From: Candidatus Moraniibacteriota bacterium
GTDB taxonomy: Bacteria > Patescibacteriota > Minisyncoccia > Moranbacterales > UBA2206
Length of the DNA stretch: 64,000 bases
Reading direction: 5' to 3'
Assembly (NCBI GenBank): GCA_030645735.1
Contig: JAUSNP010000005.1
Location: 8,151-72,150 of the forward strand
Part shown: one piece after another, positions 1-64,000 of the stretch
Layout of the letters: the number at the start of each line of letters is the position of its first letter
How positions within the stretch are numbered: position 1 is the first letter of the stretch
Notes under the pieces: model-generated
The model's database searches: none
Seen by the model: only the letters and a program-made list of their open reading frames with translations
Told to the model about the DNA's origin: nothing
Position numbers and translations under genes: made by a program

Positions 1-25
1 TAAAATAAATTATAAAATTTATATT

Positions 26-2116
26 ATGGCAAGAACACATGCAATGGACCATCTAAGAAATATCGGAATCATCGCCCACATCGATGCCGGAAAAACAACA
101 ACGACTGAGCGCGTATTGTTTTACACTGGAATCACTCACAAGATTGGTGAGGTGCATGAAGGTGAAGCAACCATGGACTGGATGGAGCAAGAACGAGAAC
201 GAGGAATCACCATCACTTCAGCAGCAACAACTTGTTATTGGAAAGATTATCAAATCAACATCATTGACACCCCAGGTCACGTAGACTTCACTGTAGAGGT
301 GGAGCGTTCTTTGCGTGTCTTGGATGGTGGTGTAGTGGTTTTCGATGGAAAAGAAGGTGTGGAACCGCAATCAGAAACAGTTTGGCGACAAGCTGACAAA
401 TATGAAACACCTCGCATTTGTTTTATCAACAAGATTGACAAAGAAGGTGCTGATTTCTATTATTCTTTCAACACTATTGGTGAAAGATTGACTCCAAATG
501 CCGTGGCAATTCAAATTCCAATTGGAGAGCGTGGAGACTTTGCTGGTGTAGTCAACTTGATGAATATGAAAGCCTACACTTTTGACGGACAAATGGGCGA
601 GATCGTCATTGAAGGCGAAATCCCAGCTGAATATTTGGACAAAGCCAAGGAATGGCGAGAAAAGATGGTGGAAAAGATTGCCGAGAATGATGATGCTTTG
701 ACTGAAAAATATTTGAACGGTGAAGAAATTTCAACAGAAGAATTGAAAGCGGCTTTGCGACGTGAAGTGGTGGCTAACAAGATTTATCCTGTTTTGACTG
801 GAACTGCTCTTCGCAACAAAGGCGTGCAGTTGGTTTTGGATGCAGTGGTTGATTATCTGCCAAGTCCAATCGATGTGCCAGCTATCAAAGCAACTGAAGT
901 GGACAACCTAGAAAAAGAAATGGAAGTTTTACCACAAGACGATGCGCCATTTGCGGCTTTGGCTTTCAAAGTTGCAACTGACCCGTTCGTAGGACAAGTG
1001 ACATTCTTCCGAGTATATTCCGGAGTAGTTAAGGCTGGTTCATATGTTTTGAATTCAACCAAAGGTGAAAAAGAAAGAATCGGACGAATTTTGCGTATGC
1101 ATTCAAATCATCGTGAAGAAATTGAAGAATTACATGCAGGTGGAATCGGAGCATTGGTTGGTATGAAAAACACCACCACCGGAGACACTTTGTGTGATGT
1201 GGATCATCCAGTACTTTTGGAATCAATCACTTTCCCAGAACCCGTGATCTCAATTGCGATTGAACCAAAGACCAAGGCTGACCAAGAGAAGATGGGTTTT
1301 GCTCTTCGCAAATTGGCTGAAGAAGATCCAACTTTCAAAGTTCGAACTGATGAAGAAACCGGACAAACTATTATTGCTGGAATGGGTGAACTTCATTTGG
1401 ATATTATCGTGGATCGTATGAAACGCGAATTCAAAGTTGAAGCCAACATTGGTCAACCACAAGTAGCGTATCGTGAAACTATCAAGGTGGCGGCGCAAGC
1501 GGAAGGAAAATATATCAAGCAATCTGGAGGTCGTGGACAATATGGACATTGTTGGATGAAATTGGAACCACAAGAACCAGGCGTTGGATTTGAATTCGTT
1601 TCTGAAATCAAGGGTGGTGCTATCCCACAAGAATTCATCACTCCAATTGGCAAAGGTGCCAAGGATGCGATGGACAGTGGTGTGTTGGCTGGTTATCCAA
1701 TGGTGGATATCAAGGCGACAGTATACGACGGATCATTCCATGATGTTGACTCCTCTGAAGCAGCTTTCCGTATCGCTGGATCAATGGCGTTCAAAGAAGC
1801 CGCTCGAAGAGCTACTCCAGTTATCTTGGAACCAATCATGAAAGTGATCGCTATCACTCCAGAAAACTTCATGGGTGATGTAGTGGGAGACTTGAACTCA
1901 AAGCGAGGAATCATCCGAGAAATGAGCGATCGTGGAACTGGTGCATCTCGGGTGAAAATCATTGATGCTGAAGCTCCACTTTCATCTATGTTTGGTTATG
2001 CTACTCAGCTTCGCTCTATGACTCAAGGACGAGCCAACTACTCAATGGAATTCTCACACTATGCTGAAGTTCCAAAGAATGTAGCTGAAGAAATCATTAC
2101 TGGAAAAAAGAAATAG
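26..2116 (+). CDS. fusA: elongation factor G
   Basis: 696 aa; GTPase G1-G4 motifs ([18 protein letters not shown]), full-length EF-G domain architecture. Confidence 0.95.
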
Positions 2117-2167
2117 ATTTACTTTAGAATAAAAAACGACTCCGTAAATGGGGTCGTTTTTGTTTCC
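2074..2167 (+). repeat. direct repeat copy 1 (fusA 3' end plus terminator)
   Basis: ~92 bp repeated at 3712-3803 with ~88% identity (gaatgtagcYgaagaaatcattactggaaaaaagaaata ... actccgt ... tggggtcgtttttgtt). Confidence 0.8.
2128..2165 (+). terminator. rho-independent terminator after fusA
   Basis: hairpin aaaaaCGACtCCgtaaatGGgGTCGttttt followed by a T-run. Confidence 0.6.
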
Positions 2168-2249
2168 AAATAAGGGTGTTTGCATACAAAGTGTTTGTTT
2201 GATATGATTTCTGTGTAATTTATTAATAAATTAATTTTTTGTAAAAATT

Positions 2250-2807
2250 ATGAAAAAGGGACTTATAACTATAATAGCTGTTGCGGTCATAGTTACCGGG
2301 TATGTTTGGATGACATACAATAAGCTTATTGCGACTAATGAAGCTATTGATAATCAATGGGCGCAAGTTGAGACACAATATCAAAGACGCATAGATTTAA
2401 TTCCGAACTTAGTAGAATCTGTTAAGGGTGTGATGGTGCAGGAACAAAAAATATTTGGAGATTTGGCAGAGGCAAGAAGTCATTATGCGGGAGCAACTGA
2501 CTCAAATCAAAAAGCTGAGGCAGCCACTCAGATAGATGGGGCGTTATCAAGACTTTTGGCAATCATGGAAAACTATCCACAACTAAAATCAGCTGACAAT
2601 GTGCAAACTTTGATGGCACAATTGGAGGGCACAGAAAATCGAATCAGTGTTGAAAGAAAAAAATATAATGACAATGTGAACAGTTTCAATGTGATGATCA
2701 AACAAATTCCTGCCAAATGGATAGCATCTTCTCTTGGGTTTTCAGAGAAGAATTATTTTGAAGCTGTGAAAGGATCAGAAAATACCCCAGTGGTTAATTT
2801 GAAATAG
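2250..2807 (+). CDS. LemA family protein
   Basis: 185 aa; N-terminal TM helix then LemA-like sequence (YNKLIATNEAIDNQWAQVETQYQRRIDLIPNLVE). Confidence 0.85.
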   Translation: MKKGLITIIAVAVIVTGYVWMTYNKLIATNEAIDNQWAQVETQYQRRIDLIPNLVESVKGVMVQEQKIFGDLAEARSHYAGATDSNQKAEAATQIDGALSRLLAIMENYPQLKSADNVQTLMAQLEGTENRISVERKKYNDNVNSFNVMIKQIPAKWIASSLGFSEKNYFEAVKGSENTPVVNLK

Positions 2808-3704
2808 ATGAATCGGTCAGCAATCAAATATCTTCTTGTTTTTATCTGCCTGCTTTTTGCTTTTTCAGCAAAAGCTTATTACGATCCTGGAAAGCCAGAG
2901 GGATTTGTTAATGATTTCGCAAACATCTTAATAATAGAAGAAAAAAATATCTTAGAGAGTAAACTTTCGCAATTTGAAAAAAATTCGACCAACGAAATTT
3001 CGGTAATTACAATCAATGATTTGCAGGGAGATACAATTGAAAATTTTGCCAATCAACTTCATAACGAGTGGGGAATTGGCAAGAAGGGAAAGGACAATGG
3101 TATTTTAGTCTTTGTGGCAATCCAGGATAGAAAAATGAGGATAGAAGTGGGATATGGTCTAGAAGGTTCAGTAACCGATGCTCAAGCCAGTTGGATAATT
3201 TCAGATGTAATGCGCCCAGCTTTTCAACAGGGTAAATATTTCCAGGGCATAGATGGAGCGACTAATAAAATAATCGCAGCTATTGATGGAGAGATTCTTC
3301 CAGCGCAATCAAATCAATCTTCAAAAAATAATCCATCTGCATATAAAGAGGAGAACATAATTTTAATTTTTTGGATGATAGGTTTGTTTTTTGTGTGGTT
3401 TGCCAGTCTATTAGCCAGGAGTAAATCATGGTGGCTAGGTGGAATTGTCGGTGGTTTTATGGGATTTATATTTGGTTCATTTACAGAATCAATATTGATG
3501 ACAAGTATTATGACTGTATCCATGATAATACTTGGCTTAGTATTTGATTATTTTATTTCCAAAGCTTATACAAATGGAAAAAAAGCAGGGCATATTCCGT
3601 GGTGGGCAGGCGGTGGAAATAGCTCATCAGGTGGTTTCGGTGGTGGCTTTGGTGGTTTTGGAGGCGGAAGTTCTGGCGGCGGAGGTGCGAGTGGCGGATG
3701 GTAG
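2808..3704 (+). CDS. TPM (YgcG-like) domain protein with C-terminal TM helices and Gly-rich tail
   Basis: 298 aa; signal peptide; TPM_phosphatase-like region (GILVFVAIQDRKMRIEVGYGLEG); GGFGGGFGG tail; LemA-TPM pairing is a common operon. Confidence 0.8.
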   Translation: MNRSAIKYLLVFICLLFAFSAKAYYDPGKPEGFVNDFANILIIEEKNILESKLSQFEKNSTNEISVITINDLQGDTIENFANQLHNEWGIGKKGKDNGILVFVAIQDRKMRIEVGYGLEGSVTDAQASWIISDVMRPAFQQGKYFQGIDGATNKIIAAIDGEILPAQSNQSSKNNPSAYKEENIILIFWMIGLFFVWFASLLARSKSWWLGGIVGGFMGFIFGSFTESILMTSIMTVSMIILGLVFDYFISKAYTNGKKAGHIPWWAGGGNSSSGGFGGGFGGFGGGSSGGGGASGGW

Positions 3705-3711
3705 GAATTTG

Positions 3712-3803
3712 AAGAATGTAGCCGAAGAAATCATTACTGGAAAAAAGAAATAATCTACTTTGCGATAAAAAACCACTCCGTGATTGGGGTCGTTTTTGTT
3801 TAT
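3712..3803 (+). repeat. direct repeat copy 2 (duplicated fusA 3' end plus terminator)
   Basis: would encode ...[12 protein letters not shown], identical to the EF-G C-terminus, followed by the same terminator hairpin. Confidence 0.8.
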
Positions 3804-3805
3804 TT

Positions 3806-3870
3806 GAAGTTATCCACAGGGCAGGGTATTGACAGTGATAATGATAGTGATAAAATATCATCAAGGAGGT
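3806..3870 (+). promoter_or_regulatory. promoter element with upstream TTATCCACAG box (copy 1)
   Basis: aGTTATCCACAGg, 9 nt, TTGACA, 17 nt, TAAAAT; similar ~60-bp elements at 8420 and 19903; box alone at 22880. Confidence 0.5.
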
Positions 3871-3903
3871 CTGCAGAACTCCCACGTAATAATTTAATAA
3901 CTG

Positions 3904-4185
3904 ATGCTTGAGGCATCGGTCAAAAACAAAATGGAACAACAACAAAACGCACAGAACACTGTGCAGGTGCAGCAGGACAAAGTTTTCTCGCAGATGGCGA
4001 AAGCCGGAGGCAAAACCTATTTCTTCGATGTGAAGAAAGCCAGCAATGGAACAAACTATTTGACCATTGCGGAGTCCTACAAAAAACAAACCGGTGCAAA
4101 AGTGGTCAACCGTCTGCTGATTTTCAAAGATCATTTGGCTTCGTTCATCGGCGCCTTGGAAGAAACGAAACAATATCTGCAATAG
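3904..4185 (+). CDS. DUF3276 / Pur-alpha-like nucleic-acid-binding protein
   Basis: 93 aa; KTYFFDVKKASNGTNYLTIAESYKK matches the bacterial Pur-alpha-like repeat. Confidence 0.55.
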   Translation: MLEASVKNKMEQQQNAQNTVQVQQDKVFSQMAKAGGKTYFFDVKKASNGTNYLTIAESYKKQTGAKVVNRLLIFKDHLASFIGALEETKQYLQ

Positions 4186-4261
4186 CTGAAATTTTCGCGG
4201 ACTGTTTGCGCAATGTAGACAGTCCGCTTATGATTAGATAATAGATAAATTAGTTAAAAAT

Positions 4262-5086
4262 ATGAACAATGAAAATAAAAATAACTTAATGATTTTTGAA
4301 AATAAAGAAGTTCGGCATATTTGGCATAATGGCGAGTTGTTTTTTTCAGTGGTAGATATTGTGGAAGTGCTATCAGAAAGCCCACACCCAAGGCAATATT
4401 GGGAAAAAGTAAAACAGAGAGAATTTATTGAGATTGAAGTGTCCCCAATTTGGGTACAGTTGAAATTAGAAGCATCTGATAGGAAGCTTAGGCTTACAGA
4501 TTGTGTAAATACGGAAAATGCTCTTCGCCTAATTCAATCAATACCGAGCAAGAAGGCTGAGCCTTTTAAGCTGTGGTTAGCAAAAGTCGGGCATGATCGT
4601 ATCAAGGAAATCGAAAATCCTGAATTGGCAGCCAATCGCGCTCGTGAAATTTATCGTACCAAGGGTTATCCAGAGGGCTGGATTGAAAAGCGAATGCGGG
4701 GAATTGAAGTGCGGGAGACATTGACCAGTGAATGGAAAGGTCGAGGGGCAAAAGAGGGAGTAGAATATGCAATTCTAACTAATGAAATTTTGCATGGAAC
4801 TTTTGACATGACTGCTGAAGATTATAAAAAATTTAAAGGATTGAGGCGTGAAAATTTGCGTGATCATATGGATGATCTGGAGCTTATTTTGACAATGTTA
4901 GGCGAAGCGACAACCACCAGAATCCATAAGGATAGGGACTCAAGAGGTTTTGAAAAGTTGAAGGGCGATGCTAAGGAGGGTGGAGCGGTGGCGGGCAGAA
5001 CAAGAGAAGATATAGAAAAAAGAACCGGTAAAAATATTTCTACAAAAAATAATTTTTTAAGCTTGAAGCAAGAGAATATTGTATGA
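4262..5086 (+). CDS. Bro-N / DinD-like phage antirepressor-family protein
   Basis: 274 aa; N-terminal Bro-N-like block (FENKEVRHIWHNGELFFSVVDIVEVL). Confidence 0.55.
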   Translation: MNNENKNNLMIFENKEVRHIWHNGELFFSVVDIVEVLSESPHPRQYWEKVKQREFIEIEVSPIWVQLKLEASDRKLRLTDCVNTENALRLIQSIPSKKAEPFKLWLAKVGHDRIKEIENPELAANRAREIYRTKGYPEGWIEKRMRGIEVRETLTSEWKGRGAKEGVEYAILTNEILHGTFDMTAEDYKKFKGLRRENLRDHMDDLELILTMLGEATTTRIHKDRDSRGFEKLKGDAKEGGAVAGRTREDIEKRTGKNISTKNNFLSLKQENIV

Positions 5087-5182
5087 TGAATTTTTTTGTA
5101 GCCATTGCCAAATTTGGCAATAGACGAAAGGCTTAAATAATGGGTAGAAAATTTTATAAATAAAAATTATACACAAACAAAA

Positions 5183-6805
5183 ATGCTCGAAAAAAATCTA
5201 GAAAAATATTTCAAATTCTCGCAGTTTCGCGCGGGACAGAAAGAAATCATTGAAAGTATTTTGGCTGGCTCGGATGTGGTGGCCTTGATGCCTACGGGTG
5301 GTGGCAAATCTTTGTGCTATCAATTGCCAGCAATTTTGAGTGAGCGCATCACCATTGTCATTTCACCGCTCATTGCGCTCATGAAAGATCAGGTGGACAG
5401 TTTGTTGGCCCGAGGCATTCCCGCCACTTTCATCAACAGTTCTTTGACGCCAGCTGAATTGGAGCAACGCTTACATGATTTGCGTGCCGGCAAAACCAAG
5501 ATTTTATACGTCGCACCTGAGCGTTTTGCCAGCGCTGAGTTTCGCCAGATTTTTGCTGATCTAGATATTTCTTTGTTTGCGGTGGACGAAGCGCATTGTG
5601 TGTCGCAATGGGGACATGATTTTCGACCAGACTATTTGGAAATTGGCAGATATATCAAAACTTTGAAAAAGCGTCCGACGGTGGCCGCTTTCACCGCCAC
5701 CGCCACGCCCGAAGTGGCACAGGACATTATGGTGCGCTTGGATTTGCAAGCGCCGAAAGTTTTCATCCGCGGTTTTGATCGACCCAACATCAAATTCTTT
5801 TCGCAATGTGATTTGAAACCCACGCAACGCTTGGAAGAAGTTTTGCGCATCGTGAAATCCTTGAAAGGGGCGGGCTCAGGCATTGTCTATGCCATCTCGC
5901 GCAAAGACACGGAAGCCATTGCTAAATATTTGAAAAAAGAAGGGATAACAGCTCGGGCCTATCATGCGGGCATGAACGCTGTTGCGCGTGAGAAAATTCA
6001 AAATGATTTCATGGAAAATCGTTTCAAGGTGATTGTGGCCACCGTGGCTTTTGGCATGGGTGTGGACAAAGCCGACATTCGCTTTGTGATTCATTGCGGC
6101 ATGCCCGGCAGTTTAGAAGGCTACTATCAAGAAGCGGGTCGTGCCGGACGCGATGGTGAGCCAGCTTTTTGCGTGTTGTTGCATGGCAAACGCGACGTGA
6201 CCGCGCACAAATTCTTCATTCGCATCGACAAGCAAAATATGCTCGCGCAAGGCAAGAGTTTACAAGAAGTGAATCAGGTACTCGACATCAAATATGCGCG
6301 CTTAGACGGCATCCTAGACTACGCCACAGCCAAGCGTTGTCGGCGTCGCATCATTTTGGAATATTTCAATGATCCGGATTTGCATAAACAGGAAGCTAAT
6401 TGCAAAGGCTGTGATGTGTGTTTGAATTGGAAAAACACTGAACTCAAAAAAACTGCCCACAGTCCGCGCATAGCCAGAAACAAAGATGAGTTGAGTGACA
6501 CCATCATGGAAACCGTGAATTTGTATCAACAAGACTATCTACCCGAGCAAATTGCCAAGATGCGCAGTTTGGGCGTCAGCACTATTTTCAACCATTTGGT
6601 GTTGTGGTATCTGGCGGGTGGGGAATTGGTCATTGAAAAATTTGTGAGTGCAGAGGAAGAGCAACAAATCTTGCAAGCTTTGCCGCAAGCGGGCAGCGCG
6701 CATTTTTTGAGCGCCATCAAGGCTCAATTGCCAGAAAACATCAGCTATGAGCAGATCCGTTTGATCATCGCCAAACGGCAAAAAATGAAAGCTGATAGAC
6801 ATTAG
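5183..6805 (+). CDS. recQ: ATP-dependent DNA helicase RecQ
   Basis: 540 aa; helicase motifs ([28 protein letters not shown]) and RecQ-C zinc-binding cysteines. Confidence 0.9.
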
Positions 6806-6861
6806 ACGAGAGAGCGGATTTGACCTAAAATAGAGATATAAATATTAATTTTTATAAAACT

Positions 6862-7362
6862 ATGAGTACACAAGAAAATTTGATGGCTGCCTTTGCGGGT
6901 GAGTCGCAAGCCAATCGCAAATATTTAGCTTTTGCCAAACAAGCCAAACAAGAAGGCAAAGACAATTTGGCCAGACTTTTCCGTGCCACAGCCGACGGAG
7001 AAACTGTGCACGCACTCAATCATTTGCATGTGGCAGGAGGAGTCAAAACTTCAGTTGAAAATTTGCAAGCTGCCATTTCGGGCGAGACTTATGAATTTGA
7101 AACAATGTATCCAGAATTTTTGCAAACAGCGGAAGCGGAAGGAAATGGTCCAGCTAAAATCACTTTTGGTGGGGCGATGAAGGTGGAAAGAGAACATCAA
7201 GGATTCTACAGTGCGGCTTTGGAAAAAGTGGCAACTGGCACTGATATCGATGAAACCAAATATTTTGTCTGCCAAGTTTGCGGACACTTGCATGAAATTG
7301 AAGCCCCAGAAAAATGTCCGGTCTGTGGCGCACCGAAAGAGAAGTTCAAAGAAATTGCCTAA
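6862..7362 (+). CDS. rbr: rubrerythrin
   Basis: 166 aa; ferritin-like di-iron motifs plus C-terminal rubredoxin CxxC...CxxC (CQVCGH...CPVCG). Confidence 0.9.
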   Translation: MSTQENLMAAFAGESQANRKYLAFAKQAKQEGKDNLARLFRATADGETVHALNHLHVAGGVKTSVENLQAAISGETYEFETMYPEFLQTAEAEGNGPAKITFGGAMKVEREHQGFYSAALEKVATGTDIDETKYFVCQVCGHLHEIEAPEKCPVCGAPKEKFKEIA

Positions 7363-7368
7363 AAAAAT

Positions 7369-7836
7369 ATGGCGAAAGAAATAGATGTATATCAAATTTC
7401 CTTGAAAGCAATCTTGAGAAATCGAGATGGCAAGGTTTTGATTTTGAAAGTGCCATCAACTTGGGGTGCATTTGTTGGGTTTTATGATTTGCCTGGTGGG
7501 AGAGTTGATGAGGATGAATTCACAGTCCCTTTTTCGGAAGTTCTCATGCGAGAAATTCAGGAAGAGGTTGGCAATATTGAAGTGAAGCTAGGCGATGCTC
7601 CAGTTGCAGCTGGCAGACATAGTCTTCCTGCAGAGCAAATGAAAACAGAAAAAGACATTCACATTCTTTATGTTTTCTATGAGGCCGAAATGGTGAGTGG
7701 AGAAATTGAAGTGGGAGATGAGCATGCCGGTTTTGAGTGGGTTGATCTAACTGAGATAGTTTTGGAAAAATATTTCTTCTCTGGTATTTTGGAGGGTATG
7801 CAAATGTATTTGGAAGCGCAGAATAATAAGAAATAA
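7369..7836 (+). CDS. NUDIX hydrolase
   Basis: 155 aa; Nudix box GGRVDEDEF...REIQEEVG. Confidence 0.8.
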   Translation: MAKEIDVYQISLKAILRNRDGKVLILKVPSTWGAFVGFYDLPGGRVDEDEFTVPFSEVLMREIQEEVGNIEVKLGDAPVAAGRHSLPAEQMKTEKDIHILYVFYEAEMVSGEIEVGDEHAGFEWVDLTEIVLEKYFFSGILEGMQMYLEAQNNKK

Positions 7837-7842
7837 CAAAAA

Positions 7843-8124
7843 ATGAACAATCAAACTTTGGGACTGCTAGCTTTTTTCGCAATCGTGAATGTGTTGGCTT
7901 TTGTGATCATGCTGTGGGACAAGATGCAATCACGGAAAAAAGACGCTGAACGAATTTCTGAGGGCATGTTGTTTTTTATGGCCACCATTTTTGGTAGTGT
8001 CGGCGTGTTGGCCGGCATGTTTGCTTTTCGACACAAAACCCAGAAATGGTATTTTCTGATGGGCATTCCAATGCTTATCGCAGAAAATTGCGCACTGCTC
8101 TATTTGATATACGAAAAAATCTAA
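7843..8124 (+). CDS. DUF1294 membrane protein
   Basis: 93 aa; MLWDKMQSRKKDAERISE...FRHKTQKWYF pattern typical of DUF1294. Confidence 0.55.
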   Translation: MNNQTLGLLAFFAIVNVLAFVIMLWDKMQSRKKDAERISEGMLFFMATIFGSVGVLAGMFAFRHKTQKWYFLMGIPMLIAENCALLYLIYEKI

Positions 8125-8136
8125 AGACAATTTTTT

Positions 8137-8418
8137 ATGTATTTTCTCTACATTTTGCAATGCGCTGACAAAAGCTTCTATACTGGCATCACCACGGATG
8201 TGGCGCGGCGCATCGAAGAGCACAACACTTCCGAACTAGGTGCGCGCTACACGCGTGGGCGCCGGCCGTGCAAAGTTGTTTTCATCAAAGAGTTTGCCAA
8301 TCGTTCCACTGCTTCCATCGAAGAAGCGCATGTGAAAGCCCTGTCACGTGCCAAGAAAACAGAACTCATCAAAAAGCATCATCGTTTCACCAAAGCGCAT
8401 TTGCATGACATGTTTTAG
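8137..8418 (+). CDS. GIY-YIG nuclease-family protein (YhbQ/UPF0213-like)
   Basis: 93 aa; FYLYILQCADKSFYTGITTDVARRIEEHN matches the small GIY-YIG family. Confidence 0.75.
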   Translation: MYFLYILQCADKSFYTGITTDVARRIEEHNTSELGARYTRGRRPCKVVFIKEFANRSTASIEEAHVKALSRAKKTELIKKHHRFTKAHLHDMF

Positions 8419-8419
8419 G

Positions 8420-8480
8420 GTGGTCAAGTTATCCACAGAGCAAAACATGACAATAATTTATTATAGTGTTATAATATCAC
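8420..8480 (+). promoter_or_regulatory. promoter element with TTATCCACAG box (copy 2)
   Basis: aGTTATCCACAGa ... TGACAA ... TATAAT upstream of the DinD-like gene. Confidence 0.5.
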
Positions 8481-8503
8481 TATAATCAAATAAGTCATAA
8501 AAT

Positions 8504-9355
8504 ATGGAAAAACAAATAATAACAAAGCTGCACAAGGATTTCGAAAATTGCGCTCATGAAGAAAACGGCGTTGAATTTTGGTATGCTAGGGAATTGCAAA
8601 ATTTACTTGGATATGAGAAGTGGGGCAACTTCGAGGGGGTTATTGAAAAGGCAAAAATAGCTTGTGAAAAGGCCAAGCAAAAAGTTGCTGACCATTTTGC
8701 CGGCGTCGGCAAAATGGTTGATTTGGGCTCGGGCAGTAAGCGAGAAGTTTCGGATATTATGCTCACTCGCTACGCTTGTTATTTGATTGCGCAAAATGGT
8801 GATCCGCGTAAAGATGAAATTGCTTTTGCGATGACATACTTTGCAGTGCAAACCAGAAAGCAAGAAATCGTCGAAGAAAGATTGGCACAATGGGATCGAT
8901 TGCAAGCACGAGAAAAATTGTCACTTTCAGAAAAAGAGCTTTCTGGAATTTTGTTTGAACGTGGCGTGGACAATCAAGGCTTTGCACGCATTCGTAGCAA
9001 GGGAGACGCGGCCTTGTTTGGTGGCTACACAACTCAGGACATGAAAAATCGTTTAGGCGTGCCAGACAAAAGACCGTTAGCAGATTTTTTGCCATCCGTG
9101 ACAATCAAAGCGAAAGACTTGGCCAATGAAATCACCAATCACAATGTCAAAAAAGATCAGGCGCTTCAAGGTGAAATAGTCATCACACATGAACATGTGA
9201 AAAACAATCGAGATGTGCGCAGTCTGTTGGCAAAGAACGACATCTATCCAGAAAATTTGCCACCCGCAGAAGATACTAAAAAATTAGAACGAAAATTGAA
9301 ATCAGAAAACAAAAAATTGCCTAAAGTGGTGAAGAAATTGAAAAGTAAAAAATAA
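8504..9355 (+). CDS. dinD: DNA-damage-inducible protein D-like (Bro-N family)
   Basis: 283 aa; FWYARELQNLLGYEKW ... RYACYLIAQNGDP closely matches E. coli DinD. Confidence 0.75.
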   Translation: MEKQIITKLHKDFENCAHEENGVEFWYARELQNLLGYEKWGNFEGVIEKAKIACEKAKQKVADHFAGVGKMVDLGSGSKREVSDIMLTRYACYLIAQNGDPRKDEIAFAMTYFAVQTRKQEIVEERLAQWDRLQAREKLSLSEKELSGILFERGVDNQGFARIRSKGDAALFGGYTTQDMKNRLGVPDKRPLADFLPSVTIKAKDLANEITNHNVKKDQALQGEIVITHEHVKNNRDVRSLLAKNDIYPENLPPAEDTKKLERKLKSENKKLPKVVKKLKSKK

Positions 9356-9365
9356 GTTTAAAAAT

Positions 9366-10100
9366 ATGGAAAAAGAATTTAGGATCAAGGCGAAGGATGG
9401 CAAACAGATATATTGCAAGTTGCGCGGGTCATTGGAAAAACCGGTCATTGTTTTTGTGCATGGTTTCACTGGCCACATGGACGAACATCTTTTCTACAAC
9501 GCCGCGCGTTTTTTTGAGAAAAAAGGTTTCGCCAGCTTGCGTTTCAATCTCTATGGTGACCAAGATGACGCGCGCAAATTGCATGAGTGTGATTTGCAAA
9601 CCCACGCAGCTGATTTGGATCGTGTGGTGAGCTATCTCAAAAAGAAAAAAGCCCAAGACATTTTCGCCGTCGGACACAGCTATGGCGGACCGACAATCTT
9701 CTTGTCAGACACCAAAAACTACAGAGCGCTGGTTTTGTGGGACGCCAGTTTTCATTTCAAAGCGCTTTTCAAAAACAAAGAATATTCCAAAGAATTGAAA
9801 GGCTTTTGCAAAGAGTGGGCTTTCAAATTTTTCATCGGCCAAAAGTTTGTGACTGAAGCTGAAAAATTGGAAAAAACATTTTGGCAAACAGTTTCTCAAA
9901 ACAAGGCGCCAACCAAAGTTGTATTGACCGAAAATGGCAATGCGCGCTCACCACTCAAGAAAGATTTTTTCACTGCCTTGAACGAGCCGAAAGAAATGCT
10001 AGAAATGAAAAAAACCGGCCACACTTTCAGCGAAGACACCGCCGCCGAAAAACTTTTCCAAGAGACTTTGAAATGGCTAAGGAAGTTTGGCAAAAAATAA
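9366..10100 (+). CDS. alpha/beta hydrolase
   Basis: 244 aa; VFVHGFTGHMDE and nucleophile elbow GHSYGG. Confidence 0.7.
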   Translation: MEKEFRIKAKDGKQIYCKLRGSLEKPVIVFVHGFTGHMDEHLFYNAARFFEKKGFASLRFNLYGDQDDARKLHECDLQTHAADLDRVVSYLKKKKAQDIFAVGHSYGGPTIFLSDTKNYRALVLWDASFHFKALFKNKEYSKELKGFCKEWAFKFFIGQKFVTEAEKLEKTFWQTVSQNKAPTKVVLTENGNARSPLKKDFFTALNEPKEMLEMKKTGHTFSEDTAAEKLFQETLKWLRKFGKK

Positions 10101-10306
10101 CTCATTGCAAAATATTTTTTCAATGCATCGTTTATTCCAATACTAACTCATGGCATTTGCTTTTCGAGCATTCTTTGCTACAATAAAAAACCTGCTTTAG
10201 GCGGGTGATTTGTACTTTTATATATGCGATCGAGGGCTCTTAGTTTGAGCAAAAGCTGTTGCCAATGGTGGCGAATAAACAGGTGAAAACGAGGAGGAGG
10301 AAAGCG

Positions 10307-11638
10307 ATGGACGAGAATATTGTTGTTGTGGCTAAGGGTAAGACCAAAACACTGTATGAACTTCCGGATCGTCCTGGGGTGGTATTGGTCAGAAGTGGCA
10401 ATGAGATTACCAAAAACGATGATCCGGATGCTACCAAACTCATGGAAAGCAAGGCGCTCCATGCAACCTCAACTACGTGCGCGATTTTCTCTTTGTTGAA
10501 GGCGGCGGGGATTCCGGTGGCCTTCTTGGAACGAACTTCGCCAACCGAATTTCTGGCGCCCAAGTGCAAGATGATCCAACTGGAAGTCATTATGCGTCGT
10601 TATGCTCCTTTGAAAAGTAGCTACATTATGCGTCGTCCTGATTTAGAAAGGGCCGCTGGGGAACTGCCTCATCGTTTCCACCGTCTGATGTTTGAGCTTT
10701 TTCTCAAGACGACCAGTGGTGAGATTCGAAATCGGTATGGCGAAGTCGTTGGCAAGATGCCCAACGATTGCTTGGAAATCGAGCGTAAAAAGCCAGTTGA
10801 TGATCCATTGCTGGTTGACTGCGCTGATGGGATTTGGGAACTTCGTCACCCGAAAATCCCAAGTTGGGATGATCGATCGAAATTCGATATGCACATCAAT
10901 ATGGGCGATGTTTTGCCAAATAGTGTGACAGTCGAGATGATCGAGGAACTGGCTCGCAAAACTTTCCTGGTTCTGGAAGGTGCTTGGTCCCAGCTCGGTT
11001 GTCGGTTGATCGATTTCAAGATCGAATTCGGCCTTGGGCCGAACGGTGAGCTTCTCGTGGCCGATGTTATCGACAATGACAGCTGGCGCCTGCGGGATAG
11101 CAATTGGCAGGAATTGTCCAAACAGCTCTTCCGTGATAATGCGGATATGAGTCAAATCGCTGACAAGTATGCCCTGGTGGCCAATTTGACCAGTCGACTC
11201 ACCATTCCTCAACAGGCCATTGTGCTGTGGCGCGGATCCAAAGACGACGATCTCCCTGAAGTTCCGGTTCTGGCTGGAATTGAAGGGATTAAGATCATTG
11301 ATTCTGGTCACAAATCCCCGGGTATTTGCCTGTCTTCTCTCGAAGATGTGTTGGCGACCTATCCTGAGGGTGGTGTGGTGTTGGCACTTGTCGGTATGAG
11401 TAATGGTCTTGGGCCGACGCTGGCCGCAAGAACGAGTTGGCCTGTGATCGGAGTGGCGATAACGGCAGGAAATCATCCAGAAGATGTCTGGAGCAACCTT
11501 AGAATGCCAAGGCAGGTTCCGATGGTGACGGTGCTTTCACCAACAAACGCTGTGTTGGCCGCGCTCAACATTCTGGCTCAGAAAAATCCGGTGGCCTATA
11601 TGCACAGGCAATATGCCATCGAGAAGCTGGACAAGTAA
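10307..11638 (+). CDS. purCE: bifunctional SAICAR synthetase (PurC) / AIR carboxylase-N5-CAIR mutase (PurE) fusion
   Basis: N-terminal ~310 aa match PurC (AKGKTKTLYEL, LIDFKIEFGL); C-terminal ~140 aa match PurE (WRGSKDD, MPRQVPMVTV, TNAVLAALNILA); strong SD GAGGAGGAGG 6 nt before the ATG at 10307 (the ORF track used TTG at 10259); locally GC-richer than neighbours. Confidence 0.8.
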   Translation: MDENIVVVAKGKTKTLYELPDRPGVVLVRSGNEITKNDDPDATKLMESKALHATSTTCAIFSLLKAAGIPVAFLERTSPTEFLAPKCKMIQLEVIMRRYAPLKSSYIMRRPDLERAAGELPHRFHRLMFELFLKTTSGEIRNRYGEVVGKMPNDCLEIERKKPVDDPLLVDCADGIWELRHPKIPSWDDRSKFDMHINMGDVLPNSVTVEMIEELARKTFLVLEGAWSQLGCRLIDFKIEFGLGPNGELLVADVIDNDSWRLRDSNWQELSKQLFRDNADMSQIADKYALVANLTSRLTIPQQAIVLWRGSKDDDLPEVPVLAGIEGIKIIDSGHKSPGICLSSLEDVLATYPEGGVVLALVGMSNGLGPTLAARTSWPVIGVAITAGNHPEDVWSNLRMPRQVPMVTVLSPTNAVLAALNILAQKNPVAYMHRQYAIEKLDK

Positions 11639-11662
11639 GTTTGCAAGCAGTATTTTTTCTAC

Positions 11663-11705
11663 CAAAGCCGGAGGGGTTCAATTGAACTTCCTCCGGCTTT
11701 TTTCT
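11663..11705 (+). terminator. rho-independent terminator
   Basis: GCCGGAGGggttcaattgaacttCCTCCGGC followed by a T-run. Confidence 0.7.
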
Positions 11706-11774
11706 TTTTGCCCAAAAGGTGGTTTTGGCGTAGAATTAGGCCAGTTAATTGTTTAATAATTAAGCATAAAAACT

Positions 11775-12089
11775 ATGTCAAAACAACTCATCAAACAATC
11801 TTTCCTGCTAGCTTTGGGCGAAGGGATTTATATTTCCTTGGTGGCACTGCTCATGTTTGGCGTTCAGAAATGGTTCGGTTCCAAACCCGATCCGGCCGTC
11901 ATTGCACCAATTGCCTTCCTCTTGCTTCTCGTCATTTCCGCGGCAATTTCAGGCGCCCTGATCTTGGGCAAACCCGCCATGCTCTATCTCGACGGACAAA
12001 AGAAAGACGCGCTCAAACTTTTTGGTCTGACTGTTGGTTGGTTAATTGTTCTGTTAGTCATTGCATTCACAATCGTGGCGATGCAATAG
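11775..12089 (+). CDS. hypothetical small membrane protein (3 TM helices)
   Basis: 104 aa, hydrophobic; no recognisable family. Confidence 0.4.
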   Translation: MSKQLIKQSFLLALGEGIYISLVALLMFGVQKWFGSKPDPAVIAPIAFLLLLVISAAISGALILGKPAMLYLDGQKKDALKLFGLTVGWLIVLLVIAFTIVAMQ

Positions 12090-12215
12090 AATTTGGAAAA
12101 ACTATAGCACCCAGTTGGGGTGGAGGTGAGGGTGAATTGGGGTGGGATATTTATTGGTTTTAGTGTAATATAAATATATAGAAAGAATAAGTTTTCTGAA
12201 TAGTCTTATAATTTT

Positions 12216-13910
12216 ATGGTAGAAATCGAAAGCGAAAAATATAAGGACTTATCAAGAGAGGATCTTTTGAAAGTCATTGAAAAAATGGATTCCCGTAAGA
12301 AATACGGGCTTATTTGGGATGAGGATAAGGTGAAAGAGCAATTTGAGAAAGATGCTGTGAATGCTCTGCCGATTTTGAAGGAAATCAGGGGTAAAGAAAT
12401 TGCTACTAGCCCGGACGAGCCAATAAATATTTTGATTGAGGGCGACAACTATCACGCTCTTTCTGTTCTGAATTTCACTCATCAAGGTAAAATCGATGTG
12501 ATTTATATCGACCCACCATATAATACTGGAAACAAAGATTTTAAATATAATGATAGCTATATAGATAAAGAAGATGCATATCGTCATAGCAAATGGCTGT
12601 CTTTTATGAATAAGAGATTACGTCTTGCAAAGAGTTTATTAAATGAAACGGGGGTTATTTATATTTCTATAGACGACAATGAGATTGCCCAATTAAAATT
12701 ATTATGTGATGAGATTTTTGGTGAAAATAATTTTGTGAATAATATTGCATTAAGAGTCAGTCCTCCTAATGGCGTAAAAATGACCCATGCTGATAAGACA
12801 ATCTTAAAAGAGAAGGAATATGTTTTGGTTTATGCAAAAAATAATAATTTAGTTTCTTTTGTTCCTCAATTTAAAAAAGCAGATAAGTGGGATAAGCATT
12901 TTAACAACTTTATAGTTAAAAACGGAAAAGATTTATCTAAGTGGGAAGTTGTCTCTCTATCATCAAAATTGAAAGAACTAGAGCTTAATCCAGACTTAGA
13001 GGATGTAGATTTTTTGAAATGGGCAAGAGAGAATTCGGATTGCATATTTCAATCAGTTGGTTTGGCTAAAATTAAGAATATAAAAAAATATAATACAGAT
13101 AGAATTGTTTCAATAGATAATATGGATAATTATTTTGCGTATAAAGGAAGACAAGTGCAATTATTATCTAATAGTATAAAGAAAACAGATAGCGGAGAAA
13201 CACTATCAAGATTGCTTTGCGACCTGTGGGTTGATATTAGTTTTAATAATCTTTTTCAGGAGGGTGGGGTAGAATTTAAATTTGGTAAAAAACCGCAATC
13301 CTTAATTAAAAGATTGATAAAACTTAGCACGGGAAAAAAAGATGCAATGGTTTTAGATTTCTTTGCTGGAAGCGGTTCTACCCTGCATGCTATTTTGGAG
13401 TTAAATGGCGAGGATGGGGGAGCCAGAGAATGTATTATTTGTACAAATGATGAAGAAGGTATTTGTACTGAAATTTGTTATCCGAGAATAAAAAATGCAA
13501 TTAAAGGATATGGAAATAAAAAAGGAAATGGTGGAAATCTTAAATATTTCAAAACTGGTTTTGTAAAAAAGACAATCAACAGAGATGATATGAAAATGAA
13601 ACTCACTCGAGAGTGCACGGAAATGCTCTGTATTCGCGAAGGTGTTTTTGACGAAAAGAAAAAGACCGATGATTATCTGATTTTTGAGCAAGGTGGACGA
13701 ATTATGGCAGTCTATTATTCTATCGAACGCAAAGGACTCAAGGAACTCAAAAAAGAACTAGACAAAATGAAAGGCGAAAAAGTCTTGTATTGTTTTACGC
13801 TAGATCCGCTAGGTTTGGATAAAAGTGATTTTACGAATTGGAAAGACATGCAATTGGAGCCAATCCCACAAAAAATATTAGAAGTGTACGAAGAAATTTA
13901 TGAATATTAA
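12216..13910 (+). CDS. mod: Type III restriction-modification methyltransferase (Mod, N6-adenine)
   Basis: 564 aa; DVIYIDPPYNTGN (DPPY motif IV); C-terminal SAM-binding block (MVLDFFAGSGST); overlaps the downstream res by 11 nt. Confidence 0.85.
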   Translation: MVEIESEKYKDLSREDLLKVIEKMDSRKKYGLIWDEDKVKEQFEKDAVNALPILKEIRGKEIATSPDEPINILIEGDNYHALSVLNFTHQGKIDVIYIDPPYNTGNKDFKYNDSYIDKEDAYRHSKWLSFMNKRLRLAKSLLNETGVIYISIDDNEIAQLKLLCDEIFGENNFVNNIALRVSPPNGVKMTHADKTILKEKEYVLVYAKNNNLVSFVPQFKKADKWDKHFNNFIVKNGKDLSKWEVVSLSSKLKELELNPDLEDVDFLKWARENSDCIFQSVGLAKIKNIKKYNTDRIVSIDNMDNYFAYKGRQVQLLSNSIKKTDSGETLSRLLCDLWVDISFNNLFQEGGVEFKFGKKPQSLIKRLIKLSTGKKDAMVLDFFAGSGSTLHAILELNGEDGGARECIICTNDEEGICTEICYPRIKNAIKGYGNKKGNGGNLKYFKTGFVKKTINRDDMKMKLTRECTEMLCIREGVFDEKKKTDDYLIFEQGGRIMAVYYSIERKGLKELKKELDKMKGEKVLYCFTLDPLGLDKSDFTNWKDMQLEPIPQKILEVYEEIYEY

Positions 13911-16212
13911 TCTCAAAGAATATCAAGAAAGAGCCGTTGATCAGCTCACTGATAAAGTGAAGGGTCTTTTGGAATTAGATGGCGTTGGTGAGGTGTGTGT
14001 TTTTCAGGCTCCGACCGGAAGTGGAAAGACGGTGATGACTGCCAAATTTATCGAAGGGCTTATTCGCGAAATGCCAGAAACAGATTTGTGTTTTGTTTGG
14101 GTTAGTATTGGCAAAGGTAATCTGCATTTGCAAAGCAAGCATAGTCTCGAGCGAATTTTTGGTGGCTCGCCAAGAGTTTCTTTGATCGAGGAAGAATTTA
14201 ATGGTGGACGCGAAAGAATTGTGCGAAATGAAGTTGTAGTGGCTAACTGGGAAAAATTGCGAACAAAGGATCGAGAATCTGGAGATTGGAAAAATGTTTT
14301 AATGAAAGACGGCGAGAAAATAAATTTCCGTGAAGTTTTAGCCAAAACCAGGGAGCAAAGACAAATTATTTTAATCATTGATGAAAGTCATATTGGAGCA
14401 ACAGCAGAACGAACTGGCGAACTGCGAAAAGAAATCAATGCGGATGTGATTATTGAAATGAGTGCCACCCCGACCATTACGCAGAATGTTTTTGAAATTG
14501 TGCGTGTCAATCCATCTGAAGTTATTGAAGAAGGAATGATTAAAAAAGAATTGATTATCAACGAGGGCATCAACAAAATTGAAAATGATGAAAAGGATTC
14601 ACAGGAAGTCGTTTTGGAAATGGCCTTTCAAAAAAGATTAGAACTCAAAAAATTATTTGAAAAAGAGGGTGTGAATGTTAATCCACTGGTGCTTATTCAA
14701 ATTCCAACGGCCGAAGCTGGCAAGGATAAAATCGAAGCCGTTCGAGAATTTCTTGGCAAAAGAAATACTATTGAGCGAAAAAATGGCAATGGAAATGGTA
14801 AGTTGGCCATCTGGTTGGCTGATCAAAAATCAGAACAACTTGATTGGATCTCAGAGCCTGACAATGAAATTGAATTTTTAGTTTTCAAACAAGCAATCGA
14901 TACTGGCTGGGATTGTCCGCGCGCTCACATTCTCGTGAAATTTCGAGAATCACACAGTGAAACTTTTGAAATTCAAACTGTCGGACGGATTTTGCGTATG
15001 CCTGAACAAAAGCATTATGAAAGCGAGGATTTGAATCGTGGCTATATTTTCACCAATGTCCAAAGCATTTTGGTGAAAAAAGAAGAATACAATCCAAATA
15101 TCATCAAGCACCTCAAAGGTGAGAGAATCAATGATTATAAATCAATGAAGCTCACTTCGTATTTTAAACAGCGAGTTGATTATGGTGATATAACTTCCAG
15201 CTTCACGCCGACATTCGAAAAAGTCGCCAATGAATATTTTGGCCTCAATGGTGATTATACTCTTTTTGCGGAGTGTGCTGCACTTGTTGAAAAGAAAGGC
15301 ATTTCTGTCGACGTGAAACATTATGAGCAAGAAATTATTGCAGACACGAAATTAGATATGAAATCGTTTGATGAATTGCAAGGGAAAATTACACCCGAAA
15401 CAATCAAGCGACTGACTATTGCCGGCAACGATTTGGACAATATGTTCAAGCAGGTCATCAAGAGCAATCTGGGATCATTCCGAGGCGTGAAGCGTTCTGT
15501 TTCCCCGATAAAAACAGCTATCTATTGTTGGTTTAAAAAATATTTGGGTTCTGATAGTTGGAATGAGCCAAGCTTTTTGACTCAAAAAATATTTTTACAC
15601 AATGGTAACAAAGCGGTTTTCGAAAGAATACTGGTGCAAGCTATTGAAGCATATCGAGAAGTGAAAGAAGAAGAAGTTCGCGAGAAGGTCAAGGAAAGCG
15701 AAAAATATTATGATTTTGAATTGCCGAAAGAATTATTTTTCAATGATCACACGGATGAACTAGTTGAAGTGAAAAATTACGCCTATGATAAATGTTATCT
15801 TGGTAAAGATCGTTCCGAGCCAGAAAAGCATTTTGAAAAATTCTTGGATGGTAATTCGGAAAAAATTGCATGGTGGTGGAAAAATGGAGAGAATAGGCAA
15901 GATTATTTCGGCGTGCGCTATGAATACAAGGGCGAAATTTTCACTTTCTATCCTGATTATCTCGTTCAGTTTAAAGCTGGCAATCTTGGAATTTTAGAAG
16001 TCAAAGACTCAGGCGATCGTGACGGAGGTGGAAAAACCAAAGCCAAAGCAGAAGCCTTGCAAAAACATCTTGCAAGTCAAAAAAATGATAAACTTTTTGG
16101 CGGTGTTGTAATTGAAAAAAATGGTGATTGGTTGATAAATTCTGAAGATGTTTATAATTGGGAAAAATGCGAGAATGGAGACTGGGGTGAGTGGAAAATT
16201 TTAGAACTATAA
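13900..16212 (+). CDS. res: Type III restriction enzyme Res subunit (helicase-nuclease)
   Basis: 770 aa; Walker A FQAPTGSGKT, DEAH-like IIDESH, helicase C motifs (QTVGRILR); translationally coupled to mod. Confidence 0.8.
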   Translation: MNINLKEYQERAVDQLTDKVKGLLELDGVGEVCVFQAPTGSGKTVMTAKFIEGLIREMPETDLCFVWVSIGKGNLHLQSKHSLERIFGGSPRVSLIEEEFNGGRERIVRNEVVVANWEKLRTKDRESGDWKNVLMKDGEKINFREVLAKTREQRQIILIIDESHIGATAERTGELRKEINADVIIEMSATPTITQNVFEIVRVNPSEVIEEGMIKKELIINEGINKIENDEKDSQEVVLEMAFQKRLELKKLFEKEGVNVNPLVLIQIPTAEAGKDKIEAVREFLGKRNTIERKNGNGNGKLAIWLADQKSEQLDWISEPDNEIEFLVFKQAIDTGWDCPRAHILVKFRESHSETFEIQTVGRILRMPEQKHYESEDLNRGYIFTNVQSILVKKEEYNPNIIKHLKGERINDYKSMKLTSYFKQRVDYGDITSSFTPTFEKVANEYFGLNGDYTLFAECAALVEKKGISVDVKHYEQEIIADTKLDMKSFDELQGKITPETIKRLTIAGNDLDNMFKQVIKSNLGSFRGVKRSVSPIKTAIYCWFKKYLGSDSWNEPSFLTQKIFLHNGNKAVFERILVQAIEAYREVKEEEVREKVKESEKYYDFELPKELFFNDHTDELVEVKNYAYDKCYLGKDRSEPEKHFEKFLDGNSEKIAWWWKNGENRQDYFGVRYEYKGEIFTFYPDYLVQFKAGNLGILEVKDSGDRDGGGKTKAKAEALQKHLASQKNDKLFGGVVIEKNGDWLINSEDVYNWEKCENGDWGEWKILEL

Positions 16213-16240
16213 TTAAGTGTTGTGAAAATAAGAAATATTT

Positions 16241-16621
16241 ATGAAACAAGTTAGGTGGATAAAAAATACTCAAAATAATGAATGGTTCGATTTTTTGCGA
16301 TTAAATCTCGAATCTCCTTATTTTAATGGTAAAGTAGGTATTTACGCTATTTGGTATGCCACGCCCTCATCTGCAAAAGTTATAAAAGTGGGAAGTGGAA
16401 ACATCGCAGAGCGCCTAAAGGACCATAGAGCTAATCAAGAAATAACCAAATATTCATCCCTGGGCAGCCTGAAAGTATCTTGGGTTGTTGCAGATTCTAA
16501 TCCGTTATCTCCAGATGAAATCCAAGGAGCAGAAATCTACCTTGCCAATAAATACCGTCCGCTAGTTGGCGATAGATTTCCAAATGTACAAGAAATTCCT
16601 ATTAGTCCAATAAAGAAATAA
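16241..16621 (+). CDS. hypothetical protein with GIY-YIG / T5orf172-like signature
   Basis: 126 aa; GIYAIWY-(10)-VIKVGSG...ERLKDH...E spacing resembles a GIY-YIG core; directly downstream of res in an AT-rich island. Confidence 0.35.
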   Translation: MKQVRWIKNTQNNEWFDFLRLNLESPYFNGKVGIYAIWYATPSSAKVIKVGSGNIAERLKDHRANQEITKYSSLGSLKVSWVVADSNPLSPDEIQGAEIYLANKYRPLVGDRFPNVQEIPISPIKK

Positions 16622-16626
16622 ACCCT

Positions 16627-17025
16627 ATGGATATTCTATTGAAAACCTTAATTGAGTTAGCCCCAGCGTTAATTGTTGGTATTGTTATTTGGGCACTTGG
16701 AGAAAAAGCAATAAAGGATCGAATGAAATCAGATGCTATAAGAGACTTAATGGCCTATCGTGGAGATTATGCGTCATCTGATTTTAGGCGATCTTTGAAC
16801 AAAATTTCAGTGACCTTTCATAATGATCCAGAAATTCGCTCAAAAGTTAGAAATCTTTATGAGGTTATTAATAATCCGACATTGCCGTCTAAAAGCACGG
16901 AAAGAACGATTGTCGGATTAATTTATAGATTGTGTCAAAAAAATGGATTTAAAGGCTTAACGGAATATGATATAGATCAGGCATTTCCAGAGAATAAACA
17001 AAATCCTCAAGAGTCTATTGAATAA
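16627..17025 (+). CDS. hypothetical protein with N-terminal TM helix
   Basis: 132 aa; no family recognised; 6 nt after the previous gene, likely co-transcribed. Confidence 0.35.
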   Translation: MDILLKTLIELAPALIVGIVIWALGEKAIKDRMKSDAIRDLMAYRGDYASSDFRRSLNKISVTFHNDPEIRSKVRNLYEVINNPTLPSKSTERTIVGLIYRLCQKNGFKGLTEYDIDQAFPENKQNPQESIE

Positions 17026-17400
17026 AATATTCAAAAATAAAGAGCACTAGTAATTGGTCGATACTAGAGGAATTAGAATTTAAATAAACACTAAAAATAA
17101 TAAAATGACTAAGATAAAATGTGCGGCAAGGCGTGTGGATAAAAAGCCAGGCGTAAAAACTGTTAAAGTTGAATCGCACAAGAGAAGTGTGCCAAAAAAG
17201 ATTGGTAAAAAATGTAGTTGCTAGTTAGGTCGCCTTGAAAAATGTGACTAAGTAGGTAGAGTTTGATTGGCATGAGGAATGATTTAAAATCAAGAATTTG
17301 GATTGACTTACTTTGCTGAAAAATAACGCCCAAAAAGCGCAACCTTTCACAAAGACAACTGCATATGCGGTTGTTTTTGTTTTAGTGGTATAATTACAAC

Positions 17401-17529
17401 ATGAAAAAGAAAGTATTTATAATCCATGGTTGGGAAGGAAAACCTGATTCAAATTGGTTTCCGTGGATGAAAACTGAATTGGAAAAAGAAAATGTGCAAG
17501 TGCATGTTTCGAGCATGCTAAATTCATAA
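17401..17529 (+). pseudogene. truncated N-terminal fragment of an alpha/beta serine hydrolase (YdeN/RBBP9-like)
   Basis: 42-codon ORF MKKKVFIIHGWEGKPDSNWFPWMKTELEKENVQV then stop; typical start of ~190-aa esterases. Confidence 0.4.
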
Positions 17530-17558
17530 ATTAATTCAAATAATTACTTATATGAAAT

Positions 17559-18170
17559 ATGTCAGAAGAATTTGTTAGAATCAATATTGCTTTTATGCCG
17601 CCGGTTGAAATTGCGGAAAAAGTTGCGCAGATTAGTTATGAGATAGGCGCGAAAGAAGAATCCTATTTTGTCATTGATAGAAAAAATTTTCATCCACATA
17701 TTACAATTTATGGATTTGAATTTCCGGCTCGCAATTTGGAAAATGTTTTGGCTGAGATTGAAATATTGTCCAAAAAATTATCTAGTGCGAAATTTGTTTT
17801 TAAGAAAGTTACTACCGAAGAAGGATATATCGGTATAGAATGTGACAATACTGAGGAAATAAAACATATTCATGAAACAACCATTAAGGCACTCAACCCT
17901 TGGCGTGAGGGGCATATTCGAGATAAAGATAAGAATATGAAATCTTCCGAAAAGAACTTGAATGTTCAAGAATATGGACATCCTCGCGTTATGGACTCAT
18001 ATTGTCCTCACATGACTATAATTAGATTGAAAGATGATGAAGTCGCGGAAAAAATAGCAACAGAAATCCAATGGACTGATAATGCATTTGTCTTGGATAG
18101 AATAGGTGCATTTAGAATGGGGCCAAACGGAACATGCGTGGAGTTAATAAGAGAATTTAAGCTTGGATAA
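17559..18170 (+). CDS. 2H phosphoesterase superfamily protein (LigT / 2'-5' RNA ligase-like)
   Basis: 203 aa; two H-x-T/S-x motifs (HPHITIY and CPHMTII). Confidence 0.7.
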   Translation: MSEEFVRINIAFMPPVEIAEKVAQISYEIGAKEESYFVIDRKNFHPHITIYGFEFPARNLENVLAEIEILSKKLSSAKFVFKKVTTEEGYIGIECDNTEEIKHIHETTIKALNPWREGHIRDKDKNMKSSEKNLNVQEYGHPRVMDSYCPHMTIIRLKDDEVAEKIATEIQWTDNAFVLDRIGAFRMGPNGTCVELIREFKLG

Positions 18171-18202
18171 TCAAAGGTGATGAATTAATTCAATAATTAA
18201 AT

Positions 18203-18403
18203 TTGTTCATGGAAGATAGGGAGGCGATTGAAATTTTGATGCGGATGGGGGACAAGTATGCTCTTTCTGACGAAGAAAAAGAGGCGGTTTCGGCGGCCAT
18301 CGGAATACTCAGCTGGTCAGCGCTCGGCCAGACTCGCATAAAAAACATCGCCAAGGCGCAAAAGGCGAAAAAAGAGTTCAAGGAGAATAAATTTTTAAAA
18401 TAA
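18203..18403 (+). CDS. hypothetical small protein
   Basis: 66 aa, charged, no family. Confidence 0.3.
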   Translation: MFMEDREAIEILMRMGDKYALSDEEKEAVSAAIGILSWSALGQTRIKNIAKAQKAKKEFKENKFLK

Positions 18404-18444
18404 CAATCTAGAATCGAAATAACTTCAAAGCCCGAGCCCTTAAA

Positions 18445-18490
18445 AACAAAAAAAATAACATTCTGACATTCTCAAGAATGTCAGCATGTC
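18445..18490. promoter_or_regulatory. palindromic operator (copy 1)
   Basis: aACATTCTgACATTCTCAAGAATGTCAgcatgt; 9-bp inverted arms TGACATTCT/AGAATGTCA overlap the first in-frame ATG of the ArsR ORF. Confidence 0.6.
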
Positions 18491-18513
18491 GGCGTGGTAT
18501 AATAAAAACAAAA

Positions 18514-18822
18514 ATGTTAGCCAAAAGAAAAAAAGTTGTGCAGAAGGAAAAGACGCCCAAGCAGATGGAGCGACACTTGAAAGGTGTCGCCAATCATCGG
18601 CGGATCGCGATTCTTTTTCTGATTGCGAAGCGCAGAGGAATCACGGTAGATGGCATTGCGGAAAATTTGGATTGCAATGTAAAAACGATCTCGTCCCATC
18701 TTTGGCGTTTGGCTCAATCCGGGCTCGTAGTGAAGGTCTATCGAGGGCGGACAGTCGCACACGAACTTTCTCCCTACGGAAAGATTCTCCATAAATTCCT
18801 AACCACATTCTCCCAACAATAG
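18514..18822 (+). CDS. ArsR/SmtB-family winged-helix transcriptional regulator
   Basis: wHTH (RRIAILFLIAKRRGITVDGIAENLDCNVKTISSHLWRLAQSGLV); start chosen downstream of the operator palindrome (ORF track 18478). Confidence 0.65.
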   Translation: MLAKRKKVVQKEKTPKQMERHLKGVANHRRIAILFLIAKRRGITVDGIAENLDCNVKTISSHLWRLAQSGLVVKVYRGRTVAHELSPYGKILHKFLTTFSQQ

Positions 18823-18828
18823 AACATT

Positions 18829-18866
18829 CTCACATTCTCAAGAATGTCAGCATGTTATTGGGTAGG
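18829..18866. promoter_or_regulatory. palindromic operator (copy 2)
   Basis: gaACATTCTcACATTCTCAAGAATGTCAgcatgt; ~37-nt direct repeat of copy 1, located between ArsR and the HAD gene. Confidence 0.6.
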
Positions 18867-18885
18867 AATAATTTGAATAAAAAAT

Positions 18886-19491
18886 ATGAACAAAGAACAA
18901 TTCGAAAATTATCTTCAAGAGAAAAACAAGAATCATATTATTTTTGATTTTGACGCAACATTATGCACGTTGTTAGTTGATTGGAATCCATGGCGTAAGG
19001 AAATGGATGATATTTTTTCTGAGTTAGGATTGAATGTAGATAGGAGTTCTAATTTCAACTATTCTGAAATGCTAAATCGTTGCGTTGAAAAAGGTGGAGA
19101 TGCGATGAGGGATCGGATAATGGAAATGAATTATAATGTCGAAAAGAATTTTTCTTCCGGTTATGATTTGTCGCCTTTGGCAATGCCACTCTTGGAATTG
19201 TCCAAAACAAATGCTGATTTGTATCTTTGGACATCCAATGACAAAAGAACAATCATGCCAATTTTGGAAGAACTAAATTGGGTGAAATTCTTCAAAAAAA
19301 TTGTTACGCGCAATGATGTTAGATATATCAAGCCGAGCGCAGATGGCTTTGCTTTGATTTATGATGAGAATGTTCCAAAATCCCAATATTTGCTCATCGG
19401 CGACAGTCGCTCCGACAGTGGCGCGGCACAAGCGGCGGGCATAGATTTTTTGAATATTGATGAGTTTGAAGAAGATAAATTTATAAAATAA
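18886..19491 (+). CDS. HAD-superfamily hydrolase
   Basis: 201 aa; motif I FDFDATL, C-terminal GDSRSD. Confidence 0.75.
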   Translation: MNKEQFENYLQEKNKNHIIFDFDATLCTLLVDWNPWRKEMDDIFSELGLNVDRSSNFNYSEMLNRCVEKGGDAMRDRIMEMNYNVEKNFSSGYDLSPLAMPLLELSKTNADLYLWTSNDKRTIMPILEELNWVKFFKKIVTRNDVRYIKPSADGFALIYDENVPKSQYLLIGDSRSDSGAAQAAGIDFLNIDEFEEDKFIK

Positions 19492-19496
19492 AAAAT

Positions 19497-19898
19497 ATGA
19501 ACAAGGCCTATGATTGGTATCAACAATTGGCAAAACCAACTTGGTCACCACCGAGCTGGGTGTTTGGTCCGGTGTGGACATTTTTGTATGTTTTGATCGC
19601 GATTTCTTTTGGTAGAGTTTTTTGGCTGTTGCTCAAGAAACAAATTCCATTCTTGGTGGCTTTGCCTTTCATTTTGAATTTGATTTTCAATTTTTCTTTC
19701 ACTCCGATTCAATTCGGACTCAAAAACAATTATCTGGCGGCTATTGATATTCTCTTGGTGCTGGTCACACTCATCTGGAGCATGGTTGCAATTTTTCCCT
19801 ATGCGCGCTGGATCACCTACATTCAAATCCCATATCTCGTGTGGGTCTCTTTTGCCACAATTTTGCAGCTGACAATAACATATTTGAATTGGAAATAA
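19497..19898 (+). CDS. tspO: TspO/MBR family tryptophan-rich sensory protein (copy 1, short form)
   Basis: 133 aa; WYQQLAKPTWSPPSWVFGPVWTFLY is the TspO signature. Confidence 0.8.
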   Translation: MNKAYDWYQQLAKPTWSPPSWVFGPVWTFLYVLIAISFGRVFWLLLKKQIPFLVALPFILNLIFNFSFTPIQFGLKNNYLAAIDILLVLVTLIWSMVAIFPYARWITYIQIPYLVWVSFATILQLTITYLNWK

Positions 19899-19902
19899 GC
19901 TG

Positions 19903-19965
19903 TGGTTTCCGAGTTATCCACAGGATGAAGAATAGACAGAAGTTTGTTATGATGATATAATATCA
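19903..19965 (+). promoter_or_regulatory. promoter element with TTATCCACAG box (copy 3)
   Basis: gAGTTATCCACAGg ... TAGACA ... TATAAT. Confidence 0.5.
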
Positions 19966-19989
19966 CCATAACAAATTAAAATAAAAAAT

Positions 19990-21006
19990 ATGGTGAAAAA
20001 ACAAAAAGAAGCTCCAAAACAAGGGGAGATTATAATCTACAAGGACAAGCGCGGGGAAATCGAGCTTGAGGTTAATGTTGGCGACGAGACTATATGGCTT
20101 ACACAAAAACAAATTGCAGATCTATTTGATAAGGGAGTTCCTGCAATAAATGAGCATATAAACAATATATACAAAGAGAAAGAGTTGAGTAGAAGGGCAA
20201 CTATTCGGAAATTCCGAATAGTTCGTTTAGAAGGCAAAAGAATGGTTGAACGTGAAGTGGACTCTTATAGCTTAGATATGGTTCTATCTGTTGGTTATAG
20301 AGTTAGTTCAAAACGTGCCACTCAATTCCGTATTTGGGCAACCAATGTTTTGAAAGAACATCTTTTGAAAGGTTACACGGTGAATCAAAAAAGATTGTTG
20401 CAAGAACGAGAAAATTTTGAAAAATTGCAAAAAACCATTGCGTTTTTGCGCGAGAAGGCGCACGCTAAAACTTTGCAAGGGCAGGAGAGTGAGATTTTAG
20501 ATCTTTTGGGTGACTATGCCAGAACACTGACCTTTTTGGAGCAATATGACAAAAGCAAATTGAAAGTGGCGCGCGCGGGGAAGGCGAAGTTTGTTTTGAA
20601 ATATGAGGTTTGCCAGAATATTGTAACGGAGATCAAGCGTGAGTTGATGGCCAAGAAAGAAGCGAGCGATATTTTTGGCACCCAGCGTAGCGGAGCTTTT
20701 GAATCTGTTATCAAAAATTTATACCAAACTTTTGGTGGCAAAGAATTGTATGCCAATCTAGAAACGAAAGCGGCTCATCTTTTGTATCTAGTCATCAAAG
20801 ATCATCCATTTTCTGATGGCAACAAGCGCATCGGCGCATTCTTGTTTGTATACTTCTTAGACAAAAACAGATATCTTTATGACACCAAGGGTGAAAAGAA
20901 AATCAATGACAACGCTTTGACGGCTTTGGCTTTGTTGGTGGCAGAAAGCAATCCAAAAGAAAAAGATGTTATAATTGCCTTGATAACTAATTTGTTGAAT
21001 AAATAG
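19990..21006 (+). CDS. RhuM-family protein with C-terminal Doc/Fic domain
   Basis: 338 aa; N-terminal Bro-N/ORF6N-like block (GEIELEVNVGDETIWLTQKQIADLF); C-terminal HPFSDGNKRIGAF fits the Doc-type HxFx(D/N)GNKR motif. Confidence 0.7.
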   Translation: MVKKQKEAPKQGEIIIYKDKRGEIELEVNVGDETIWLTQKQIADLFDKGVPAINEHINNIYKEKELSRRATIRKFRIVRLEGKRMVEREVDSYSLDMVLSVGYRVSSKRATQFRIWATNVLKEHLLKGYTVNQKRLLQERENFEKLQKTIAFLREKAHAKTLQGQESEILDLLGDYARTLTFLEQYDKSKLKVARAGKAKFVLKYEVCQNIVTEIKRELMAKKEASDIFGTQRSGAFESVIKNLYQTFGGKELYANLETKAAHLLYLVIKDHPFSDGNKRIGAFLFVYFLDKNRYLYDTKGEKKINDNALTALALLVAESNPKEKDVIIALITNLLNK

Positions 21007-21012
21007 AAAGAT

Positions 21013-21705
21013 ATGATTCTAGGATTTTCATCAGGATGTCTGCACAAAACGCATGATCGAATGGCCAAGGGAACTTTTGATGTATTTCGAAAACTTGGGT
21101 GCAATGCAATTGAAATCATGTGCTATGACGTCGAAAGTGTTTCGAGATTGGCTGAAATTTCGCTAGATGATTTGCAAGGTTTTGAGCACATCTCTCTGCA
21201 TGCACCATTGTTGCAAGAAGTTTCTGCCGAAGATTTGGAGGGAGTTTTGCGTCAAATTGAAGTGGCGCAGAAAAGAATTGGCTTTGCCTATGTGGTCGTG
21301 CATCCAGACAAAAGCATTGATTGGAAAACTTTGTCAAAATTTGCCATTCCGTTTGCAGTTGAGAATATGGATAATCGAAAGGATTTTTATCGCAATGTTG
21401 CAGATCTGCAAGAATTGTTTGCACAGTTTGATGCGAAAATGGTGTTGGATTTGAATCATTGTTTTGTGAATGATTCGACTATGCAATTGGCAAAAGAGTT
21501 TGTGAAAGCTTTCCCCGACAGAATTGCTGGAATTCACTTGAGCGGATTTGAAACCTTTCATGATCCACTGCACAAAACGCAACAACAAGAAATTCTCGAT
21601 GCGGTTTTCAACAAAAACATCCCAATCATAATCGAAAGTGGTTGCGAGACAGAGCTGGACGTGGAAAAAGAATATTTGTATGTAAAAAATAAATTAAGCA
21701 ATTAA
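21013..21705 (+). CDS. sugar phosphate isomerase/epimerase (xylose isomerase-like TIM barrel)
   Basis: 230 aa; ISLHAP, VVVHPD, AVENM, LDLNHC motifs. Confidence 0.65.
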   Translation: MILGFSSGCLHKTHDRMAKGTFDVFRKLGCNAIEIMCYDVESVSRLAEISLDDLQGFEHISLHAPLLQEVSAEDLEGVLRQIEVAQKRIGFAYVVVHPDKSIDWKTLSKFAIPFAVENMDNRKDFYRNVADLQELFAQFDAKMVLDLNHCFVNDSTMQLAKEFVKAFPDRIAGIHLSGFETFHDPLHKTQQQEILDAVFNKNIPIIIESGCETELDVEKEYLYVKNKLSN

Positions 21706-21716
21706 AATAAAAAAAT

Positions 21717-22118
21717 ATGAACAAGGCATATGATTGGTACCAACAACTTGCAAAACCGACTTGGTCGCCACCGAGCTGGGTGTTTGGTCCAGTGTGGACA
21801 TTTTTGTATGTTTTGATCGCGATTTCTTTTGGTAGAGTTTTTTGGCTGTTGCTCAAGAAACAAATTCCATTCTTGGTGGCTTTGCCTTTCATTTTGAACT
21901 TGATTTTCAATTTTTCTTTCACGCCAATCCAGTTTGGTCTCAAGAATAATTATCTGGCGGCCATCGATATTCTCTTGGTTCTGGTCACGCTCATCTGGAG
22001 CATGGTTGGAATCTTTCCCTACGCACGCTGGATCACCTACATTCAAATTCCATATCTTGTGTGGGTCTCTTTCGCCACAATTTTGCAACTGACAATAACA
22101 TATTTGAATTGGAAATAA
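21717..22118 (+). CDS. tspO: TspO/MBR family protein (copy 2)
   Basis: 133 aa; one substitution versus copy 1 (A-to-G at MV[A/G]IFPY); DNA ~95% identical. Confidence 0.8.
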   Translation: MNKAYDWYQQLAKPTWSPPSWVFGPVWTFLYVLIAISFGRVFWLLLKKQIPFLVALPFILNLIFNFSFTPIQFGLKNNYLAAIDILLVLVTLIWSMVGIFPYARWITYIQIPYLVWVSFATILQLTITYLNWK

Positions 22119-22147
22119 TAACTAATTTGTTGAATAAATAAAATTTT

Positions 22148-22516
22148 ATGATCACACCTGGACTAAAAAAATTCATCGAAGCAAATGCCATGGCTTTGGC
22201 GACTGTGGGCAAGAATGGCAAACCACATAGTATTGCAGTGGCGTATGTGAAAGTGGTTGAGGATAATTTGGTCATAACTAATGCGCATATCAAAGAATCA
22301 ATCAAAAACATTGCGCTCAATGCTAATGTTTCTATCGCCATCTGGAACAAAGACTGGGAAAAAGCTTGCGTGGGCTATGAAATCACCGGCAAAGCTAAGA
22401 ATTATACTAGCGGTAAATGGTTTGATTTTGTTTGTAATATGCCGGATAATGAAGGTGAAAAAGTGCACAGCGCCATTGTGGTCAAAATTTCGAAAATTAA
22501 AAAATTGGAGTCATAA
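22148..22516 (+). CDS. pyridoxamine 5'-phosphate oxidase-family FMN-binding protein
   Basis: 122 aa; split-barrel pattern (ALATVGKNGKPHSIAVAYVKVVEDNLVIT). Confidence 0.6.
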   Translation: MITPGLKKFIEANAMALATVGKNGKPHSIAVAYVKVVEDNLVITNAHIKESIKNIALNANVSIAIWNKDWEKACVGYEITGKAKNYTSGKWFDFVCNMPDNEGEKVHSAIVVKISKIKKLES

Positions 22517-22540
22517 AAATAAATATTTAACACAAAAATT

Positions 22541-22816
22541 ATGTTAGACAAAAAACTCAAAGAAGCCATGGAATTGTTGGGCGGAAAAGCGGTAGTGAAG
22601 GACGGCGAACAGGTTTATGTGGTTATGACTCTGCGGGAATTCAAAAAGGTGAAGCAAGAGGGCATTGAGGGCTTGACAAAGCAGGAATTGGTTGATAAGA
22701 TTAACAACGATATAGCCAGCTGGAAGTTTGTCCAAGAGGAGAAACAGGCTGAGCTGATTGAGCTGGAAGAAATCAGCGAAATCGACAATTCTGAGGTGAC
22801 CTACGAGAAGGCCTAA
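22541..22816 (+). CDS. hypothetical protein (possible Phd/YefM-like fold)
   Basis: 91 aa; KAVVKDGEQVYVVMTLREFKKV resembles the antitoxin N-terminal fold; no partner toxin nearby. Confidence 0.3.
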   Translation: MLDKKLKEAMELLGGKAVVKDGEQVYVVMTLREFKKVKQEGIEGLTKQELVDKINNDIASWKFVQEEKQAELIELEEISEIDNSEVTYEKA

Positions 22817-22871
22817 ATTATGGAAATAGTTTGTGAGATCCCTCGATAAACTCGGGATGATTCCGCAAAAC

Positions 22872-22935
22872 GGAATCACTTATCCACAGGTCAAAAAGCG
22901 GGGAAGCTTGCCAAGAATTGAAAGGTGGTATAAAA
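22872..22935 (+). promoter_or_regulatory. tuf promoter with TTATCCACAG box (copy 4)
   Basis: cacTTATCCACAGg ... TTGCCA ... TATAAA, followed by three short hairpins in the leader (22960-23030). Confidence 0.45.
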
Positions 22936-23039
22936 TAAGTAAACTAAGTAAAATAATAATTTAATTCGTATTTATTTGCGAATCCGGTTTATATTCCGGA
23001 TTTAATTCGTGAAATAAAACGAATATATAAACTAATAAT

Positions 23040-24233
23040 ATGGCAACAGCACAATTCGAAAGAACCAAGCCCCATGTTAACGTTGGTACAATCGGCCACG
23101 TTGATCACGGCAAAACTACTCTAACTGCAGCTATCCTGCACGTTTTGGCGTTCAAAGGCCAAGCTAAAGAAAGAGGAATCGACGAAATCGACAAGGCTCC
23201 AGAAGAGAAGGAACGAGGTATTACCATTGCAACAGCTCATTGTGAATATGAATCAGAAAAAAGACATTACGCTCATGTTGACTGTCCGGGACATGCTGAC
23301 TACATCAAGAACATGATCACTGGTGCAGCTCAAATGGACGGTGCTATCTTGGTTGTTGCTGCGACTGACGGTCCTATGCCACAAACTCGAGAACACATTC
23401 TTTTGGCAAAGCAAGTTGGTGTGCCAGAAATCGTAGTATTCTTGAACAAGGTTGATATGGTTGACGACGAAGAGCTAGTTGAACTAGTTGAGGCTGAAGT
23501 TCGTGAATTGTTGACAAAATATGAATTTGATGGTGATAACGCTAAAATCATCCGTGGTTCAGCTTTGAAAGCTCTTGAATCAAAATCTGGTGATGATGAA
23601 GCGGCTAAACCAATTTGGGATTTGATTGCTGCAGTTGATGAAAAAATTCCAGATCCAGTTCGTGAAACAGAAAAACCATTCTTGCTACCAATCGAAGATA
23701 TCTTCTCAATTGAAGGTCGTGGAACAGTAGTAACAGGCCGAATCGAACGAGGAGTTATCAATATCAATGAAGAAGTTGAAATCGTAGGTATCCGACCAAC
23801 AGCTAAAACTGTAGTCACTGGTATCGAAATGTTCAACAAATCTCTTGCAAGAGGTGAAGCTGGAGACAACGCTGGACTTCTACTTCGTGGAATCAAGAAA
23901 GAAGATGTAGAGCGAGGTCAAGTATTGGCTAAAACTGGTTCAATCACTCCTCATACTGAATTTGAAGGTGAAGTATACATTTTGACAAAGGAAGAAGGCG
24001 GACGACACACTCCATTCTTCAAGGGTTACAAACCACAATTCTACATCCGAACAACTGATGTGACTGGTGAAGTATTCCTTCCAGAAGGAACTGAAATGGT
24101 TATGCCGGGAGACACAATTAACTTCAATGTTAAATTGGGAGCCCCAGTAGCTATGGAAGACGGAATGCGCTTCGCTATCCGTGAAGGAGGCCGCACAGTA
24201 GGTGCTGGAGTAGTTACAAAGATCATTAAATAA
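23040..24233 (+). CDS. tuf: elongation factor Tu
   Basis: 397 aa; [18 protein letters not shown] motifs. Confidence 0.95.
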
Positions 24234-24333
24234 ATTTGACTTTTGGGATCGCTTATGAAAACATTTGACATAAGCGATCTTATAAAGTAAGATTTATAAA
24301 TACAATAATAAAGAAAAACTTTCATTAAAAAAG

Positions 24334-24660
24334 ATGATAAAAAAGGAAGAAGAGGCAAAATCTAGAATCCGAATCAAGATTAAGGCGTATGATCATAAAA
24401 TCATTGATCAGACTGCCAAGCAAATCGTTGAGACAGCTGAGAGATCAGGAGCAACCATTACCGGTCCAGTTCCACTACCAACTGAAATCAGAAAATTCAC
24501 CGTCAACAAATCAACATTTGTTCACAAGGATGCTAGAGACCAATATGAAATGCGCATGCATAAGAGAATTATTGATATCTGGAACCCAACCCCAAAAACC
24601 ATTGATAGTCTGACTAATTTGGACCTACCAGCGGGAGTGGATATCGAGATAAAAATGTAA
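24334..24660 (+). CDS. rpsJ: 30S ribosomal protein S10
   Basis: 108 aa; [15 protein letters not shown]. Confidence 0.9.
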
Positions 24661-24797
24661 TTTAAGAGAAGTTATTATAGAATACTAGTTAAAGTCCTGA
24701 GCAATTGGGATACTCAACCAGAATAAATCGGGAATAATCCCCATGACTGGAGTAACTGGACTGTGGATACCCGATTTTTTATTTGTAAAAAAAGACT

Positions 24798-25358
24798 ATG
24801 GCAAAATTCATATTAGGAAGAAAACTTGGAATGACAACCATCTTCAATGATGCGCGAGAAGCACTAAATGTGACTCTTGTTGAATGTGATACAAAAGTTT
24901 CTTTGATCAGAACAGAAGAAAAAGACGGATTTGTGGCAGTGCAGTTGGCAATGCCAAAAACCAAAAACAAGACTTTCAAAAAAGAATTCAGAATTGCAGC
25001 AACTGACATGAAGATTGGTGATGAAGTTGGTGTGGAATCTTTCGAAATTGGAGACAAGGTGAATATCAGCGGACTTGGCAAAGCAAAGGGCTTCCAAGGT
25101 GTTGTGAAGCGCTATGGTTTCAAGGGAGGAAATGCTTCCCACGGAGGCAAGCACAATTTGCGACAACCTGGTTCAATTGGAGCCGGTTATCCAGAACATG
25201 TTATCAAGGGCAAGAGAATGGCTGGACGCATGGGTGGCAAGAGAGTTACTAGCAAGGCAGTTAAAGTAGTTTTCATAGATAAAGCAAAGAATTTGATGGC
25301 CCTCAAAGGTGCAGTACCAGGCGTGCCTGGAGCAATGGTGGAAATCTATCAAGCATAA
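24798..25358 (+). CDS. rplC: 50S ribosomal protein L3
   Basis: 186 aa; GRKLGMTTIF. Confidence 0.9.
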   Translation: MAKFILGRKLGMTTIFNDAREALNVTLVECDTKVSLIRTEEKDGFVAVQLAMPKTKNKTFKKEFRIAATDMKIGDEVGVESFEIGDKVNISGLGKAKGFQGVVKRYGFKGGNASHGGKHNLRQPGSIGAGYPEHVIKGKRMAGRMGGKRVTSKAVKVVFIDKAKNLMALKGAVPGVPGAMVEIYQA

Positions 25359-25400
25359 TTTAGACAAAAGACATTTGATTAAATAATTAGCGAAATCGGC

Positions 25401-26033
25401 ATGTTAGTTAAGTTATACAATACAGAAGGAAAAGAAGTAAAAGAAATCGAAGTTTCTGATGCAGTTTTCGGATTGCCTGCAAATGATGATTTGGTTCATC
25501 AGATTTTCGTTTCATTAGGAGCTAATCAAAGACAAGTTTTGGCTCACACCAAGACTCGAGGAGAAAGATCTGGTTCTGGTATCAAACCATGGAAACAAAA
25601 AGGAACAGGACGCGCTCGAGTAGGTTCAAGCCGAACTCCAACCTGGAGAGGTGGAGGTGTAGCTTTTGGACCAACTAAAGAACGCAATTTCAAAGTGAAA
25701 ATCAACAAGAAAATGAACGCCAAAGCTATTTTGACCGTTCTTAGCGCCAAATTGCGCGAAGGTGAAATGGTTGTACTAGACAAGTTGGCTTTGAAAGAAA
25801 AGAAAACCAAGGAAATGGCACAAGTTTTGAAAAATCTAGGTGTGAAAGGCCGAATGTTGATCGGATTTGCTCCAGAAGAGCGCGATATGCGCATCTACAG
25901 CCGCAACTTGGTGAAAGTTAACAATATTTTAGTAGAAAAATTGAACGTTTTGGATATGTTGAATAACAAGAATTTGATTTTGACTCAAGATTCAATCAAA
26001 TATTTGGAAGAGAAGTACCAAGCTAAGGCATAA
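25401..26033 (+). CDS. rplD: 50S ribosomal protein L4
   Basis: 210 aa; KPWKQKGTGRAR. Confidence 0.9.
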   Translation: MLVKLYNTEGKEVKEIEVSDAVFGLPANDDLVHQIFVSLGANQRQVLAHTKTRGERSGSGIKPWKQKGTGRARVGSSRTPTWRGGGVAFGPTKERNFKVKINKKMNAKAILTVLSAKLREGEMVVLDKLALKEKKTKEMAQVLKNLGVKGRMLIGFAPEERDMRIYSRNLVKVNNILVEKLNVLDMLNNKNLILTQDSIKYLEEKYQAKA

Positions 26034-26052
26034 TAAAAAGAATCGAAACGAA

Positions 26053-26397
26053 ATGAAACAGACAAGTAAAAAAGTTAATAAGGCGAATAGAATTAAAAAG
26101 GCAACTGGCGCAAGCATTGCGTATAGAGTTTTGATTGAGCCAATTATCACTGAGGCTGCTACTATGGCAATCGAATTGAACAAGTACACTTTCAAAGTCT
26201 CAACTGATTCTACCAAGGATCAAATCAAGACTGCGATTGAGGAATTGTACAAGGTGAAAGTTATCTCAGTTAACACCCTAAATACTCATAGAAAACCAGT
26301 CAGTCATGGCCGAACTCCAGGATTCAAAGCTGCTAGCAAGAAAGCAATTGTAACATTGAAAGCAGGAGATTCAATCGAATTATTTAAAGGAGTATAA
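26053..26397 (+). CDS. rplW: 50S ribosomal protein L23
   Basis: 114 aa; conserved operon position and L23-like core. Confidence 0.8.
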   Translation: MKQTSKKVNKANRIKKATGASIAYRVLIEPIITEAATMAIELNKYTFKVSTDSTKDQIKTAIEELYKVKVISVNTLNTHRKPVSHGRTPGFKAASKKAIVTLKAGDSIELFKGV

Positions 26398-26421
26398 GGA
26401 CTAAACTGAAAGATTAAAAAT

Positions 26422-27255
26422 ATGGCAATTAAAGTATACAAAAAGAATACCGCTGGACGAAGAAACATGTCGATTGTAAAATCGGAGGATGTTTCTAGTA
26501 AAAAACCAGAAAAGTCCCTGATGGCTCCAATGAAGAGCAAGGCTGGACGTTCACACGGAAAGATTTCTGTGCGTCATCAAGGTGGTGGAGCCAAAAGACG
26601 ATACCGAATTGTTGATTTCAGACAAGATAAGTTTGGTATTCCTGGCAAGATTGCAGCGATTGAACGAGATCCAAATCGATCATCTTTCATTGCTTTGATC
26701 AATTATGTTGATGGAGAGAAAAGATATATCTTGGCTTCTGAAGGAATGAAAGCTGGAATGGAAATTTTGACAGCTGAGAATGCGCCAATCAAATTGGGCA
26801 ACCGAACAAAAGTGAAGAACATTCCAACTGGAACAACTATCTGTAATTTGGAACTATTCCCAGGCAAAGGTGGACAAATTGTTCGTGGAGCTGGTTCAAG
26901 CGCAATTTTGACAGCCGTGGAAGACAAGACTGCTCAAGTGAAAATGCCATCTGGAGAAATTCGATTGGTGAGCAGTGATTGCTATGCTACAATTGGACAA
27001 GTTAGTAATTTTGAACATAATGCAGTTAATATCGGAAAAGCTGGACGTAAACGTCATATGGGCGTTCGACCGGGTGTTCGAGGAACCGTTATGAATCCAG
27101 TGGACCATCCACATGGAGGAGGCGAAGGCAAGCAAGGAATTGGCTTGAAACATCCGAAGACTCCATGGGGCAAGCCGGCTCTTGGAAAGAAAACCAGAAA
27201 GAAAAAGAGATATAGTAATAAGTTTATAATCAAGCGAAGACAAAAGAGAAAATAA
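26422..27255 (+). CDS. rplB: 50S ribosomal protein L2
   Basis: 277 aa; HPHGGGEGK motif. Confidence 0.95.
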   Translation: MAIKVYKKNTAGRRNMSIVKSEDVSSKKPEKSLMAPMKSKAGRSHGKISVRHQGGGAKRRYRIVDFRQDKFGIPGKIAAIERDPNRSSFIALINYVDGEKRYILASEGMKAGMEILTAENAPIKLGNRTKVKNIPTGTTICNLELFPGKGGQIVRGAGSSAILTAVEDKTAQVKMPSGEIRLVSSDCYATIGQVSNFEHNAVNIGKAGRKRHMGVRPGVRGTVMNPVDHPHGGGEGKQGIGLKHPKTPWGKPALGKKTRKKKRYSNKFIIKRRQKRK

Positions 27256-27273
27256 TTCAGATACATAACAACT

Positions 27274-27618
27274 ATGACAAGAAGTCTAAAAAAAGGTCTG
27301 TATATAGACGAAAGATTAATAAAGAAGATTCAAAATAGACCAGCTGGTGATAAATCCACCATGAATATCTGGGCTAGAGCGAGTGTTATTTCTCCTGAAA
27401 TGATCGGAATCACTTTCGGTGTGCATAATGGAAGAAAACACATCCCTGTATTTGTGACTGAAGAAATGGTTGGACACAAATTTGGAGAATTCTCACTGAC
27501 ACGGACTTTCAATAGACACGGAGGAAAGATGCAGAAAGAAATTGAACAAGCGGCTAAACAAAAAGAACTGGATGCCTCTAAAGCTGCCAAGGCAGGTGGA
27601 GACGCAAAAAAGAAATAA
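27274..27618 (+). CDS. rpsS: 30S ribosomal protein S19 (Lys-rich C-terminal extension)
   Basis: 114 aa; [21 protein letters not shown]. Confidence 0.9.
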
Positions 27619-27723
27619 TGATATAAATCGCGAATCAACACAAATCTGACTCGAATAATCGCGAATAAAAAATTAGAGAATATTAGTGAATAGATTAGAG
27701 ATTAATTAGAGATTTATAACATC

Positions 27724-28275
27724 ATGAAAGTATCAGCAAAACTAAACAATTTCAGAATGCCAAACCGAAAGGTTAAATTGGTAGCCGACCTAATGATAGG
27801 TATGGATGTTGCCGATGCTTTGAATCAGCTCAATGCAACTGCCAAAAAGACTGCGCCGTTTTTGATTACTCTTTTGGACAGTGCCATTGCAAATGGTGAA
27901 AACAATTTCGGAATCAACAAGGATAACATGTATATTTTCGACGTAGTAGTGAAAGAAGGAATTACTTTGAAAAGATGGATGCCGAAAGCTTATGGCCGAG
28001 CCACTCCAATCCGACGTCGCTCATCTCACATCGAGATCGTGCTAGAAGAAAGATTTGAAGGTAAAGACCGCAAGACCAAAGAGCAATTGGAAAAAGAAAA
28101 GAAAGCTCGTTTGGACGCAAGAAAGAAACTGGAAAAAGATTCAATAGATAAGCAAGAAAAAGAAACCAAGGCTGTTGAGAAGAATGAAGTGAAATCAAAA
28201 GACGCCCGCACAGAAACGAAAGCTTCTGACAAGGGCTGGGCTAAGAAGATGTTTAATAGAAAAGCTGGAATGTAA
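27724..28275 (+). CDS. rplV: 50S ribosomal protein L22 (KE-rich C-terminal extension)
   Basis: 183 aa; L22 core plus ~70-aa charged tail. Confidence 0.9.
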   Translation: MKVSAKLNNFRMPNRKVKLVADLMIGMDVADALNQLNATAKKTAPFLITLLDSAIANGENNFGINKDNMYIFDVVVKEGITLKRWMPKAYGRATPIRRRSSHIEIVLEERFEGKDRKTKEQLEKEKKARLDARKKLEKDSIDKQEKETKAVEKNEVKSKDARTETKASDKGWAKKMFNRKAGM

Positions 28276-28309
28276 TTTAAATAGTTTATTGTAAGAACTA
28301 AAAAAGGCT

Positions 28310-28969
28310 ATGGGAAAAAAAGTAAACCCAGTTGGACTCCGAATAGGTATCACGAATACATGGAAATCAAAGTGGTTCGGAGGGAAAAAAGAATATACAA
28401 GCAATCTTAGACAAGATATAGAAATCCGCGAGGCTGTGTCTAAAAAATGGAAAGCAGCTGCGATTGCTGAAGTTGAGATTGAAAGATCTGCAGCGATGGT
28501 GAAAATCATTGTAAAAACTGCTCGACCAGGTGTTTTGATTGGACGAGGTGGAAGCGGAGTGGAAGATATTCAGAGCTATGTGAAAACCAATTTTTTCAAA
28601 ATGAAAAAGATTGCGTTGAAGATTGAAATTCAGGAAGTGAAAAATTTTGAAGAAAATGCATCCCTCATTGCGCAAAACATTGCTGAGCAATTGGAGAAAA
28701 GAATCGCTTTCCGACGCGCAATGAAATCAATGCTAGATCAAGTTACGAAAAATACGTCAATTAAGGGAGTTAAGATAGAAATGTCAGGCCGACTAGGTGG
28801 AGCAGAAATGGCGAGACGAGAATGGTCAAGCAAAGGCACATTGCCATTGCACACCCTTCGCGCAAACATTGATTTTGCCAGAGCGACAGCCTATACAACT
28901 TATGGAACATTGGGTGTGAAGGTTTGGTTGTACAAGGGAGAAGTATTTAATAATGAAAACAAGAAATAA
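28310..28969 (+). CDS. rpsC: 30S ribosomal protein S3
   Basis: 219 aa; KH-domain S3. Confidence 0.9.
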   Translation: MGKKVNPVGLRIGITNTWKSKWFGGKKEYTSNLRQDIEIREAVSKKWKAAAIAEVEIERSAAMVKIIVKTARPGVLIGRGGSGVEDIQSYVKTNFFKMKKIALKIEIQEVKNFEENASLIAQNIAEQLEKRIAFRRAMKSMLDQVTKNTSIKGVKIEMSGRLGGAEMARREWSSKGTLPLHTLRANIDFARATAYTTYGTLGVKVWLYKGEVFNNENKK

Positions 28970-29000
28970 TTAAACATAGACATTAGATCGAAATACGCAT

Positions 29001-29417
29001 ATGTTGATGCCAAAAAAAGTAAAACATAGAAAGGTTCAAAGAGGCGGAAGAATCCGTGGCAACTCTAATCGTGGAAATGATGTGAGTTTCGGAAGCTTTG
29101 GACTGAAAGCAATGGAGACAGGACTCATTTCTGCTCGTCAGATTGAATCAGCTCGAAGAGCGATGACCAGATATGTACAACGTGGTGGCAAGATTTGGAT
29201 CAGGATTTTCCCGGACAAATCAATCACTAAGAAAGGTTCTGAAGTTCCCATGGGTAAAGGAAAGGGAACAGTGGATCATTTCGTAGCTGTTGTGCGACCA
29301 GGGCGAATTTTGTTTGAAATGGACGGTGTGAAAGAAGATATTGCCAAGAAAGCTATGGAATTGGCAGCTTACAAGTTGTGTGTAAAATCAAAGTTTGTAT
29401 CTAAAGAAAACGAATAA
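29001..29417 (+). CDS. rplP: 50S ribosomal protein L16
   Basis: 138 aa. Confidence 0.9.
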
Positions 29418-29454
29418 TTAAATCGCGAATTCGCGAAAGAGATAAACTGCATAT

Positions 29455-29640
29455 ATGAAAATAAAGGAAATTAGAGAAAAGAATATTGAAGAATTAAAGA
29501 AGCTTTTAGCTGAGAAAAGAGAGCTCGTGCGAAAGCTCAGATTTGATATTGCAGCCAAACAAGTTAAGAATATCCGAGATATCCGAAATAGCAAACGAGA
29601 CATTTCAAGAATTTTAACTATTCTTAAAGAAACTAAATAA
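29455..29640 (+). CDS. rpmC: 50S ribosomal protein L29
   Basis: 61 aa. Confidence 0.85.
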   Translation: MKIKEIREKNIEELKKLLAEKRELVRKLRFDIAAKQVKNIRDIRNSKRDISRILTILKETK

Positions 29641-29644
29641 TACA

Positions 29645-29893
29645 ATGGAAAAGAATTTAGAAAAAGCTAAAATAATTATCAAGAAAAAAGGCATTGTCAT
29701 CAGCGACAAAATGGCCAAGACTGTTGTAGTGGCTGTGGAAAGCTTGAAGACTCATTCAAAATATAAGAAGAAATACAAGTCAACCAAGAAATATAAGGCG
29801 CATGACGAAGAAGGGAAATACAAGGTTGGCGACGCAGTTGAGATCATCCCATGTAAACCAATGAGTAAGGATAAACGATATAAAGTAGTCTAA
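29645..29893 (+). CDS. rpsQ: 30S ribosomal protein S17
   Basis: 82 aa. Confidence 0.85.
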
Positions 29894-29897
29894 ATAT

Positions 29898-30263
29898 ATG
29901 ATACAAGCAGAATCAAAAGTAAAATCAGCTGACAACTCTGGAGCAAAGGTTATTGAATGCTTCAAGGTTCTTGGTGGATCAAAAAAACGATATGCTCAGA
30001 TTGGTGACATCTTTGTGGCGTCTATCAAATCAGCTGAACCTCGTGGAATGGTGAAAAAAGGAGACAAGGTTCGCGCAGTTTTGGTGAGACAAGTCAAGGC
30101 GCTTCGCCGAAAAGATGGAACTTACATCCGATTTGATGAAAATGCCGCTGTGATTTTGGATGGCAAAGAGCCAAAAGGAACTCGTATCTTTGGACCAATT
30201 GCCAGAGAAATTCGAGAAAAAGGATTCAGCAAAATTGTTTCTTTAGCCCCGGAAGTATTATAG
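29898..30263 (+). CDS. rplN: 50S ribosomal protein L14
   Basis: 121 aa. Confidence 0.9.
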
Positions 30264-30294
30264 TATTTAAAAAAAGGACACCTAAAACATTTTT

Positions 30295-30600
30295 ATGAAG
30301 ATAAAGAAAAACGATCAAGTTAAAATATTAGCTGGCAAAGACCGAGGAAAAACGGGCAAGGTTTTGCGAGTGCTTGCGACTGAAGATAAGATTATTGTAG
30401 AAGGTTTGAATATCGTGAAAAAGCATGTTAAGGCGAGAAAAGAAGGCGAGAGCGGACAACGCATCGAACTTCCAGGCAAGATCAATGTTTCCAACACGAT
30501 GTTAGTTTGTCCTAAATGTGGAAAAGCAACTCGAATTGGATATAAAATAACTGGCAAAGACAAGATGCGAATTTGTAAACAATGTAAAGCTGAATTATAA
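30295..30600 (+). CDS. rplX: 50S ribosomal protein L24 (KOW, C-terminal zinc ribbon)
   Basis: 101 aa; CPKCG...CKQCK. Confidence 0.85.
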   Translation: MKIKKNDQVKILAGKDRGKTGKVLRVLATEDKIIVEGLNIVKKHVKARKEGESGQRIELPGKINVSNTMLVCPKCGKATRIGYKITGKDKMRICKQCKAEL

Positions 30601-30607
30601 GAAAAAT

Positions 30608-31156
30608 ATGTATAAATCAATCAAGGAAAAATATAATACTGAAGTTGTAGCTGAGATGAAAAAACAATTCGGTTTCAAAAGTACTTTGCAAGTGCCAAGA
30701 ATCGAAAAGGTTGTCATTAATGTTGGAATTGGAAAGTTTATCAAGGATTCAGCCCTGGTTGAAGATGTGAAAAAAACTATGATTGTGATTGCTGGCCAAA
30801 AACCAGTTATGACTCAAGCTAAGAAGTCTGTCGCTGGATTCAAGATTCGAGAAGGTCAAGAAGTTGGAATCAAGGTTACATTGCGAGGCAAACGAAAGTG
30901 GGCTTTCATTGAAAAATTGGTAAATTCTGCCATTCCTCGAGTGCGCGATTTCCAAGGAATCAAAGAATCAGCCGTGGATGCAAGTGGTAATTTCAATTTA
31001 GGAATCAAAGAGCATACAATTTTTCCAGAAATTTTGGCAGAAAATGTAAAAAACATTGTTGGATTCCAAATCAATATCACCACGACTGCTAAGAATCATA
31101 AAGAAGGATTGGAATTGTTCAGAACGTTGGGTTTCCCATTGGTAAAGAAAAATTAA
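30608..31156 (+). CDS. rplE: 50S ribosomal protein L5
   Basis: 182 aa. Confidence 0.9.
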   Translation: MYKSIKEKYNTEVVAEMKKQFGFKSTLQVPRIEKVVINVGIGKFIKDSALVEDVKKTMIVIAGQKPVMTQAKKSVAGFKIREGQEVGIKVTLRGKRKWAFIEKLVNSAIPRVRDFQGIKESAVDASGNFNLGIKEHTIFPEILAENVKNIVGFQINITTTAKNHKEGLELFRTLGFPLVKKN

Positions 31157-31198
31157 ATTTGATAATAGAGAAAAATTAGAATTAAGTTTTAAAATAAT

Positions 31199-31384
31199 AT
31201 GGCAAAAAAATCTGTTGAAGCTAGAGCTCGAAAAACACCAAAATTTTCAACTCGGAAAGTCCTTCGCTGTTGGAGATGCGGTCGAAAGCATGGATATATG
31301 CGAGCATTTGATATTTGCAGAATCTGCTTTCGAGAATTAGCAAGTACAGGTCAAATTCCAGGAGTAAAGAAATCTAGTTGGTAA
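31199..31384 (+). CDS. rpsZ: 30S ribosomal protein S14 type Z (zinc-binding)
   Basis: 61 aa; CWRCGRKHG...CRICFRE. Confidence 0.85.
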
Positions 31385-31504
31385 ATTATAAATGTTAATC
31401 GTTATCAGCCAATAATATTAGTTGAATAGTTGGCAGCCCGCTTCGACTCGATTAGACAATCAAGTCGAATCGAGGCGAGTGAACCAATAACTAATCGAAA
31501 AATT

Positions 31505-31909
31505 ATGTTAGATCCTATAGCAGAAATGTTAACTCGAATACGAAACGCTCAAATGGCAGGGCATAAGGATGTTGTTATTTCAGCGTCTAAATTGAAATTG
31601 GCTATCGCTGATATTCTTAAGAAAGAAGGTTTTGTAGCGTCTGTTTCGAAAGAAAAACTCGAAGTTCTTGAGAACATCAAGATTGAATTGAAATATCACC
31701 GAACATCAAATACTCAGAAACTTCCAGCCATCAAGGAAATTAAAAGAGTTAGTAAGGAAGGTCAAAGAATTTATGTAAAGAATAAGGAAATCCGATCAGT
31801 TAAGAACAATTTTGGAATCTCAATCATCTCAACTCCAAAGGGTGTGATGACTGGTTTTGAAGCCAAGAAAGCTGGTTTGGGTGGAGAAGTCATTTGTGAA
31901 ATTTGTTAA
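31505..31909 (+). CDS. rpsH: 30S ribosomal protein S8
   Basis: S8 begins MLDPIAEMLTRIRNAQ; the ORF-track start at 31430 is upstream and non-homologous. Confidence 0.85.
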   Translation: MLDPIAEMLTRIRNAQMAGHKDVVISASKLKLAIADILKKEGFVASVSKEKLEVLENIKIELKYHRTSNTQKLPAIKEIKRVSKEGQRIYVKNKEIRSVKNNFGISIISTPKGVMTGFEAKKAGLGGEVICEIC

Positions 31910-31954
31910 TTAATAGAGTAGAATACTTAAGACTAATAAGACGCATCAAAATAT

Positions 31955-32494
31955 ATGAGTAGAATTGGTAAAAAAATTATAACCATCCCAGAAGGAGTTA
32001 CCGTAACTCTTAATCAAGATATGCTTGAGGTTAAAGGACCAAAAGGTACTCTTAGTTTTGTGCATCACAAAGAAGTTTCTTTGGAAATTGGTGAAAAGGA
32101 AATCTCAGTTAAGAATGTAGGTAAAACAAAGAAAGCTCCAGCTATTTGGGGTTTGACTCGCGCACTGATTAGCAATATGATTGATGGCGTGAAAGAATCT
32201 TATGTTAAGAAATTGGAATTGCAAGGCGTTGGATATCGTATGGCAGTAGCTGGCAAAAAAATTAATATGGCCTTGGGTTTTTCCCATCCAGTGAATGTTG
32301 ATGTTCCAGAAGGCTTGGAAGCTAAGATTGAAGAAGGTGTTCTGGTGATTTCCGGTATTGACAAGCAATCTGTTGGACAATTTGCTGCTGAAATCAAAAG
32401 ATTGAAACCAGTCGAGCCATATAAGGGCAAGGGATTTAGATATGTTGGTGAACAAGTGCGAAGAAAAGCTGGTAAGAAAGCTGCTTCAAAATAA
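31955..32494 (+). CDS. rplF: 50S ribosomal protein L6
   Basis: 179 aa. Confidence 0.9.
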   Translation: MSRIGKKIITIPEGVTVTLNQDMLEVKGPKGTLSFVHHKEVSLEIGEKEISVKNVGKTKKAPAIWGLTRALISNMIDGVKESYVKKLELQGVGYRMAVAGKKINMALGFSHPVNVDVPEGLEAKIEEGVLVISGIDKQSVGQFAAEIKRLKPVEPYKGKGFRYVGEQVRRKAGKKAASK

Positions 32495-32550
32495 AACTTG
32501 AATAAGACACATAAGACTTAATAAGACACATTTTAAAGAGCATAAGCTAT

Positions 32551-32898
32551 ATGAAAAAACTAAGTAGAAATCAAACAAGATTACATAGAAAGAAAAGAAT
32601 CCGAGCTAAGATCTCTGGAAGCTCTGAAATGCCAAGATTGGCTATTTTTAGAAGTCTTCGCAATGTTTCTATTCAAGTGATTGATGATATTTCAGGCAAG
32701 ACTCTTGTGTCGGCTAATCTTCTGGATTCGAAAGCTAAAAACACCGTAGATGGCGCTAAGGAATTGGGTAAATCTGTAGCGGAAAAATGTAAAGCTTTGA
32801 AAATTGAAAGTATTGTTTTCGATAGATCTGGCTACAAGTATCACGGAAAGATTAAGGCGGTAGCTGATGGGGCACGCGAGGCTGGACTTAAATTCTAA
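32551..32898 (+). CDS. rplR: 50S ribosomal protein L18
   Basis: 115 aa. Confidence 0.85.
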   Translation: MKKLSRNQTRLHRKKRIRAKISGSSEMPRLAIFRSLRNVSIQVIDDISGKTLVSANLLDSKAKNTVDGAKELGKSVAEKCKALKIESIVFDRSGYKYHGKIKAVADGAREAGLKF

Positions 32899-32955
32899 TC
32901 TCATTTTAATTAGACGAATAGTACTAATAAGACGAATTTATAAAATATAAGGCAT

Positions 32956-33468
32956 ATGGGACGAGACAACAAAAATTTTAGAGGAAAAAAGGAAAAGCCT
33001 GAATTCGATCAGAAGCTTCTTGATTTGGCTCGCGTAACTCGCGTAGTTAAAGGTGGACGACGATTTAGATTCAGAGCAACTTTAGTTATTGGCAACAGAA
33101 AAGGCAAGGTTGGCGTGGGCGTTGGCAAAGGAGCAGATGTTTCTGATGCTATCAAAAAGGCTTTTGAAGATGCTAAGAAGAGCATGATTGTGGTCAAGAT
33201 CACTAAAGGAACAATCGCGCATGATATCAATTTTAAATCTAGAAGTGCTAAGATTATTTTGAAACCAGCGGTGGAAGGACGTGGAATTATTGCTGGTGGT
33301 GCCGTTCGATCAGTTGTTGAATTTGCTGGAATCAAAGATATTGTTTCTAAATCACTTGGAACAGCTAATAAATTGAGTGTGGCTCGCGCTACAGTTGAAG
33401 CGTTAGCAACCCTAAACCAAGCTCGAACTAGAAAAGAAAGAATCAATCCGGAAGTGAGCGCTAAGTAA
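32956..33468 (+). CDS. rpsE: 30S ribosomal protein S5
   Basis: 170 aa. Confidence 0.9.
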   Translation: MGRDNKNFRGKKEKPEFDQKLLDLARVTRVVKGGRRFRFRATLVIGNRKGKVGVGVGKGADVSDAIKKAFEDAKKSMIVVKITKGTIAHDINFKSRSAKIILKPAVEGRGIIAGGAVRSVVEFAGIKDIVSKSLGTANKLSVARATVEALATLNQARTRKERINPEVSAK

Positions 33469-33500
33469 TCAACAGCTTTTAAAAAAGTTTATTCAAATAT

Positions 33501-33938
33501 ATGCAGATAAATACGCTAAAAATTAAGACCCCCAAGCAAAAAAGAAAGACTATTGGTCGTGGTGGAAGAAAGGGGACTTATTGTGGAAAAGGAAATAAGG
33601 GTCAAAAAGCGCGAAGTGGTTGCAAAATCAATCCGTTGTTTGAAGGCGGTCGCTCAACTTTGGTTGATCACATGAAGAAAAAGCGTGGATTTACTTCACT
33701 AGCTAAAACTGTTAAAACTATTGATATTGCTGAATTGGAAAAGAACTTCAAAAGCGGCGAAATGGTGAGTATTGAGACCTTGGCCAACAAGAATTTGATC
33801 AGAAAAATCCAGACCTCTGCTAAAGTAAAACTCCTTGGAAACTCAGAATTGACAGTCAAATTGACCATTGCAGCTGGAATCTTGCTCAGCGCGTCTGCAA
33901 AGAGCGCCGTTGAGGCAGCTGGTGGAAAAGTAGAATAA
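33501..33938 (+). CDS. rplO: 50S ribosomal protein L15
   Basis: 145 aa; no L30 gene between S5 and L15. Confidence 0.9.
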   Translation: MQINTLKIKTPKQKRKTIGRGGRKGTYCGKGNKGQKARSGCKINPLFEGGRSTLVDHMKKKRGFTSLAKTVKTIDIAELEKNFKSGEMVSIETLANKNLIRKIQTSAKVKLLGNSELTVKLTIAAGILLSASAKSAVEAAGGKVE

Positions 33939-34019
33939 TCTTCGATAATAGTGTATTATAAAAGGGTGGCGCAAGCCCCCTTTTATTGTTAAAATCTTAA
34001 TAATTAGTCTATTAAAAAT

Positions 34020-35291
34020 ATGCTGGAAAAAATAACACAGATTTTTAGGGTTAAAGAATTACGCAATAAGATCTTATTCATCATTGGAATTTTAATTATT
34101 TTTCGTTTAATTGCAACCATTCCTGTACCAGGAGTTGATCAAGAACAATTAAAAAACTTTTTTAGTAGCAATCAGTTCTTCGGGCTATTGAATCTTTTCT
34201 CGGGTGGCGGACTCAGTAGTATTTCAATTGTTATGTTGGGTGTCGGTCCATACATCACCGCTTCAATCATCATGCAACTTTTGACGATGATTGTTCCATC
34301 ACTAGAACAAATTTACAAAGAAGAGGGTGAGGCTGGTCGACAAAAATTCAATCAATGGACTCGTTGGGCAACTGTGCCTTTGGCAGCTTTGCAAACTTTT
34401 GGAATGATTTCACTTTTGCGCTCACAAAATATTTTGGGTGCAGTTTCAAGTTTTGAAATGTTTTCTATTATCACCGTGGCAATCGCTGGAACAATTTTGC
34501 TGATGTGGTTGGGGGAGCTTATCACAGAAAAGAAAATTGGTAACGGTGTTTCTCTGATCATCTTTGCGGGAATCGTAGCTGGTTTGCCAGCGAGCCTTTC
34601 TCAAATTTCAGCGACTTTTGATTCATCCCAACTCTTCACTTATATTATTTTAGGTGCAGTTATTATTGCAGCTATTTTTGGGGTGGTTATTATGACCGAA
34701 GGCCAAAGAAATATTCCAGTTTCCTATGCTAAAAGAATTCGGGGTAACAAAATGTTTGGTGGGTCTTCGACTCATTTGCCATTGCGTGTCAATCAAGCGG
34801 GGGTGATTCCAATCATCTTTGCTATGTCAATTATGTTGTTTCCCGGTATGATTGCCAATTTTTTGGCGACTGCTTCCAATCCGACGGTGGCGAGTATTGC
34901 TAAGAGTGTCGGCAACATTTTTCAAAATCAACTTTTCTATGGTTCAGCCTACTTTGTGTTGGTAGTGGCTTTCACTTATTTCTACACCGCGGTAGTTTTT
35001 GATCCACACAAAATTTCTGAAAGTTTGCAAAAACAAGGTGGTTACATTCCAGGCATTCGACCAGGAAAAACCACCGCGGAATATCTATACAAAATTATCA
35101 ATCGCACAACTTTGTCAGGTGCCATCTTTTTGGGCACCATCGCAGTTTTGCCATTTGTCATTCAAGGCTTCACAAATATGAAATCAATCTCCATTGGCGG
35201 AACTGGTCTTTTGATTGTTGTTTCAGTAGTCATTGAAACAGTGAAACAAATTGAAGGACAGTTGGTGATGAGGGACTATGAAGGATTTTAA
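34020..35291 (+). CDS. secY: preprotein translocase SecY
   Basis: 423 aa, 10 TM helices, SecY signature. Confidence 0.95.
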   Translation: MLEKITQIFRVKELRNKILFIIGILIIFRLIATIPVPGVDQEQLKNFFSSNQFFGLLNLFSGGGLSSISIVMLGVGPYITASIIMQLLTMIVPSLEQIYKEEGEAGRQKFNQWTRWATVPLAALQTFGMISLLRSQNILGAVSSFEMFSIITVAIAGTILLMWLGELITEKKIGNGVSLIIFAGIVAGLPASLSQISATFDSSQLFTYIILGAVIIAAIFGVVIMTEGQRNIPVSYAKRIRGNKMFGGSSTHLPLRVNQAGVIPIIFAMSIMLFPGMIANFLATASNPTVASIAKSVGNIFQNQLFYGSAYFVLVVAFTYFYTAVVFDPHKISESLQKQGGYIPGIRPGKTTAEYLYKIINRTTLSGAIFLGTIAVLPFVIQGFTNMKSISIGGTGLLIVVSVVIETVKQIEGQLVMRDYEGF

Positions 35292-35356
35292 TCGCGAAAC
35301 GTAAAACGCATAACGCATAACGCGATTTGCGTTCCACGTTCCATGTTCAACGTTAA
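35289..35356 (+). repeat. intergenic heptamer tandem-repeat array (family member A)
   Basis: aatcgcgaaacgtaaaacgcATAACGCATAACGCgatttgcgTTCCACGTTCCATGTTCAACG, then 7 nt, then the adk ATG. Confidence 0.7.
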
Positions 35357-36007
35357 ATGAATATTATCATCTTAGGACAACAAGGCAGTGGCAAAGGAAC
35401 TCAGGCTGAGTTTTTAGCTAAAGAAATGAGTTTGATCCATATCGACATGGGCAAGACTTTGCGTGAGGTTGCAAAACTGGACACACCGTTAGGACGAGAG
35501 ATATATGATATCCAAAATGTCACCAAAACTCTTGTGCCAAGCCGAATTTTGCGTGAGGTTTTGCATTTTAAGCTTGGGTCAATCCCTAGCGAGCAGGGTA
35601 TTGTTTTCGATGGTGTTCCAAGAACAATGGATCAATCTGAATATATGGAAGAAGCTTTGCAAGAGTTTGGCAGAAAAATTAACGCGGTCTTTTTTATAAA
35701 TATTTCTGAGGCAGAATCAATTAAGCGAATTTCTAAGCGTTGGATATGTAAGGATTGCAAAAGCGTTTTTATTATGGGAAAAGATGTTAAGGATGAAAAA
35801 GAGAAATGTCCAAAATGTGGAGCAGAAATAACACAACGAAATGACGACACAGTTTCTGGCATCAAAAAAAGACTGCAAGTTTTTGCAGAGGAAACAATGC
35901 CAGTGATAAACTATTATAAAGAACAGGGTGTCTTGGTGGAAATCAATGGTGAGCAGGAGATTGAAAAAGTTGCAGGAGAGATTATTAAAAATATAGAGCA
36001 AATATGA
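35357..36007 (+). CDS. adk: adenylate kinase (zinc-finger lid)
   Basis: 216 aa; GQQGSGKGTQ; CKDC...CPKCG. Confidence 0.95.
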   Translation: MNIIILGQQGSGKGTQAEFLAKEMSLIHIDMGKTLREVAKLDTPLGREIYDIQNVTKTLVPSRILREVLHFKLGSIPSEQGIVFDGVPRTMDQSEYMEEALQEFGRKINAVFFINISEAESIKRISKRWICKDCKSVFIMGKDVKDEKEKCPKCGAEITQRNDDTVSGIKKRLQVFAEETMPVINYYKEQGVLVEINGEQEIEKVAGEIIKNIEQI

Positions 36008-36768
36008 TTATAATTAAGACTCAGAAAGAAATAGACGCCATGCGGACGGGTGGGAAAATCCTAGCTTCGGTCATGGAAGAGCTTGGGCGTGTTGTGGCGC
36101 CAGGAAAGAATACTTTTGAAATAGATGCACTAGCGGAAAAATTGATTTTGGAGGCTGGTGGCACTCCAGTTTTCAAAGGTTATGGCAAAGAATCTGGCAA
36201 TCCATTTCCCGCTACAATTTGCGCTTCAATCAATGAGGAAATTGTGCATGGTATTCCTAGCAAAAAACGAGTTTTGCGCGAAGGTGATATTTTCAAAATC
36301 GACATTGGGATGCGCTTTGAGGGGATGATTACAGATATGGCGCGCACATATCCTGTGGGAAAAATTTCGGTGGAAGCGCAAAAAATTCTGGATGTGACGC
36401 GTGAATGTTTGAATGTAGGTATTGAAAAAATACAAGCTGGTAGAAAATTGAGTGACTATTCCGTGGCCGTGCAAAAATATGTGGAAGCGCAGGGTTTTTC
36501 CGTAGTGCGTGATTTAGTGGGACATGGTGTGGGCAAAGATTTGCATGAAGATCCGCATATTCCAAATTATAAATCTCAAGAAAAAGAAATAGTTTTGCAA
36601 TCTGGCATGACCTTGGCGTTGGAGCCGATGATTAATGTTGGAACATATAAAATAAAATTAGCTTCAGATAAATGGACCTATGTAACCGTGGACGGCAAGC
36701 TAAGTGCTCATTTCGAGGACACAGTCTTGGTAACTGAAGTCGGAGTAGAAATTTTAACGCGAAAATAA
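36004..36768 (+). CDS. map: methionine aminopeptidase type I
   Basis: 254 aa. Confidence 0.9.
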   Translation: MIIIKTQKEIDAMRTGGKILASVMEELGRVVAPGKNTFEIDALAEKLILEAGGTPVFKGYGKESGNPFPATICASINEEIVHGIPSKKRVLREGDIFKIDIGMRFEGMITDMARTYPVGKISVEAQKILDVTRECLNVGIEKIQAGRKLSDYSVAVQKYVEAQGFSVVRDLVGHGVGKDLHEDPHIPNYKSQEKEIVLQSGMTLALEPMINVGTYKIKLASDKWTYVTVDGKLSAHFEDTVLVTEVGVEILTRK

Positions 36769-36770
36769 TC

Positions 36771-37181
36771 ATGGAAGAAACATTGGAAACTGAGCATTTT
36801 TTGGGTCTGGATTATGGTAAAGCCAAGATTGGCTTAGCGGTGGCTGATTCAGAGGTGAAAATTGCCTTTGCGCACAGCACTCTGGACAATGACCGAAACG
36901 CTTTAGACAAAATCGGGGATATTATTGTGGCAGAAGCAGTTGGGGTTGTGGTCATTGGCAAGCCCAAAGAAACTGAGCAGTATAATTCTGTGAGTGTTTC
37001 CCGTTTCGCCTCGGAAATTTCGGAATCATTTCCATTGGTCAGGATAGAATTTGAAGATGAAATGTTCACGACTAAAATGGCTGAAGACAGATTGAAGGAA
37101 AAAGGCGCCAAAAAGATTAAAAATCTGGACAATCAAGAAGCAGCCAGGATAATTCTACAGAGCTGGTTGGATCGACAATAA
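36771..37181 (+). CDS. ruvX: Holliday-junction resolvase-like RuvX/YqgF
   Basis: 136 aa; LGLDYGKAKIGLAVAD. Confidence 0.8.
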   Translation: MEETLETEHFLGLDYGKAKIGLAVADSEVKIAFAHSTLDNDRNALDKIGDIIVAEAVGVVVIGKPKETEQYNSVSVSRFASEISESFPLVRIEFEDEMFTTKMAEDRLKEKGAKKIKNLDNQEAARIILQSWLDRQ

Positions 37182-37194
37182 AATGAATATTCCT

Positions 37195-37223
37195 GTAGAG
37201 ACGCCCCGACGGGGCGTCTCTAC
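37195..37223. terminator. perfect palindromic hairpin (terminator-like), element family P
   Basis: GTAGAGACGCCCCgacGGGGCGTCTCTAC followed by ttttg; a near-identical copy lies inside the hypE coding sequence at 47690-47718. Confidence 0.7.
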
Positions 37224-37296
37224 ATTTTGAATCTTGCTTTTTTGTGCTATAATTTACACAAATGCAGCAAGGCATAATCTATTAAGATACAGAAAA

Positions 37297-38055
37297 ATGG
37301 AAGAACAAAATAAACCATATTTGTCAGTTATAATCCCCGCCTATAACGAAGGCTCTCGTAAGGGTGAAGATTTGAAGAAGAATCTAGAAGAGATTGGTTT
37401 GCATTTGCGTGAAAAGGGTGTTAGTTATGAAGTAATTGTGGTGAATGATGGTTCAAAGGATGATACAACGGAGTTCGTTAGGGGCTTATCAGGCTTAGTT
37501 ACTAAACTTGAGGTAATTGATCGTAAAGAAAATCGCGGTAAATGGTATTCCGTGCGCGAAGGTTTGTTGAAAGCTAATGGTAAATTTAGACTTATGACAG
37601 ACGCAGATGGAGCAACCTCAATTATTAACTTGGAAAACTTTTGGCGCGAAATGGAAGCTGGTGAGCAAGTGATAATCGGCTCTCGGGATTTGAAAGAATC
37701 CAACATTCAAAAACATCAACCAAGGTGGAAAGAATTGATGGGCGATGCTGGTAATCTTCTCATTCAGTTTATGATGGGATTGCGTGGACTTGAGGATACG
37801 CAGTGTGGTTTCAAAATGCTTTCAGAAAAAGTTGTGCTGGATGTGGTGCCGCAAATGCAAGTTGATCGTTGGGGTGGAGATTTTGAAATGTTGATGCTGG
37901 CCAGAAAAATGGGCTATCATATCGTAGAAATTCCCGTAGTTTGGGAAGATGCCGGCCTGAGTCTAGTAGGTGCTAGTGGTTACGCAAATACCTTGAAAGA
38001 ACTTTTTCAAGTTAAATGGCGGATGATTATGGGAAAATATAAATATAAGAAGTAA
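37297..38055 (+). CDS. family 2 glycosyltransferase (dolichyl-phosphate mannosyltransferase-like)
   Basis: LSVIIPAYNEG; DGSKDDT; start moved to MEEQNKPYLS. Confidence 0.75.
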   Translation: MEEQNKPYLSVIIPAYNEGSRKGEDLKKNLEEIGLHLREKGVSYEVIVVNDGSKDDTTEFVRGLSGLVTKLEVIDRKENRGKWYSVREGLLKANGKFRLMTDADGATSIINLENFWREMEAGEQVIIGSRDLKESNIQKHQPRWKELMGDAGNLLIQFMMGLRGLEDTQCGFKMLSEKVVLDVVPQMQVDRWGGDFEMLMLARKMGYHIVEIPVVWEDAGLSLVGASGYANTLKELFQVKWRMIMGKYKYKK

Positions 38056-38088
38056 ATTTAGTTTATCGGCAGGATTTAAAATAAAAAA

Positions 38089-39108
38089 GTGGAGCAAAAT
38101 AAAAACAAGAAAAAAATACAATTGACGGAACTGCGCCAAGATTTGGTGACGGGCGACTGGGTGGTGATTGCCACTGGGCGCGCCAAGAGACCAGAGGAGT
38201 TTGCCTCAAGTCGCAGGACGCTCATAGAGGAGGATCAAAGTCATCCATGTTTTTTTTGTCATCCAGAAGAAACAGATCAGGAAAAAGATGTTTTGATTTA
38301 TGAAAAATCCAATGGTGATTGGAGCTTGCGAGTTTTTCCCAATAAATATCCATCTTTCGTGAGCGGACGAGCCCCGAAACATCTGGAAGAGGGTCCCTAT
38401 TTTGCGATGGATGGCACGGGCTATCATGAATTGATTGTGACACGCGATCACCATCGACAAATTGCGCAAATGAATTTTCTGGAAGTGGCTGAAATGATTG
38501 ATGCCTATCAAGAGCGCTATATCGATTTGATGAACAAAAAAAGCGTCAATTACATTGAAGTTTTTCACAATCATGGCAAGGAAGCCGGCGCATCAATTGC
38601 GCATCCACATTCACAGTTGATGGCTATTCCAGTGGTTTCACCATATGTAAAATCGGAACTGGATGGCGCAGAGATGTATCATAGAGCCAACAAGAGTTGC
38701 GTCTATTGCGCGATGATTGCTTGGGAAACTGAACATAAAAAAAGAATTGTTTTTGAAAATGATGATTTCGTGGCCTTCTGTCCTTTTTCATCTCGTGCAG
38801 CTTTTGAAGTTTGGGTTCTGCCGAAAAAACATAAGCCATATTTTGAAAGAACGGCCGACAAAGACAAGATGGCGCTGGCAGAAGTGTTACAAATTTCAAT
38901 TAACAAAGTCTACAAGGCGTTAGAAGATCCAGCCTACAATTTCTACATTCACACCTCGCCGTGTGATGGCAAGGATTATCCGCACTATCATTGGCACATT
39001 GAAATTATTCCGCGCACGGCTGTTTGGGCTGGCTTTGAACTTTCAACTGGCATTGAAGTTTCTTCAATACAACCAGAAATGGCCGCTGAGTATTTAAGAA
39101 AGACTTAA
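38089..39108 (+). CDS. galT: galactose-1-phosphate uridylyltransferase (HIT family)
   Basis: 339 aa; CFFCHPEE and HPHSQL motifs. Confidence 0.8.
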   Translation: MEQNKNKKKIQLTELRQDLVTGDWVVIATGRAKRPEEFASSRRTLIEEDQSHPCFFCHPEETDQEKDVLIYEKSNGDWSLRVFPNKYPSFVSGRAPKHLEEGPYFAMDGTGYHELIVTRDHHRQIAQMNFLEVAEMIDAYQERYIDLMNKKSVNYIEVFHNHGKEAGASIAHPHSQLMAIPVVSPYVKSELDGAEMYHRANKSCVYCAMIAWETEHKKRIVFENDDFVAFCPFSSRAAFEVWVLPKKHKPYFERTADKDKMALAEVLQISINKVYKALEDPAYNFYIHTSPCDGKDYPHYHWHIEIIPRTAVWAGFELSTGIEVSSIQPEMAAEYLRKT

Positions 39109-39119
39109 TTTCTTTAAGA

Positions 39120-39749
39120 TTGTATTTCATGGGAATTTTTGATTTTATTTTGCACATTGATGTGCATTTGGGTGAGCTGATTGTGACTTATGGAAAGTTA
39201 ACCTATGCTATTTTGTTTTTGATAATCTTTGCTGAAACTGGTTTTGTTTTCACTCCATTTTTGCCTGGTGATTCATTGCTCTTTGCTGGCGGTATGTTTG
39301 CGGCCACTGGATCGTTCAATGTGATTGTTTTGGCACTTCTGCTTTGGTCTGCAGCTTTTTTGGGCGACAATATAAATTATTGGATAGGTCATTATTTTGG
39401 ACAAAAGATAATCAATAATAAATATATCCCAATTAACCAGAAACATATTGATAAGACGCAAGAATTTTATGAGAAGCATGGTGGCAAGACAGTTTTTTTG
39501 GCTCGTTTTATGCCGATTGTTAGAACCTTTGCGCCATTTGTCGCGGGCATTGGCAAGATGCAATATCGAAAGTTTGTTTCTTATAGTTTTCTAGGTGGTT
39601 TCACTTGGATAGTTGGTTTTGTTTTCGTTGGATATTTTTTCGGTAACATTCCAGTTATCAAGAATAATTTTTCCGTGGTGATTATGGGTATAATAATAAT
39701 TTCAGTTTTCCCAGCCATATTTAAATTGGTGAAGAGTAAACTTAAATAA
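39120..39749 (+). CDS. DedA-family membrane protein
   Basis: 209 aa; FAETGFVFTPFLPGDSLLFAGG. Confidence 0.8.
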   Translation: MYFMGIFDFILHIDVHLGELIVTYGKLTYAILFLIIFAETGFVFTPFLPGDSLLFAGGMFAATGSFNVIVLALLLWSAAFLGDNINYWIGHYFGQKIINNKYIPINQKHIDKTQEFYEKHGGKTVFLARFMPIVRTFAPFVAGIGKMQYRKFVSYSFLGGFTWIVGFVFVGYFFGNIPVIKNNFSVVIMGIIIISVFPAIFKLVKSKLK

Positions 39750-39754
39750 AAAAT

Positions 39755-40522
39755 ATGAAAAAATTTGTCATTGGAAATTTGAAGATGAATATCTTGTCGA
39801 TGTCTGAGCGCGAAATCTATTTGAAAGGCATGGATCGCGTGACTACGGGCAAGAAATTCACGGGTACAGAAATTATTTTGTGTCCGCCATTTGTACATTT
39901 GGAGGGTTTCAAGAAATGGAAAAACAAGAAGGTGAAACGCGGAGCGCAAGATATATTTTTTGAAAATAAAGGTTCTTTTACGGGTGAAATTTCTCCAGTC
40001 ATGCTCAAGAATTTCGGTTGTGAATATGTGATCATTGGACATAGTGAAAGAAGAAAATATTTTGGTGAAAGTGGAGAATTTATTAATCACAAAATCATCG
40101 CAGCGCTGGGAAATGATTTGCATCCAATTTTGTGTGTTGGTGAAACGAAAGACGAAAAGGATTCTGACTACACCTTGGAAGTTATCACGCGCCAAGTCAA
40201 GGAAGCTTTGGCGGGCGTGAGTCGCGCCAAGGCTGGCCAAATTATCATTGCCTATGAACCAGTTTGGTCAGTTGGGACAGATGCCCTGCCAACCTCTAAT
40301 GAAGTGATGGGTGCTAAGCTCCTCATTCGCAAGATTTTGCATGAACTTTTTGGCAAGAAATATGCTGAAGAGGTGGCGATTTTGTATGGTGGCAGTGTTA
40401 GTGCCAAAACTGTCCAGCAAGTTTGCATTGATTCAGAAATGGATGGAGCACTGATTGGCCGAGAGAGTTTGACCCCAGGAGATTTTATAAAAATTGCAGA
40501 AATAATAAATAATAACCAATAA
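39755..40522 (+). CDS. tpiA: triosephosphate isomerase
   Basis: 255 aa; VIGNLKMN, IIGHSERR. Confidence 0.9.
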   Translation: MKKFVIGNLKMNILSMSEREIYLKGMDRVTTGKKFTGTEIILCPPFVHLEGFKKWKNKKVKRGAQDIFFENKGSFTGEISPVMLKNFGCEYVIIGHSERRKYFGESGEFINHKIIAALGNDLHPILCVGETKDEKDSDYTLEVITRQVKEALAGVSRAKAGQIIIAYEPVWSVGTDALPTSNEVMGAKLLIRKILHELFGKKYAEEVAILYGGSVSAKTVQQVCIDSEMDGALIGRESLTPGDFIKIAEIINNNQ

Positions 40523-40672
40523 CCAAGAAACAAAAACACAAACACAAACACCTGCCTGCCGGCAGGCAGGAATAACAAATTCAAATATCCAAAATACAAA
40601 CTTTTGATTTTTGAATTTTGAGCATTGGATATTGTTTGGCTATTGTATCTTGCGATTTGGTATTTTAAATCC

Positions 40673-41545
40673 ATGATCGTCAGCGTCAAAGAAATTTTAG
40701 AAAAAGCCAAGGCTGGTGGCTATGCCGTGGGAGCTTTCAATACCACCAATTTGGAAACTACTCGCGCTATCGTAGAAGCTGCCAAGGAAACTAAGTCACC
40801 AGTCATCATTCAGGTGACGGAAAAGACTATGGAATATGCTGGTGGACGCATGATTTTCAACATTATCAAAAATGATGTGGAATTTTATGCGCCAGAAATT
40901 CCAGTGGGGATTCATCTGGATCATGGTTCAAGTTTTGAAATTGTGGAGCGAGCAGTGGAAATTGGTTGGTCATCGGTGATGTATGATGGTTCACGCAAAG
41001 AATATGCGGATAATGTTTCAATGACGAAAAAAGTGGTGGATTTTTGCCACAAAAAAGGCGGTGATAATATAACTGTGCAAGGCGAATTGGGTAGTGTGCC
41101 ATATCTAAGCGAGCACAAAATGGGGGCGGTGGACTGGGATGCATATATGACTGATCCAGAACAAGCTAGGGATTTTGTAGAAAAAACTGGCATTGATACA
41201 TTGGCGGTAGCGATTGGTAATGCCCATGGATTTTTCACCGAGCGGGAAGTTCCAGATTGGGCGAGATTGGAAAAAATTCGCAGCATGATCGAGATTCCAA
41301 TTATTTTGCATGGCGCTTCTGATTGGGAAGATGGCAAGGCGACCAAAGCTATTGAATTGGGCGTGAATTGTTTCAATGTGGACACCAACACTCGTTTGGC
41401 TTTCGTGAACACGCTGAGTACGATTTTCAAGGGTGATAAGGATCCTGGTCTTGATTTGCGCAGTATTCTTGGCGAAGCGCGTGACGCGGTCAAAGAAAGT
41501 GTGAAAAGAAAAATGGAGCTTTTTGGTTGCGTGGGCAAAGCGTAG
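40673..41545 (+). CDS. fba: class II fructose-bisphosphate aldolase
   Basis: AVGAFNTTNLE, IHLDHGSS; start moved to MIVSVKEIL (the ORF-track N-terminus is hydrophobic and non-homologous). Confidence 0.85.
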   Translation: MIVSVKEILEKAKAGGYAVGAFNTTNLETTRAIVEAAKETKSPVIIQVTEKTMEYAGGRMIFNIIKNDVEFYAPEIPVGIHLDHGSSFEIVERAVEIGWSSVMYDGSRKEYADNVSMTKKVVDFCHKKGGDNITVQGELGSVPYLSEHKMGAVDWDAYMTDPEQARDFVEKTGIDTLAVAIGNAHGFFTEREVPDWARLEKIRSMIEIPIILHGASDWEDGKATKAIELGVNCFNVDTNTRLAFVNTLSTIFKGDKDPGLDLRSILGEARDAVKESVKRKMELFGCVGKA

Positions 41546-41651
41546 AACGTAAATTGTGAAACGCATAACGCGCAACAAAATTATTTGCAAGATATAATTT
41601 TTTTAAAAATATTTCGCGTTTCAGGTTTTGCGATACGCGTTATACGATAAA
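41546..41651 (+). repeat. intergenic heptamer-motif region (family member B)
   Basis: agaacgtaaattgtgaaacgcATAACGCgcaac ... tatttcgcg ... ttgcgatacgcgttatacg upstream of the ATG at 41652. Confidence 0.5.
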
Positions 41652-42092
41652 ATGACTGTTGAAAAAATTCTTTTGGAATTTGATGTGGAATTGAAAAATC
41701 TTTTGCCAGCGTTGAAAAAAATCAATGCTAGTTTTGGCTATGTTTCAGAAATGGATGCACAAAAAGTAGCTGACTACTTTTCTATGTCACTCAGCAAGGT
41801 TTATGAAACTGCCAGTTTCTATGATTTGATCAAAACCAAGCCACAGCCACCTTTAGTGATTCAAGTTTGTTCCGGAGCTAATTGCGCGGTGAAAAATGCC
41901 TACAAAGTCATTGTAGAAATTGAAAACCAATTGCACATCAAAGCTGGGGATGATTTCAATCCGAATGTGAAACTGGAAATCATCAGTTGTCTCGGACAAT
42001 GCGGTCGCGGACCAATTATGATCATCAACAAAAAAATCTTCACCCAAGTTACACCCAGCAGCGCGCGGGAAATTTTGCAGAATTATATGTAA
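41652..42092 (+). CDS. NuoE/HoxE/HydC-like thioredoxin-fold [2Fe-2S] subunit
   Basis: CSGANCAVKN...ISCLGQCGRGP (Cx4C...Cx3C); start moved to the ATG at 41652 (the track used TTG at 41628). Confidence 0.75.
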   Translation: MTVEKILLEFDVELKNLLPALKKINASFGYVSEMDAQKVADYFSMSLSKVYETASFYDLIKTKPQPPLVIQVCSGANCAVKNAYKVIVEIENQLHIKAGDDFNPNVKLEIISCLGQCGRGPIMIINKKIFTQVTPSSAREILQNYM

Positions 42093-42433
42093 AATATTTT
42101 GCTGTTCTTATGTAAAAAATCGAGGTCTTACCTCGATTTTTTTGTTGTGCCATAAAAACTTAAAAGCCCTCAATGCAGGAGACAGAGTCTGCTCACAATA
42201 TTTATTTCTGCTACGAAAGAAATATTATGAGCAGACCCTAGGCGTCTGAGTCCCTTGAAAAATTTAACGGAAAAAATAATTTTTTCCCTGAAAAACCAGG
42301 TGGGTCTCAATTTTTCGCCTCTCCATTCTGAAGGCTTTCGGCTATATTATAGTCCTGTTTTCAAATTCTGGCAAGGGTAGATTTTTGTTTGAACAATTTT
42401 TGGCTTAAAATAGGCAATAATCTTGGTAAATAT

Positions 42434-42465
42434 TGACTTTATTTCAATTTTGCTGTATAATGACA
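42434..42465 (+). promoter_or_regulatory. sigma70-like promoter
   Basis: TTGACT, 17 nt, TATAAT, ~45 nt upstream of the SD AAGGAGG and the ATG at 42513. Confidence 0.6.
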
Positions 42466-42512
42466 AATTACGGTAAGTAATTCAGAAACTCAAAACCTCA
42501 AGGAGGATTGTC

Positions 42513-42908
42513 ATGAAGAAATTACTTGTTCTTTTTGCAGTATTTTTGGTGTTGGTGCCGTCTATGTCATTTGCTAGACTTAACGCGAATCAAGGCGGAT
42601 GGCGTGGTGATGGACGGAGACATGAACATCGCGGCGGTGAAAATCGTCGCCAGAATAATAAAAAACATAGCTATGAGCATCATCGTAGCAGTCGCGGTGG
42701 AGGCATAGTCGGCGGGTTCATTCGCGATGTATTAACTGCAACAACAGTAATCGTTGTAGGCGGCGTAGTAATTGGGGTGGCCAGCGCAATAGAACGGTCA
42801 GCACAGAATGGTCAGTGCTACAGAGATGTGACACCTGGATACACTGATGGGTATGGGCGGTTCATATCAACTGGCCCGACTCAAAGAACTCAAGTTTCTT
42901 GTCGGTAG
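42513..42908 (+). CDS. exported His/Arg/Gly-rich protein with a glycine-zipper TM segment
   Basis: 131 aa; signal peptide MKKLLVLFAVFLVLVPSMSFA; His-rich stretch RRHEHRGGENRRQNNKKHSYEHHRSSRGGG; GxxxG-rich helix. Confidence 0.5.
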   Translation: MKKLLVLFAVFLVLVPSMSFARLNANQGGWRGDGRRHEHRGGENRRQNNKKHSYEHHRSSRGGGIVGGFIRDVLTATTVIVVGGVVIGVASAIERSAQNGQCYRDVTPGYTDGYGRFISTGPTQRTQVSCR

Positions 42909-43023
42909 TATCAAATGGGGGGTAGCTTAGAAAAATGGCGGACTTGTGAAACGCAAGGATGCCATTTTTATTTTGAAAAAAATATGCAAAAAGTGATTGT
43001 CGGGATATAATAGAAGTACTTGT

Positions 43024-43141
43024 CCCGCACTAACTTTTCAAGTCGCTTGTGTCACTTTTGAAGTATACGCGGGAGAGTTAATTATTTACGACTTTTAAAT
43101 ATAATTTCACAAGAATTATTATGTTGAAAAGTTAGTGCGGG
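43024..43141. promoter_or_regulatory. 18-bp perfect inverted repeat bracketing the 5' leader and start codon of the NuoF-like gene
   Basis: CCCGCACTAACTTTTCAA (43024-43041) and TTGAAAAGTTAGTGCGGG (43124-43141); the ATG follows at 43142. Confidence 0.6.
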
Positions 43142-44386
43142 ATGAAGAAGGAAACAAAAATAATAACCAAAAATTGGGGTCAGATAGATCCAAATGAGAT
43201 TGATGACTCGATTGAAGTGGGTGGCTATCAAGCGTTGGAAAAATTCATTCACAAAATGACGCCAGTTTTGGCTTTGGAGGAAATCAAGCTTTCTGGCTTG
43301 TGTGGGCGCGGTGGTGCTGGTTTTCCAACGGGAATGAAATTGGAGTCTGTGCAGAAAGAGAAAAGCAAAGAAAAATATTTTATTTGCAATCTGGATGAAT
43401 CAGAGCCAGGGACATACAAAGATCGTTCGATTGTAGACAATGATCCACATATGCTTTTAGAAGGCGTCATTATCGAATCTTTGATTGTGGGTGCACGAAA
43501 AGCGTTCGTCTATGTCAATGGTAACTATCAAAGACAAATTGAAATTTTGCAACGGGCGGTGGAGCAAGCACAAGAAAAAAGGATTCTTGGTGAGAAAATT
43601 TTAGGTTCCAGATATTCATTGGAGGTTGAAATTTTTGCAGGTGCAGGCGCGTATATTTGCGGTGAAGAAACTGCCCTTATTAATTCGATTGAAGGCAATC
43701 GCGGTGAGCCGAAATCACGTCCACCTTTTCCAACGCAAGTCGGACTTTTTGGCAAACCAACGGCCGTGAATAACGCTGAGACCGTGGCCAACATTCCCTG
43801 GATAATTTCCAATGGTGGAAAAAAATATGCAGCCATTGGTTCAAAAAAATCAGCTGGTACCAAACTTTTCATCGTGAATGGATCCGTCAAAAATCCAGAT
43901 GTTTTTGAGGCGCCATTGGGCACAAAACTTTCTGATTTGATTGAAAAGTATGCTGGTGGGATGCAGAAAGGTAAAAATTTTTGGTTTGCGCAGGTGGGCG
44001 GCTCATCTGGGCGTTTGGTTCTGGAAAAAGATTTGGTTAGGAAATTGGAATATGATCGTGAAGCCAAAGTTCCTTTGGGATCTGGCGCAATTTTGGTGGT
44101 GGACAAAACAGTGGATATTCATGAATTGTTGTTGTCGTGGATGAGTTTTTTCCATCGCGAATCCTGTGGCAAATGCGTGCCATGTCGCGAAGGCACATTT
44201 CGCCTCTGGGAAATCGCCAAGCGTCTGCAAGATGGACAAGTTTCTGAGCGGGATGTGGCGGCTATCAAAGACATTCTGTGGACGCTCAGCAACACCACAT
44301 TTTGTCCATTGGGCAAATTTGCAGCCACGGCTTTTGGTGATGCGATAAGCAATTTTCAAAAAGAGATTTATAAGCTATCTAGGTGA
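43142..44386 (+). CDS. NuoF/HoxF/HydB-like NAD(P)H-binding FMN/[4Fe-4S] subunit
   Basis: 414 aa; GRGGAGFPTGMK, YICGEETALINSIEG, CGKCVPCREGT. Confidence 0.85.
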   Translation: MKKETKIITKNWGQIDPNEIDDSIEVGGYQALEKFIHKMTPVLALEEIKLSGLCGRGGAGFPTGMKLESVQKEKSKEKYFICNLDESEPGTYKDRSIVDNDPHMLLEGVIIESLIVGARKAFVYVNGNYQRQIEILQRAVEQAQEKRILGEKILGSRYSLEVEIFAGAGAYICGEETALINSIEGNRGEPKSRPPFPTQVGLFGKPTAVNNAETVANIPWIISNGGKKYAAIGSKKSAGTKLFIVNGSVKNPDVFEAPLGTKLSDLIEKYAGGMQKGKNFWFAQVGGSSGRLVLEKDLVRKLEYDREAKVPLGSGAILVVDKTVDIHELLLSWMSFFHRESCGKCVPCREGTFRLWEIAKRLQDGQVSERDVAAIKDILWTLSNTTFCPLGKFAATAFGDAISNFQKEIYKLSR

Positions 44387-44394
44387 TATAAGTT

Positions 44395-45801
44395 ATGAGG
44401 ATAAAAATCAATACAAAAGAATATGAAGCCAAAGACGGAGAAATGATTCTGGATGTTTGTCGTAGAAATGGAATTCAAGTTCCAACTTTGTGTTCAATTC
44501 CAAAATTTCATGAGGGTGTGTGTCGGATTTGCATGGTGGAAAATGGTGGGCGATTGACGACTTCTTGCAATGTGAAAGCTTCTGAAGGTATGGAGGTTGT
44601 GACAGAAAGTGAAGATGTGTCCAAGGCGCGCCGAATCAATTTGGAATTGTTGTGGGCGGACCACGCCGGCAAATGTTCAACTTGCAAGAAAAATCAGCGT
44701 TGTGAATTGCAAAATCTGGCCATTAGTCAAAAGATTGAAAATTTTCATTTTGTGCCACGCAAAGAAGAAATGACAGATAGTGAGAATCTCGATCTTTTGA
44801 AAGACAATCGTTCTCGGGTGGTGGTGGACGATGGCAACGCGTGTCTAACACGCACTACAGAATTGTGTGTGGAATGTCGTCGTTGCATCAATGTGTGTCC
44901 AACCAAAGAATTGTCATTCAACCATCGCGCGGGAGACACGGTGGTTGGCACAGCCTATGAAAAGTCGCTGGATTGCATCTTCTGTGGTCAGTGTGTGAAG
45001 AATTGTCCGACAGGAGCAATTACGGACAAAAATGATTTGACCAAGATTATGATAGATCTTGCTGACTTGAAAAAAATGGCCATAGCGTTGATTGATCCGG
45101 CAGTTTTGGAAAGCGTGGCCTTTGAACATCCTGAAATTGATTCACGTGGAAAATTGATTAGCGCCCTGAAAGGAATTGGTTTTGAAAAAGTTTTTGACTT
45201 GGGCTTTGGTATGGAATTGGCTTTGGAAAATATGACGCAGGAGATTAAAAAAAGTAGTAAAAACAATCTACTGCTCAACCATTGTCCATCATTCAATTTG
45301 TTTGTAAAAAAATATTATCCGCAGTTTGCCAAGAACATTCTGACTGTGGCACATCCTGATGAGTTGACGGCCGATTTTCTGAAAACTGAATTTGCCAAGA
45401 AGGAAAAAATAAACTCAGAGGATTTAGTAGTGATCTCATTGTCATCTTGTGTGGCAAAGAAAAAAGAGAAGGGGAAGAATTTGGATTATGTCATCACGGT
45501 TAGAGAATTGGGACGCATAATTCGTCAGAAAAATTTGAAATTGAAAGATATCAAAGAAAGTGATTTCAGTTCTGGACTGGCCGTGAAAGATGAAAAAATA
45601 AAGAGCATCACAAGAACTGGTGGGATGGCGGAGATGTTGGCCAAGAAATTGAAAGTCAAATATATAGTGGCTGATGGCGTGTCACAAATAAAAAACATTC
45701 TGCGGGATTTGGAAAAAGGACGAGTGGAAACTAAAATCATTGAAGCGATGGTGTGTGAAGGAGGATGTGTGAATGGTGGCGGACAGGCTAGGAAATTATA
45801 A
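44395..45801 (+). CDS. [FeFe]-hydrogenase HydA-like protein (NuoG-like N-terminus plus H-cluster domain with a variant L1 motif)
   Basis: 468 aa; N-terminal 2Fe-2S, H-x3-C-x2-C-x5-C, two CxxCxxCxxxCP; H-domain aligns to C. pasteurianum CpI (FDLGFG; L1 NHCPSF in place of TSCCPxW; L2 SSCVAKKKE; L3 EAMVCEGGCVNGGGQ). Confidence 0.7.
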   Translation: MRIKINTKEYEAKDGEMILDVCRRNGIQVPTLCSIPKFHEGVCRICMVENGGRLTTSCNVKASEGMEVVTESEDVSKARRINLELLWADHAGKCSTCKKNQRCELQNLAISQKIENFHFVPRKEEMTDSENLDLLKDNRSRVVVDDGNACLTRTTELCVECRRCINVCPTKELSFNHRAGDTVVGTAYEKSLDCIFCGQCVKNCPTGAITDKNDLTKIMIDLADLKKMAIALIDPAVLESVAFEHPEIDSRGKLISALKGIGFEKVFDLGFGMELALENMTQEIKKSSKNNLLLNHCPSFNLFVKKYYPQFAKNILTVAHPDELTADFLKTEFAKKEKINSEDLVVISLSSCVAKKKEKGKNLDYVITVRELGRIIRQKNLKLKDIKESDFSSGLAVKDEKIKSITRTGGMAEMLAKKLKVKYIVADGVSQIKNILRDLEKGRVETKIIEAMVCEGGCVNGGGQARKL

Positions 45802-45811
45802 GAGTACTCCT

Positions 45812-45910
45812 GTCATTCCGGCTTTGAGCCGGAATCTTCTCACTGTAATTGCGAATCTAAATTTATTTCCATGAAACATGGAGGAGATCCCGGGTCAAGC
45901 CCGGGATGAC
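45812..45910. repeat. compound palindromic repeat element (copy 1)
   Basis: GTCATTCCGGCtttgAGCCGGAATC ... GATCCCGGGtcaagCCCGGGATGAC. Confidence 0.7.
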
Positions 45911-45935
45911 ATACTAAATATTAAATTTTAAAATT

Positions 45936-46139
45936 ATGTGTCTTGCAATCCCTGGAAAAATTCTAAAAATCAAAGGTGAAACAGCCGAAATTGATTTCAA
46001 TGGCATCCGCAAAGAAGTGAATATTGCCATGGTTGATGTTGCAATCGGCGATTTTGTCATGGTGCACGCTGGTTTTGCGATTGAAAAGATGGACATGGAT
46101 TTGGCTTCAGAAATTCAAGGATATTTAGATAAAAAATGA
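45936..46139 (+). CDS. hypC: hydrogenase maturation factor HypC
   Basis: 67 aa; MCLAIPGKILKI. Confidence 0.85.
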   Translation: MCLAIPGKILKIKGETAEIDFNGIRKEVNIAMVDVAIGDFVMVHAGFAIEKMDMDLASEIQGYLDKK

Positions 46140-47176
46140 AATTAGACAAACAAAAACTTTTGCAAAGTATTAAAGATAATGCCAATCAAATTGGTCGGCC
46201 TTTGCGATTGATGGAATTGTGCGGGACGCATTCGCAGTCGATTGCGCAACATGGCATCAAGAGTTTGATGCCCAAAAATGTAAAGTTGGTTTCCGGCCCA
46301 GGCTGTCCGGTGTGTGTGACTGATCAGACGGACATTGATGTGATGGTGGGCTTGGCTTTGGCTGGCATTCCCGTGGCGGTCTATGGTGACACGATGCAGG
46401 TGCCGGGGAATTTGATGAGCTTGGAGGAGGCGAAAAGGCAGGGTGCAGACGTGAGCATTGTCTATGATATCACTGAGGCGGTGGCGATGAGCCAAGAGAA
46501 AAGAGGCTTGGTATTTTTTGGTTTGGGATTTGAGACGACCACTGGCATGACCGCTTGGGCAATTCAGCAAGGTCTAATTGTTTATTGCGCACACAAAATT
46601 TTTCCACCGGCGATGAGCGCGCTTTTGGCTAACAAAAAAATCAAAGTCGGTGGCTTTTTGAATCCCGGTCACGTCAGCTCCATCATTGGTACGAAAGTTT
46701 ATGAACAATTCAAAATTCCACAAGTGGTGGCTGGCTTTGATGGAGAAGGAATACTCTTGGCAATTGAAATGTTGTTGACACAGATTTTGGAAAACAAAAC
46801 AATTGTGCAAAACGCATATACCAGCTTGGTCAAAAAGGACGGCAATCCCAAAGCGCGCAAATTGATTTCTGAAGTTTTCGAAATCTCGGATGCGCGTTGG
46901 CGTGGGTTGGGAGAAATCAAAAAATCAGGCTTGAAAATTCGCAAGAAATATAAAAAGCAAGATGCGGAATTTGTGTATGCCAATCTGATCAAAAAAATCA
47001 GAAAAGAAATCAAACCCAAGTTGAGTGCTTGCAAATGTGGCTTGGTGTTGCAAGGACTCATTGAATCCAAGGAATGTCCATTGTTTGGCAAGGTCTGCAC
47101 GCTAGATAATCCACAAGGTGCTTGCATGGTTTCGGTAGAAGGGAGTTGTAATGTAGAATATAGATATGGAAAATAA
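46136..47176 (+). CDS. hypD: hydrogenase maturation factor HypD
   Basis: 346 aa; CGTHSQSI, GPGCPVCV, C-terminal CxxC-rich region. Confidence 0.85.
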   Translation: MKLDKQKLLQSIKDNANQIGRPLRLMELCGTHSQSIAQHGIKSLMPKNVKLVSGPGCPVCVTDQTDIDVMVGLALAGIPVAVYGDTMQVPGNLMSLEEAKRQGADVSIVYDITEAVAMSQEKRGLVFFGLGFETTTGMTAWAIQQGLIVYCAHKIFPPAMSALLANKKIKVGGFLNPGHVSSIIGTKVYEQFKIPQVVAGFDGEGILLAIEMLLTQILENKTIVQNAYTSLVKKDGNPKARKLISEVFEISDARWRGLGEIKKSGLKIRKKYKKQDAEFVYANLIKKIRKEIKPKLSACKCGLVLQGLIESKECPLFGKVCTLDNPQGACMVSVEGSCNVEYRYGK

Positions 47177-47564
47177 CAAGATTAAAACTATAGTAAGCTG
47201 GCTTCTTGTTTTGGTGTGGGCAATTATTATTTTTGGTCTTTCGGCTATGCCAGGCACTGGAGATCACCCATATAGCTTGTTCTATTTTGTGGAAAGAAAA
47301 ACTTTTCATGTGCTTGAATATTTTGTCTTAAGTATTTTGTTGTGGCGAGCTTGGGCGCAAAATTTTTCCCAGAAAAAATCATTTTGGTTTGCAGGAATAA
47401 CAACCTTGTTATATGCAGCATCAGATGAGTGGCACCAGACTTTTGTTTTCGGCCGAGAAGGTGTGTTGAGAGATGTAGTTATTGATTCAATTGGAATATT
47501 TCTAGCTGTAATTTTTATTTTGAAATTTAAACAATGGAAAGAGAAAAGAAAACAATTGAATTAG
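47166..47564 (+). CDS. VanZ-family membrane protein
   Basis: 132 aa; overlaps the hypD 3' end and the hypE 5' end. Confidence 0.6.
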   Translation: MENNKIKTIVSWLLVLVWAIIIFGLSAMPGTGDHPYSLFYFVERKTFHVLEYFVLSILLWRAWAQNFSQKKSFWFAGITTLLYAASDEWHQTFVFGREGVLRDVVIDSIGIFLAVIFILKFKQWKEKRKQLN

Positions 47565-48562
47565 AATCGGGCGCGGGTGGAGAAAAATCTAATAGTTTGA
47601 TTTCACAAATCCGAAAAAATTTTGCGGTGAGTCGCAAGTGGAAAAATATGCAGGATGATGGTGCGGTTTTTGACCTAGGTATGAACAATGTAGAGACGCC
47701 CCGGCAGGGCGTCTCTACTGCGTCGAATAAATTAGTCTTTACCACCGACGCATTTATTGTGGATCCAATTTTTTTTCCAGGTGGCGACATTGGCAAGATT
47801 GCGATGTGTGGGACAATCAATGATTTGTCAGTGATGGGTGCCAAGCCGATTGGCATTGGTTTGAGTTTGGTGATTGAAGAGGGTTTTCCCGAAGAAGATT
47901 TGCAAAAAATTGTGGCATCAATTGGAAAAGTTTCAGCTGAGTCGGGTGTACCGATTGTGACAGGTGACACCAAAGTCACTGAGCGTGGCAAAATCGACAA
48001 AATTGAAATCACCACCTCTGGTGTTGGATTGGCGAAAAAAATAATTGGAAATAGCGGGGCAAAAGTGGGGGATGTGGTCATTGCTTCTGGCAATTTGGGT
48101 GAACATGCGGTGGCATTGTTGGCCAAGCGTTTCAACTATCAAACGAAAATAAAAAGTGATTGTCAGACACTGACTCGCGAAATTCAAAGCGTTGCTAAAT
48201 ATCTGACTGCTTGCAAGGATCCAACTCGCGGTGGCATGGCAGCGGTACTCAATGAAATTGCGGAAAAATCCAAAGTCAAAATCGTGCTGGCTGAAAACAC
48301 CTTGCCATTTTCCAAAGAAACCGTGGCACTCTCTGAGCTTCTAGGAATTGATAAATTCTCTTTTCCATCGGAAGGGCGCTTTGTGGCCACAGTTCAGCCA
48401 AAGCAAGCCAAAAAAGCCTTGCAGATTTTGCAAAAATTCAATGCTCAGGCCAAAATTATTGGCTCAGTTGAGCCAGGAAAAGGCGTATTCTTGAATACCA
48501 GCCTAGGTGGCACCAAAAAAATCGATGTGCCACGCGGAAAACTAATTCCGAGGATTTGCTAG
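47534..48562 (+). CDS. hypE: hydrogenase maturation factor HypE
   Basis: 342 aa; FTTDAFIVDPIFFPGGDIGKIAMCGTINDL; C-terminal PRIC. Confidence 0.85.
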   Translation: MEREKKTIELESGAGGEKSNSLISQIRKNFAVSRKWKNMQDDGAVFDLGMNNVETPRQGVSTASNKLVFTTDAFIVDPIFFPGGDIGKIAMCGTINDLSVMGAKPIGIGLSLVIEEGFPEEDLQKIVASIGKVSAESGVPIVTGDTKVTERGKIDKIEITTSGVGLAKKIIGNSGAKVGDVVIASGNLGEHAVALLAKRFNYQTKIKSDCQTLTREIQSVAKYLTACKDPTRGGMAAVLNEIAEKSKVKIVLAENTLPFSKETVALSELLGIDKFSFPSEGRFVATVQPKQAKKALQILQKFNAQAKIIGSVEPGKGVFLNTSLGGTKKIDVPRGKLIPRIC

Positions 48563-49753
48563 ATAAAAGATTATTTGTCCAAAAGAAAGTCCTGCATCGC
48601 CACGCGGGATCTTTTTATTTACATAAGCACCTTTCGAGATTAGATATTCAGAGATTATTTTGTTGTTGGCAATGCCACCAGCCAGAAAGATCGGAAGCTG
48701 TAGGGGTTTCACCCCTACAGCTAGGCCTTCCGCGATATAGAGTTGCGCAGTGGCGGCTAGGCGTTTTTTGTCTTTGTGTAAATTTTTTATCAAGTACTCG
48801 AAAAGACAAGTCGTATTTAGGATGACCGATGACCGATGACTGATGACTCTTTCTGGCATCTCAATCTTTGGTTTTATATCCAAATACGGTTTAGTTGAAT
48901 TAGCTTCCAGTTTCAGGATTGGTTCGTGTTTGTGCTTTCTTTCGTTTTTACAAAAACCCAACAAAATAGAGACGGCATCCAAAACTCGGCCACAGCTTGA
49001 AGTTTCGATGCAATTGAAATTTTGTTGCAGCTGATTATATAAAACCTCAAATTCTTGCACTGAATAATATTTTTTTACAAAAGAATAAATAAAATCTTTT
49101 TGAGATTTGAGATTTGAGATTTGAGATTTTCTTGTATCTTGTATTTTGTATCTTGTGATTTTGTCCAGTATGCTAATCAACATTCGCGCTGGTTCCTGAA
49201 TAGCCAATTCTCCACCAATCATCACTTGATTTTCAAGACTCCCAATCCTTTCAATTTTTATTTTTTGTTTTGAAATTTTGTCATTGGAAATTGGAAATTG
49301 TAAATTGGAAATTGCGAAGCATTCACCTCCCCAAATTTTGCCATCGGTGCCATAGCCCGTACCATCCAAAGCGATGCCACAGAATTTAGGTGGTAGTTTG
49401 TAGTTGGTAGTTTGTAGAGCTTTTTCGCCAACTGCAGAAAAGATGTGGGCGATATGGTGTTGGATTTGAATATGTTTGGCCTTATACTTTTTGGCCAAAT
49501 CTTTGCCTAGTATAGTAGTCTTATATAGCGGATGTAAATCAGTCAGAATAATATCCGGTTTGATTTTATTTTTTCTTAAGAATTTGTTCAATTCGTGTTG
49601 GTATTCGTTAAAATTCGTGTCTTTCAAGAGGTCTCCAAAATCTTCAGAAAAGTAAATTTTATTATAGCTAAAAACCGAAAAATTGCCATTGGATTCTGGT
49701 CCAAGAGCTAAGATTTGCTGTTTGTTTTTTTGTGGATAATTGAATACTCGCAT
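48542..49753 (-). CDS. hypF: HypF C-terminal (Kae1/YgjD-like) domain only
   Basis: 403 aa aligning to E. coli HypF residues ~375-750 (ILALGPESNGNF, HHIAHIFSAVGE, FLAGGIANN); no acylphosphatase, Zn-finger or YrdC domains at this locus. Confidence 0.7.
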   Translation of the reverse strand: MRVFNYPQKNKQQILALGPESNGNFSVFSYNKIYFSEDFGDLLKDTNFNEYQHELNKFLRKNKIKPDIILTDLHPLYKTTILGKDLAKKYKAKHIQIQHHIAHIFSAVGEKALQTTNYKLPPKFCGIALDGTGYGTDGKIWGGECFAISNLQFPISNDKISKQKIKIERIGSLENQVMIGGELAIQEPARMLISILDKITRYKIQDTRKSQISNLKSQKDFIYSFVKKYYSVQEFEVLYNQLQQNFNCIETSSCGRVLDAVSILLGFCKNERKHKHEPILKLEANSTKPYLDIKPKIEMPERVISHRSSVILNTTCLFEYLIKNLHKDKKRLAATAQLYIAEGLAVGVKPLQLPIFLAGGIANNKIISEYLISKGAYVNKKIPRGDAGLSFGQIIFYLANPRN

Positions 49754-49772
49754 AATAACTTAAATTAAATTT

Positions 49773-49843
49773 TGTCATTCCCGTGAAAACGGGAATCTAG
49801 TATCGAGGCTTTGTGACTAGATTCCGGCTCAAGGCCGGAATGA
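49773..49843. repeat. compound palindromic repeat element (copy 2)
   Basis: GTCATTCCCGtgaaaACGGGAATC ... GATTCCGGCtcaagGCCGGAATGAC. Confidence 0.7.
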
Positions 49844-49938
49844 CAATGCGTATTTAGTATATCAAGTTATGTGGCTTTGTTGAATTGGCAAAAATCTGGT
49901 AAAATATGAGTATAAGGAAAATAAAAATTACTGAAAAT

Positions 49939-50697
49939 ATGTCAAAACCAAAAGTAGCGATTGTGAGTTTGACTTCCTGTGAGGGTTGTCAGTTTGCTTT
50001 GTTGGATCTGGGAGAAAAATTCTTGGATTTTGTAGGCAAAATTGAAATGATTGATTTTCGTTTGATCGAGGATGAAGAAGATGATGGCGGAGAGCTTGAC
50101 CTAGTTCTCGTAGAGGGCAATCCAGTGACTGAGGAAAATGTGAAAACATTGGAATCATTGCGAAAGCGTGCCAAAATTTTGGTGGCCTTGGGTAATTGTG
50201 CGGCGATGGGTGGAATTCCAGAAATCAAGAATTATCACGAGGGCGTGAATACCATCAAGCATGTGTATAAATATATTCAAGGTATTAGCAATCCAGAAAT
50301 TAAGGAGATTGATAATTTTGTGAAAGTTGATTTTGTGTTTCCTGGGTGCCCAATCAATGGTGAGGAATTTTTGAAATATATCCCTGAGCTTTTGGAAGGC
50401 AAGATTCCGGTTATTCCAGATCAACCAGTGTGTGTGGAATGCAAAGCAGCTGGTAATCGATGTTTGCTTTTGGATAAGAAGCCATGCTTTGGACCAATGA
50501 TCCAAGGTGGTTGCAATGCCGTGTGTCCAACTTCCAGAATGACTTGCCAGGGTTGTCGGGGTTTGCGCCCAACTGGCAATGTGAAGGCTATGCGTGCAGC
50601 TTTGAAAAATATGATCACAGACCATCAGTTTGAAAATATAACCGAAATCTTCGGACTCAGAGATGATATTGAGGCCAAGGAAAAATTATCAAAATAA
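49939..50697 (+). CDS. [NiFe]-hydrogenase small subunit, group-3 type
   Basis: MSKPKVAIVSLTSCEGCQFALLD; distal Cys-rich region CVECKAAGNRC...CFGP...GCNAVCP. Confidence 0.8.
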   Translation: MSKPKVAIVSLTSCEGCQFALLDLGEKFLDFVGKIEMIDFRLIEDEEDDGGELDLVLVEGNPVTEENVKTLESLRKRAKILVALGNCAAMGGIPEIKNYHEGVNTIKHVYKYIQGISNPEIKEIDNFVKVDFVFPGCPINGEEFLKYIPELLEGKIPVIPDQPVCVECKAAGNRCLLLDKKPCFGPMIQGGCNAVCPTSRMTCQGCRGLRPTGNVKAMRAALKNMITDHQFENITEIFGLRDDIEAKEKLSK

Positions 50698-50703
50698 AAT
50701 ATT

Positions 50704-51963
50704 ATGCAAATAAAAATCAATCATATCGCAAAAATGGAAGGACACGCGGGCTTTATGGCCAGTGTTCTCAATGGCGATGTTAAAAGTGCCAAGCTCGAAG
50801 TGCAAGAGGGAATTCGCCTAATTGAAGGAGTTTTGATTGGTCGGCACTATGCTGATATGCCGACAATTGCTCAGCGCATCTGTGGAATTTGTCCAGTGGT
50901 GCACAATTTGACAGCTATCAAGGCTTTGGAGAGTGCTATGGGTGTTTCCGTGTCGCCTGAGGCTGAAAAATTGCGCGTGGTGATGGAATTGGGTCAAATC
51001 ATACATTCGCACTCCCTGCATCTATTCTTCTTGTCTCTAGCTGATTTCTTGGATATGGATAACGATATTCAACTCATCAGCACCTATCCAGAAGAGGCCA
51101 AAATTGCCATGCGCTTGCGAGATTATGGGATGGATATTGTGCGAGTGATTGGCGGGCGTGTAGTGCATCCTTTGACCAACGAAGTGGGCGGTTTCAAAAA
51201 GGCACCAGACGCAGATGCTCTACGAAAAATCGTGACTGACAGTAGTCAGGCGCTGAAAGATGCAGTGGCGTTAGGAGAATTTTTCAAGAAAATAAAAATC
51301 CCAGATTTTCAACGCGAGACCGAATATATATGTCTAGGAAAAAATGGGGAGTATGCAATTTATGACGGTGATGTAATCTCTTCACAGGGTTTGCACATTC
51401 CAGTGGAAAAATTTGAAAGCAATTTTCAAGAATTGCAAAAACAAACTGAATTGATCAAAAAAGTTGTGCATGAAGGCAAGAGCTATATGATTGGCGCGAT
51501 TGCTAGAATCAACAATAGTCGTGATAAGCTTAGTCCACAGGCTAGCAGTTATCTTGATAGTTTGAATTTCACTTTTCCAGATTACAATCCATTTCATAAC
51601 ATTTTGTGTCAGATGGTGGAGGTTATTCATTGTATTGAACAATCAAGTAAATTGATCAAGGAATTATTGCATTCTGATTTGAACAATGTGGTGACTGGAA
51701 AATATGAAATCAAAGAAGGGGTTGGGGTGGCCGCAGTGGAAGCTCCGCGCGGAACGCTCTATTATCATGTAGAAGTTGATCACAACGGCTATCTGAAAAA
51801 TGTAAATATCATCACGCCAACTGCACAATTCTTGTCGAATTTGGAAGATGATGTGGCAGACTATATCAAAGAAATTATTGACCTGAAAGACGCTGATAAA
51901 CAAAAAAAACTCCGCGGTTTCATTCGTGCCTATGATCCTTGCATTTCTTGCGCAGTACACTAA
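50704..51963 (+). CDS. [NiFe]-hydrogenase large subunit, group-3 type, without a C-terminal extension
   Basis: 419 aa; N-terminal RICGICPVVH; C-terminal DPCISCAVH immediately followed by the stop. Confidence 0.85.
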   Translation: MQIKINHIAKMEGHAGFMASVLNGDVKSAKLEVQEGIRLIEGVLIGRHYADMPTIAQRICGICPVVHNLTAIKALESAMGVSVSPEAEKLRVVMELGQIIHSHSLHLFFLSLADFLDMDNDIQLISTYPEEAKIAMRLRDYGMDIVRVIGGRVVHPLTNEVGGFKKAPDADALRKIVTDSSQALKDAVALGEFFKKIKIPDFQRETEYICLGKNGEYAIYDGDVISSQGLHIPVEKFESNFQELQKQTELIKKVVHEGKSYMIGAIARINNSRDKLSPQASSYLDSLNFTFPDYNPFHNILCQMVEVIHCIEQSSKLIKELLHSDLNNVVTGKYEIKEGVGVAAVEAPRGTLYYHVEVDHNGYLKNVNIITPTAQFLSNLEDDVADYIKEIIDLKDADKQKKLRGFIRAYDPCISCAVH

Positions 51964-52053
51964 GGATATAAATCACTAATCTACACGAATTTTTCACTAA
52001 TAATTCGCGAATATTTGAGAATAATTAGGGATTGATTTGTGACTTAAATCATC

Positions 52054-52431
52054 ATGACTGAATTAAACCAAGTTTATAAATGTAATGTGTGTGGCAATAT
52101 TGTGGAAGTTTTGCACACGGGAGTTGGGGAATTGGTATGTTGCGGACAACCGATGGGATTGCAAATAGAAAAGACTGAAGAAGAAAAATTTGAAAAACAT
52201 CGACCGGTGGTGGAAAAAACGGATGCAGGTGTGATTGTGCGTGTAGGATCTGTGGCGCATCCGATGGAAAGTGAGCATTATATTGAATGGATTGAGGTAA
52301 TCACTGAACACAGAGCATATCGCAAAAATTTGGAACCAGGTGGAGCGCCAGCAGCAGAATTTTTCTTTGATGCTGAGCATTTCGAAGTGCGCGCTTATTG
52401 CAATGTGCATGGGCTGTGGAAGAACGTATAA
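52054..52431 (+). CDS. dfx: desulfoferrodoxin (2Fe superoxide reductase)
   Basis: 125 aa; N-terminal CNVCGN...CCG; centre II H...H...CNVHGLW. Confidence 0.85.
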   Translation: MTELNQVYKCNVCGNIVEVLHTGVGELVCCGQPMGLQIEKTEEEKFEKHRPVVEKTDAGVIVRVGSVAHPMESEHYIEWIEVITEHRAYRKNLEPGGAPAAEFFFDAEHFEVRAYCNVHGLWKNV

Positions 52432-52546
52432 CGTAAATCGCAAAACGTGTAACGCACAACACGCATAATATAAATCGCAAATTGTATAATTTATAACGCA
52501 AATCATGTAACGATTCACGTTCCACGATTCACGTTCCACGAAATTC
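52425..52546 (+). repeat. intergenic heptamer tandem-repeat array (family member C)
   Basis: gaacgTATAACGtaaatcgcaaaacgtgtaacgc ... ATTCACGTTCCACGATTCACGTTCCACGaaattc, then the ATG. Confidence 0.7.
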
Positions 52547-52819
52547 ATGCATGATTTTCTACTAGCCAAAGAAATTGTTGATGAAGTTCTAGCGATTGCT
52601 GCAGAAAAAAAACTGACAGCGATCAAAAGTGTTGATGTTGAAATTGGCACAATCGCTTTGGCGCATGATGGTTTTGATGAGCACACCGAAGATATTGATG
52701 TGGAAAATCTTCAATTTGGACTAGAAAACATTGCTAAAAACACAATATTGAAAAATACCGAGTTTAAGTTTAAAAAAGTATCAGGGGATAATTGGAAAAT
52801 CACCAACATCGAAATCTAA
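52547..52819 (+). CDS. HypA-like hydrogenase nickel-insertion protein lacking the zinc-finger cysteines
   Basis: 90 aa; MHDFLLAKEIVDEVL...VDVEIGTIA matches the HypA N-terminus (MHE motif); no Cys anywhere in the protein. Confidence 0.45.
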   Translation: MHDFLLAKEIVDEVLAIAAEKKLTAIKSVDVEIGTIALAHDGFDEHTEDIDVENLQFGLENIAKNTILKNTEFKFKKVSGDNWKITNIEI

Positions 52820-52840
52820 TAATTTTTTAATTTTTATATT

Positions 52841-53845
52841 ATGACAAGAATAGCAATCAATGGCTTCGGCCGAATCGGACGCATGTCGCTCAAAATCGCC
52901 CTAACCAAAAATGATGTAGAGGTGGTAGCTATCAATGACTTGGTGGACATCAAGACTGTAGCGCATCTTTTTGAGTATGATTCATCTTATGGTAAGAGTG
53001 GTCACGATGTTTCCGTAGATGAGGCTAGTGCAGAAATTATTGTAGATGGGAAAAGAATAAAATATTTCAGTGAAAAGGAACCAGAAAAATTGCCATGGGG
53101 AGATTTGGGAGTGGATATTGTTTTGGAGTGCACTGGAATTTTTGTGGACAGAGAAGGCGCACAAAAACATCTTTTAGCTGGAGCGAAAAAAGTTCTTTTG
53201 TCTGCGCCGCCTAAGGGTGATATCCCAGTTTATGTTCTAGGTATCAATGAGCATGATTACAATCCAACAGAAAATATTATTTCTAACGCTTCTTGCACAA
53301 CCAATTGTTTAGCACCGATGATTAAGGTGTTGGATGAGACTTTTGGATTGGAGAAAGGTTTTATGACCACTACACATGCCTACACTAACGATCAACGTTT
53401 GCAAGATTTGCCACACAAAGATTTGCGCCGAGCGCGTGCCGCAGCTCTCAATATTATCCCAACATCTACGGGCGCTGCCAAAACCGTTGGTTTGGTGATG
53501 AAGCATTTGGCTGGCAAGTTGGATGGAATTTCTTTGCGCGTACCAACTCCAGTGGTTTCAGTAGTGGATTTTATCTGTGTTTTGAAAAAAGATACTACGG
53601 TAGATGAAATAAATAATGCTTTTCGAAAAGCGTCACAAGGTGAGTTGAAAAATATCATGGAAGCGGAAGAGGGTCAGTTGGTTTCTATGGATTTCAAGGG
53701 CAATCCACATTCTGTGATTGTTGATTTACCACTGACTATGGCCAATGGAAATTTAGTCAAAGTTGTGGGTTGGTATGATAATGAATGGGGATATTCTAAT
53801 AGACTTGTGGAAATGGCGGAATTTGTGGGCAGTAAAATGGAATAA
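52841..53845 (+). CDS. gap: glyceraldehyde-3-phosphate dehydrogenase
   Basis: 334 aa; INGFGRIGR, ASCTTNCLAP. Confidence 0.95.
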   Translation: MTRIAINGFGRIGRMSLKIALTKNDVEVVAINDLVDIKTVAHLFEYDSSYGKSGHDVSVDEASAEIIVDGKRIKYFSEKEPEKLPWGDLGVDIVLECTGIFVDREGAQKHLLAGAKKVLLSAPPKGDIPVYVLGINEHDYNPTENIISNASCTTNCLAPMIKVLDETFGLEKGFMTTTHAYTNDQRLQDLPHKDLRRARAAALNIIPTSTGAAKTVGLVMKHLAGKLDGISLRVPTPVVSVVDFICVLKKDTTVDEINNAFRKASQGELKNIMEAEEGQLVSMDFKGNPHSVIVDLPLTMANGNLVKVVGWYDNEWGYSNRLVEMAEFVGSKME

Positions 53846-54015
53846 TTTTTTTGTAGGTATTTATTAAAAATTTTAAAATCCAAAATTCAAAGCATCAAAT
53901 TCCAAATAAATTACAATGACCAAAATATAAAATTCAAAAAAAACTTTTGGATTTTGAAAATTGCAATTTTAAATTTATTTGTTATTTATGATTTTGGGTT
54001 TTGAAATTAACTTTT

Positions 54016-55587
54016 ATGTTCGACATCATAATAAAAAACGGGACACTAATTGACGGTAGTGGCAAACCAATGTATCGGGCGGATATTGGCATTAAGGATG
54101 ATCGGATTGCTAAAATTGGTGATTTGCACAATGAAAAAAGTGATTTGGAGATTGATGCTTCAGAGCGCTTGGTTTGTCCTGGGTTTGTGGATGTCAATAA
54201 TCATAGCGACACCTATTGGCAAATTTTTGCTAATCCGAACTTGGAAAGTTTAGTACATCAAGGCATCACCACAATTGTGGGTGGAAATTGTGGCGCATCG
54301 CTGGCGCCACTTCTTGGCGCTAATGCAATATCTTCGGTGCAAAAATGGGCCAACATCAGTCAGACCAGTTTGGATTGGTTGACAATGGAAGAATTTCTGG
54401 ATGTAGTTGAGCGAAAAAAAATGTCTGTAAACTTTGCCACTCTAGTGGGTCATGCAACTTTGCGACGAAGTATTTTGGGTGACGATATGCGAAATTTGAA
54501 TGTTAAAGAAGTTGATTTTTTGGCCAATAAATTAGCCACTGCTATGAAAGATGGCGCGCTAGGAATGTCTTCTGGCTTGATTTATTCGCATGCTAGAAGC
54601 ACTACAACAGATGAATTGGTGAATCTTTCCCAAACAATAGAAAAATATAATGGCGTGTATGTGACGCATATGCGCAATGAAAATTCCGATATTATTGCGG
54701 CAACAGAAGAGGCAATAGAGATTGCCAGAAAATCAAAAGTGAAATTACACATCTCTCATTTAAAAGTGATGGGTGAAAAAAATTGGGGCATGATGGATGG
54801 CGCACTTGATGCGATTTCTCGAGCAAATGAAGTTGGGCTGGATGTTTCCTTTGATGTTTTCCCCTACACCAATACAGGTTCAGTTTTGTATACGCTTTTG
54901 CCAGACTGGGTAACGGATGGTGGAAAAAAGATGCTGTTGAGTCGCTTAAAAAATCTAGAGACGCGAGCCAAGCTAGTGGCTGAAATGAAAGAATCGGGAA
55001 TTGATTATGCTAAAATTGAAATTGCTATTTCTCCGCTGAACAAAACTTTGGCGCGCCGAAAAATTTCTGAAATTGCGACTTCACAGGAAAAAACTATTGA
55101 AGACACGGTCATTGATATCTTGCTTGCGTCAGAAGGCCGTGTGATTATTTCCCTGGATGTTTTGAGTGAAGAAAATATTGCTAAGGCAATCGTGCATCCA
55201 GCCTCGATGATTTCTACTAATGGCTCGGGTTATGCTGACACTCACAGTAAGACTGGTGAGATGGTGCATCCGCGAAGCTTTGGCACCTTTCCAAGAATTT
55301 TGTCAAAATATGTTCTAGGCAAAAGAATCATTAGTTGGGAAGAGGCCGTGAAAAAAATGACTTCGATGCCGGCGCAAAAGTTTGGCATCGAAAGACGCGG
55401 GGAATTGAAAGAGAAATATTTTGCGGATATTGTGGTTATCAATCGTGATGAAATTCGTGACATGGCTACACCAGAAAATCCTTATCAGTATAACAAGGGA
55501 ATTGACTTTGTTTTGGTGAATGGACAGATTGTGCTACAAGATGGTATATATAATAATGGTCGCAATGGCCGGGTAATTAGACGCTAG
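54016..55587 (+). CDS. D-aminoacylase / N-acyl-D-amino-acid deacylase-family amidohydrolase
   Basis: IKNGTLIDGSG...PGFVDVNNHSD; start moved to MFDIIIKNG. Confidence 0.7.
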   Translation: MFDIIIKNGTLIDGSGKPMYRADIGIKDDRIAKIGDLHNEKSDLEIDASERLVCPGFVDVNNHSDTYWQIFANPNLESLVHQGITTIVGGNCGASLAPLLGANAISSVQKWANISQTSLDWLTMEEFLDVVERKKMSVNFATLVGHATLRRSILGDDMRNLNVKEVDFLANKLATAMKDGALGMSSGLIYSHARSTTTDELVNLSQTIEKYNGVYVTHMRNENSDIIAATEEAIEIARKSKVKLHISHLKVMGEKNWGMMDGALDAISRANEVGLDVSFDVFPYTNTGSVLYTLLPDWVTDGGKKMLLSRLKNLETRAKLVAEMKESGIDYAKIEIAISPLNKTLARRKISEIATSQEKTIEDTVIDILLASEGRVIISLDVLSEENIAKAIVHPASMISTNGSGYADTHSKTGEMVHPRSFGTFPRILSKYVLGKRIISWEEAVKKMTSMPAQKFGIERRGELKEKYFADIVVINRDEIRDMATPENPYQYNKGIDFVLVNGQIVLQDGIYNNGRNGRVIRR

Positions 55588-55598
55588 AGCCTATTTAG

Positions 55599-56996
55599 GT
55601 GAAATTGATGAATATATCTGAGTTGCAAGGTAAAAAAATAACAGTTATGGGTCTTGGCCTACATGGCGGTGGAGTTGGCACTGTGCGTTTTTTGCATGCC
55701 GCAGGCGCCATTTTGACCGTGACTGACATGAAATCAGAGGTCGAGTTGCAACCATCACTAGAAAAATTGAAAGAATTGGACGGAATCAAGTATGTCTTAG
55801 GCAGGCATGAGGTTGAAGATTTTTCTCAGGCAGATATGATTGTGAAAACTCCGCCAATTCCATGGACTAATGAGTTCATAAAGATAGCTCTAGAAAAAAA
55901 TATTCCAGTGGAAATTGACTCTAGCTTGTTTTTTAAATTGTGTCCAAATCTAATCATTGGCGTGACTGGCACACGTGGCAAGACCACAACTTCCAGTTTG
56001 ATTTATGGAATTTTGAAAATGGCTGGCAAAAATCCAGTGAAGGTTGGAATTGGCCAAGTTTCAGTTTTGGACAAGCTGAATGAATTGCAAGAAGATTCAA
56101 TTGTGGTTTTTGAACTTTCCAGTTGGCGCTTGAGTGCTTTGGGTCGTCACAAATTGAGTCCAAAAATTGCCGTGGTGACCAATATCTATCCAGATCATTT
56201 GAACTATTATGGTTCAATGGATGAATATGTAGCAGACAAGAAAAATATTTTCTTAGATCAAGCCGAGGATGGTATTTGTGTTTTGAATTGGGATAATGAA
56301 GTGGTGCGTGGATTTGAAAAAGAAATTAGAGCCAAGATAATAAAAATTTCTACCAAAGAAAAGCCAACTGGATTAGCAGTTTTTGTTCGAGAGGGTCAAA
56401 TTGTGATTGGGGATGAGACTGGCGAGAAAAATATTTTGACTGTGTCAGATATAAAAATGAAAGGCGAGCATAATTTAGCCAATATTCTAGAAGCCGTGGC
56501 GGTTGCGCATTGGATGAAGATTGATGATGAAAATATTGCTAAGGCTGTTGTAGACTTTTCTGGCTTACCACATCGCTTGGAATTTGTGAAAGAAATTGAC
56601 GGCGTGAAATATTACAACGATACAGCAGCTACTTCACCAGAAGGCGCGATTGCTGGTATCAATTCTTTTTCAGAAAAAATTGTTTTGATTGCAGGTGGGT
56701 CAGATAAAAATTTAGATATGACAGTATTGGCCAAGGAGATTTCGGAAAAAGTGAAAACGGTTATTTTTTTGAAAGGTGTGGCGACAGATAAGATAATTGC
56801 TGCTATGCAGGCACAGGGCAGTGAGCAAGATTTCATTGTTGTGAGCTCAATGCTGGATGCAGTGGAAGAAGCGCGCAAACAAGCTTCCTCTGGTGATGTG
56901 GTTTTGCTTTCACCTGGATCAGCTAGTTTTGGTTTATTTTTGAACGAATTTGATCGCGGAGACAAGTTTAAGGCGGTTGTTGATGGCCTAAAATAA
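55599..56996 (+). CDS. murD: UDP-N-acetylmuramoylalanine--D-glutamate ligase
   Basis: 465 aa; Mur ligase P-loop GVTGTRGKTTT, MurD-type N-terminal Rossmann. Confidence 0.8.
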   Translation: MKLMNISELQGKKITVMGLGLHGGGVGTVRFLHAAGAILTVTDMKSEVELQPSLEKLKELDGIKYVLGRHEVEDFSQADMIVKTPPIPWTNEFIKIALEKNIPVEIDSSLFFKLCPNLIIGVTGTRGKTTTSSLIYGILKMAGKNPVKVGIGQVSVLDKLNELQEDSIVVFELSSWRLSALGRHKLSPKIAVVTNIYPDHLNYYGSMDEYVADKKNIFLDQAEDGICVLNWDNEVVRGFEKEIRAKIIKISTKEKPTGLAVFVREGQIVIGDETGEKNILTVSDIKMKGEHNLANILEAVAVAHWMKIDDENIAKAVVDFSGLPHRLEFVKEIDGVKYYNDTAATSPEGAIAGINSFSEKIVLIAGGSDKNLDMTVLAKEISEKVKTVIFLKGVATDKIIAAMQAQGSEQDFIVVSSMLDAVEEARKQASSGDVVLLSPGSASFGLFLNEFDRGDKFKAVVDGLK

Positions 56997-57067
56997 GCTG
57001 AGGCTAGCGACTATGGACAAAGATTTTATATCTGTTATAATAAATTACAGTTTTTGAGTTTGAATAT

Positions 57068-57141
57068 GGGCCCTTAGCTCAGCTGGCTAGAGCGCCTCGT
57101 TTGCACCGAGGAGGTCAGGAGTTCGAATCCCCTAGGGTCCA
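57068..57141 (+). tRNA. tRNA-Ala(TGC)
   Basis: cloverleaf with G3:U70, anticodon loop tTTGCAc; CCA not encoded. Confidence 0.85.
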
Positions 57142-57173
57142 CCCATATTACAAATATAGAAAAGAAAAACAAT

Positions 57174-57223
57174 GGGCGTGTAGCTCAGTTGGTTAGAGCA
57201 AGCCCGCCACGGCGGGTAATGAC
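57174..57223 (+). pseudogene. tRNA-Ile 5' fragment with its anticodon arm replaced by a GC palindrome
   Basis: 26 nt identical to the tRNA-Ile 5' end, then aaGCCCGCCacGGCGGGTAATGAC; no T-arm. Confidence 0.6.
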
Positions 57224-57253
57224 AGTCGATTTGCAGAGTTTAAAATAAAGCAT

Positions 57254-57327
57254 GGGCGTGTAGCTCAGTTGGTTAGAGCGCGTCACTGATAATGACGAGG
57301 TCCCCAGTTCGAATCTAGGCACGCCCA
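57254..57327 (+). tRNA. tRNA-Ile(GAT)
   Basis: GGGCGTGtaGCTCagttggttaGAGCgCGTCActGATaaTGACGaggtc...TTCGAATC...CACGCCCa. Confidence 0.85.
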
Positions 57328-57328
57328 C

Positions 57329-57589
57329 ATGTTTACTACATACATCATCAAAAACTGTAGTGGGAAGAGTTATACAGGAAGTACTGAAAATGTGAAAGAA
57401 AGGATTTTGATGCACAACGATATTTCTGTAGAAAAAGCAAGATTTCATAGAACTACTTATAATAAGGGTCCATGGTCAATCTTTTTTAGTAAGGATTTTG
57501 AAACTAGAAAAGAATCTTTGGATTTTGAGAAATTTCTTAAAACAGGTGCGGGAAGAGAGTGGTTAGAGCGCGCCCGCCGCGGCGGGTAA
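57329..57589 (+). CDS. small GIY-YIG nuclease-family protein
   Basis: 86 aa; YIIKNCSGKSYTGSTENVKERILMHN; the last ~11 codons are read from tRNA-Ile-derived sequence. Confidence 0.65.
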   Translation: MFTTYIIKNCSGKSYTGSTENVKERILMHNDISVEKARFHRTTYNKGPWSIFFSKDFETRKESLDFEKFLKTGAGREWLERARRGG

Positions 57590-57624
57590 TGACGAGGTCC
57601 CCAGTTCGAATCTAGGCACGCCCA
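57558..57624 (+). pseudogene. tRNA-Ile 3' fragment (D-loop to 3' end) with the anticodon arm replaced by a GC palindrome
   Basis: GGTTAGAGCGcgCCCGCCgcGGCGGGTAATGACGAGGTCCCCAGTTCGAATCTAGGCACGCCCA; the last 40 nt are identical to the intact tRNA-Ile. Confidence 0.6.
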
Positions 57625-57635
57625 CATAGTTGAAA

Positions 57636-57662
57636 AATTGATCCGCAGGGATCTTTTTTTGT
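57636..57662 (+). terminator. rho-independent terminator
   Basis: GATCCgcagGGATC plus T7. Confidence 0.7.
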
Positions 57663-57667
57663 TGGTA

Positions 57668-57695
57668 TTGACAGTTGGGGTCTAATAATATAAAC
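57668..57695 (+). promoter_or_regulatory. promoter of the secE-nusG-rplKA operon
   Basis: TTGACAgttggggtctaataaTATAAA. Confidence 0.5.
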
Positions 57696-57798
57696 TTATC
57701 TATAGAAAAGCCTCAGGGGCTTTTTAAAAAAGCTTTAAAAGACAAAATAGTGAATTTTGGCTTAAATAAGGCAAATTTATCCATAAAAATAGAAAAAT

Positions 57799-57987
57799 AT
57801 GGCAAATCAAATCGTGACTTTTTTGCAAGAAGCCAAGACGGAATTAACTAAGGTCAATTGGCCAAGTAAGAAGCAGGCTACTAACTATACAATTCTAGTC
57901 ATTGGAATTAGCATCGCCGGTGCGATTTTTTTGGGAAGTTTAGATTATTTTTTTGGTTATTTATTAAAAACATTTATTATAAAATAA
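57799..57987 (+). CDS. secE: preprotein translocase SecE
   Basis: 62 aa, single C-terminal TM helix. Confidence 0.8.
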   Translation: MANQIVTFLQEAKTELTKVNWPSKKQATNYTILVIGISIAGAIFLGSLDYFFGYLLKTFIIK

Positions 57988-57988
57988 T

Positions 57989-58534
57989 ATGGCAAAACAA
58001 ACCCAACATCACGGGCGCGCCTGGTATGTAATCCACACTTATAGTGGATATGAAGACAATGTGGCTCGTAACTTGAAACAAAGAATCGAATCAATGGATA
58101 TGCAGGATTTGATTTTCGATGTCATGGTGCCGATTGAACGAAAAATCAAGATCAAGGCTGGCAAAAGAACAGTTGTCGAAGAAAAGATCTATCCGGGATA
58201 TGTATTGGTGGAAATGATGGTGACGGATGCTTCATGGTATGTAGTGCGAAACACTCCAAACGTGACTGGATTCATCGGGCTTGGTACAACTCCAACTCCA
58301 GTTGATCCAGCTGAAATTGAAATGTTGAAGAAAAGAATGGGTGTGTCTGAACCAAAATACAAGATTGATGTCCAAGTTGGTGATTCCATCAAAGTTGTGG
58401 ACGGACCATTCAAGGATTTTGATGCGAAAGTTGATGAAGTCGATGAAGCCAAAGGAAGAGTCAAAGTTTTGGTTTCAATCTTCGGACGAGAAACGCCAGT
58501 TGAATTGGATTTTCTACAAATTCATAAATTATAA
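57989..58534 (+). CDS. nusG: transcription antiterminator NusG
   Basis: 181 aa; NGN domain WYVIHTYSGYE, KOW. Confidence 0.9.
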   Translation: MAKQTQHHGRAWYVIHTYSGYEDNVARNLKQRIESMDMQDLIFDVMVPIERKIKIKAGKRTVVEEKIYPGYVLVEMMVTDASWYVVRNTPNVTGFIGLGTTPTPVDPAEIEMLKKRMGVSEPKYKIDVQVGDSIKVVDGPFKDFDAKVDEVDEAKGRVKVLVSIFGRETPVELDFLQIHKL

Positions 58535-58617
58535 ATCATATAACGCAAAACGCATAACGTGAAACGCATAACTCTTTAATGATTTACGTTCCACGTTCCA
58601 CGTTCCACGAAAATATT
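58535..58617 (+). repeat. intergenic heptamer tandem-repeat array (family member D)
   Basis: tcatATAACGCAAAACGCATAACGtGAAACGCATAACtctttaatgatttacgTTCCACGTTCCACGTTCCACGaaaatatt, then the ATG. Confidence 0.7.
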
Positions 58618-59043
58618 ATGGCTAAGAAAATTAAAACCGTTATCAAGTTACAAATCGGAGCTGGCAAAGCTAATCCAGCGCCTCCAGTTGGTCCAGCTTT
58701 GGGTCAACATGGTTTGAACATTCAAGAATTTTGTACAAAATTCAATGAAGCAACCAAGGGACAAATGGGAGACATTATCCCAGCTGAAATCACCGTGTAT
58801 GAAGATCGAACTTTTTCATTTGTTTTGAAAACTTCTCCAGCCTCTGACCTTTTGCGCAAGGCAGCTGGTGTAGAAAAAGGAGCTGGCAATCCATTGAAGG
58901 ACAAGGTTGGAAAAATTACTGAAGCTCAATTGCGAGAAATCGCTGAAAAGAAATTGGTTGATTTGAATGCAAATGACGTTGAAGCTGGCATGAAGATCAT
59001 TGCTGGAACAGCGAGATCAATGGGGATAAAGATTGAAGGATAA
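58618..59043 (+). CDS. rplK: 50S ribosomal protein L11
   Basis: [32 protein letters not shown]; start moved from the ORF-track 58579. Confidence 0.9.
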
Positions 59044-59133
59044 TCCTGAAGTCAAAAGTTCATAAAGTTTTTAAAGTTTAATTTTTAAATTGTGGGAGTT
59101 CATAATATCGAACGTTTGGACCACGACAAAAAT

Positions 59134-59805
59134 ATGTTTAGAGGAAAAAAGTACAAGGCAGTTGCAGAAAAAATCGATAAGAACAAAGTGTATTCTATCG
59201 AAGAGGCTGTGAAAATGATGAAGGAAAATAAGATTGCCAAATTTGACGAATCAGTGGAGGTTCACATCAAAACCAATGTTGATCCAAAGAAAGGTGACCA
59301 ACAAATTCGTGGAACAGTGTCTCTTCCGCACGGAACTGGCAAAACTAAACGAGTGGCAGTTATCACTTCAACTAGCGCTGAAGAGGCCAAAGCAGCTGGA
59401 GCTGACATTGTCGGTGGCGAAGAAATGATTGAAAAATTTGCTAAAAAAATTGACTTCGATATTTTGGTAGCTACTCCAGAAATGATGCCAAAATTGGCCA
59501 AGGCGGCTCGAGTTTTGGGGCCAAAGGGCTTGATGCCAAACCCAAAGACTGAGACCGTTACAACGAAAATTAAAGAGGCTGTAGAAGCTTTGAAGAAAGG
59601 CCGTTCAGCTTTCAAGAATGATGATTCAGCCAATGTTCATCAAGCAGTGGGAAAGCTTTCTTTTGAAGATGCGAAGCTTGTAGAAAACATCAAATTCTTT
59701 GTAGATGCTATCAGCAAAGCTAAGCCAGCTGCTTTCAAGGGCAAACTCATCACCAACATCACCGTTTGCTCGACTATGGGCAATGGAATTAAAATTAGTC
59801 TATAG
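59134..59805 (+). CDS. rplA: 50S ribosomal protein L1
   Basis: MFRGKKYKAV...; the ORF track begins at GTG 59092, the ATG at 59134 fits the L1 N-terminus. Confidence 0.85.
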   Translation: MFRGKKYKAVAEKIDKNKVYSIEEAVKMMKENKIAKFDESVEVHIKTNVDPKKGDQQIRGTVSLPHGTGKTKRVAVITSTSAEEAKAAGADIVGGEEMIEKFAKKIDFDILVATPEMMPKLAKAARVLGPKGLMPNPKTETVTTKIKEAVEALKKGRSAFKNDDSANVHQAVGKLSFEDAKLVENIKFFVDAISKAKPAAFKGKLITNITVCSTMGNGIKISL

Positions 59806-59983
59806 ATTCACGTTAACATTTGAACATGTTAGCATATTAACAAAAAACACTGGCTTTGGTCAGTGTTTTTTTGTGTTTTGTTAAAATGTTAATATGTTAA
59901 AGTGCTAAATTGTTTATAATGTTGACTGTGTGGTATTTTTCTGCTAGAATTATTTGGTGGTTAATAAAGTAAAATTTCTGAAG

Positions 59984-60556
59984 ATGGGACAAAAAAGAAA
60001 GATTATTATTGGCTTGATAGGTGAGAGTGGCTCAGGCAAGGATACGGTCGCTAACTATTTGAAAGACAAATATGGGGTCAAATTGATGCGTTTTGCGGAT
60101 CCGATTAAAGAGGTCTTGCATATTTTTTTCGATCAAATTTCAAGAGAAGATCAGCAATGGTTAGCGCTTGAAATGAGAAAAAGATTTGGGGCTGATATTT
60201 TCCCAAGAGCCATAAAAAGAAGAATCGAAAATGAAGAAGGCGTTGTTGTAATCAACGGCCTGCGATTTTGGGAGGATTATGATTTTATTAAGAATGTAGA
60301 ACACGGATTCACTATATATATAACAGCAGATCAAAAATTGCGCTGGGAGAGGTCAGCCAAGAGAGGTGAAAAATCTGATGACGATGTTTCTTTTGAAGAA
60401 TTTAAAGAAACAGAAGAAAGATATGAAACCGAAAAGCATATCCCAGAAATTGGAGCCAAAGCAGATTTCACAATTCGCAATGAAAAGGACTTGGATTATC
60501 TGTTGTCCGAAACAGATCGGATAATGGGTGAGATAACACAAAAATCGATGCAATAA
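59984..60556 (+). CDS. deoxynucleoside monophosphate kinase, phage T4 gp1-like
   Basis: GLIGESGSGKDTVANYL...RFADPIKEVL parallels T4 gp1 (SGVKRSGKDTTADFI...LAGPIKDAL). Confidence 0.55.
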   Translation: MGQKRKIIIGLIGESGSGKDTVANYLKDKYGVKLMRFADPIKEVLHIFFDQISREDQQWLALEMRKRFGADIFPRAIKRRIENEEGVVVINGLRFWEDYDFIKNVEHGFTIYITADQKLRWERSAKRGEKSDDDVSFEEFKETEERYETEKHIPEIGAKADFTIRNEKDLDYLLSETDRIMGEITQKSMQ

Positions 60557-60644
60557 ATTAAGAGTCCCGTCAAAGCGGGACTTTTTTTGACCAAAAAGGT
60601 GAAAAAGAGTAAAATTAAGAAACTCAGAACCTAAAGTAACTAGC

Positions 60645-61193
60645 ATGAAAAAACAGAAAATCATCGCAGTTTTGGGGCTTCCGGGGTCAGGCAAATCGGT
60701 TGTGATTAACTATCTGATCAAGAAATATAATTGGCCAAAGATTTATTTCGGTGAGGTGACCTTCGATGAAATGCGCCGATTGAATTTGGAAATCAATGAG
60801 AAAAATGAAAGGCGAGTGCGGGAAAGTTTGCGCAAAGAATTTGGTGAATTGGTCTATGCCAAAAGAGTGGCTGAAAAAATTGCAAAATTAAATCATGAAG
60901 AGGTGATTTTGTTGGAAAGCCTATATTCTTGGCATGAATATCTATTTTTGAAAAAGAAATTTGGCGAAAAATTCAAAACCATCGCTGTCTATGCGTCACC
61001 GGAAAAAAGATATAGCCGACTCGAAAATAGAAAGACCCGCCCATTGAATTTGAAGGAGGCACAAAGTCGCGACTATTCGCAAATTGAGAATCTACAACAA
61101 GCCGGACCGATTGCAATGGCGGATTATTTGCTGGTAAATGAATCAACTAAAAAGGAACTATATCTTAAAATAAACAAAATTAATTTACAATAA
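60645..61193 (+). CDS. P-loop nucleoside/nucleotide kinase (CoaE/dNMP-kinase-like)
   Basis: 182 aa; Walker A VLGLPGSGKS; small kinase fold. Confidence 0.5.
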   Translation: MKKQKIIAVLGLPGSGKSVVINYLIKKYNWPKIYFGEVTFDEMRRLNLEINEKNERRVRESLRKEFGELVYAKRVAEKIAKLNHEEVILLESLYSWHEYLFLKKKFGEKFKTIAVYASPEKRYSRLENRKTRPLNLKEAQSRDYSQIENLQQAGPIAMADYLLVNESTKKELYLKINKINLQ

Positions 61194-61197
61194 AAAT

Positions 61198-62175
61198 ATG
61201 ACAAGTACGGAAGTTAAAAATAAAGTAGTGGGAGGCATTGATTATCTTCCATTTAGCGAGAGAGTTCCTGATTTGCAATATCAAGAATTACTTAAAAAAA
61301 TTAAAAAAATAGGAAAAGATAAAGTGCCTATTCATGCTAGGCTCAATGAGAATGCTAATTCAGGGCATCAAAACTCAAAAGAAATAACAGGTGCTATGTT
61401 GCAATTTGATATGAATAACGGTTTCCCTGTTTTGACTGAACGTGATTTGAGCAAATCATTTTATGGAGCGATAGGTGAGCTTGTTGCATTTTTGAATGGA
61501 CAAAGCACATTAAGTGGCCTGAAAGAGTATGGCTGCCCAGAAGTTTTTTGGAGAGATTGGGTTACAAAGGAAAAATGTGCCATATTTGGTTTACCTGAGG
61601 GTGATTTGGGTGATGGATCTTATGGGGCTTCTCTAGGGCATTTTCAATCCGCAAAGGGGGAATTTGATCAAGTCAGTGCTGTTCAAAGGCAAATGGAAAA
61701 AGCGCCATTCCTGAGAACCCATGTTCTAACTACGTGGAATCCGCCCCTATCAATGGGAGATGAAGAACAGGGATTTAAGCGTAAAGTTGTTGTTGCTCCT
61801 TGTCATGGCAATTTCATTCATTTTGTAATTTTTGATGAACAAAAAGAACTGGAAATGACACACACACAACGATCAGCTGATGTCCCAGTCGGTCTGCAGT
61901 TTAACTTGATTGAATGGTCCGCTCTTGGTTTGATGGTAGCACACTTATTGGGTTATAAATTTACTAAATATACTCACTTCTTATCTAATCCGCATTATTA
62001 TGATGTTCAAGCTGAATCTGTGGATAAAATTTTGGCTATTGAGCCCAAGCCTTTTCCAACTGTAACATTGAAACTGAATAGGGAAGTGACAAGACTTCAA
62101 GACTTCCGCAAAGAGGATTTTGTGCTTGAAGATTATGACCCAAGTCCTTGGTTCAAAATTCCAACACCGGTATAG
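61198..62175 (+). CDS. thyA: thymidylate synthase-family protein (ThyA or pyrimidine hydroxymethylase homolog)
   Basis: 325 aa; VAPCHGNFIHFV (catalytic Cys), TQRSADVPVGLQFN, WNPP; diverged from canonical ThyA with a longer N-terminus. Confidence 0.65.
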   Translation: MTSTEVKNKVVGGIDYLPFSERVPDLQYQELLKKIKKIGKDKVPIHARLNENANSGHQNSKEITGAMLQFDMNNGFPVLTERDLSKSFYGAIGELVAFLNGQSTLSGLKEYGCPEVFWRDWVTKEKCAIFGLPEGDLGDGSYGASLGHFQSAKGEFDQVSAVQRQMEKAPFLRTHVLTTWNPPLSMGDEEQGFKRKVVVAPCHGNFIHFVIFDEQKELEMTHTQRSADVPVGLQFNLIEWSALGLMVAHLLGYKFTKYTHFLSNPHYYDVQAESVDKILAIEPKPFPTVTLKLNREVTRLQDFRKEDFVLEDYDPSPWFKIPTPV

Positions 62176-62201
62176 ATCAAATAATTTACAATATTAGTGA
62201 T

Positions 62202-62642
62202 ATGAATAAAAGCGGATTAGATTTAAAAAATGCTCGTAAAGAGGAACAAATTGCAGTTATGAAAAAAATTATTTCTGATGGGGTGTGTCCTTTTTGTCAT
62301 GATTTTGTTGATAAGGAAAAACCAGCATATCATTCAAATCCTGTTTTGATAGAAACTGATTTTTGGATAGTGACGAGAAACGCTTGGCCGTATGAACACA
62401 CCAGAGAACATTTGGTTATTGTGATTAAGCGCCATATCTTGACGCCTGAAGAAATGAGAGATGAGGAGATTTTGGATTTGTGGAATATTATTAAAAAAGT
62501 TAAGCAAGAACTTGAAATAACGCACAGTACTTTTTTGATGCGTTCGGACAGTACTGGTAAAACAGGTGCAACCGTGCAACATTTGCACGCTCAGCTGGTT
62601 GTTGCTAGTGGCGATGAGCCAGTTATCACAAGGATTGGCTAA
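62202..62642 (+). CDS. HIT-family hydrolase
   Basis: histidine triad VQHLHAQLV; CPFC zinc-like motif; start moved to MNKSGLD. Confidence 0.6.
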   Translation: MNKSGLDLKNARKEEQIAVMKKIISDGVCPFCHDFVDKEKPAYHSNPVLIETDFWIVTRNAWPYEHTREHLVIVIKRHILTPEEMRDEEILDLWNIIKKVKQELEITHSTFLMRSDSTGKTGATVQHLHAQLVVASGDEPVITRIG

Positions 62643-62690
62643 GAGTGCAATAAAAAAGACCATTGAATAAATCGATGGTCTTTTTTTGTA
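62640..62690. terminator. bidirectional terminator between convergent genes
   Basis: AAAAAGACCATtgaataaatcgATGGTCTTTTTTT. Confidence 0.6.
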
Positions 62691-62696
62691 GAATTG

Positions 62697-63542
62697 CTAT
62701 TGCACTAAAATAATTTCAATTCCAGCATTCTTGAGGATATTTTCAGCATCAGAAAGTGAATAACCATTTTCATAGTAAACCTTTTTAATACCTGCTTCTG
62801 CCACTAGCTTGGCGCAAGTTGGACAGGGGAAGGTTGTGACGTATAAATTGGTATCGTTCAAACTAATTCCGTTCTTGGCAGCTTTTCCAATCAAAGACGC
62901 TTCTGCATGAATAGAGTTTGAAAGATGATGATGTTCGCCAGCATCAAAACACATTCGCAAGTCACCATAAACAGCCATATTTTCTTGAGTGGGAACATGG
63001 CGATTGAATGCTGAAAGTATTATCGAACCATTTGTGTCTGTGACTAGGGCCCCAATTTGTCTCCACCAATTGGCGCTTTTTTCTTTCAATTCGTTGGCTT
63101 TTTTCATAAGTTCCTCATGCGCTTTTTCATACGTAATTATTCTATCACTAGGAACTTCCAGCTCTTGAGTTGACACAGGCTTATTCCATCTCAAAAAGAC
63201 ATTTTCAAATTCAACTTTTGTATTGGGCAGGAATTCTTCTGCGAACCAGCGAGATACGTCTTCATCAGGCATAACAATGGAAAGATGTTCCTCTTCCAAG
63301 TTTTTCAAATTTGCCAACGTTAACAAATCAACATTTTTTACAATGCCTGATTTTTTGATAAAATCATAAACAGTTTTTTGATCAATTGATCGCAGGTCTC
63401 TCCTTAAATTTTCAAATCTATCCCATTTTTCCAGGATTGTATTGTCTAGAATATAAAGATGATCCGGATATTTTTTGAATAATTCTAAGTATTTGATATG
63501 GATGACTGGGACTAGGGCAATCAGAGTTTTTCTCTCAGACAT
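62697..63542 (-). CDS. dCMP/cytidine deaminase-family protein with ~150-aa N-terminal extension
   Basis: 281 aa; C-terminal HAEASLI...PCPTCAKLV zinc motif; N-terminal half without recognised family. Confidence 0.7.
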   Translation of the reverse strand: MSERKTLIALVPVIHIKYLELFKKYPDHLYILDNTILEKWDRFENLRRDLRSIDQKTVYDFIKKSGIVKNVDLLTLANLKNLEEEHLSIVMPDEDVSRWFAEEFLPNTKVEFENVFLRWNKPVSTQELEVPSDRIITYEKAHEELMKKANELKEKSANWWRQIGALVTDTNGSIILSAFNRHVPTQENMAVYGDLRMCFDAGEHHHLSNSIHAEASLIGKAAKNGISLNDTNLYVTTFPCPTCAKLVAEAGIKKVYYENGYSLSDAENILKNAGIEIILVQ

Positions 63543-63543
63543 A

Positions 63544-64000
63544 TTATTTTTTAGTATATAAAAATTTTTCTATGACTTTTTGCAATTCTTGTGCAAGATC
63601 CTCAGCCCCCTTGATAGTTAGGAGTCTTATGCGCGCAGAAGTTGAAGTTGTTGATTGTGGTTCTAGGTTGATGATTTCTTTGCAGAACTCATTATGTTCT
63701 TCTCGTATCATATCAATAAACTTTTTCCCCTGAGCATTTGATTCGGTGGTTTCTGACACAACTAGAACGTCTGGTCGAATATCCCTAATCAGTTTTCCAT
63801 GATCTGTTTTTGATTCTTTCATAACAATCAGATCAACATGTCGCAGATGAGAAATCATCTTCACTCTTTCATCTTCTGGAACAATCGGGCGGGTCGGGCC
63901 TTTGCGATGCTTCACTACTTCATCAGTATCGACAGCTACAATCAAAACATCGCCAAGTTCTTTGGCTTTCTGAAGGTATTTAGCGTGTCCCTCATGAATC
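63544..64000 (-). CDS. cytidylyltransferase-like (HxGH) nucleotidyltransferase, 5' end beyond the window edge
   Basis: reading frame continues upstream of the track's TTG start: IHEGHAKYLQKAKELGDVLIVAVDTDEVV...RPIVPEDER (HxGH nucleotidyltransferase fold). Confidence 0.55.
   Translation of the reverse strand, partial: IHEGHAKYLQKAKELGDVLIVAVDTDEVVKHRKGPTRPIVPEDERVKMISHLRHVDLIVMKESKTDHGKLIRDIRPDVLVVSETTESNAQGKKFIDMIREEHNEFCKEIINLEPQSTTSTSARIRLLTIKGAEDLAQELQKVIEKFLYTKK

What the first reader, a model, noticed from the sequence alone, without database searches (positions are those of the whole stretch)
44395..45801. HydA homolog keeps all four H-cluster cysteine ligands but replaces the proton-relay cysteine (TSCCP to NHCP) and ends right after motif L3
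Alignment to C. pasteurianum CpI shows L1 as LLNHCPSFN (CpI FTSCCPGW), L2 as SSCVAKKKE (MPCxxKxxE) and L3 as EAMVCEGGCVNGGGQ (ExMACxGGCxxGGGQ). The [4Fe-4S]H and bridging cysteines are present. The first Cys of L1, essential for proton transfer in catalytic enzymes, is His. The protein stops 4 residues after GGGQ, whereas CpI continues ~60 aa. Parts of the H-domain are shortened: 468 aa in total versus 574 in CpI. This fits a sensory or non-catalytic [FeFe]-like protein, or a HoxU-like electron-transfer subunit retaining a [4Fe-4S]-only H-domain.
Basis: partly seen in the sequence, partly recalled or inferred. Interest (0 to 1): 0.7.

Follow-up and report, generated by a model that had tools for sequence, protein, structure and literature searches.

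The report
Fossil FeFe domain in NiFe hydrogenase
A gene in a Candidatus Moranbacteria genome that looks like an iron-only hydrogenase is most likely a retired one: it keeps the fold and one iron-sulfur cluster site, but appears to serve as the electron-wiring subunit of a neighbouring nickel-iron hydrogenase that disposes of NADH from glycolysis as hydrogen gas.

Summary
ORF 44395-45801 (468 aa) is an intact HydA homolog. It keeps all four cubane cysteines (C297, C352, C454, C458), has His296 at the proton-relay position, and stops 4 residues after GGGQ.

It belongs to a family found only in candidate phyla radiation (CPR) bacteria, with at least 72 clusters. In this family the relay residue is never Cys (H/F/Y/N/S), and E279, S319 and M353 are also replaced. 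The ~60-aa tail is always missing. The H-domain evolves 1.5-3 times faster than the N-terminal FeS domain but remains under purifying selection.

The gene always sits in the order nuoE-nuoF-hydA'-hypC. In 11 distinct loci it is followed by a group-3b-like [NiFe] small and large subunit, between glycolysis genes. A relative with a canonical 585-aa HydA occupies the same syntenic site without hyp or NiFe genes. One family member has lost all four cysteines yet keeps the NiFe genes.

Best reading: a HoxU-like, NiFe-HydA-like wiring and scaffold subunit of a non-bifurcating NADH-linked [NiFe] hydrogenase, descended from a true [FeFe] hydrogenase, with a fossil H-domain that probably binds only a [4Fe-4S] cluster. 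A residual 2Fe site is unlikely but not excluded. I class it as a new variant of a known kind.

The parts
41628..42092 (+). nuoE/hydC/hoxE-like thioredoxin-like [2Fe-2S] subunit
   Evidence: Pfam 2Fe-2S_thioredx 9.4e-33. NCBIfam NuoE/HoxE hits fall below cut-off. Found upstream of hydA' in the related loci that hold enough upstream sequence; not detected in L017.
43142..44386 (+). nuoF/hydB/hoxF-like FMN/NADH subunit. Core only; it lacks the extra ferredoxin-type domains of bifurcating HydB.
   Evidence: Pfam Complex1_51K, SLBB, NADH_4Fe-4S. Its 414 aa align only to residues ~113-521 of 599-aa A. woodii HydB and 114-519 of A. mobile HydB. It is 58-59% identical to the NuoF next to canonical CPR HydA.
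44395..45801 (+). hydA' : M3-type HydA homolog (2Fe-2S, His-ligated 4Fe-4S, 2x 4Fe-4S, relic H-domain), 468 aa
   Evidence: NCBIfam NF040763 scores 316 bits against a cut-off of 765.
45268..45294 (+). L1 motif LLLNHCPSF. His296 (45280-45282) sits at the proton-relay position; Cys297 is a cubane ligand.
45442..45468 (+). L2 motif SSCVAKKKE (Cys352; Ser350 replaces M353; Lys355/356 kept)
45742..45786 (+). L3 motif EAMVCEGGCVNGGGQ (Cys454, Cys458), followed by ARKL and the stop at 45799-45801
45936..46139 (+). hypC ([NiFe] maturation chaperone)
   Evidence: ORF starts MCLAIPG.... HupF_HypC lies directly downstream of hydA' in every related locus that holds enough downstream sequence.
46136..47176 (+). 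hypD
   Evidence: Pfam HypD 8.4e-120
47534..48562 (+). hypE
   Evidence: Pfam AIRS + AIRS_C. 69-80% identical in related loci.
48542..49753 (-). hypF fragment: Kae1-like C-terminal domains only, 403 aa
   Evidence: Pfam HypF_C and HypF_C_2
49906..50697 (+). hyhS: group-3b-like [NiFe] small subunit with 12 Cys, enough for three [4Fe-4S] clusters
   Evidence: Pfam Oxidored_q6. Nearest NCBIfam models are the sulfhydrogenase delta subunits. Cys positions.
50704..51963 (+). hyhL: group-3b-like [NiFe] large subunit with intact RICGIC and C-terminal DPCISCAVH motifs
   Evidence: Best PDB matches are Pyrococcus/Thermococcus sulfhydrogenase I alpha at 8e-68, full length. Motifs.
52547..52819 (+). hypA-like small ORF (90 aa, no Cys)
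   Evidence: 58-64% identical to the HypA-like ORFs of L001 and L003

Best explanation
HydA' is the electron-wiring and scaffold subunit of a soluble, non-bifurcating, NAD(H)-linked [NiFe] hydrogenase. The complex would be NuoE-like + NuoF-like + HydA' + HyhS + HyhL.

**Origin.** HydA' descends from the catalytic subunit of a canonical NADH-dependent [FeFe] hydrogenase (the NuoE-NuoF-HydA type still found at the same syntenic site in related CPR bacteria). Its H-cluster was functionally replaced by an acquired group-3b-like [NiFe] module with hyp maturation genes.

**State of the H-domain.** It survives as a fossil. It keeps the fold and, in this genome, the four cysteines that bind the [4Fe-4S] cubane. 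It has lost the relay cysteine, the rest of the proton pathway, Met353 and the C-terminal cap. It most probably holds no [2Fe] subcluster. The cubane would be a side-branch cluster, like A5 of Acetomicrobium NiFe-HydA. The domain itself would act mainly as structure, possibly as the docking surface for HyhSL.

**Proposed electron path.** NADH from glycolysis -> FMN and [4Fe-4S] in the NuoF-like subunit -> HydA' N-terminal clusters -> three clusters of HyhS -> the NiFe site -> H2, and possibly the reverse.

**Shown:** sequence features, family-wide substitutions, conserved gene order, relaxed but purifying selection, and derived phylogenetic position.

**Inferred:** complex formation, cofactor content, electron path and direction.
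For: 1. **Intact N-terminal cluster ligands.** All are invariant or at least 90% conserved across 83 sequences: C33/C43/C46/C58; H90/C94/C97/C103; C158/C161/C164/C168; C194/C197/C200/C204.
2. **Catalytic residues lost family-wide (72 sequences).**
   - Relay position: H35, F18, Y12, N6, S1; never Cys.
   - E279 becomes M/L/I; S319 becomes L/S/A; M353 becomes S in 70/72; E361 is not conserved.
   - The tail is 0-14 aa, against 60-64 aa in canonical HydAs.
3. **Fails curated hydrogenase models.** NF040763 scores 316 against a cut-off of 765, and TIGR02512 scores 190 against 406. A canonical CPR HydA passes at 766.6.
4. **Conserved context.** nuoE-nuoF-hydA'-hypC comes first, then hyhS-hyhL, in the window and 10 further distinct loci down to 48% identity. 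The cluster lies between TIM/FBP-aldolase and GAPDH. None of the canonical CPR loci (L008-L010), nor any of the other HydA loci from other lineages fetched by the scan, has a NiFe-subunit hit, and none has a hyp hit apart from one weak HypE-like hit (27%) in L043.
5. **Syntenic replacement.** L008 has the same GT2-GalT-TIM-FBA-...-NuoE-NuoF neighbourhood but a canonical 585-aa HydA (TSCCPSW, tail) and no hyp or NiFe genes.
6. **Degeneration series inside the family.**
   - P0070 and others stop right after the second L3 Cys.
   - P0080 and P0083 lose an L3 Cys.
   - P0097 (L095) has lost all four Cys yet keeps hypC-hyhS-hyhL-hypA.
   - 342-345-aa forms have lost most of the H-domain and are nested within the family.
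7. **Relaxed constraint.**
   - Canonical CPR HydAs are 78% identical in the N-terminal domain and 76% in the H-domain. The family is 67% and 44%.
   - Family against canonical is 55% and 32%, whereas in canonical enzymes the H-domain is the better conserved part (46% against 35%).
   - dN/dS is 0.04-0.07 in the N-terminal domain and 0.10-0.20 in the H-domain.
8. **Phylogeny.** An N-terminal-domain neighbour-joining tree puts the family sister to canonical CPR HydA on a shared stem.
9. **HyhL is catalytically intact** and HydA' is the only poly-FeS protein near it. No HyhB/HyhG-like ORF exists in the 64 kb.
10. **NuoF-like subunit lacks the extra FeS domains of bifurcating HydB**. Such enzymes are NADH-dependent and ferredoxin-independent (PMC7311640; PMC11406978).
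11. **Precedent.** A. mobile NiFe-HydABCSL has a HydA without the H-cluster motif and a plain FeS cluster at that position, at a dead end of the electron path (PMC8880783).
Against: - No biochemical or structural data exist. Complex formation rests on gene order.
- In this window hyhSL lies 4.1 kb downstream of hydA'. The hyp genes and one opposite-strand gene lie between, so there are at least two transcription units.
- Several residues that contact the 2Fe subcluster in CpI stay conserved. K358/K359 equivalents are 71/72, P231 is 65/72, P324 is 69/72, M497 is 54/72 and GGGQ is about 65/72.
- Pocket positions have acquired new conserved residues (Asp234 72/72, Ser350 70/72, Asp/Glu322 70/72). 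That speaks for a maintained function rather than plain decay.
- The group D enzyme TamHydS binds a functional H-cluster with a very similar substitution pattern: C299A, M353S, M497L, E279F, S319L, with E282 kept (PMC11803613).
- Archaeal group F hybrids are active although most of their genomes lack HydEFG (PMC11216029).
- HydE/F/G presence in this genome could not be tested beyond the 64-kb window.
- The short-form loci keep nuoE-nuoF-hydA''-hypCDEF without adjacent hyhSL. The NuoEF-HydA module may therefore also work without this NiFe dimer.
Confidence: 0.75

Rival explanations
1. True bacterial hybrid hydrogenase. The H-domain still binds a [2Fe] subcluster (or another metal site bridged through Cys458). 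It would then be a second catalytic site, or a slow H2-sensing or regulatory site, beside the NiFe site. The parallels are archaeal group F/G hybrids and group C/D sensory enzymes.
For: - All four cubane and bridging cysteines are kept in 70/72 members, with the K358/K359, P231, P324, M497 and GGGQ equivalents largely conserved.
- The substitution pattern resembles TamHydS, which binds an H-cluster.
- His could in principle relay protons.
- The H-domain is under purifying selection.
- Archaeal hybrids show that FeFe and NiFe modules can coexist and be active without recognisable maturases.
Against: - The relay position varies among H, F, Y, N and S, and Phe and Asn cannot relay protons.
- Every member lacks the C-terminal ~60 aa.
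- A498 becomes Ile or Val.
- Members that lost one or all cysteines, or the whole domain, keep the same operon context.
- The H-domain evolves much faster than the N-terminal domain, the opposite of canonical enzymes.
- No HydE/F/G is present among the window ORFs checked or in any related locus.
- There is no PAS or regulator context.
Confidence: 0.08
2. On-path relay. After loss of the 2Fe subcluster and the C-terminal cap, the exposed H-domain cubane became the entry point where the distal cluster of HyhS docks. Electrons would flow NiFe -> HyhS -> H-domain cubane -> FS4A -> FS4B -> 2Fe-2S -> NuoF.
For: - The four Cys are strictly conserved in most members, and the domain surface is under purifying selection with new conserved residues.
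- Loss of the cap would expose the cubane. This is an inference from CpI structure knowledge.
- The four loci whose HydA lacks the H-domain also lack adjacent hyhSL.
Against: - L095 keeps hyhS-hyhL although its HydA' has no cubane cysteines.
- In HoxFUYH and A. mobile NiFe-HydABCSL the small subunit connects through the N-terminal A3/U3 cluster, and the H-cluster position is a dead end (PMC8880783).
- The four short-form loci are closely related and count as about one evolutionary event.
Confidence: 0.12
3. Two separate enzymes that are merely neighbours. NuoE-NuoF-HydA' would be an NADH-linked oxidoreductase with another partner, such as ferredoxin at the exposed cubane. HyhSL would work with other subunits encoded elsewhere.
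For: - Short-form loci retain nuoE-nuoF-hydA''-hypCDEF without adjacent hyhSL.
- L019 and L017 lack hyhSL within 10 kb.
- Moranbacteria 3b hydrogenases have been described with Pyrococcus-like gene arrangements (PMC10811913).
Against: - Adjacency is conserved in 11 distinct loci down to 48% identity. In compact loci all genes are co-directional: nuoE-nuoF-hydA'-hypC-x-hyhS-hyhL.
- hypC always directly follows hydA'.
- No other FeS or diaphorase partner for HyhSL is present in the 64-kb window.
Confidence: 0.07
4. Frameshifted or truncated pseudogene, or an assembly artefact.
For: The protein is 100-120 aa shorter than canonical HydA.
Against: - The same end point occurs in 72 independent sequences.
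- No tail remnant exists downstream in any frame.
- dN/dS is 0.1-0.2.
- An identical protein is on record from a 142-kb contig.
Confidence: 0.01

Closest known systems
HydA subunit of the electron-bifurcating NiFe-HydABCSL of Acetomicrobium mobile (PDB 7T2R/7T30; PMC8880783)
   Same: A HydABC-type chassis (NuoE-, NuoF- and HydA-like subunits) carries a [NiFe] small and large subunit as its catalytic module. HydA has no H-cluster but keeps an FeS cluster at that position. The N-terminal domains match (query 5-212, 1.9e-21).
   Different: - The A. mobile HydA C-terminal domain is not recognisable as an H-domain. A profile of the CPR H-domain finds no 7t2r chain even at E<=10, and the paper reports no H-cluster motif. 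Here the H-domain and all four Cys persist.
- A. mobile HydB has the extra FeS domains and bifurcates. The CPR NuoF-like subunit is core-only.
- HyhL here is closer to group 3b (8e-68) than to A. mobile HydL (3.8e-49).
- HyhS here has Cys for three clusters rather than one.
[quoted passage not shown]
   Same: Same three-gene module nuoE-nuoF-hydA with a short NuoF-like subunit. It is the closest sequence relative (55% identity in the N-terminal domain) and the sister clade. It occupies the same syntenic site in L008.
   Different: The canonical form has TSCCPSW, MPCTSKK.E, the 60-aa Fe_hyd_SSU tail and no hyp or NiFe genes. HydA' fails the model cut-off (316 against 765) and has the NiFe module.
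Archaeal hybrid hydrogenases, [FeFe] groups F/G with [NiFe] groups 3f/3g (Greening et al. 2024, PMC11216029)
   Same: An H-domain protein is encoded together with NuoE/NuoF-like subunits and a group 3 [NiFe] hydrogenase.
   Different: - In group F the H-domain is fused to the NiFe small subunit, and a separate NuoG-like HydD carries the clusters. The paper reports the cysteines that ligate the H-cluster as conserved, and the protein evolves H2 after loading with [2Fe]adt.
- Here the H-domain is fused to its ancestral M3-type N-terminus, HyhS is a separate gene, and the relay Cys and the tail are missing.
- The lineage is bacterial (CPR) and derives from group A.
HoxU of bidirectional HoxEFUYH (group 3d) [NiFe] hydrogenases (PDB 5XF9)
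   Same: Same predicted role and the same N-terminal cluster set. HoxE-, HoxF- and HoxU-like genes lie next to NiFe small and large subunits. The NCBIfam HoxU model aligns to residues 3-215.
   Different: HoxU (about 240 aa) has no H-domain. The score is 112 against a cut-off of 333. The NiFe dimer is 3b-like rather than 3d (5xf9_D only 3e-36).
Putative sensory [FeFe] hydrogenases, groups C/D (TmHydS, TamHydS; PMC11803613)
   Same: Relay Cys replaced, M353 to Ser, E279 and S319 to hydrophobic residues, E282 kept.
   Different: Sensory enzymes have an extra C-terminal [4Fe-4S] domain, further associated with a PAS domain according to an abstract listed, and they bind an H-cluster. HydA' ends after L3, has an M3-type N-terminus and sits in a NiFe operon.
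Nar1/NARFL (eukaryotic hydrogenase-like Fe-S assembly proteins). This comparison rests on my own knowledge and was not tested here.
   Same: An H-domain fold that binds a [4Fe-4S] cluster but no 2Fe subcluster. It shows that such a relic can be stable and useful.
   Different: Unrelated function (cytosolic Fe-S protein assembly), different N-terminus, no hydrogenase partners.

Membership tests
Catalytic group A [FeFe] hydrogenase (HydA) | H-domain fold (Pfam Fe_hyd_lg_C) | tested here: met
   162.5 bits against a cut-off of 22.1. The AF2 model matches 8a6t_A and CpI with probability 1.00.
Catalytic group A [FeFe] hydrogenase (HydA) | Four cysteines ligating [4Fe-4S]H, including the bridging Cys (CpI C300, C355, C499, C503) | tested here: met
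   C297, C352, C454, C458
Catalytic group A [FeFe] hydrogenase (HydA) | L1 TSCCP with the proton-relay Cys (C299), and the pathway residues E279, S319, E282 | tested here: not met
   His296, Met280 and Leu316; only Glu283 (E282) is kept. The relay position is never Cys in 72 relatives.
Catalytic group A [FeFe] hydrogenase (HydA) | Second-sphere Met353 and Met497 | tested here: inconclusive
   M353 is Ser350 (70/72 in the family). M497 is kept as Met452 (54/72).
Catalytic group A [FeFe] hydrogenase (HydA) | C-terminal ~60 aa (Fe_hyd_SSU-like cap) | tested here: not met
   The protein stops 4 aa after GGGQ. There is no Fe_hyd_SSU hit and no remnant downstream.
Catalytic group A [FeFe] hydrogenase (HydA) | Curated family score (NCBIfam NF040763, TIGR02512) | tested here: not met
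   316 against 765, and 190 against 406. A canonical CPR HydA passes at 766.6.
Catalytic group A [FeFe] hydrogenase (HydA) | HydE/HydF/HydG maturases in the genome; CO/CN-ligated 2Fe subcluster | not testable with these tools
   None found among the window ORFs checked or in the ±10 kb flanks of the 27 CPR and DPANN hydA loci scanned. Canonical CPR loci also lack them nearby, so the local test is uninformative.
HoxU / NiFe-HydA-type wiring subunit of diaphorase-linked [NiFe] hydrogenases | N-terminal 2Fe-2S, His-ligated 4Fe-4S and two 4Fe-4S sites intact | tested here: met
   All ligands are invariant or at least 90% conserved. Pfam domains.
HoxU / NiFe-HydA-type wiring subunit of diaphorase-linked [NiFe] hydrogenases | Encoded with NuoE- and NuoF-like subunits and with [NiFe] small and large subunits plus hyp genes | tested here: met
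   Present in the window and conserved in 10 further distinct loci.
HoxU / NiFe-HydA-type wiring subunit of diaphorase-linked [NiFe] hydrogenases | Physical complex and NAD(H)-dependent H2 turnover | not testable with these tools
   Needs purification or multimer modelling.
Electron-bifurcating Bfu/HydABC(SL) enzymes | HydB/BfuB with the additional N-terminal [2Fe-2S] and C-terminal 2x[4Fe-4S] domains | tested here: not met
   The 414-aa subunit aligns to the NuoF core only. Criteria from PMC7311640 and PMC11406978.
Group 3d (Hox) [NiFe] hydrogenase | Large subunit of the HoxH type | tested here: not met
   Nearest are the group 3b sulfhydrogenase alpha chains (8e-68). 5xf9_D scores 3e-36. NCBIfam sulfhyd_HydA scores 254 bits, below its cut-off.
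Canonical group 3b [NiFe] hydrogenase (HyhBGSL / sulfhydrogenase) | Partner subunits HyhB (FeS) and HyhG (FAD/NAD(P)H) | tested here: not met
   No such ORF lies next to hyhSL, and the 64 kb hold no other Cys-rich ORF with ferredoxin-type 4Fe-4S motifs.
Archaeal hybrid group F [FeFe] hydrogenase | H-domain fused to an N-terminal HyhS domain; H-cluster cysteines conserved | tested here: not met
   The N-terminus is the M3-type F-domain and hyhS is a separate gene. The relay Cys is absent. Definition from PMC11216029.
Sensory group C/D [FeFe] hydrogenase | C-terminal [4Fe-4S]/PAS extension and a regulatory gene context | tested here: not met
   The protein ends after L3 and has no PAS hit. Its neighbours are nuoF and hypC.

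The most novel reading that the evidence does not exclude
The relic H-domain is not empty. The cubane, bridged through Cys458, still carries a second metal site, in a pocket remodelled around His296, Asp234, Asp322/Glu323 and Lys355. That site would be either a 2Fe subcluster made without HydEFG or something else. The enzyme would then be a bacterial FeFe/NiFe hybrid with two H2-reactive or regulatory sites, a CPR counterpart of the archaeal group F/G hybrids.
Probability: 0.08. Interest if true: 0.9.

Novelty: new variant of a known kind. Interest (0 to 1): 0.6.

Why it matters
1. **Annotation.** These proteins are labelled 'Hydrogenase, Fe-only' or '[Fe-Fe] hydrogenase large subunit C-terminal domain-containing protein'. 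They are likely to be counted as [FeFe] hydrogenases in metabolic reconstructions of CPR bacteria. The H2 chemistry is more probably done by the NiFe dimer.

2. **Physiology.** A published account of Moranbacteria group 3b hydrogenases describes them as Pyrococcus-like, with a possible sulfhydrogenase role (PMC10811913). In this lineage the partners are instead NuoE, NuoF and HydA', embedded between TIM/FBP-aldolase and GAPDH. That points to direct recycling of glycolytic NADH to H2.

3. **Evolution.** Related genomes carry, at one syntenic site, each of these states:
   - a canonical FeFe enzyme
   - an FeFe chassis with a fossil H-domain plus a NiFe module
   - a form without cubane ligands
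   - a form without most of the H-domain

   This is a natural series in which one catalytic metal centre was swapped for another on the same electron-transfer chassis. It bears directly on the 'intertwined history' of the two hydrogenase classes raised by the archaeal hybrids. It also offers natural minimal H-domain scaffolds for engineering.

Tried and rejected
- **Pseudogene or frameshift.** Rejected: no tail remnant, same end point family-wide, dN/dS 0.1-0.2.
- **Sensory hydrogenase.** No PAS, C-terminal cluster or regulator context.
- **Bifurcating enzyme.** The NuoF-like subunit lacks the extra domains.
- **Member of archaeal group F.** The architecture differs.
- **Same as A. mobile NiFe-HydA.** The N-terminus matches, but its C-terminal domain is not detected by the H-domain profile.
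- **Radical SAM gene near canonical CPR hydA as a HydE candidate.** It is RlmN.
- **Local search for HydE/G/F near CPR hydA loci.** Nothing was found near either canonical or relic forms, so the test does not discriminate.
- **Model coordinates.** I looked for a model file to inspect whether the 2Fe pocket is filled. Coordinates are not exposed.
- **Literature.** Searches for a prior description of this CPR arrangement found none in the open-access library. Subscription literature was not covered.
- **Trees.** These are neighbour-joining without bootstrap. The full-length tree is distorted by the fast H-domain, so I relied on the N-terminal-domain tree and on synteny.
- **Not run.** I did not use the protein-representatives search because it carries no names or context.


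Full report
**1. Observation**

The ORF at 44395..45801 (+) is real and intact. It encodes 468 aa and starts 8 nt after the stop of a nuoF-like gene. Pfam finds the full M3-type HydA architecture:
- Fer2_4, residues 2-72
- NADH-G_4Fe-4S_3, residues 79-115
- two ferredoxin-type 4Fe-4S motifs, residues 153-214
- Fe_hyd_lg_C, residues 229-462, 1.8e-47

The closest solved proteins are the HydA subunits of multimeric HydABC hydrogenases (8a6t_A 1.4e-68, 7q4v_A, 7p5h_A). CpI scores about 1e-46.

The phmmer alignments and two multiple alignments that include canonical CPR HydAs place L-N-H296-C297-P opposite T-S-C-C-P without a gap. The proton-relay Cys (CpI C299) is therefore His, and the cubane ligand is kept. 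L2 is SSC352VAKKKE. L3 is EAMVC454EGGC458VNGGGQ, followed by ARKL and the stop. These four are the only cysteines in the H-domain.

| CpI residue | Here |
|---|---|
| E279 | Met280 |
| S319 | Leu316 |
| M353 | Ser350 |
| Q325 | Asp322 |
| A230 | Asp234 |
| E282 | Glu283 (kept) |
| M497 | Met452 (kept) |
| K358/K359 | Lys355/356 (kept) |

The AlphaFold2 model has mean pLDDT 86.5, and most 10-residue blocks of the H-domain average above 90. It matches HydA and CpI structures with probability 1.00 (TM about 0.64). The region downstream of the stop holds no remnant of the usual ~60-aa C-terminal segment in any frame.

**2. It is a family, not a one-off**

The protein is identical to a database entry from a 142,606-bp Candidatus Moranbacteria contig. 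The homology search returned three groups, all from CPR bacteria (Moranbacteria, Parcubacteria, Paceibacterota):
- proteins of 450-506 aa
- a group of 342-345 aa
- canonical 583-597-aa HydAs

In 72 aligned members of the ~470-aa family:
- The relay position is H (35), F (18), Y (12), N (6) or S (1), and never Cys.
- E279 is M, L or I.
- M353 is Ser in 70/72.
- E361 is not conserved.
- All four cubane cysteines are present in 70/72.
- Every member ends 0-14 residues after GGGQ, against 60-64 in the canonical proteins.

Some members go further:
- P0070, P0031, P0065 and P0066 stop directly after the second L3 cysteine.
- P0080 and P0083 lack one L3 cysteine.
- P0097 has lost all four.
- The 342-345-aa proteins have lost most of the H-domain.

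A scan of one genome per species (GTDB) found the relic form only in CPR MAGs. All other hits (Bacteroidales, Clostridia, Synergistales, DPANN, other CPR) are full-length HydAs with the tail.

**3. Surroundings**

The window encodes, in order:

| Coordinates | Strand | Gene |
|---|---|---|
| 39755-40522 | + | TIM |
| 40625-41545 | + | FBP aldolase |
| 41628-42092 | + | nuoE-like |
| 42513-42908 | + | unknown ORF |
| 43142-44386 | + | nuoF-like |
| 44395-45801 | + | hydA' |
| 45936-46139 | + | hypC |
| 46136-47176 | + | hypD |
| 47166-47564 | + | vanZ-like |
| 47534-48562 | + | hypE |
| 48542-49753 | - | hypF fragment |
| 49906-50697 | + | [NiFe] small subunit |
| 50704-51963 | + | [NiFe] large subunit |
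| 52054-52431 | + | desulfoferrodoxin |
| 52547-52819 | + | hypA-like ORF |
| 52841-53845 | + | GAPDH |

Points about the partner subunits:
- The large subunit carries intact RICGIC and DPCISCAVH motifs.
- It is closest to the group 3b sulfhydrogenase alpha chains (8e-68, full length). The A. mobile HydL scores 3.8e-49 and a group 3d HoxH scores 3e-36.
- The small subunit has 12 cysteines, enough for three clusters.
- The nuoF-like protein aligns only to the NuoF core of bifurcating HydB proteins and lacks their extra FeS domains.
- No HyhB/HyhG-like gene and no other Cys-rich ORF with ferredoxin-type 4Fe-4S motifs occurs anywhere in the 64 kb.
- No HydE/F/G was found among the ORFs checked.

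**4. The context is conserved and tells a history**

*Gene order.* In related loci down to 48% identity the order is nuoE-nuoF-hydA'-hypC, then (hypD/E/F or a 212-243-aa unknown gene), then hyhS-hyhL-(sor)-hypA-GAPDH.
- hyhS and hyhL lie within 10 kb in the window and in 10 further distinct loci: L001, L003, L005, L011, L014, L018, L021, L022, L026 and L095.
- L012 is cut inside hyhS.
- L019 and L017 lack them within 10 kb.
- hypC directly follows hydA' in every locus that holds enough downstream sequence.

*Controls.* None of the canonical CPR loci (L008-L010), nor any of the other HydA loci from other lineages fetched by the scan, has a NiFe-subunit hit, and none has a hyp hit apart from one weak HypE-like hit (27%) in L043.

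*Syntenic replacement.* Locus L008 has the same neighbourhood (GT2, GalT, TIM, FBP aldolase..., NuoE, NuoF). It carries a canonical 585-aa HydA (TSCCPSW, tail) that passes NCBIfam NF040763 'NADH-dependent [FeFe] hydrogenase, group A6', and it has no hyp or NiFe genes.

*Phylogeny.* In a tree built from the N-terminal FeS domain, the relic family forms one clade, with the Cys-less and short forms nested inside it. That clade is sister to the canonical CPR HydAs on a shared stem. N-terminal identity is 55% between the two, against 34-35% to other HydAs. NuoF shows the same affinity: 58-59% against 37-41%. All outgroups are canonical. The relic form therefore derives from a true NADH-dependent [FeFe] hydrogenase.

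**5. Selection**

| Comparison | N-terminal domain | H-domain |
|---|---|---|
| Canonical CPR HydAs, identity among themselves | 78% | 76% |
| Canonical CPR HydAs against other lineages | 35% | 46% |
| Relic family, identity among themselves | 67% | 44% |
| Relic family against canonical CPR HydAs | 55% | 32% |
| dN/dS, four least saturated pairs | 0.04-0.07 | 0.10-0.20 |

In canonical enzymes the H-domain is as conserved as the N-terminal domain, or more so. In the relic family the pattern is reversed. The ancestral catalytic constraint is gone, but the domain is still maintained. It has also acquired its own conserved residues: Asp234 in 72/72, Ser350 in 70/72 and Asp/Glu322 in 70/72.

**6. 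Most likely function**

The simplest model that fits all of this has HydA' playing the HoxU / NiFe-HydA role. It would be the FeS wire and scaffold between an NADH-oxidising NuoEF module and a [NiFe] dimer.

The chassis is the short-HydB type. In S. wolfei and S. aciditrophicus that type is NADH-dependent and ferredoxin-independent (PMC7311640; PMC11406978). The position of the cluster between TIM/FBP-aldolase and GAPDH suggests re-oxidation of glycolytic NADH with H2 as the product. Reversibility is possible.

The H-domain cubane would correspond to cluster A5 of the A. mobile enzyme, which sits at the H-cluster position at a dead end of the chain (PMC8880783). L095 keeps hyhS and hyhL although its HydA' has no cubane ligands. 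This argues that the cubane is neither the catalytic site nor an obligatory relay. Retention of the fold there, and its purifying selection, suggest a structural or docking role.

All steps beyond sequence and gene order are inference: complex formation, cofactor load and the direction of electron flow.

**7. What keeps the alternative alive**

Loss of the relay Cys does not by itself exclude an H-cluster. TamHydS (group D) binds one with C299A, M353S, M497L, E279F and S319L, with E282 retained (PMC11803613). That pattern is close to the one seen here.

The K358/K359, P231, P324, M497 and GGGQ equivalents remain largely conserved. Archaeal FeFe/NiFe hybrids are active after artificial maturation, although most of their genomes lack HydEFG (PMC11216029).

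Against a 2Fe site stand these points:
- the variable relay residue, including Phe and Asn
- the missing cap
- the bulkier residue at A498 (Ile or Val)
- the degeneration series
- the reversed conservation pattern

I put the probability of a second metal site at about 0.08.

**8. Comparison with known systems**

- *Closest functional analogues:* HoxEFUYH and A. mobile NiFe-HydABCSL.
- *Closest relatives by descent:* the canonical CPR NADH-dependent HydABC enzymes.
- *Difference from A. mobile:* the A. mobile HydA C-terminal domain is not detectable with the H-domain profile, its HydB has the bifurcation domains, and its NiFe dimer is of a different lineage.
- *Difference from archaeal group F/G hybrids:* in group F the H-domain is fused to HyhS and the H-cluster cysteines are reported as conserved.
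- *Difference from the published view of Moranbacteria 3b hydrogenases:* that account describes them as Pyrococcus-like (PMC10811913).

I found no description of this arrangement in the searchable literature. That library covers only open-access papers.

**9. Verdict**

The sensory option is not.
- This is a new variant of a known kind: a diaphorase-linked [NiFe] hydrogenase built on a retired [FeFe] hydrogenase subunit.
- Its main value is the natural syntenic series, which documents replacement of one catalytic centre by another, and the correction it implies for hydrogenase annotation in CPR genomes.

Noticed in passing
window 45812-45836 (+) and 49820-49844 (-): A ~40-nt hairpin-containing repeat (TGTCATTCCGGC[T/C]TTGAGCCGGAATCT) occurs twice in inverted orientation. 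One copy lies just after hydA' and the other between hypF' and hyhS, so the pair brackets the hypC-hypD-vanZ-hypE-hypF' block. It is absent from all 97 related loci. A second, unique palindrome (ATCCCGGG...CCCGGGAT) lies at 45887-45907.
   Followed up: partly
window 48542-49753 (-): The HypF homolog has only 403 aa and consists of the Kae1-like C-terminal domains (HypF_C, HypF_C_2). It lacks the acylphosphatase, zinc-finger and YrdC-like parts. Relatives have the same short form (387-437 aa) on the opposite strand.
   Followed up: no
window 52547-52819 (+): A HypA-like 90-aa ORF (starts MHDF...) has no cysteines and so no zinc site. It is conserved after hyhL or the desulfoferrodoxin gene in related loci.
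   Followed up: partly
window 42093-43141 (ORF 42513-42908 +): A 1-kb gap separates nuoE and nuoF. It holds a 131-aa ORF with a signal-peptide-like N-terminus and a Gly/Arg/His-rich body, with no Pfam hit. Relatives either have an unrelated 181-aa ORF on the other strand at this place or no gap.
   Followed up: no
L007, L091, L093, L097 (short-form loci): Genomes whose HydA homolog has lost most of the H-domain (342-345 aa) keep nuoE-nuoF-hydA''-hypC-hypD-hypE-hypF'. No NiFe small or large subunit lies within 10 kb. An AAA ATPase and a phosphoglucomutase occupy that place instead.
   Followed up: partly
L003 11633-12334, L005 11618-12337, L095 12614-13345, L096 8464-9102: In compact relatives an unannotated 212-243-aa gene sits between hypC and hyhS. 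Pfam calls the L095 copy DUF6390. The L003, L005 and L096 copies are weakly alike (22-28% identity), while the L095 copy matched none of them in BLASTP. No homolog is present in the window.
   Followed up: partly
L028, L033, L042, L043, L045, L052, L057, L060 (SSDCPAW); L046, L049, L051, L054, L059, L065, L086, L090 and others (ISACPAW-type): Full-length HydA homologs of Bacteroidales and Rikenellaceae have NuoE/NuoF neighbours and the normal C-terminal tail. At the relay position they carry Asp or Ala instead of Cys, and some have L2 TPCTAM.
   Followed up: no
P0008, P0022, P0002 (family members): These carry in-frame insertions of 6-30 aa in the H-domain. P0008 and P0022 have them in the L2 loop (for example ...PVKSSSPSEISKGGEAYFTGQAGSPMAKF...), and P0002 has a small one nearer the start of the domain. 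They look like small GC-rich element insertions tolerated by the relic domain.
   Followed up: no
window 39755-41545 and 52054-53845: The hydrogenase cluster is embedded between TIM and FBP aldolase upstream and desulfoferrodoxin and GAPDH downstream. This arrangement is conserved across the family.
   Followed up: partly
window 4262-5086, 8504-9355, 12216-16212, 19990-21006: Two Bro-N domain proteins, a DNA methylase plus a ResIII/SWI2-SNF2 helicase pair (restriction-modification-like), and a RhuM/Fic protein lie upstream among the translation genes.
   Followed up: no

Follow-up and report, generated by a model that had tools for sequence, protein, structure and literature searches.

How did one tRNA-Ile gene come to be present three times at a single bacterial locus, with a nuclease gene among the copies? 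The window analyzed here is a stretch of 64,000 nucleotides from a Candidatus Moraniibacteriota bacterium. In it, a 5′ remnant of the gene (fragment A) is followed by an intact tRNA-Ile(GAT) (copy B), an 86-amino-acid (aa) GIY-YIG open reading frame (ORF) and a 3′ remnant (fragment C), the nuclease ORF being placed between B and C. A sequence-only reading had described this order and offered three explanations: a tRNA-targeting GIY-YIG mobile element, the integration scar of an excised element, and a tRNA-like regulatory RNA. Its description of the sequence was borne out by blastn, ARAGORN, Rfam, ORF and repeat checks. One boundary has moved: fragment C had been said to start at 57558, whereas homology to the tRNA begins at 57560 (TGG); the rest of C stands.

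Three copies of one tRNA gene

The intact tRNA-Ile(GAT), copy B, lies on the forward strand at 57254-57327 and scores 67.8 bits in Rfam, against a gathering score of 29; ARAGORN places its boundaries at 57254-57328. CCA is not encoded. B is the functional tRNA-Ile copy. Its upstream neighbor is tRNA-Ala(TGC) (57067-57145, forward strand; ARAGORN, Rfam), and tRNA-Ala is also the partner of tRNA-Ile in related genomes that lack the nuclease unit, hereafter the cassette.

Fragment A (57174-57223, forward strand) is a left-hand remnant: its tRNA-Ile gene has had the anticodon segment TCACTGA replaced. Sequence comparison shows nt 1-26 of tRNA-Ile, with 26/26 identity by blastn, followed by AAG, the palindrome CCCGCCACGGCGGG (57203-57216) and TAATGAC, which is tRNA nt 36-42. 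The spacer that comes next, AGTCGATTTGCAGAGTTTAAAATAAAGCAT (57224-57253, forward strand), is an upstream flank of the native type for the intact tRNA-Ile; its start, AGTCGaTTTGC, matches the tRNA-Ile upstream flank of the empty-site relative L161, AGTCGTTTTGC.

Fragment C (57560-57627, forward strand) is the right remnant. By the same kind of comparison it consists of tRNA nt 17-29 (57560-57572, 13/13, D-arm-like and read also as the codons WLER), the palindrome CCCGCCGCGGCGGG at 57573-57586, and tRNA nt 36-73 plus CAT. Its last part, 57587-57627, is identical at 41/41 positions to the intact-tRNA region 57290-57330. The overlap of A and C, estimated earlier at about 33 nt, measures 34 nt with 91% identity (57190-57223 vs. 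57560-57593).

Neither fragment is called as a tRNA by ARAGORN or by Rfam RF00005, and the only calls nearby are tRNA-Ile and tRNA-Ala. Rfam searches at the gathering threshold and at E≤5 matched only tRNA and tmRNA in the window and in 20+11 related loci, and found no intron, ribozyme or other family fitting the fragments or spacers. A group I intron in the tRNA anticodon loop was rejected, since no intron family is present in the window and a complete tRNA stands between the halves. A leader/trailer stem around the intact tRNA was seen in three related loci (L001, L084 and L103) and is absent from the window.

The ORF occupies 57329-57589 on the forward strand (Pfam PF01541). As had been noted, its tail is read from fragment C: the last codons, EWLERARRGG*, come from the D-arm-like stretch TGGTTAGAGCGCG, the palindrome and TAA, the stop codon being tRNA nt 36-38 of the fragment. 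At the other end, the ATG lies 1 nt past the tRNA discriminator and a Shine-Dalgarno sequence is absent; in most related loci the ATG follows the tRNA by 0-5 nt.

Transcription probably begins upstream of tRNA-Ala. A promoter-like site at 57014-57041 (forward strand; TGGACA, 16 nt, TG-TATAAT), a consensus match only, agrees at 11/12 positions and has an extended -10 TG; a single transcript containing tRNA-Ala, A, tRNA-Ile, the ORF and C probably starts there. A sequence scan found an intrinsic-terminator-like hairpin, GATCCGCAGGGATC followed by T7, at 57640-57660 (forward strand), which is predicted to end this tRNA/cassette transcript ahead of the secE-nusG promoter. A weaker promoter-like site (ATGACA, 16 nt, TAAAAT; 57219-57246, forward strand; 10/12) is made partly of the end of fragment A. 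A promoter supplied by that end was rejected, as the equivalent spacers of relatives have no consistent promoter-like pattern by eye.

A palindrome and a minimal predicted nuclease

In both remnants the 7-nt anticodon segment has given way to a 14-nt GC palindrome, P1, which reads CCCGCC-AC-GGCGGG in A and CCCGCC-GC-GGCGGG in C, where it encodes the last residues, RRGG. The pattern occurs in the 64 kb at just these two sites, with 0.09 expected, and 0/100 shuffles reach the observed count. Among relatives the central 2 nt vary freely, while the stem cells are paired in 216/216 cases; three of the six pairs have changed on both sides, and the covariation score was reached by 0/500 shuffles. An Eco29kI/Cfr42I-like CCGCGG site at the palindrome center is ruled out by that freely variable central dinucleotide.

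P1 is confined to pseudo-copies derived from tRNA-Ile. There it replaces N-CNNNG-N 7-mers at tRNA positions 30, 42 and 61; at position 10 the N-CNNNG-N 7-mer is interrupted by a palindrome of a second type. This pattern was noticed after the fact. Of the 68 possible 7-mers in a tRNA-Ile allele, 3-6 have this form. P1 itself contains CNNNG motifs. A preference for CNNNG is known for I-TevI, not for Slx1-like domains.

The ORF product matches the Pfam GIY-YIG family over residues 2-72 (E=1.4e-11, 45 bits vs. a cut-off of 22.6). The catalytic set of the superfamily is complete: the Tyr of GIY, the Tyr and Gly of YIG, the central Arg, His/Asn and the C-terminal Glu. Among 17 subfamily members Y5, Y15, G17, R25, N30, H40 and E67 are invariant, and H29 is present in at least 90%. 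Sequence matches include PDB 1zg2 (E=1.2e-5), 1ywl (2.7e-4) and SLX1 (4.8e-4). An AlphaFold2 model (pLDDT 91.9) gave as best Foldseek matches 1zg2, 7cq3, 6seh and 1ywl (probability 0.97-1.0), Slx1 among them. In sequence, fold and domain-only size the product thus most resembles the UPF0213 proteins (BH0048, 1zg2; EF2693, 1ywl; the E. coli YhbQ family). A linker and DNA-binding domain are absent, the protein ending at residue 86, and the model for homing endonucleases of the Seg/I-TevI type, TIGR01453, was not reached (17.5 bits vs. a cut-off of 56). On these matches and the structure model, the product is a minimal predicted nuclease of the Slx1/UPF0213-like branch, without an auxiliary domain. 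PHROGs and PADLOC had no match for it, giving no support for a phage gene or a defence system, and a scan of viral contigs returned one distant match only, with no sign of a phage vehicle. The window contains a second GIY-YIG gene, of the ordinary UPF0213 type, at 8137-8418, unlinked to a tRNA.

The ORF is under purifying selection (median pN/pS 0.32; dN/dS 0.15-0.35), and its length is constant at 86 aa. Its tail is conserved at the nucleotide level: third codon positions have a majority frequency of 0.86-0.94 in the tail vs. 0.61-0.65 in the body.

Occupied and empty sites in related genomes

About 30 independent metagenomic loci have the same architecture, with ORF protein identities of 57-72%; because more than 30 independent assemblies contain it, neither chance nor an assembly artefact can account for it. 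Within the ~30-locus set the ORF is always linked to tRNA-Ile(GAT), and the surroundings differ: tRNA-Val or tRNA-Ala upstream, and tRNA-Phe, tRNA-Arg, tRNA-Ala or secE downstream. Even the closest homolog of the ORF shares just 72% identity with it. Among the related loci found, no pair of different hosts carried nearly identical cassettes, and recent transfer is thus unsupported.

These loci show considerable turnover. Fragment A is present in 0, 1 or 2 copies and is absent in about one-third of loci; the 3′ ends of A-type fragments fall between tRNA nt ~42 and 58. The A unit is the sole difference between L094 and L096. Gene order is reversed in two loci, and L002 has a tandem ORF-C-ORF-C. 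The ORF has an internal deletion in a copy in L082, a start changed from ATG to ATA in L084, and a frameshift with a deletion of ~110 nt in L113, the sister locus L101 being intact. Pseudo-copies have gathered further insertions and deletions.

Comparison of the tRNA-Ile locus among relatives showed that close relatives carry a plain, cassette-free tRNA-Ile. The genomes with NusG proteins 97% (L161, L162), 89% (L165) and 85% (L169, L170) identical all have a simple tRNA-Ala/tRNA-Ile pair, from which the ORF, the fragments and the palindrome are all absent. In L165 synteny and orientation are identical to those of the window (murD/tRNA-Ala/tRNA-Ile/secE/nusG).

The occupied loci are mosaics. 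In L001, L003, L081, L103/L104 and L105, A equals C and both differ from B, and the differences in the acceptor stem are accompanied by compensating changes. L098 and L113 likewise have a B unlike their C. In L081, the allele shared by A and C is the working tRNA-Ile allele of a related host, L082, and in related occupied loci the switch between alleles is located at P1. Because the A/C allele differs from B in five loci, A and C are taken to be the two ends of the resident gene, the tRNA and the ORF having come from elsewhere. This argument rests on the relatives, as the copies A, B and C of the window share one allele. Among the three explanations offered earlier, the tRNA-targeting mobile element is accordingly the best supported: the closest relatives are without the cassette, a foreign tRNA lies between resident ends in five loci, copy number varies and decayed copies are present.

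More distant homologs of the protein are found in many phyla, and in a sample of 69, 53 lie directly behind a co-oriented tRNA or tmRNA gene; they follow every kind of tRNA. Distant members of the family have GC-rich hairpins starting at the tRNA 3′ end. An exact repeat of the tRNA 3′ end of at least 13 nt was found behind the ORF in 4/51 distant loci vs. 0/48 controls; with only 4/51 loci showing it, duplication of the tRNA 3′ end is either not general or too old to detect. A search of mainly open-access literature returned no account of these cassettes, or of small chromosomal GIY-YIG genes with linkage to tRNA or tmRNA genes in general.

Origin of the arrangement and its meaning

With somewhat better than even confidence, we read the locus as a site into which a small selfish cassette has inserted, one that behaves as free-standing homing-endonuclease genes of the "mobile ORF" type do. 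Such genes are sporadically present and have empty cognate sites in close relatives, as here, and their hybrid flanks, foreign beside the ORF and resident outside, are seen in the relatives. We infer the cleavage, the target site and the mobility of the cassette. The cassette would consist of P1, tRNA nt 36-47, the spacer, B, the ORF, tRNA nt 17-29 and P1, entering at the resident anticodon loop. The encoded nuclease may break this loop at its CNNNG motif (CACTG). Entry could then occur by double-strand-break or gap repair, or by Campbell-type recombination, with conserved tRNA sequence as the homology arms, and the tRNA-Ile supplied by the cassette would preserve an essential host function. 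Lacking its own promoter and ribosome-binding site, the ORF would be co-transcribed with the tRNAs, and tRNA 3′ processing would yield a nearly leaderless mRNA (C-AUG). The cassette would be hard to lose: if it simply excised through the 34-nt A/C repeat, a dead tRNA would be all that remained. Recombination of the 41-nt B/C repeat could delete the ORF, and a working tRNA would be kept.

Some features fit this reading less easily. Classical homing needs immunity of the occupied allele. The anticodon 7-mer is gone from A and C, and P1 may mark or block nuclease cleavage motifs in these dispensable copies; B retains every candidate cleavage motif and is identical over nt 17-47 to the tRNAs of empty sites, so that the occupied allele has no visible immunity. 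The predicted protein is, moreover, a bare catalytic domain of 86 aa, and the lack of a DNA-binding domain leaves site specificity unexplained, which counts against homing.

Among known systems, a homing-type cassette is best compared with the fungal mitochondrial mORFs and phage SegB. The cassette shares with mORFs a setting of AT-rich host genomes with GC-rich hairpin elements, of which the double-hairpin elements of Allomyces and the GC clusters of yeast are examples. Fungal mORFs carry in a foreign 3′ end of a gene, and the native 3′ end remains downstream, as with the atp6-GIY-YIG ORF of Allomyces macrogynus and the atp6/atp9/cox2/nad3 hybrids of Glomus (PMC3630166). In both systems the endonuclease ORF stands directly behind a conserved host gene, a foreign copy of the 3′ part of that gene arrives with it, the native part is left unused downstream, and presence is sporadic among close relatives. 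The foreign inserted part and native downstream part are seen in the relatives L113, L098, L081 and L105; in the window B and C are identical. The cassette differs in that it has a tRNA gene of a bacterial (CPR) chromosome as its host, where mORFs have a protein gene of mitochondria, the resident gene leaves a 5′ remnant as well and the whole gene is replaceable, not just its 3′ end, the nuclease is an Slx1-like minimal domain rather than a full homing enzyme, and a defined 14-nt palindrome replaces specific 7-mers.

SegB is much longer than 86 aa and has a DNA-binding part. It is a free-standing GIY-YIG homing endonuclease encoded in a tRNA gene cluster of phages T4/T6, and it cuts inside tRNA genes; the 3′ end of its gene shares microhomology with the tRNA 5′ region, which leads to tandem tRNA-nuclease repeats (PMC13096335). 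The cassette likewise adjoins tRNA genes, and its 13-nt D-arm match at the ORF end and the tandem ORF-C of L002 may be compared with these features. SegB is phage-borne and belongs to the Seg/I-TevI branch, unlike the cassette, and no palindrome-bearing tRNA pseudo-copies have been described for it.

Alternatively, the arrangement could be fixed and domesticated: an Slx1-like nuclease with a host function in DNA repair or in tRNA/RNA metabolism, co-transcribed with tRNA-Ile, would have acquired its fragments as by-products of local duplication or recombination, without horizontal movement. This we judge unlikely. Purifying selection, the constant length, the unvarying link to tRNA-Ile(GAT) and the age of the homologs, with no near-identical copies seen in different hosts, speak for it. 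Prokaryotic standalone Slx1-like proteins have been regarded as vertically transmitted housekeeping proteins, one of them being fused to a tRNA methyltransferase (PMC1564403); tRNA linkage, pseudo-tRNA flanks and sporadic distribution are not described for UPF0213/Slx1-like proteins. The earlier reading had proposed that an identical arrangement in relatives, with the ORF under selection, would speak for fixation. The selection is there; the arrangement, however, varies and occurs sporadically: the closest relatives lack the ORF, one of them with identical synteny, decayed and deleted ORFs exist, pseudo-copy numbers vary and there are two gene orders. The allele mosaics with their compensating stem changes, and the distant homologs behind every kind of tRNA and behind tmRNA, speak against it as well. 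Slightly less probable is a new cut-and-paste or hairpin-ended element, whose true ends or recognition structures would be the GC palindromes, extruded into hairpins or cruciforms. The nuclease would then target these structures rather than tRNA sequence, and solo palindromes would be footprints of earlier insertions. P1 does stand at both resident/cassette junctions, solo copies replace 7 nt at three tRNA positions, pairing is maintained by compensatory change with the central 2 nt free, Slx1 structure-specific nucleases are the nearest relatives with solved structures, and distant family members have their own GC-rich hairpins at the tRNA 3′ end. A GIY-YIG transposase is not known, however. 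At its inner ends the cassette repeats the flanks of the target, which indicates homologous recombination and not transposition; P1 is never found outside DNA derived from tRNA-Ile, and no mechanism is provided for turning 7 nt into 14.

The remaining explanations offered earlier fare worse. Genes for tRNAs are classic integration sites, and the 34-nt overlap of A and C resembles att sites, which had led to their comparison with attL and attR of an excised element; here this would be an integrase-type island that entered tRNA-Ile and left again. The geometry of that analogy stands: the flanks have been duplicated and have changed places, and each junction carries a palindrome. As with islands and prophages carrying integrases, the target is a tRNA or tmRNA, the two junctions carry a duplicated part of the tRNA and a working tRNA is restored. 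The scar itself is very improbable: nothing has been excised, the site is occupied, and only ~370 bp lie between the repeats. Between A and C, no ORF other than the GIY-YIG gene has a domain match; there is no tyrosine or serine recombinase and no integrase in or beside the unit, whose neighbors are murD and secE. The same small unit recurs in more than 30 genomes. At ~0.4 kb and without a recombinase, with its overlap in mid-tRNA instead of at the 3′ end, the anticodon destroyed, and two dead fragments beside an imported whole tRNA, it is unlike integrase-borne islands. Least credible of all is a regulatory or decoy RNA made from A, C or a reconstituted tRNA-like molecule in which a hairpin replaces the anticodon arm. 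A cloverleaf drawing of the reconstituted sequence is possible, and the covariation of the palindrome is compatible with an RNA hairpin. Yet A, C and the reconstituted sequence fold no better than shuffles (z = -0.36, +0.28 and -1.33) and match nothing in Rfam, A is missing from about one-third of loci with variable truncation points at its 3′ end, and the pseudo-copies pick up further insertions and deletions.

If the selfish-cassette reading is correct, the mobile-ORF lifestyle of homing endonucleases extends to bacterial chromosomes and to tRNA genes, and the smallest possible nuclease, a bare catalytic domain, suffices for it. An enzyme able to locate a tRNA gene while lacking a DNA-binding domain would be of interest for enzyme engineering. 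The palindromes point to a stereotyped DNA lesion, in which 7 nt become a 14-nt palindrome at CNNNG. There would also be a testable route for the horizontal replacement of an essential single-copy tRNA gene in CPR bacteria, and a possible explanation for many small proteins annotated as "GIY-YIG nuclease family protein".

A broader proposal is tentative, and we hold it to be possible rather than probable. It states that miniature selfish cassettes, made up of a minimal Slx1-like GIY-YIG gene and GC-rich hairpins, colonise tRNA and tmRNA genes across phyla, and that the tRNA-Ile subfamily breaks the resident anticodon, supplies a replacement and leaves a 14-nt palindrome at each CNNNG of the disabled copies. 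Were this so, the essential replacement tRNA would make the cassette too costly for its host to lose, and the standalone "housekeeping" Slx1-like nucleases of bacteria would be largely mobile elements.

The tRNA-Ile locus and its fragments

In the window, which derives from a Candidatus Moranbacteria (CPR) genome, an intact tRNA-Ile(GAT) gene (B, 57254–57327) and an 86-aa GIY-YIG ORF (57329–57589), the two genes of the cassette, stand between a 5′ fragment (A, 57174–57223) and a 3′ fragment (C, 57560–57627) of a tRNA-Ile gene. Upstream lie murD (55599–56996) and tRNA-Ala(TGC) (57067–57145), and downstream a terminator-like hairpin (57640–57660) and secE/nusG (57799–58534); the tRNA genes, fragments, ORF and hairpin are all on the + strand. 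Fragment A consists of tRNA-Ile nt 1–26 followed by AAG, CCCGCCACGGCGGG and TAATGAC, and fragment C of TGGTTAGAGCGCG (tRNA nt 17–29), CCCGCCGCGGCGGG and 41 nt matching the 3′ part of B plus CAT exactly. The two overlap by 34 nt at 91% identity. In A and C alike the 7 nt TCACTGA of the anticodon segment are replaced by a 14-nt GC palindrome (P1), which within the 64 kb is found only in these fragments (0.09 matches expected). The stop codon of the ORF is T36-A37-A38 in the tRNA-derived part of C. Every sequence feature described in the sequence-only reading is present at the locus.

The window copies A, B and C share one allele, and the distinction between resident and incoming genes rests on loci fetched from relatives (L-numbers, with locus positions). 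In L001, L003, L081, L103/L104 and L105, the acceptor-stem strands of A (5′) and C (3′) pair with each other, and compensating changes set both apart from B. L081 has GGGCTTA in A and TAAGCCC in C, with GGGCGAT/ATCGCCC in B; the working tRNA-Ile of a related host (L082) has its A/C allele. C is unlike B in L113 and L098, and A unlike B in L084. Since matched halves could not arise by independent decay, A and C are the opposite ends of a single resident tRNA-Ile gene that was once functional, and B with the ORF is foreign. Allele switches coincide with the palindromes. Inside these, the cassette ends in tRNA nt 36–47 on the left and nt 17–29 on the right, which are the target flanks in swapped order, as would be expected of Campbell-type recombination or of gap repair from a like-structured donor.

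Empty sites and turnover among relatives

Contigs with plain tRNA-Ile genes were fetched through NusG homologs of 85–99% identity. L165 has the gene order and orientation of the window: amidohydrolase, murD, tRNA-Ala, tRNA-Ile, secE and nusG. No ORF, fragment or palindrome is present in L165, L169/L170 or L161/L162. The upstream flank of tRNA-Ile in L161 (AGTCGTTTTGC...) resembles the A–B spacer of the window (AGTCGATTTGC...); B therefore retains the flank normally found upstream of it, with A some 30 nt farther upstream. The tRNA-Ala/tRNA-Ile pair is direct relative to secE-nusG in the window (57067–57327) and L165 (1990–2142), and inverted in L161/L162 (1855–2072) and L169/L170 (2009–2161), which points to local inversions around it. 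Just upstream of B the window has a promoter-like site (ATGACA, 16 nt, TAAAAT; 57219–57246) whose −35-like hexamer comes from the truncated end of A (TAATGACA); inspection by eye of the A–B spacers of relatives found no consistent equivalent.

Scans of genome and metagenome collections recovered some 33 loci in the subfamily of the ORF (57–72% identity), in nearly all of which the cassette design recurs. A-type fragments stand upstream of B in about 15, four of them with two copies (L088, L098, L106, L107); about 11 have B, ORF and C without A. The order is B-ORF-C-ORF-C in L002 and B, deleted ORF, C, ORF, C in L082, while L003 and L109 are reversed, with a pseudo-copy, the ORF and then the intact tRNA. 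L094 and L096 are one sequence differing by the presence or absence of the A unit, and across loci the 3′ end of A ranges from tRNA nt ~42 to ~58. The ORF is frameshifted with an internal deletion in L113 (intact in the sister locus L101) and has lost its ATG in L084. Neighbours vary as well, with tRNA-Val or tRNA-Ala upstream and various tRNAs or secE downstream. Such variable copies and decayed ORFs amount to turnover, and the arrangement is not frozen.

In L003 a tRNA-Ile remnant of the C type (4726–4812) follows downstream of the intact tRNA at a distance of 1.37 kb; it has two palindromes and the allele of the A fragments, and the intervening DNA may be further insertion cargo. Where the ORF does not abut the intact tRNA-Ile, an inverted repeat of 10–13 nt in leader and trailer flanks this tRNA and lengthens its acceptor stem (L001 2893–3000; L084 740–850, TTCGGTGCTTTGT ... 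ACAAAGCACCGAA; L103 2395–2500). Degenerate tRNA-Ala pseudo-copies with inserted hairpins occur beside the intact tRNA-Ala in loci holding the tRNA-Ile cassette (L101 ~1350–1445; L102; L113 ~2060–2140; L109 2232–2310), and pseudo-tRNA formation therefore extends beyond tRNA-Ile.

The nuclease and the palindromes

The ORF protein, which has an exact (100%) match among NCBI MAG proteins, is a bare GIY-YIG domain (Pfam E=1.4e-11) with no further domain. With a profile of 17 relatives the nearest solved structures were the UPF0213 proteins 1zg2 and 1ywl, then SLX1, and the Foldseek ranking of an AlphaFold2 model (pLDDT 91.9) agrees. No PHROGs or PADLOC family was matched. Catalytic residues are invariant among relatives. 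The median pN/pS is 0.32 (24 distinct subfamily genes) and dN/dS is 0.15–0.35 among genes with finite dS; the protein is therefore maintained by purifying selection. In the last 11 codons the third-position majority frequency is 0.86–0.94, compared to 0.61–0.65 in the ORF body; the tail is under constraint at the DNA level in addition to the protein level. A second small GIY-YIG gene in the window (8137–8418, +; 93 aa, MYFLYILQCADKSFYTGIT...) is of the ordinary UPF0213/YhbQ type, has 39% identity to the cassette protein over 61 aa, and adjoins no tRNA.

Among 36 distinct copies of P1, 216 of 216 stem positions are paired. Three of the six pairs have varied on both sides, with CG replaced by UA 11 times, by GC twice and, in one further case, by UA; the two bases at the centre vary freely, and no shuffle reached the observed covariation. 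P1-type palindromes are confined to tRNA-Ile-derived DNA (35 loci), at the anticodon site, the variable region (L081, L094/L096) or the T arm (L103/L104, L106, L109, L112). They always substitute exactly 7 nt, TCACTGA, ACGAGGT, TCCTCGA or TCTTGGA, all of which fit N-CNNNG-N; a tRNA-Ile allele has 3–6 such 7-mers among 68 windows. The remaining conserved N-CNNNG-N 7-mer, in the D arm, is interrupted by another type of palindrome (TCCGCC..GGCGGA). Since the GIY-YIG domain of I-TevI cleaves at CNNNG, the palindromes are read, from a pattern noticed post hoc, as marking putative nuclease cut sites in copies dispensable to the cell. CNNNG is also present within P1 itself. Elsewhere in the window, an intergenic region rich in AT contains a perfect GC palindrome of 20 nt, CCTGCCTGCCGGCAGGCAGG (40551–40570), of the same family as the one that interrupts the D arm in tRNA-Ile pseudo-copies (L094, L105, L091) and is also present in a tRNA-Ala pseudo-copy (L109).

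Proposed homing and the wider set of cassettes

What is supported directly is the structure, the sporadic occurrence of the cassette, a foreign tRNA lying between resident halves, a nuclease under purifying selection, and the conserved pairing of P1. The sequence-only reading had offered a mobile element, an integration scar from an excised element or a regulatory RNA; the first has held up and the other two have not. An integrase island, a group I intron and a tRNA-like RNA were each rejected as the identity of the cassette. Taken as a whole, the best explanation, to which we give slightly better than even odds, is a homing-type mobile nuclease cassette in the tRNA-Ile gene. The nuclease would cut the anticodon loop of a tRNA-Ile gene that has no ORF, and repair would copy the cassette from a donor, tRNA sequence that is universally conserved serving as the homology arms; uptake of donor DNA by CPR bacteria is plausible. 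The cassette would supply a replacement tRNA-Ile. Its ORF would be expressed by read-through from the tRNA promoter (57014–57041), tRNA 3′ processing yielding a C-AUG leaderless mRNA; the tRNA-Ile gene encodes no CCA, and in most loci the ATG lies 0–5 nt past the tRNA. Recombination between A and C would leave only a dead tRNA, which would stabilise the cassette, and B × C recombination would remove the ORF harmlessly, which would explain A-less forms, ORF-less sites and tandem arrays. Every candidate cut site is retained in B, so that immunity of the occupied allele is unexplained, the weakest point of the homing reading. A sporadically distributed insertion is held with more confidence than the specific homing mechanism that we infer, which is less certain.

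The cassette follows the same logic as free-standing homing endonuclease genes. It particularly resembles fungal mitochondrial mORFs, which bring in a foreign copy of a host-gene end while the native end remains downstream (PMC3630166), and SegB. In phage T6, SegB/tRNA-Tyr microhomology is reported to yield tandem tRNA-segB repeats (PMC13096335), and a 13-nt match of the ORF 3′ end to the tRNA D arm is the parallel here. Membership in the Seg/I-TevI family was rejected, the protein scoring below the level of that model. Standalone prokaryotic Slx1-like proteins have been described as vertically inherited housekeeping enzymes (PMC1564403), and full-text searches turned up no account of such genes linked to tRNA genes.

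Distant homologs (30–40% identity) occur in CPR, Bacteroidota, Verrucomicrobiota, Acidobacteriota, Proteobacteria and Dependentiae (genome contigs L004–L080, metagenome contigs L110–L158; ORF start ~3001 or 2501). A co-oriented tRNA or tmRNA gene ends <400 nt upstream in 53 of 69 genome loci, the tRNAs having 19 different amino-acid specificities; no locus has such a gene on the other strand, and a downstream one occurs in 3 of 70. Among metagenome loci 13 of 38 have a co-oriented gene upstream and one an opposite-strand gene, with very few downstream. A GC-rich hairpin begins at the CCA end of the tRNA or tmRNA (..CCA, then GCCTTCGC...GCGAAGGCTG..). For the 9-mer at this junction, 41 of 54 loci contain, no more than 160 nt away, a reverse complement that agrees at 8 or 9 of its 9 positions; among control positions the share is 13%. 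The seeds comprise 27 different sequences. The spacer is conserved and structured, its sequence covarying between loci; it contains the hairpin GCTACGGCTGGCAGGCCAGC and then a second of the form GTCCGCC-GTAGC...GCGAA-GGCGGAC (L008 2849–2985; L011 2791–3000; L018 2862–3000; L065 2844–2958; L077 2837–3000). Rfam has no matching family for the spacer, even with a cut-off of E<=5, and the spacer is a candidate for a new structured element of RNA or DNA. The spacers are sometimes internally amplified, as in a tandem array of ~21-nt units (CAGCGAGACGAAGTCTGCTTT; L059 1003–1260) and a fully duplicated hairpin module of ~120 nt (L034 2753–3000). In a few distant loci (L016, L026, L045, L071) the tRNA 3′ end is repeated behind the ORF. 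Beside this much larger set of cassettes, of which no description was found in the literature searched, the cassette of the window looks like a specialised branch.

Follow-up and report, generated by a model that had tools for sequence, protein, structure and literature searches.

Within the window, the whole 64,000-nt stretch of DNA that was analysed, all six open reading frames that a sequence-only reading had placed at 59984–64000 are present, downstream of rplA, which ends at 59805. Genes and signals are arranged as follows:

59842–59871, plus strand: terminator-like hairpin downstream of rplA (consensus scan; 13-pair stem, then a T-run)
59922–59950, plus strand: sigma70-like promoter candidate for K1 (TTGACT-17-TAGAAT with TG; 10/12 matches in a consensus scan, pattern match only)
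59984–60556, plus strand: K1, P-loop dNMP kinase of the DNMK (T4 gp1-like) family, 190 aa (PF21448, phrog_139)
60587–60615, plus strand: sigma70-like promoter candidate upstream of K2 (TTGACC-17-TAAAAT; 10/12 matches in a consensus scan, pattern match only)
60645–61193, plus strand: K2, P-loop protein (AAA_18/17) and K1 paralog, 182 aa (phmmer against K1, E 3e-15)
61198–62175, plus strand: predicted thymidylate synthase (TS) of a Patescibacteria-specific ThyA clade, 325 aa (PF00303, 167 bits; PCH and QRSAD motifs)
62019–62027, minus strand: perfect DnaA-box 9-mer (TTATCCACA) inside thyA, where the plus strand encodes ..SVDK..
62202–62642, plus strand: HIT-family protein, 146 aa (PF01230; CPFC, NAWPY and HLHAQ motifs)
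62652–62687, both strands: bidirectional intrinsic terminator between convergent operons (9-bp stem, A6 and T7 flanks)
62697–63128, minus strand: catalytic dCMP-deaminase domain, residues 139–281 (PF00383; HAE and PCPTC zinc motifs)
63129–63542, minus strand: N-terminal domain of the deaminase, residues 1–138 (HUP-class Rossmann fold, degenerate HxGY)
63544–64000, minus strand: cytidylyltransferase-like gene (NT) with a HEGH motif, truncated where the window stops (PF01467)

The hairpin sets the nucleotide cluster apart from the genes for ribosomal proteins, and the first promoter candidate lies 34 nt 5' of K1. Two convergent transcription units, K1 / K2-thyA-hit and NT-dcd, would share the bidirectional terminator, for which RNA folding gave −19.5 kcal/mol (z −6.8) on the plus strand and −14.9 kcal/mol (z −6.1) on the minus strand. 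The HIT start at 62202 is probable, its 146 aa agreeing with gene calls in relatives. Contig L032, which agrees with the window at 4000 of 4000 nt and reaches 9.5 kb past its end, likewise calls K1 as 190 aa and completes NT as a 194-aa CTP_transf_like protein (window-equivalent 63544–64128), which therefore does run off the window as had been claimed. Beyond the window it continues with NUDIX, DHFR, Tmk (PF02223), dUTPase (Dut) and GatB.

The region is very probably the left part of a chromosomal cluster that supplies a Candidatus Moranbacteria (Patescibacteria/CPR) cell with thymidylate and deoxypyrimidines. The cluster adjoins secE-nusG-rplK-rplA, an arrangement kept across many CPR genomes, and the remainder of the window is given over to housekeeping proteins such as EF-G, EF-Tu and MurD. 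Source databases label members of the TS and deaminase families as Moranbacteria, Paceibacteria or Parcubacteria, and all 22 of the genome loci found belong to Patescibacteria metagenome-assembled genomes. The order secE-nusG-L11(-L1)...thyA-hit / dcd-NT...DHFR is kept at TS identities of only 33–69%, which indicates vertical inheritance.

With high confidence, we read the gene cluster as an ordinary cellular thymidine-nucleotide route with a few lineage-specific additions, and not as phage-type DNA hypermodification. DHFR, Tmk and dUTPase on L032, together with SHMT and MazG in the cluster of relatives, make up the classical thymidylate cycle. The 281-aa deaminase would convert dCMP to dUMP and Dut, just outside the window, would supply dUMP from dUTP; the CPR-type ThyA would then methylate dUMP reductively to dTMP with methylene-tetrahydrofolate, the adjacent DHFR would recycle the resulting dihydrofolate, SHMT would recharge the folate in relatives, and the canonical Tmk of the same cluster would phosphorylate dTMP. 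The dCMP-to-dUMP-to-dTMP-to-dTDP route that the sequence-only reading had offered as its mundane option is thus supported in a fuller form, and the canonical tmk for which it had proposed a genome search is found in the same cluster, between DHFR and Dut, a position conserved in the closest relatives. The analysis shows what the genes are, which residues they conserve, their synteny and the folds assigned to them; we infer enzyme activities, kinase specificity and the roles of HIT, NT and the deaminase HUP domain. Against this reading, HIT, NT, the HUP domain and the two extra kinases have no role in the classical pathway, and HIT and NT are conserved in the cluster as strongly as thyA itself.

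The closest known parallels are the thyA-folA operons of Bacillus, Mycoplasma, Rhodococcus and staphylococcal plasmids, which likewise encode an enzyme of the ThyA family that has the catalytic Cys, N177 and folate residues, hold DHFR in the cluster and are associated with dCMP deaminase, dUTPase, Tmk and SHMT. The TS described here differs in belonging to a separate long-branch CPR clade (about 30% identity), in lacking R21 and R127 and in carrying an N-terminal extension that is conserved and contains an invariant Arg, and the cluster differs in having genes for HIT, a cytidylyltransferase-like protein and DNMK-type kinases interleaved. Specific to the lineage, and new in detail, are three features: the HUP-like N-domain of the deaminase, the NT-deaminase fusion and the position of HIT after thyA.

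The deaminase gene (62697–63542, minus strand; 281 aa) matches PF00383 at residues 141–257 only, with H212, E214, C240 and C243 invariant. Its PDB sequence matches are the dCMP deaminases of S-TIM5, T4 and S. mutans, and Foldseek recovered 1vq2 and 4p9c. It shares the zinc-dependent CDA fold, HAE and PCxxC with T4 cd and the cyanophage S-TIM5, S. mutans and human (DCTD) enzymes, and differs from them in a 138-aa N-terminal HUP/cytidylyltransferase-like domain that matches no Pfam model; the extension foreseen from the letters is therefore real, at 138–140 aa rather than ~150 aa. In canonical dCMP deaminases, a G(Y/W)NG segment is part of the allosteric site; its putative counterpart here reads AFNR. 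The N-domain has, in its AF2 model (pLDDT 86, pTM 0.77), a HUP-class fold nearest to cytidylyltransferases, the best Foldseek match being 3glv (E 0.012, probability 0.98), followed by 2b7l and 1coz. An exhaustive HMMER search returned 300 representative clusters, and nearly all of these share its architecture.

In the PDB, NT comes nearest to ethanolamine-phosphate cytidylyltransferase (ECT; 3elb, 7e-20; both cytidylyltransferase repeats) and also matches 5x9q ('putative cytidylyltransferase'), 3glv and TagD. In one relative (P0346; two assemblies, in-frame linker) it is naturally fused to the HUP-deaminase, mirroring the tandem layout of ECT, with an active CT domain followed by a degenerate CT-like domain. 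In contrast to ECT, HxGH has become HxGY in the second domain through loss of its second His, this domain is joined to a deaminase, and the window carries the two halves as separate adjacent genes. Our best guess is that NT and the degenerate transferase-like domain of the deaminase pair as a pseudo-dimer, which, if true, would link the deaminase with the supply or sensing of cytidine nucleotides. The HIT protein, which bears out the HIT hydrolase claimed after the TS homolog (PF01230, 25 bits; gathering score 21.5), would, again as a best guess, cleave a nucleotidyl intermediate.

For the roles of HIT, NT and the deaminase N-domain only, a competing account is plausible, though somewhat short of an even chance: HIT and NT may be unrelated neighbours held by operon inertia in a streamlined genome, where they might help to make CDP-alcohols for the envelope and take part in generic nucleotide housekeeping, with the N-domain as an oligomerisation or regulatory add-on. 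The nearest solved relatives of NT (ECT, TagD, CCT and 5x9q) use phospho-alcohols or sugar phosphates, no known thymidylate pathway needs such a transferase or a HIT protein, and hhalign gave no significant match between the N-domain and the NT family. However, HIT lies directly 3' of thyA at every locus examined (22+) and NT precedes dcd at every locus, in both cases down to 33% TS identity, the P0346 fusion joins NT to the HUP-deaminase, and 3glv, the best fold match of the N-domain, is a close sequence relative of NT.

The identity of the TS homolog decides between thymidylate supply and a phage-like 5-hydroxymethylpyrimidine pathway, in which a dUMP (or dCMP) hydroxymethylase would act with both kinases as in SPO1, M6 and T4. 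The protein has the claimed 325 aa and the PCH and QRSAD motifs; its supposed long N-terminus resolves into about 25 residues plus three internal insertions. It is strongly diverged (30% identity to E. coli ThyA), scores under every NF0024xx equivalog cut-off and barely exceeds that of TIGR03284 (112.2 against 108.35 bits; E. coli ThyA, 455), lacks R21 and R127, and is accompanied by a kinase of the phage dNMP kinase family and by a dCMP deaminase supplying dUMP, as also found in the SPO1-type pathway (PMC8989533). Nevertheless, we consider the hydroxymethylase account very unlikely. Residues 27–322 align to positions 2–263 of 266 in PF00303, and its alignment with ThyA models runs from end to end, whereas that of known hydroxymethylases covers only the core (31–58 bits with TIGR03284).

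Residue inspection points the same way. The protein shares PF00303, the catalytic Cys, R166 and D169 with SPO1 gp29, M6 gp58 and T4 gp42; unlike these three, it retains W80, W83, H147, Q165, F176 and a hydrophobic C-terminus of ThyA length. It also keeps E58, Y94, R126, C146, S167, G173, H207, Y209 and N177, the uracil state under the published N177 rule for TS substrate specificity (PMC8670742). The folate and hydride-transfer residues are retained, and most positions specific to TS are unchanged. D205 is not conserved, nor are R21 and R127, two of the four phosphate-binding arginines, which are absent across the whole clade and may be compensated by the invariant R22 of its N-terminal extension. 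In a neighbour-joining tree of 27 sequences, the CPR TS clade is monophyletic (bootstrap 98–100%) and separate from the hydroxymethylases (split 67%). By sequence, the homolog is thus a thymidylate synthase of a well-supported Patescibacteria-wide ThyA clade. In a Paceibacteria sister clade, TS carries Asp177 (the cytosine signature) and is found with a different deaminase.

Genomic context agrees with this assignment. DHFR adjacency, a literature criterion separating TS from dUMP hydroxymethylase (PMC4528723) and a hallmark of canonical thyA genes, is conserved in the cluster; DHFR is required only if the TS homolog produces dihydrofolate and would be superfluous for a hydroxymethylase, since hydroxymethylation produces THF. 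A canonical Tmk is present, K1 and K2 have no similarity to the 5-hmdU DNA kinase M6 gp54, the cluster showed no amino-acid:DNA transferase, glucosyltransferase or dTTPase, and a cell using this protein as a hydroxymethylase would require another source of dTMP. Residues, clade and kinases largely show what the sequence-only reading had itself named as telling against its phage 5-hydroxymethylpyrimidine interpretation, which is unsupported.

K1 carries the motifs GESGSGKDT...FADPIKE, sharing with T4 gp1, PF21448 and phrog_139 a GxxGSGKDT P-loop, a PIK(D/E) motif and a C-terminal segment. It matches PF21448 with 44.3 bits (gathering score 27.1) over profile positions 2–75 of 232 only, and phrog_139 (dNMP kinase) with 105 bits over its full length. 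A profile of its family matched T4 gp1 at both ends, whereas a direct search of 6 sequences gave a weak match between gp1 and K1 (28.6 bits). K1 is cellular, shorter than gp1 (190 against 241 aa) and without its central insertion; the claimed gp1-like character thus holds at family level, and the canonical Tmk coexists and is not replaced. K2, the second small P-loop kinase anticipated after K1, is closer to archaeal UPF0200 than to phage DNMK kinases, its nearest solved relative being the AdkA-like Sulfolobus SSO1041 (PDB 3lw7/3h0k, E 5e-12). Both are additions alongside Tmk, not its substitute, and most likely act on other (d)NMPs.

That kinases and deaminase form a split anti-phage dCTP deaminase of the AvcD / NF041025 type, a nucleotide-depletion defence, is most improbable, even though both K1 and K2 (the latter with 46 bits) hit the kinase-like N-domain of PADLOC PDLC02373, the deaminase hits the deaminase domain of that model and NCBIfam NF041025 weakly matches all three. 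At 82 bits the score falls far short of the 400 bits required by the family, kinase and deaminase are encoded by distinct genes in opposite orientation and not as a single polypeptide, the deaminase N-domain is its own and different, and the nearest structures are dCMP, not dCTP, deaminases. Furthermore, in divergent CPR lineages the genes stay together with thyA, DHFR, Tmk, Dut and SHMT next to ribosomal genes; such synteny indicates housekeeping behaviour, as opposed to the patchy distribution of defence islands.

Scarcely credible is an origin of the cluster as phage-derived cargo (a prophage remnant or auxiliary metabolic genes), for although the best-characterised relatives of several members are phage-borne (T4 gp1, T4 cd and the S-TIM5 deaminase) and Bro-N proteins and a type III R-M system, hence some mobile DNA, lie elsewhere in the window, no phage structural or replication genes occur nearby, GC content (0.37–0.39) and GC skew run smoothly from the flanks into the cluster, gene order persists at the TS identities given above, and the best phage TS matches (27–31% identity) are no nearer than cellular ThyA.

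The reverse DnaA-box reported within the thyA-like gene is present at its minus-strand position and is one of seven copies of the 9-mer in the window, most of the others being intergenic and beside promoters.

We read the gene cluster at the end of the window as an ordinary locus for thymidylate and deoxypyrimidine supply, in its CPR (Patescibacteria) form. All six ORFs listed in the sequence-only reading were found at their positions. A public contig of 16.8 kb (L032) matches the final 4000 nt of the window without a difference and extends 9.5 kb further; the genes that it adds are placed here in window-equivalent coordinates.

Genes of the cluster in the window and past its end
59984-60556, + strand: K1, P-loop kinase (GESGSGKDT) with a FADPIKE motif
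60645-61193, + strand: K2, paralog of K1
61198-62175, + strand: TS homolog, 325-aa ThyA-family protein (PF00303)
62202 (most likely start, ATG), + strand: HIT gene, 146 aa, matching all gene calls in relatives
62697-63542, - strand: predicted deaminase, 281 aa (PF00383 at residues 141-257)
Cut by the window end, running to 64128, - strand: NT, cytidylyltransferase-like, HEGH motif (PF01467), 194 aa in full
64261-64764, - strand: NUDIX (L032)
64990-65466, + strand: DHFR (L032)
65469-66158, + strand: canonical thymidylate kinase Tmk, PF02223 (L032)
66155-66577, + strand: dUTPase (L032)
66615-68105, + strand: gatB (L032)

The mundane option of the sequence-only reading, supply running from dCMP through dUMP and dTMP to dTDP, was borne out by DHFR, Tmk and dUTPase past the window end and by SHMT in relatives. 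Synteny was assessed by tblastn of window proteins against 26 related loci, together with precomputed gene calls. The arrangement of thyA-HIT on one strand, deaminase-NT on the other and DHFR recurs in every locus whose TS is 37–94% identical to that of the window; loci with a 33%-identical TS retain HIT, NT and DHFR and have the extended deaminase replaced. SHMT, dUTPase, MazG or NUDIX, Tmk and one or two K-type kinases occupy variable positions across loci, and with these members the cluster, as annotated, covers the classical thymidylate cycle completely. In the related CPR locus L004, a CofE-like F420-0:gamma-glutamyl ligase gene (PF01996; 13305-14060, - strand) lies next to DHFR and may be a stand-in for folate polyglutamylation.

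The TS and deaminase families are Patescibacteria-wide, their named sources being Moranbacteria, Paceibacteria or Parcubacteria, and the loci found in GTDB species genomes all came from Patescibacteria MAGs (22 of 22). One database entry, named 'Candidatus Moranbacteria bacterium', is 100% identical to the deaminase of the window. The cluster directly follows secE-nusG-rplK-rplA, its base composition is continuous with the flanks, and the remaining window is ordinary chromosome encoding EF-G, RecQ, EF-Tu, NuoF-like, HypF and MurD proteins and two tRNAs. The prevailing view of Patescibacteria is that they rely on scavenging for their nucleotides. Our literature search found nothing specific on CPR thymidylate synthesis. 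Only variants peculiar to the lineage are new: a clade of ThyA that lacks R21 and R127, a dCMP deaminase that carries a HUP domain and is coupled to a cytidylyltransferase, a HIT gene linked to thyA, and cellular kinases of the DNMK type.

The sequence-only reading had also left room for the TS homolog to group with phage hydroxymethylases. Its PF00303 match (167 bits; gathering score 24.3) spans residues 27-322 of the protein and positions 2-263 of the 266 in the profile. With TIGR03284 it scored 112.2 bits, just over the cut-off of 108.35, on a scale calibrated by E. coli ThyA (455), a phage TS (403), CPR proteins (93–152) and the dCMP hydroxymethylase T4 gp42 and dUMP hydroxymethylases SPO1 gp29 and M6 gp58 (31–58 bits), these last three aligning over the catalytic core only, without reaching the C-terminus. 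The PRK01827-type equivalog cut-offs of NCBIfam were missed (NF002497, 138 versus 327; NF002495, 114 versus 327), and the protein therefore belongs to a divergent subfamily.

Residue states were read from a MAFFT alignment with E. coli ThyA and the three hydroxymethylases. C146, R166, S167, D169, Y94 and E58 are all kept in the TS homolog and are invariant across 116 members of the CPR TS clade; R126, G173, H207 and Y209 likewise have the ThyA state. The folate-binding and hydride-transfer set (W80, W83, H147, Q165, F176) is complete, and the hydrophobic tail '..KIPTPV' equals in length the '..KAPVAI' of E. coli ThyA, whereas T4 gp42, SPO1 gp29 and M6 gp58 lack both the set and the tail. Asn177, described as a mark of uracil rather than cytosine specificity (PMC8670742), lies within 'LQFNLIEW' and occurs in all but one (119) of the 120 listed homologs of the window type, the exception being a gapped fragment; T4 gp42 instead has Asp at this position. 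Among the phosphate-binding arginines, R126 and R166 are kept, and R21 and R127 are replaced by N and T, respectively, throughout the CPR clade. The position equivalent to R127 reportedly tolerates substitution in mutagenesis work on the L. casei enzyme. The N-terminal extension, of ~25 residues, is conserved and contains an invariant Arg22, which could stand in for the lost R21 and R127.

A tree built by neighbour joining from 27 sequences and 276 columns, with 300 split-based bootstraps (a mis-extracted Embleya 'TS' ORF of 14% identity was left out), united the CPR sequences in one clade in 98–100% of bootstraps, as a long-branch sister of canonical ThyA, and split the three hydroxymethylases from all TS and CPR sequences in 67% of replicates. 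The best phage tblastn matches are annotated as TS and, at 27–31% identity, are no closer than cellular ThyA. Model scores, residues and tree thus agree, and we conclude that the TS homolog is in all probability a divergent but genuine ThyA. The proposed check by phylogeny and specificity residues came out on the ThyA side with the folate and hydride-transfer set intact, although two phosphate-binding arginines are lost; a phage dUMP or dCMP hydroxymethylase is made very unlikely by residue state, NCBIfam calibration and the neighbour-joining tree, the separate clade and N177 included.

Genomic context points the same way. DHFR linkage has been used to tell true TS from dUMP hydroxymethylase (PMC4528723), because only TS oxidises folate, and canonical thyA genes with an adjoining DHFR occur in Rhodococcus, Bacillus, Mesomycoplasma, a staphylococcal plasmid and a T5-like phage. 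The conserved DHFR of the CPR cluster is thus indirect evidence that the TS homolog would make dTMP and dihydrofolate. For metagenomes, DHFR/Tmk/Dut context combined with W80, W83, H147, Q165, N177 and the C-tail offers a quick test of TS against hydroxymethylase.

The deaminase has a long N-terminal extension, as had been noted, of 138 residues rather than ~150 and outside PF00383 (68.6 bits); Pfam found nothing in residues 1-140. Its zinc site (HAE, PCxxC; H212, E214, C240, C243) is invariant, the ComEB equivalog cut-off is missed (55 versus 219), and the best sequence and fold matches of the C-terminal half are the dCMP deaminases of T4, S-TIM5, PBCV-1, S. mutans and human, which identifies this half as a predicted dCMP deaminase. 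The N-domain is itself highly conserved, with a VPVIHxGY consensus and invariant P12, H15, Y18, R48, D49, R51, P92, F116, R118 and W119. A Foldseek search with the full-length protein returned deaminase-domain matches only; modelled alone, the N-domain adopted an alpha/beta Rossmann-like fold (pLDDT 86, pTM 0.77). Its top PDB match was the Thermoplasma cytidylyltransferase-like 3glv (E 0.012, probability 0.98, TM ~0.5), followed by the glycerol-3-phosphate cytidylyltransferases 2b7l and 1coz and then by FAD synthetase, PanC and UspA, a set that we take to define the HUP class; no match was stronger than E 0.001. In hhalign, the N-domain profile placed HxGY onto the HxGH of the NT family without significance (probability 0.9%, E 0.065). 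Given the weak fold matches and this comparison, the N-domain is best described as a HUP fold nearest to cytidylyltransferases rather than as a proven homolog, and its kinship with NT is suggested by the modelled fold, not by sequence.

NT runs off the window with its HxGH-type motif, as the sequence-only reading had it. By its HEGH motif and PF01467 match (63–71 bits) it belongs to the cytidylyltransferase-like nucleotidyltransferases, a family also characterised by a C-terminal (S/T)-rich ..STS-ARIR segment, and it misses the RfaE-II equivalog cut-off (85 versus 181). Among PDB entries it most resembles ethanolamine-phosphate cytidylyltransferase (ECT), 5x9q ('putative cytidylyltransferase'), 3glv and TagD. 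An exhaustive HMMER search with the N-domain gave 300 representative clusters, nearly all of ~280-aa proteins with the same architecture. The exception, P0346 (469 aa), joins a cytidylyltransferase domain to the HUP N-domain and deaminase by an in-frame linker; it occurs on contigs from two assemblies (ENA ERZ1426824 and ERZ1426813), convergent to thyA, and a metagenome scan for this fusion gave no match. ECT is a tandem of two cytidylyltransferase domains, to which NT plus the deaminase N-domain may be likened, and from the fusion and the resemblance of NT to ECT we infer that the two might pair physically. On the P0346 contig, the gene after thyA encodes a 315-aa 'DHFR' of about twice the normal length, which may be a HIT-DHFR fusion.

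The HIT gene directly follows thyA in all loci compared. It is a weak but consistent member of PF01230 (25 bits; gathering score 21.5), its best PDB match reaching an E of only 0.03, and the motifs CPFC and NAWPY are conserved in it. Moranbacteria have HLHAQ as the triad, other CPR orthologs HLHxH; since Q and H alternate at this position, Q is no reliable sign of a GalT-type phosphorylase, and that interpretation was dropped. Several related clusters contain additional HIT paralogs, and Pfam found no extra domains in the larger ones.

To our knowledge, no textbook pathway gives a role to HIT, the cytidylyltransferase or the deaminase-fused HUP domain, all three of them conserved components of the cluster. 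We consider it rather unlikely that NT, the HUP-domain deaminase and HIT together form an undescribed, CPR-specific branch for cytidine-nucleotide entry into, or control of, thymidylate synthesis. In one version, NT and the deaminase N-domain would form an ECT-like pseudo-dimer, NT would make a (d)CDP-linked intermediate from (d)CTP, and HIT would cleave it to (d)CMP, which the deaminase would pass on as dUMP. Against the ordinary supply locus the remaining interest is modest, and the roles of HIT, NT, the HUP domain and the R21/R127-less ThyA would clarify how ultra-small symbionts balance dC and dT pools. As a linked possibility, a sister clade of the TS homolog might run the pathway in reverse order.

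This sister clade, from Paceibacteria and outside the window, comprises 37 protein clusters (P0390-P0426) with Asn176-Asp177 ('PND') and usually His165. The pair recalls the 'RND' of T4 gp42; unlike the hydroxymethylases, the clade keeps W80, W83, H147 and the ThyA tail. Loci that encode such enzymes include:

L025:9998-10870, Asp177-clade TS
L026:5762-6631, Asp177-clade TS
L041:8001-8870, Asp177-clade TS
L042:8001-8879, Asp177-clade TS

In all four, another PF00383 deaminase, of ~190-213 aa and encoded on the opposite strand, takes the place of the HUP-deaminase; HIT, NT, DHFR and SHMT remain. The co-variation of Asp177 with the swapped deaminase suggests a methylase that acts on dCMP, with 5-methyl-dCMP then being deaminated in a re-ordered route to dTMP (dCMP to 5-methyl-dCMP to dTMP); modified cytosine nucleotides in a cell are a less likely explanation. 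No enzyme of the TS family that acts on dCMP is known to us from a housekeeping locus of a cell, and if dCMP-directed, this clade would be a more surprising lead than the window cluster.

The recognition of K1 as gp1-like was upheld by family models. The DNMK model of Pfam (PF21448), for which T4 gp1 was the basis, matches K1 at 44.3 bits (gathering score 27.1) over the first third of the profile only, phrog_139 ('deoxynucleoside monophosphate kinase') matches over its full length at 105 bits, and a profile of K-type genes from related loci matches gp1 co-linearly at both termini. By P-loop, models and co-linearity, K1 is assigned to the DNMK family; gp1 itself acts on dGMP, dTMP and hm-dCMP. 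K2 is related to K1 at E 3e-15, its only PHROG matches are phrog_139 (40 bits) and phrog_10255 (45 bits), and its closest solved structure is the Sulfolobus UPF0200 protein SSO1041. Within the 64-kb window, no tmk was found among the ORFs of ~200 aa. Non-orthologous displacement of Tmk by K1 and K2 was considered, as Tmk had appeared only in loci without K-type kinases; it was rejected on account of the canonical Tmk in the same cluster on L032, just past the window end, where the suggested search for a canonical tmk thus succeeded. K1 and K2 are therefore additional kinases, not replacements.

A phage thymidine-hypermodification pathway is very unlikely. K1, K2 and the K-family profile do not match the 5-hmdU DNA kinase M6 gp54, nor does the K-family profile match SPO1 gp22.1 or the cluster's own Tmk, and no transferase-type genes (aGPT-Pplase/AADT) were seen in the cluster. 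With no 5-hmdU DNA kinase homolog beside the TS homolog, and with the latter a probable ThyA rather than a hydroxymethylase, this option of the sequence-only reading was abandoned. The negative result is useful in that a gp1-like kinase beside a diverged TS homolog is no signal of modified DNA in a CPR genome. An anti-phage dCTP deaminase (NF041025; PADLOC PDLC02373), whose two model halves are matched by K1, K2 and the deaminase, is dismissed by a score of 82 bits against a cut-off of 400, by separate genes with the kinase-like ones on the opposite strand, and by the fixed housekeeping context.

The supply locus is set off by a terminator-like hairpin after rplA, and pattern matches mark candidate promoter-like sites upstream of K1 and of K2. 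The convergent HIT and deaminase genes are 54 nt apart, and between them lies a strong hairpin with A6 and T7 on its flanks (-19.5 kcal/mol on the + strand and -14.9 kcal/mol on the - strand; z-scores about -6 to -7), a predicted bidirectional terminator. The reported DnaA-box 9-mer within thyA is present (62019-62027, - strand) and is one of seven perfect matches to TTATCCACA in the window (3810, 8429, 17134, 19914, 22880, 49731 and 62019), against 0.69 expected; none of 100 shuffles reached seven. At least five are intergenic, and those at 3810, 8429 and 19914 (TTATCCACAGrG) lie ~10 nt upstream of a sigma70-like -35/-10 pair. As GC skew is monotonic across the window, the boxes are more suggestive of an element that recurs upstream of promoters than of an origin.

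Elsewhere in the window, two Bro-N domain proteins and a RhuM-Fic protein (4262-5086, 8504-9355 and 19990-21006, + strand), of kinds typical of mobile or phage-related DNA, lie scattered between housekeeping genes on the upstream side of the ribosomal-protein operon. As for DNA modification, the one function seen in the window is ordinary methylation by a type III-like restriction-modification pair (12216-16212, + strand; N6/N4 DNA methylase, 564 aa, and ResIII helicase-nuclease, 770 aa), located in the stretch of lowest GC (0.334). A fused PurC-PurE ORF (SAICAR synthetase and AIR carboxylase, 459 aa; 10259-11638, + strand) occupies the most GC-rich stretch (0.477 versus ~0.39); one would not expect genes for purine synthesis in a CPR genome, and this one may have been acquired. 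Finally, an 86-aa ORF (57329-57589, + strand) by the second tRNA gene region (57254-57327, said to overlap) begins with residues that by eye resemble GIY-YIG.
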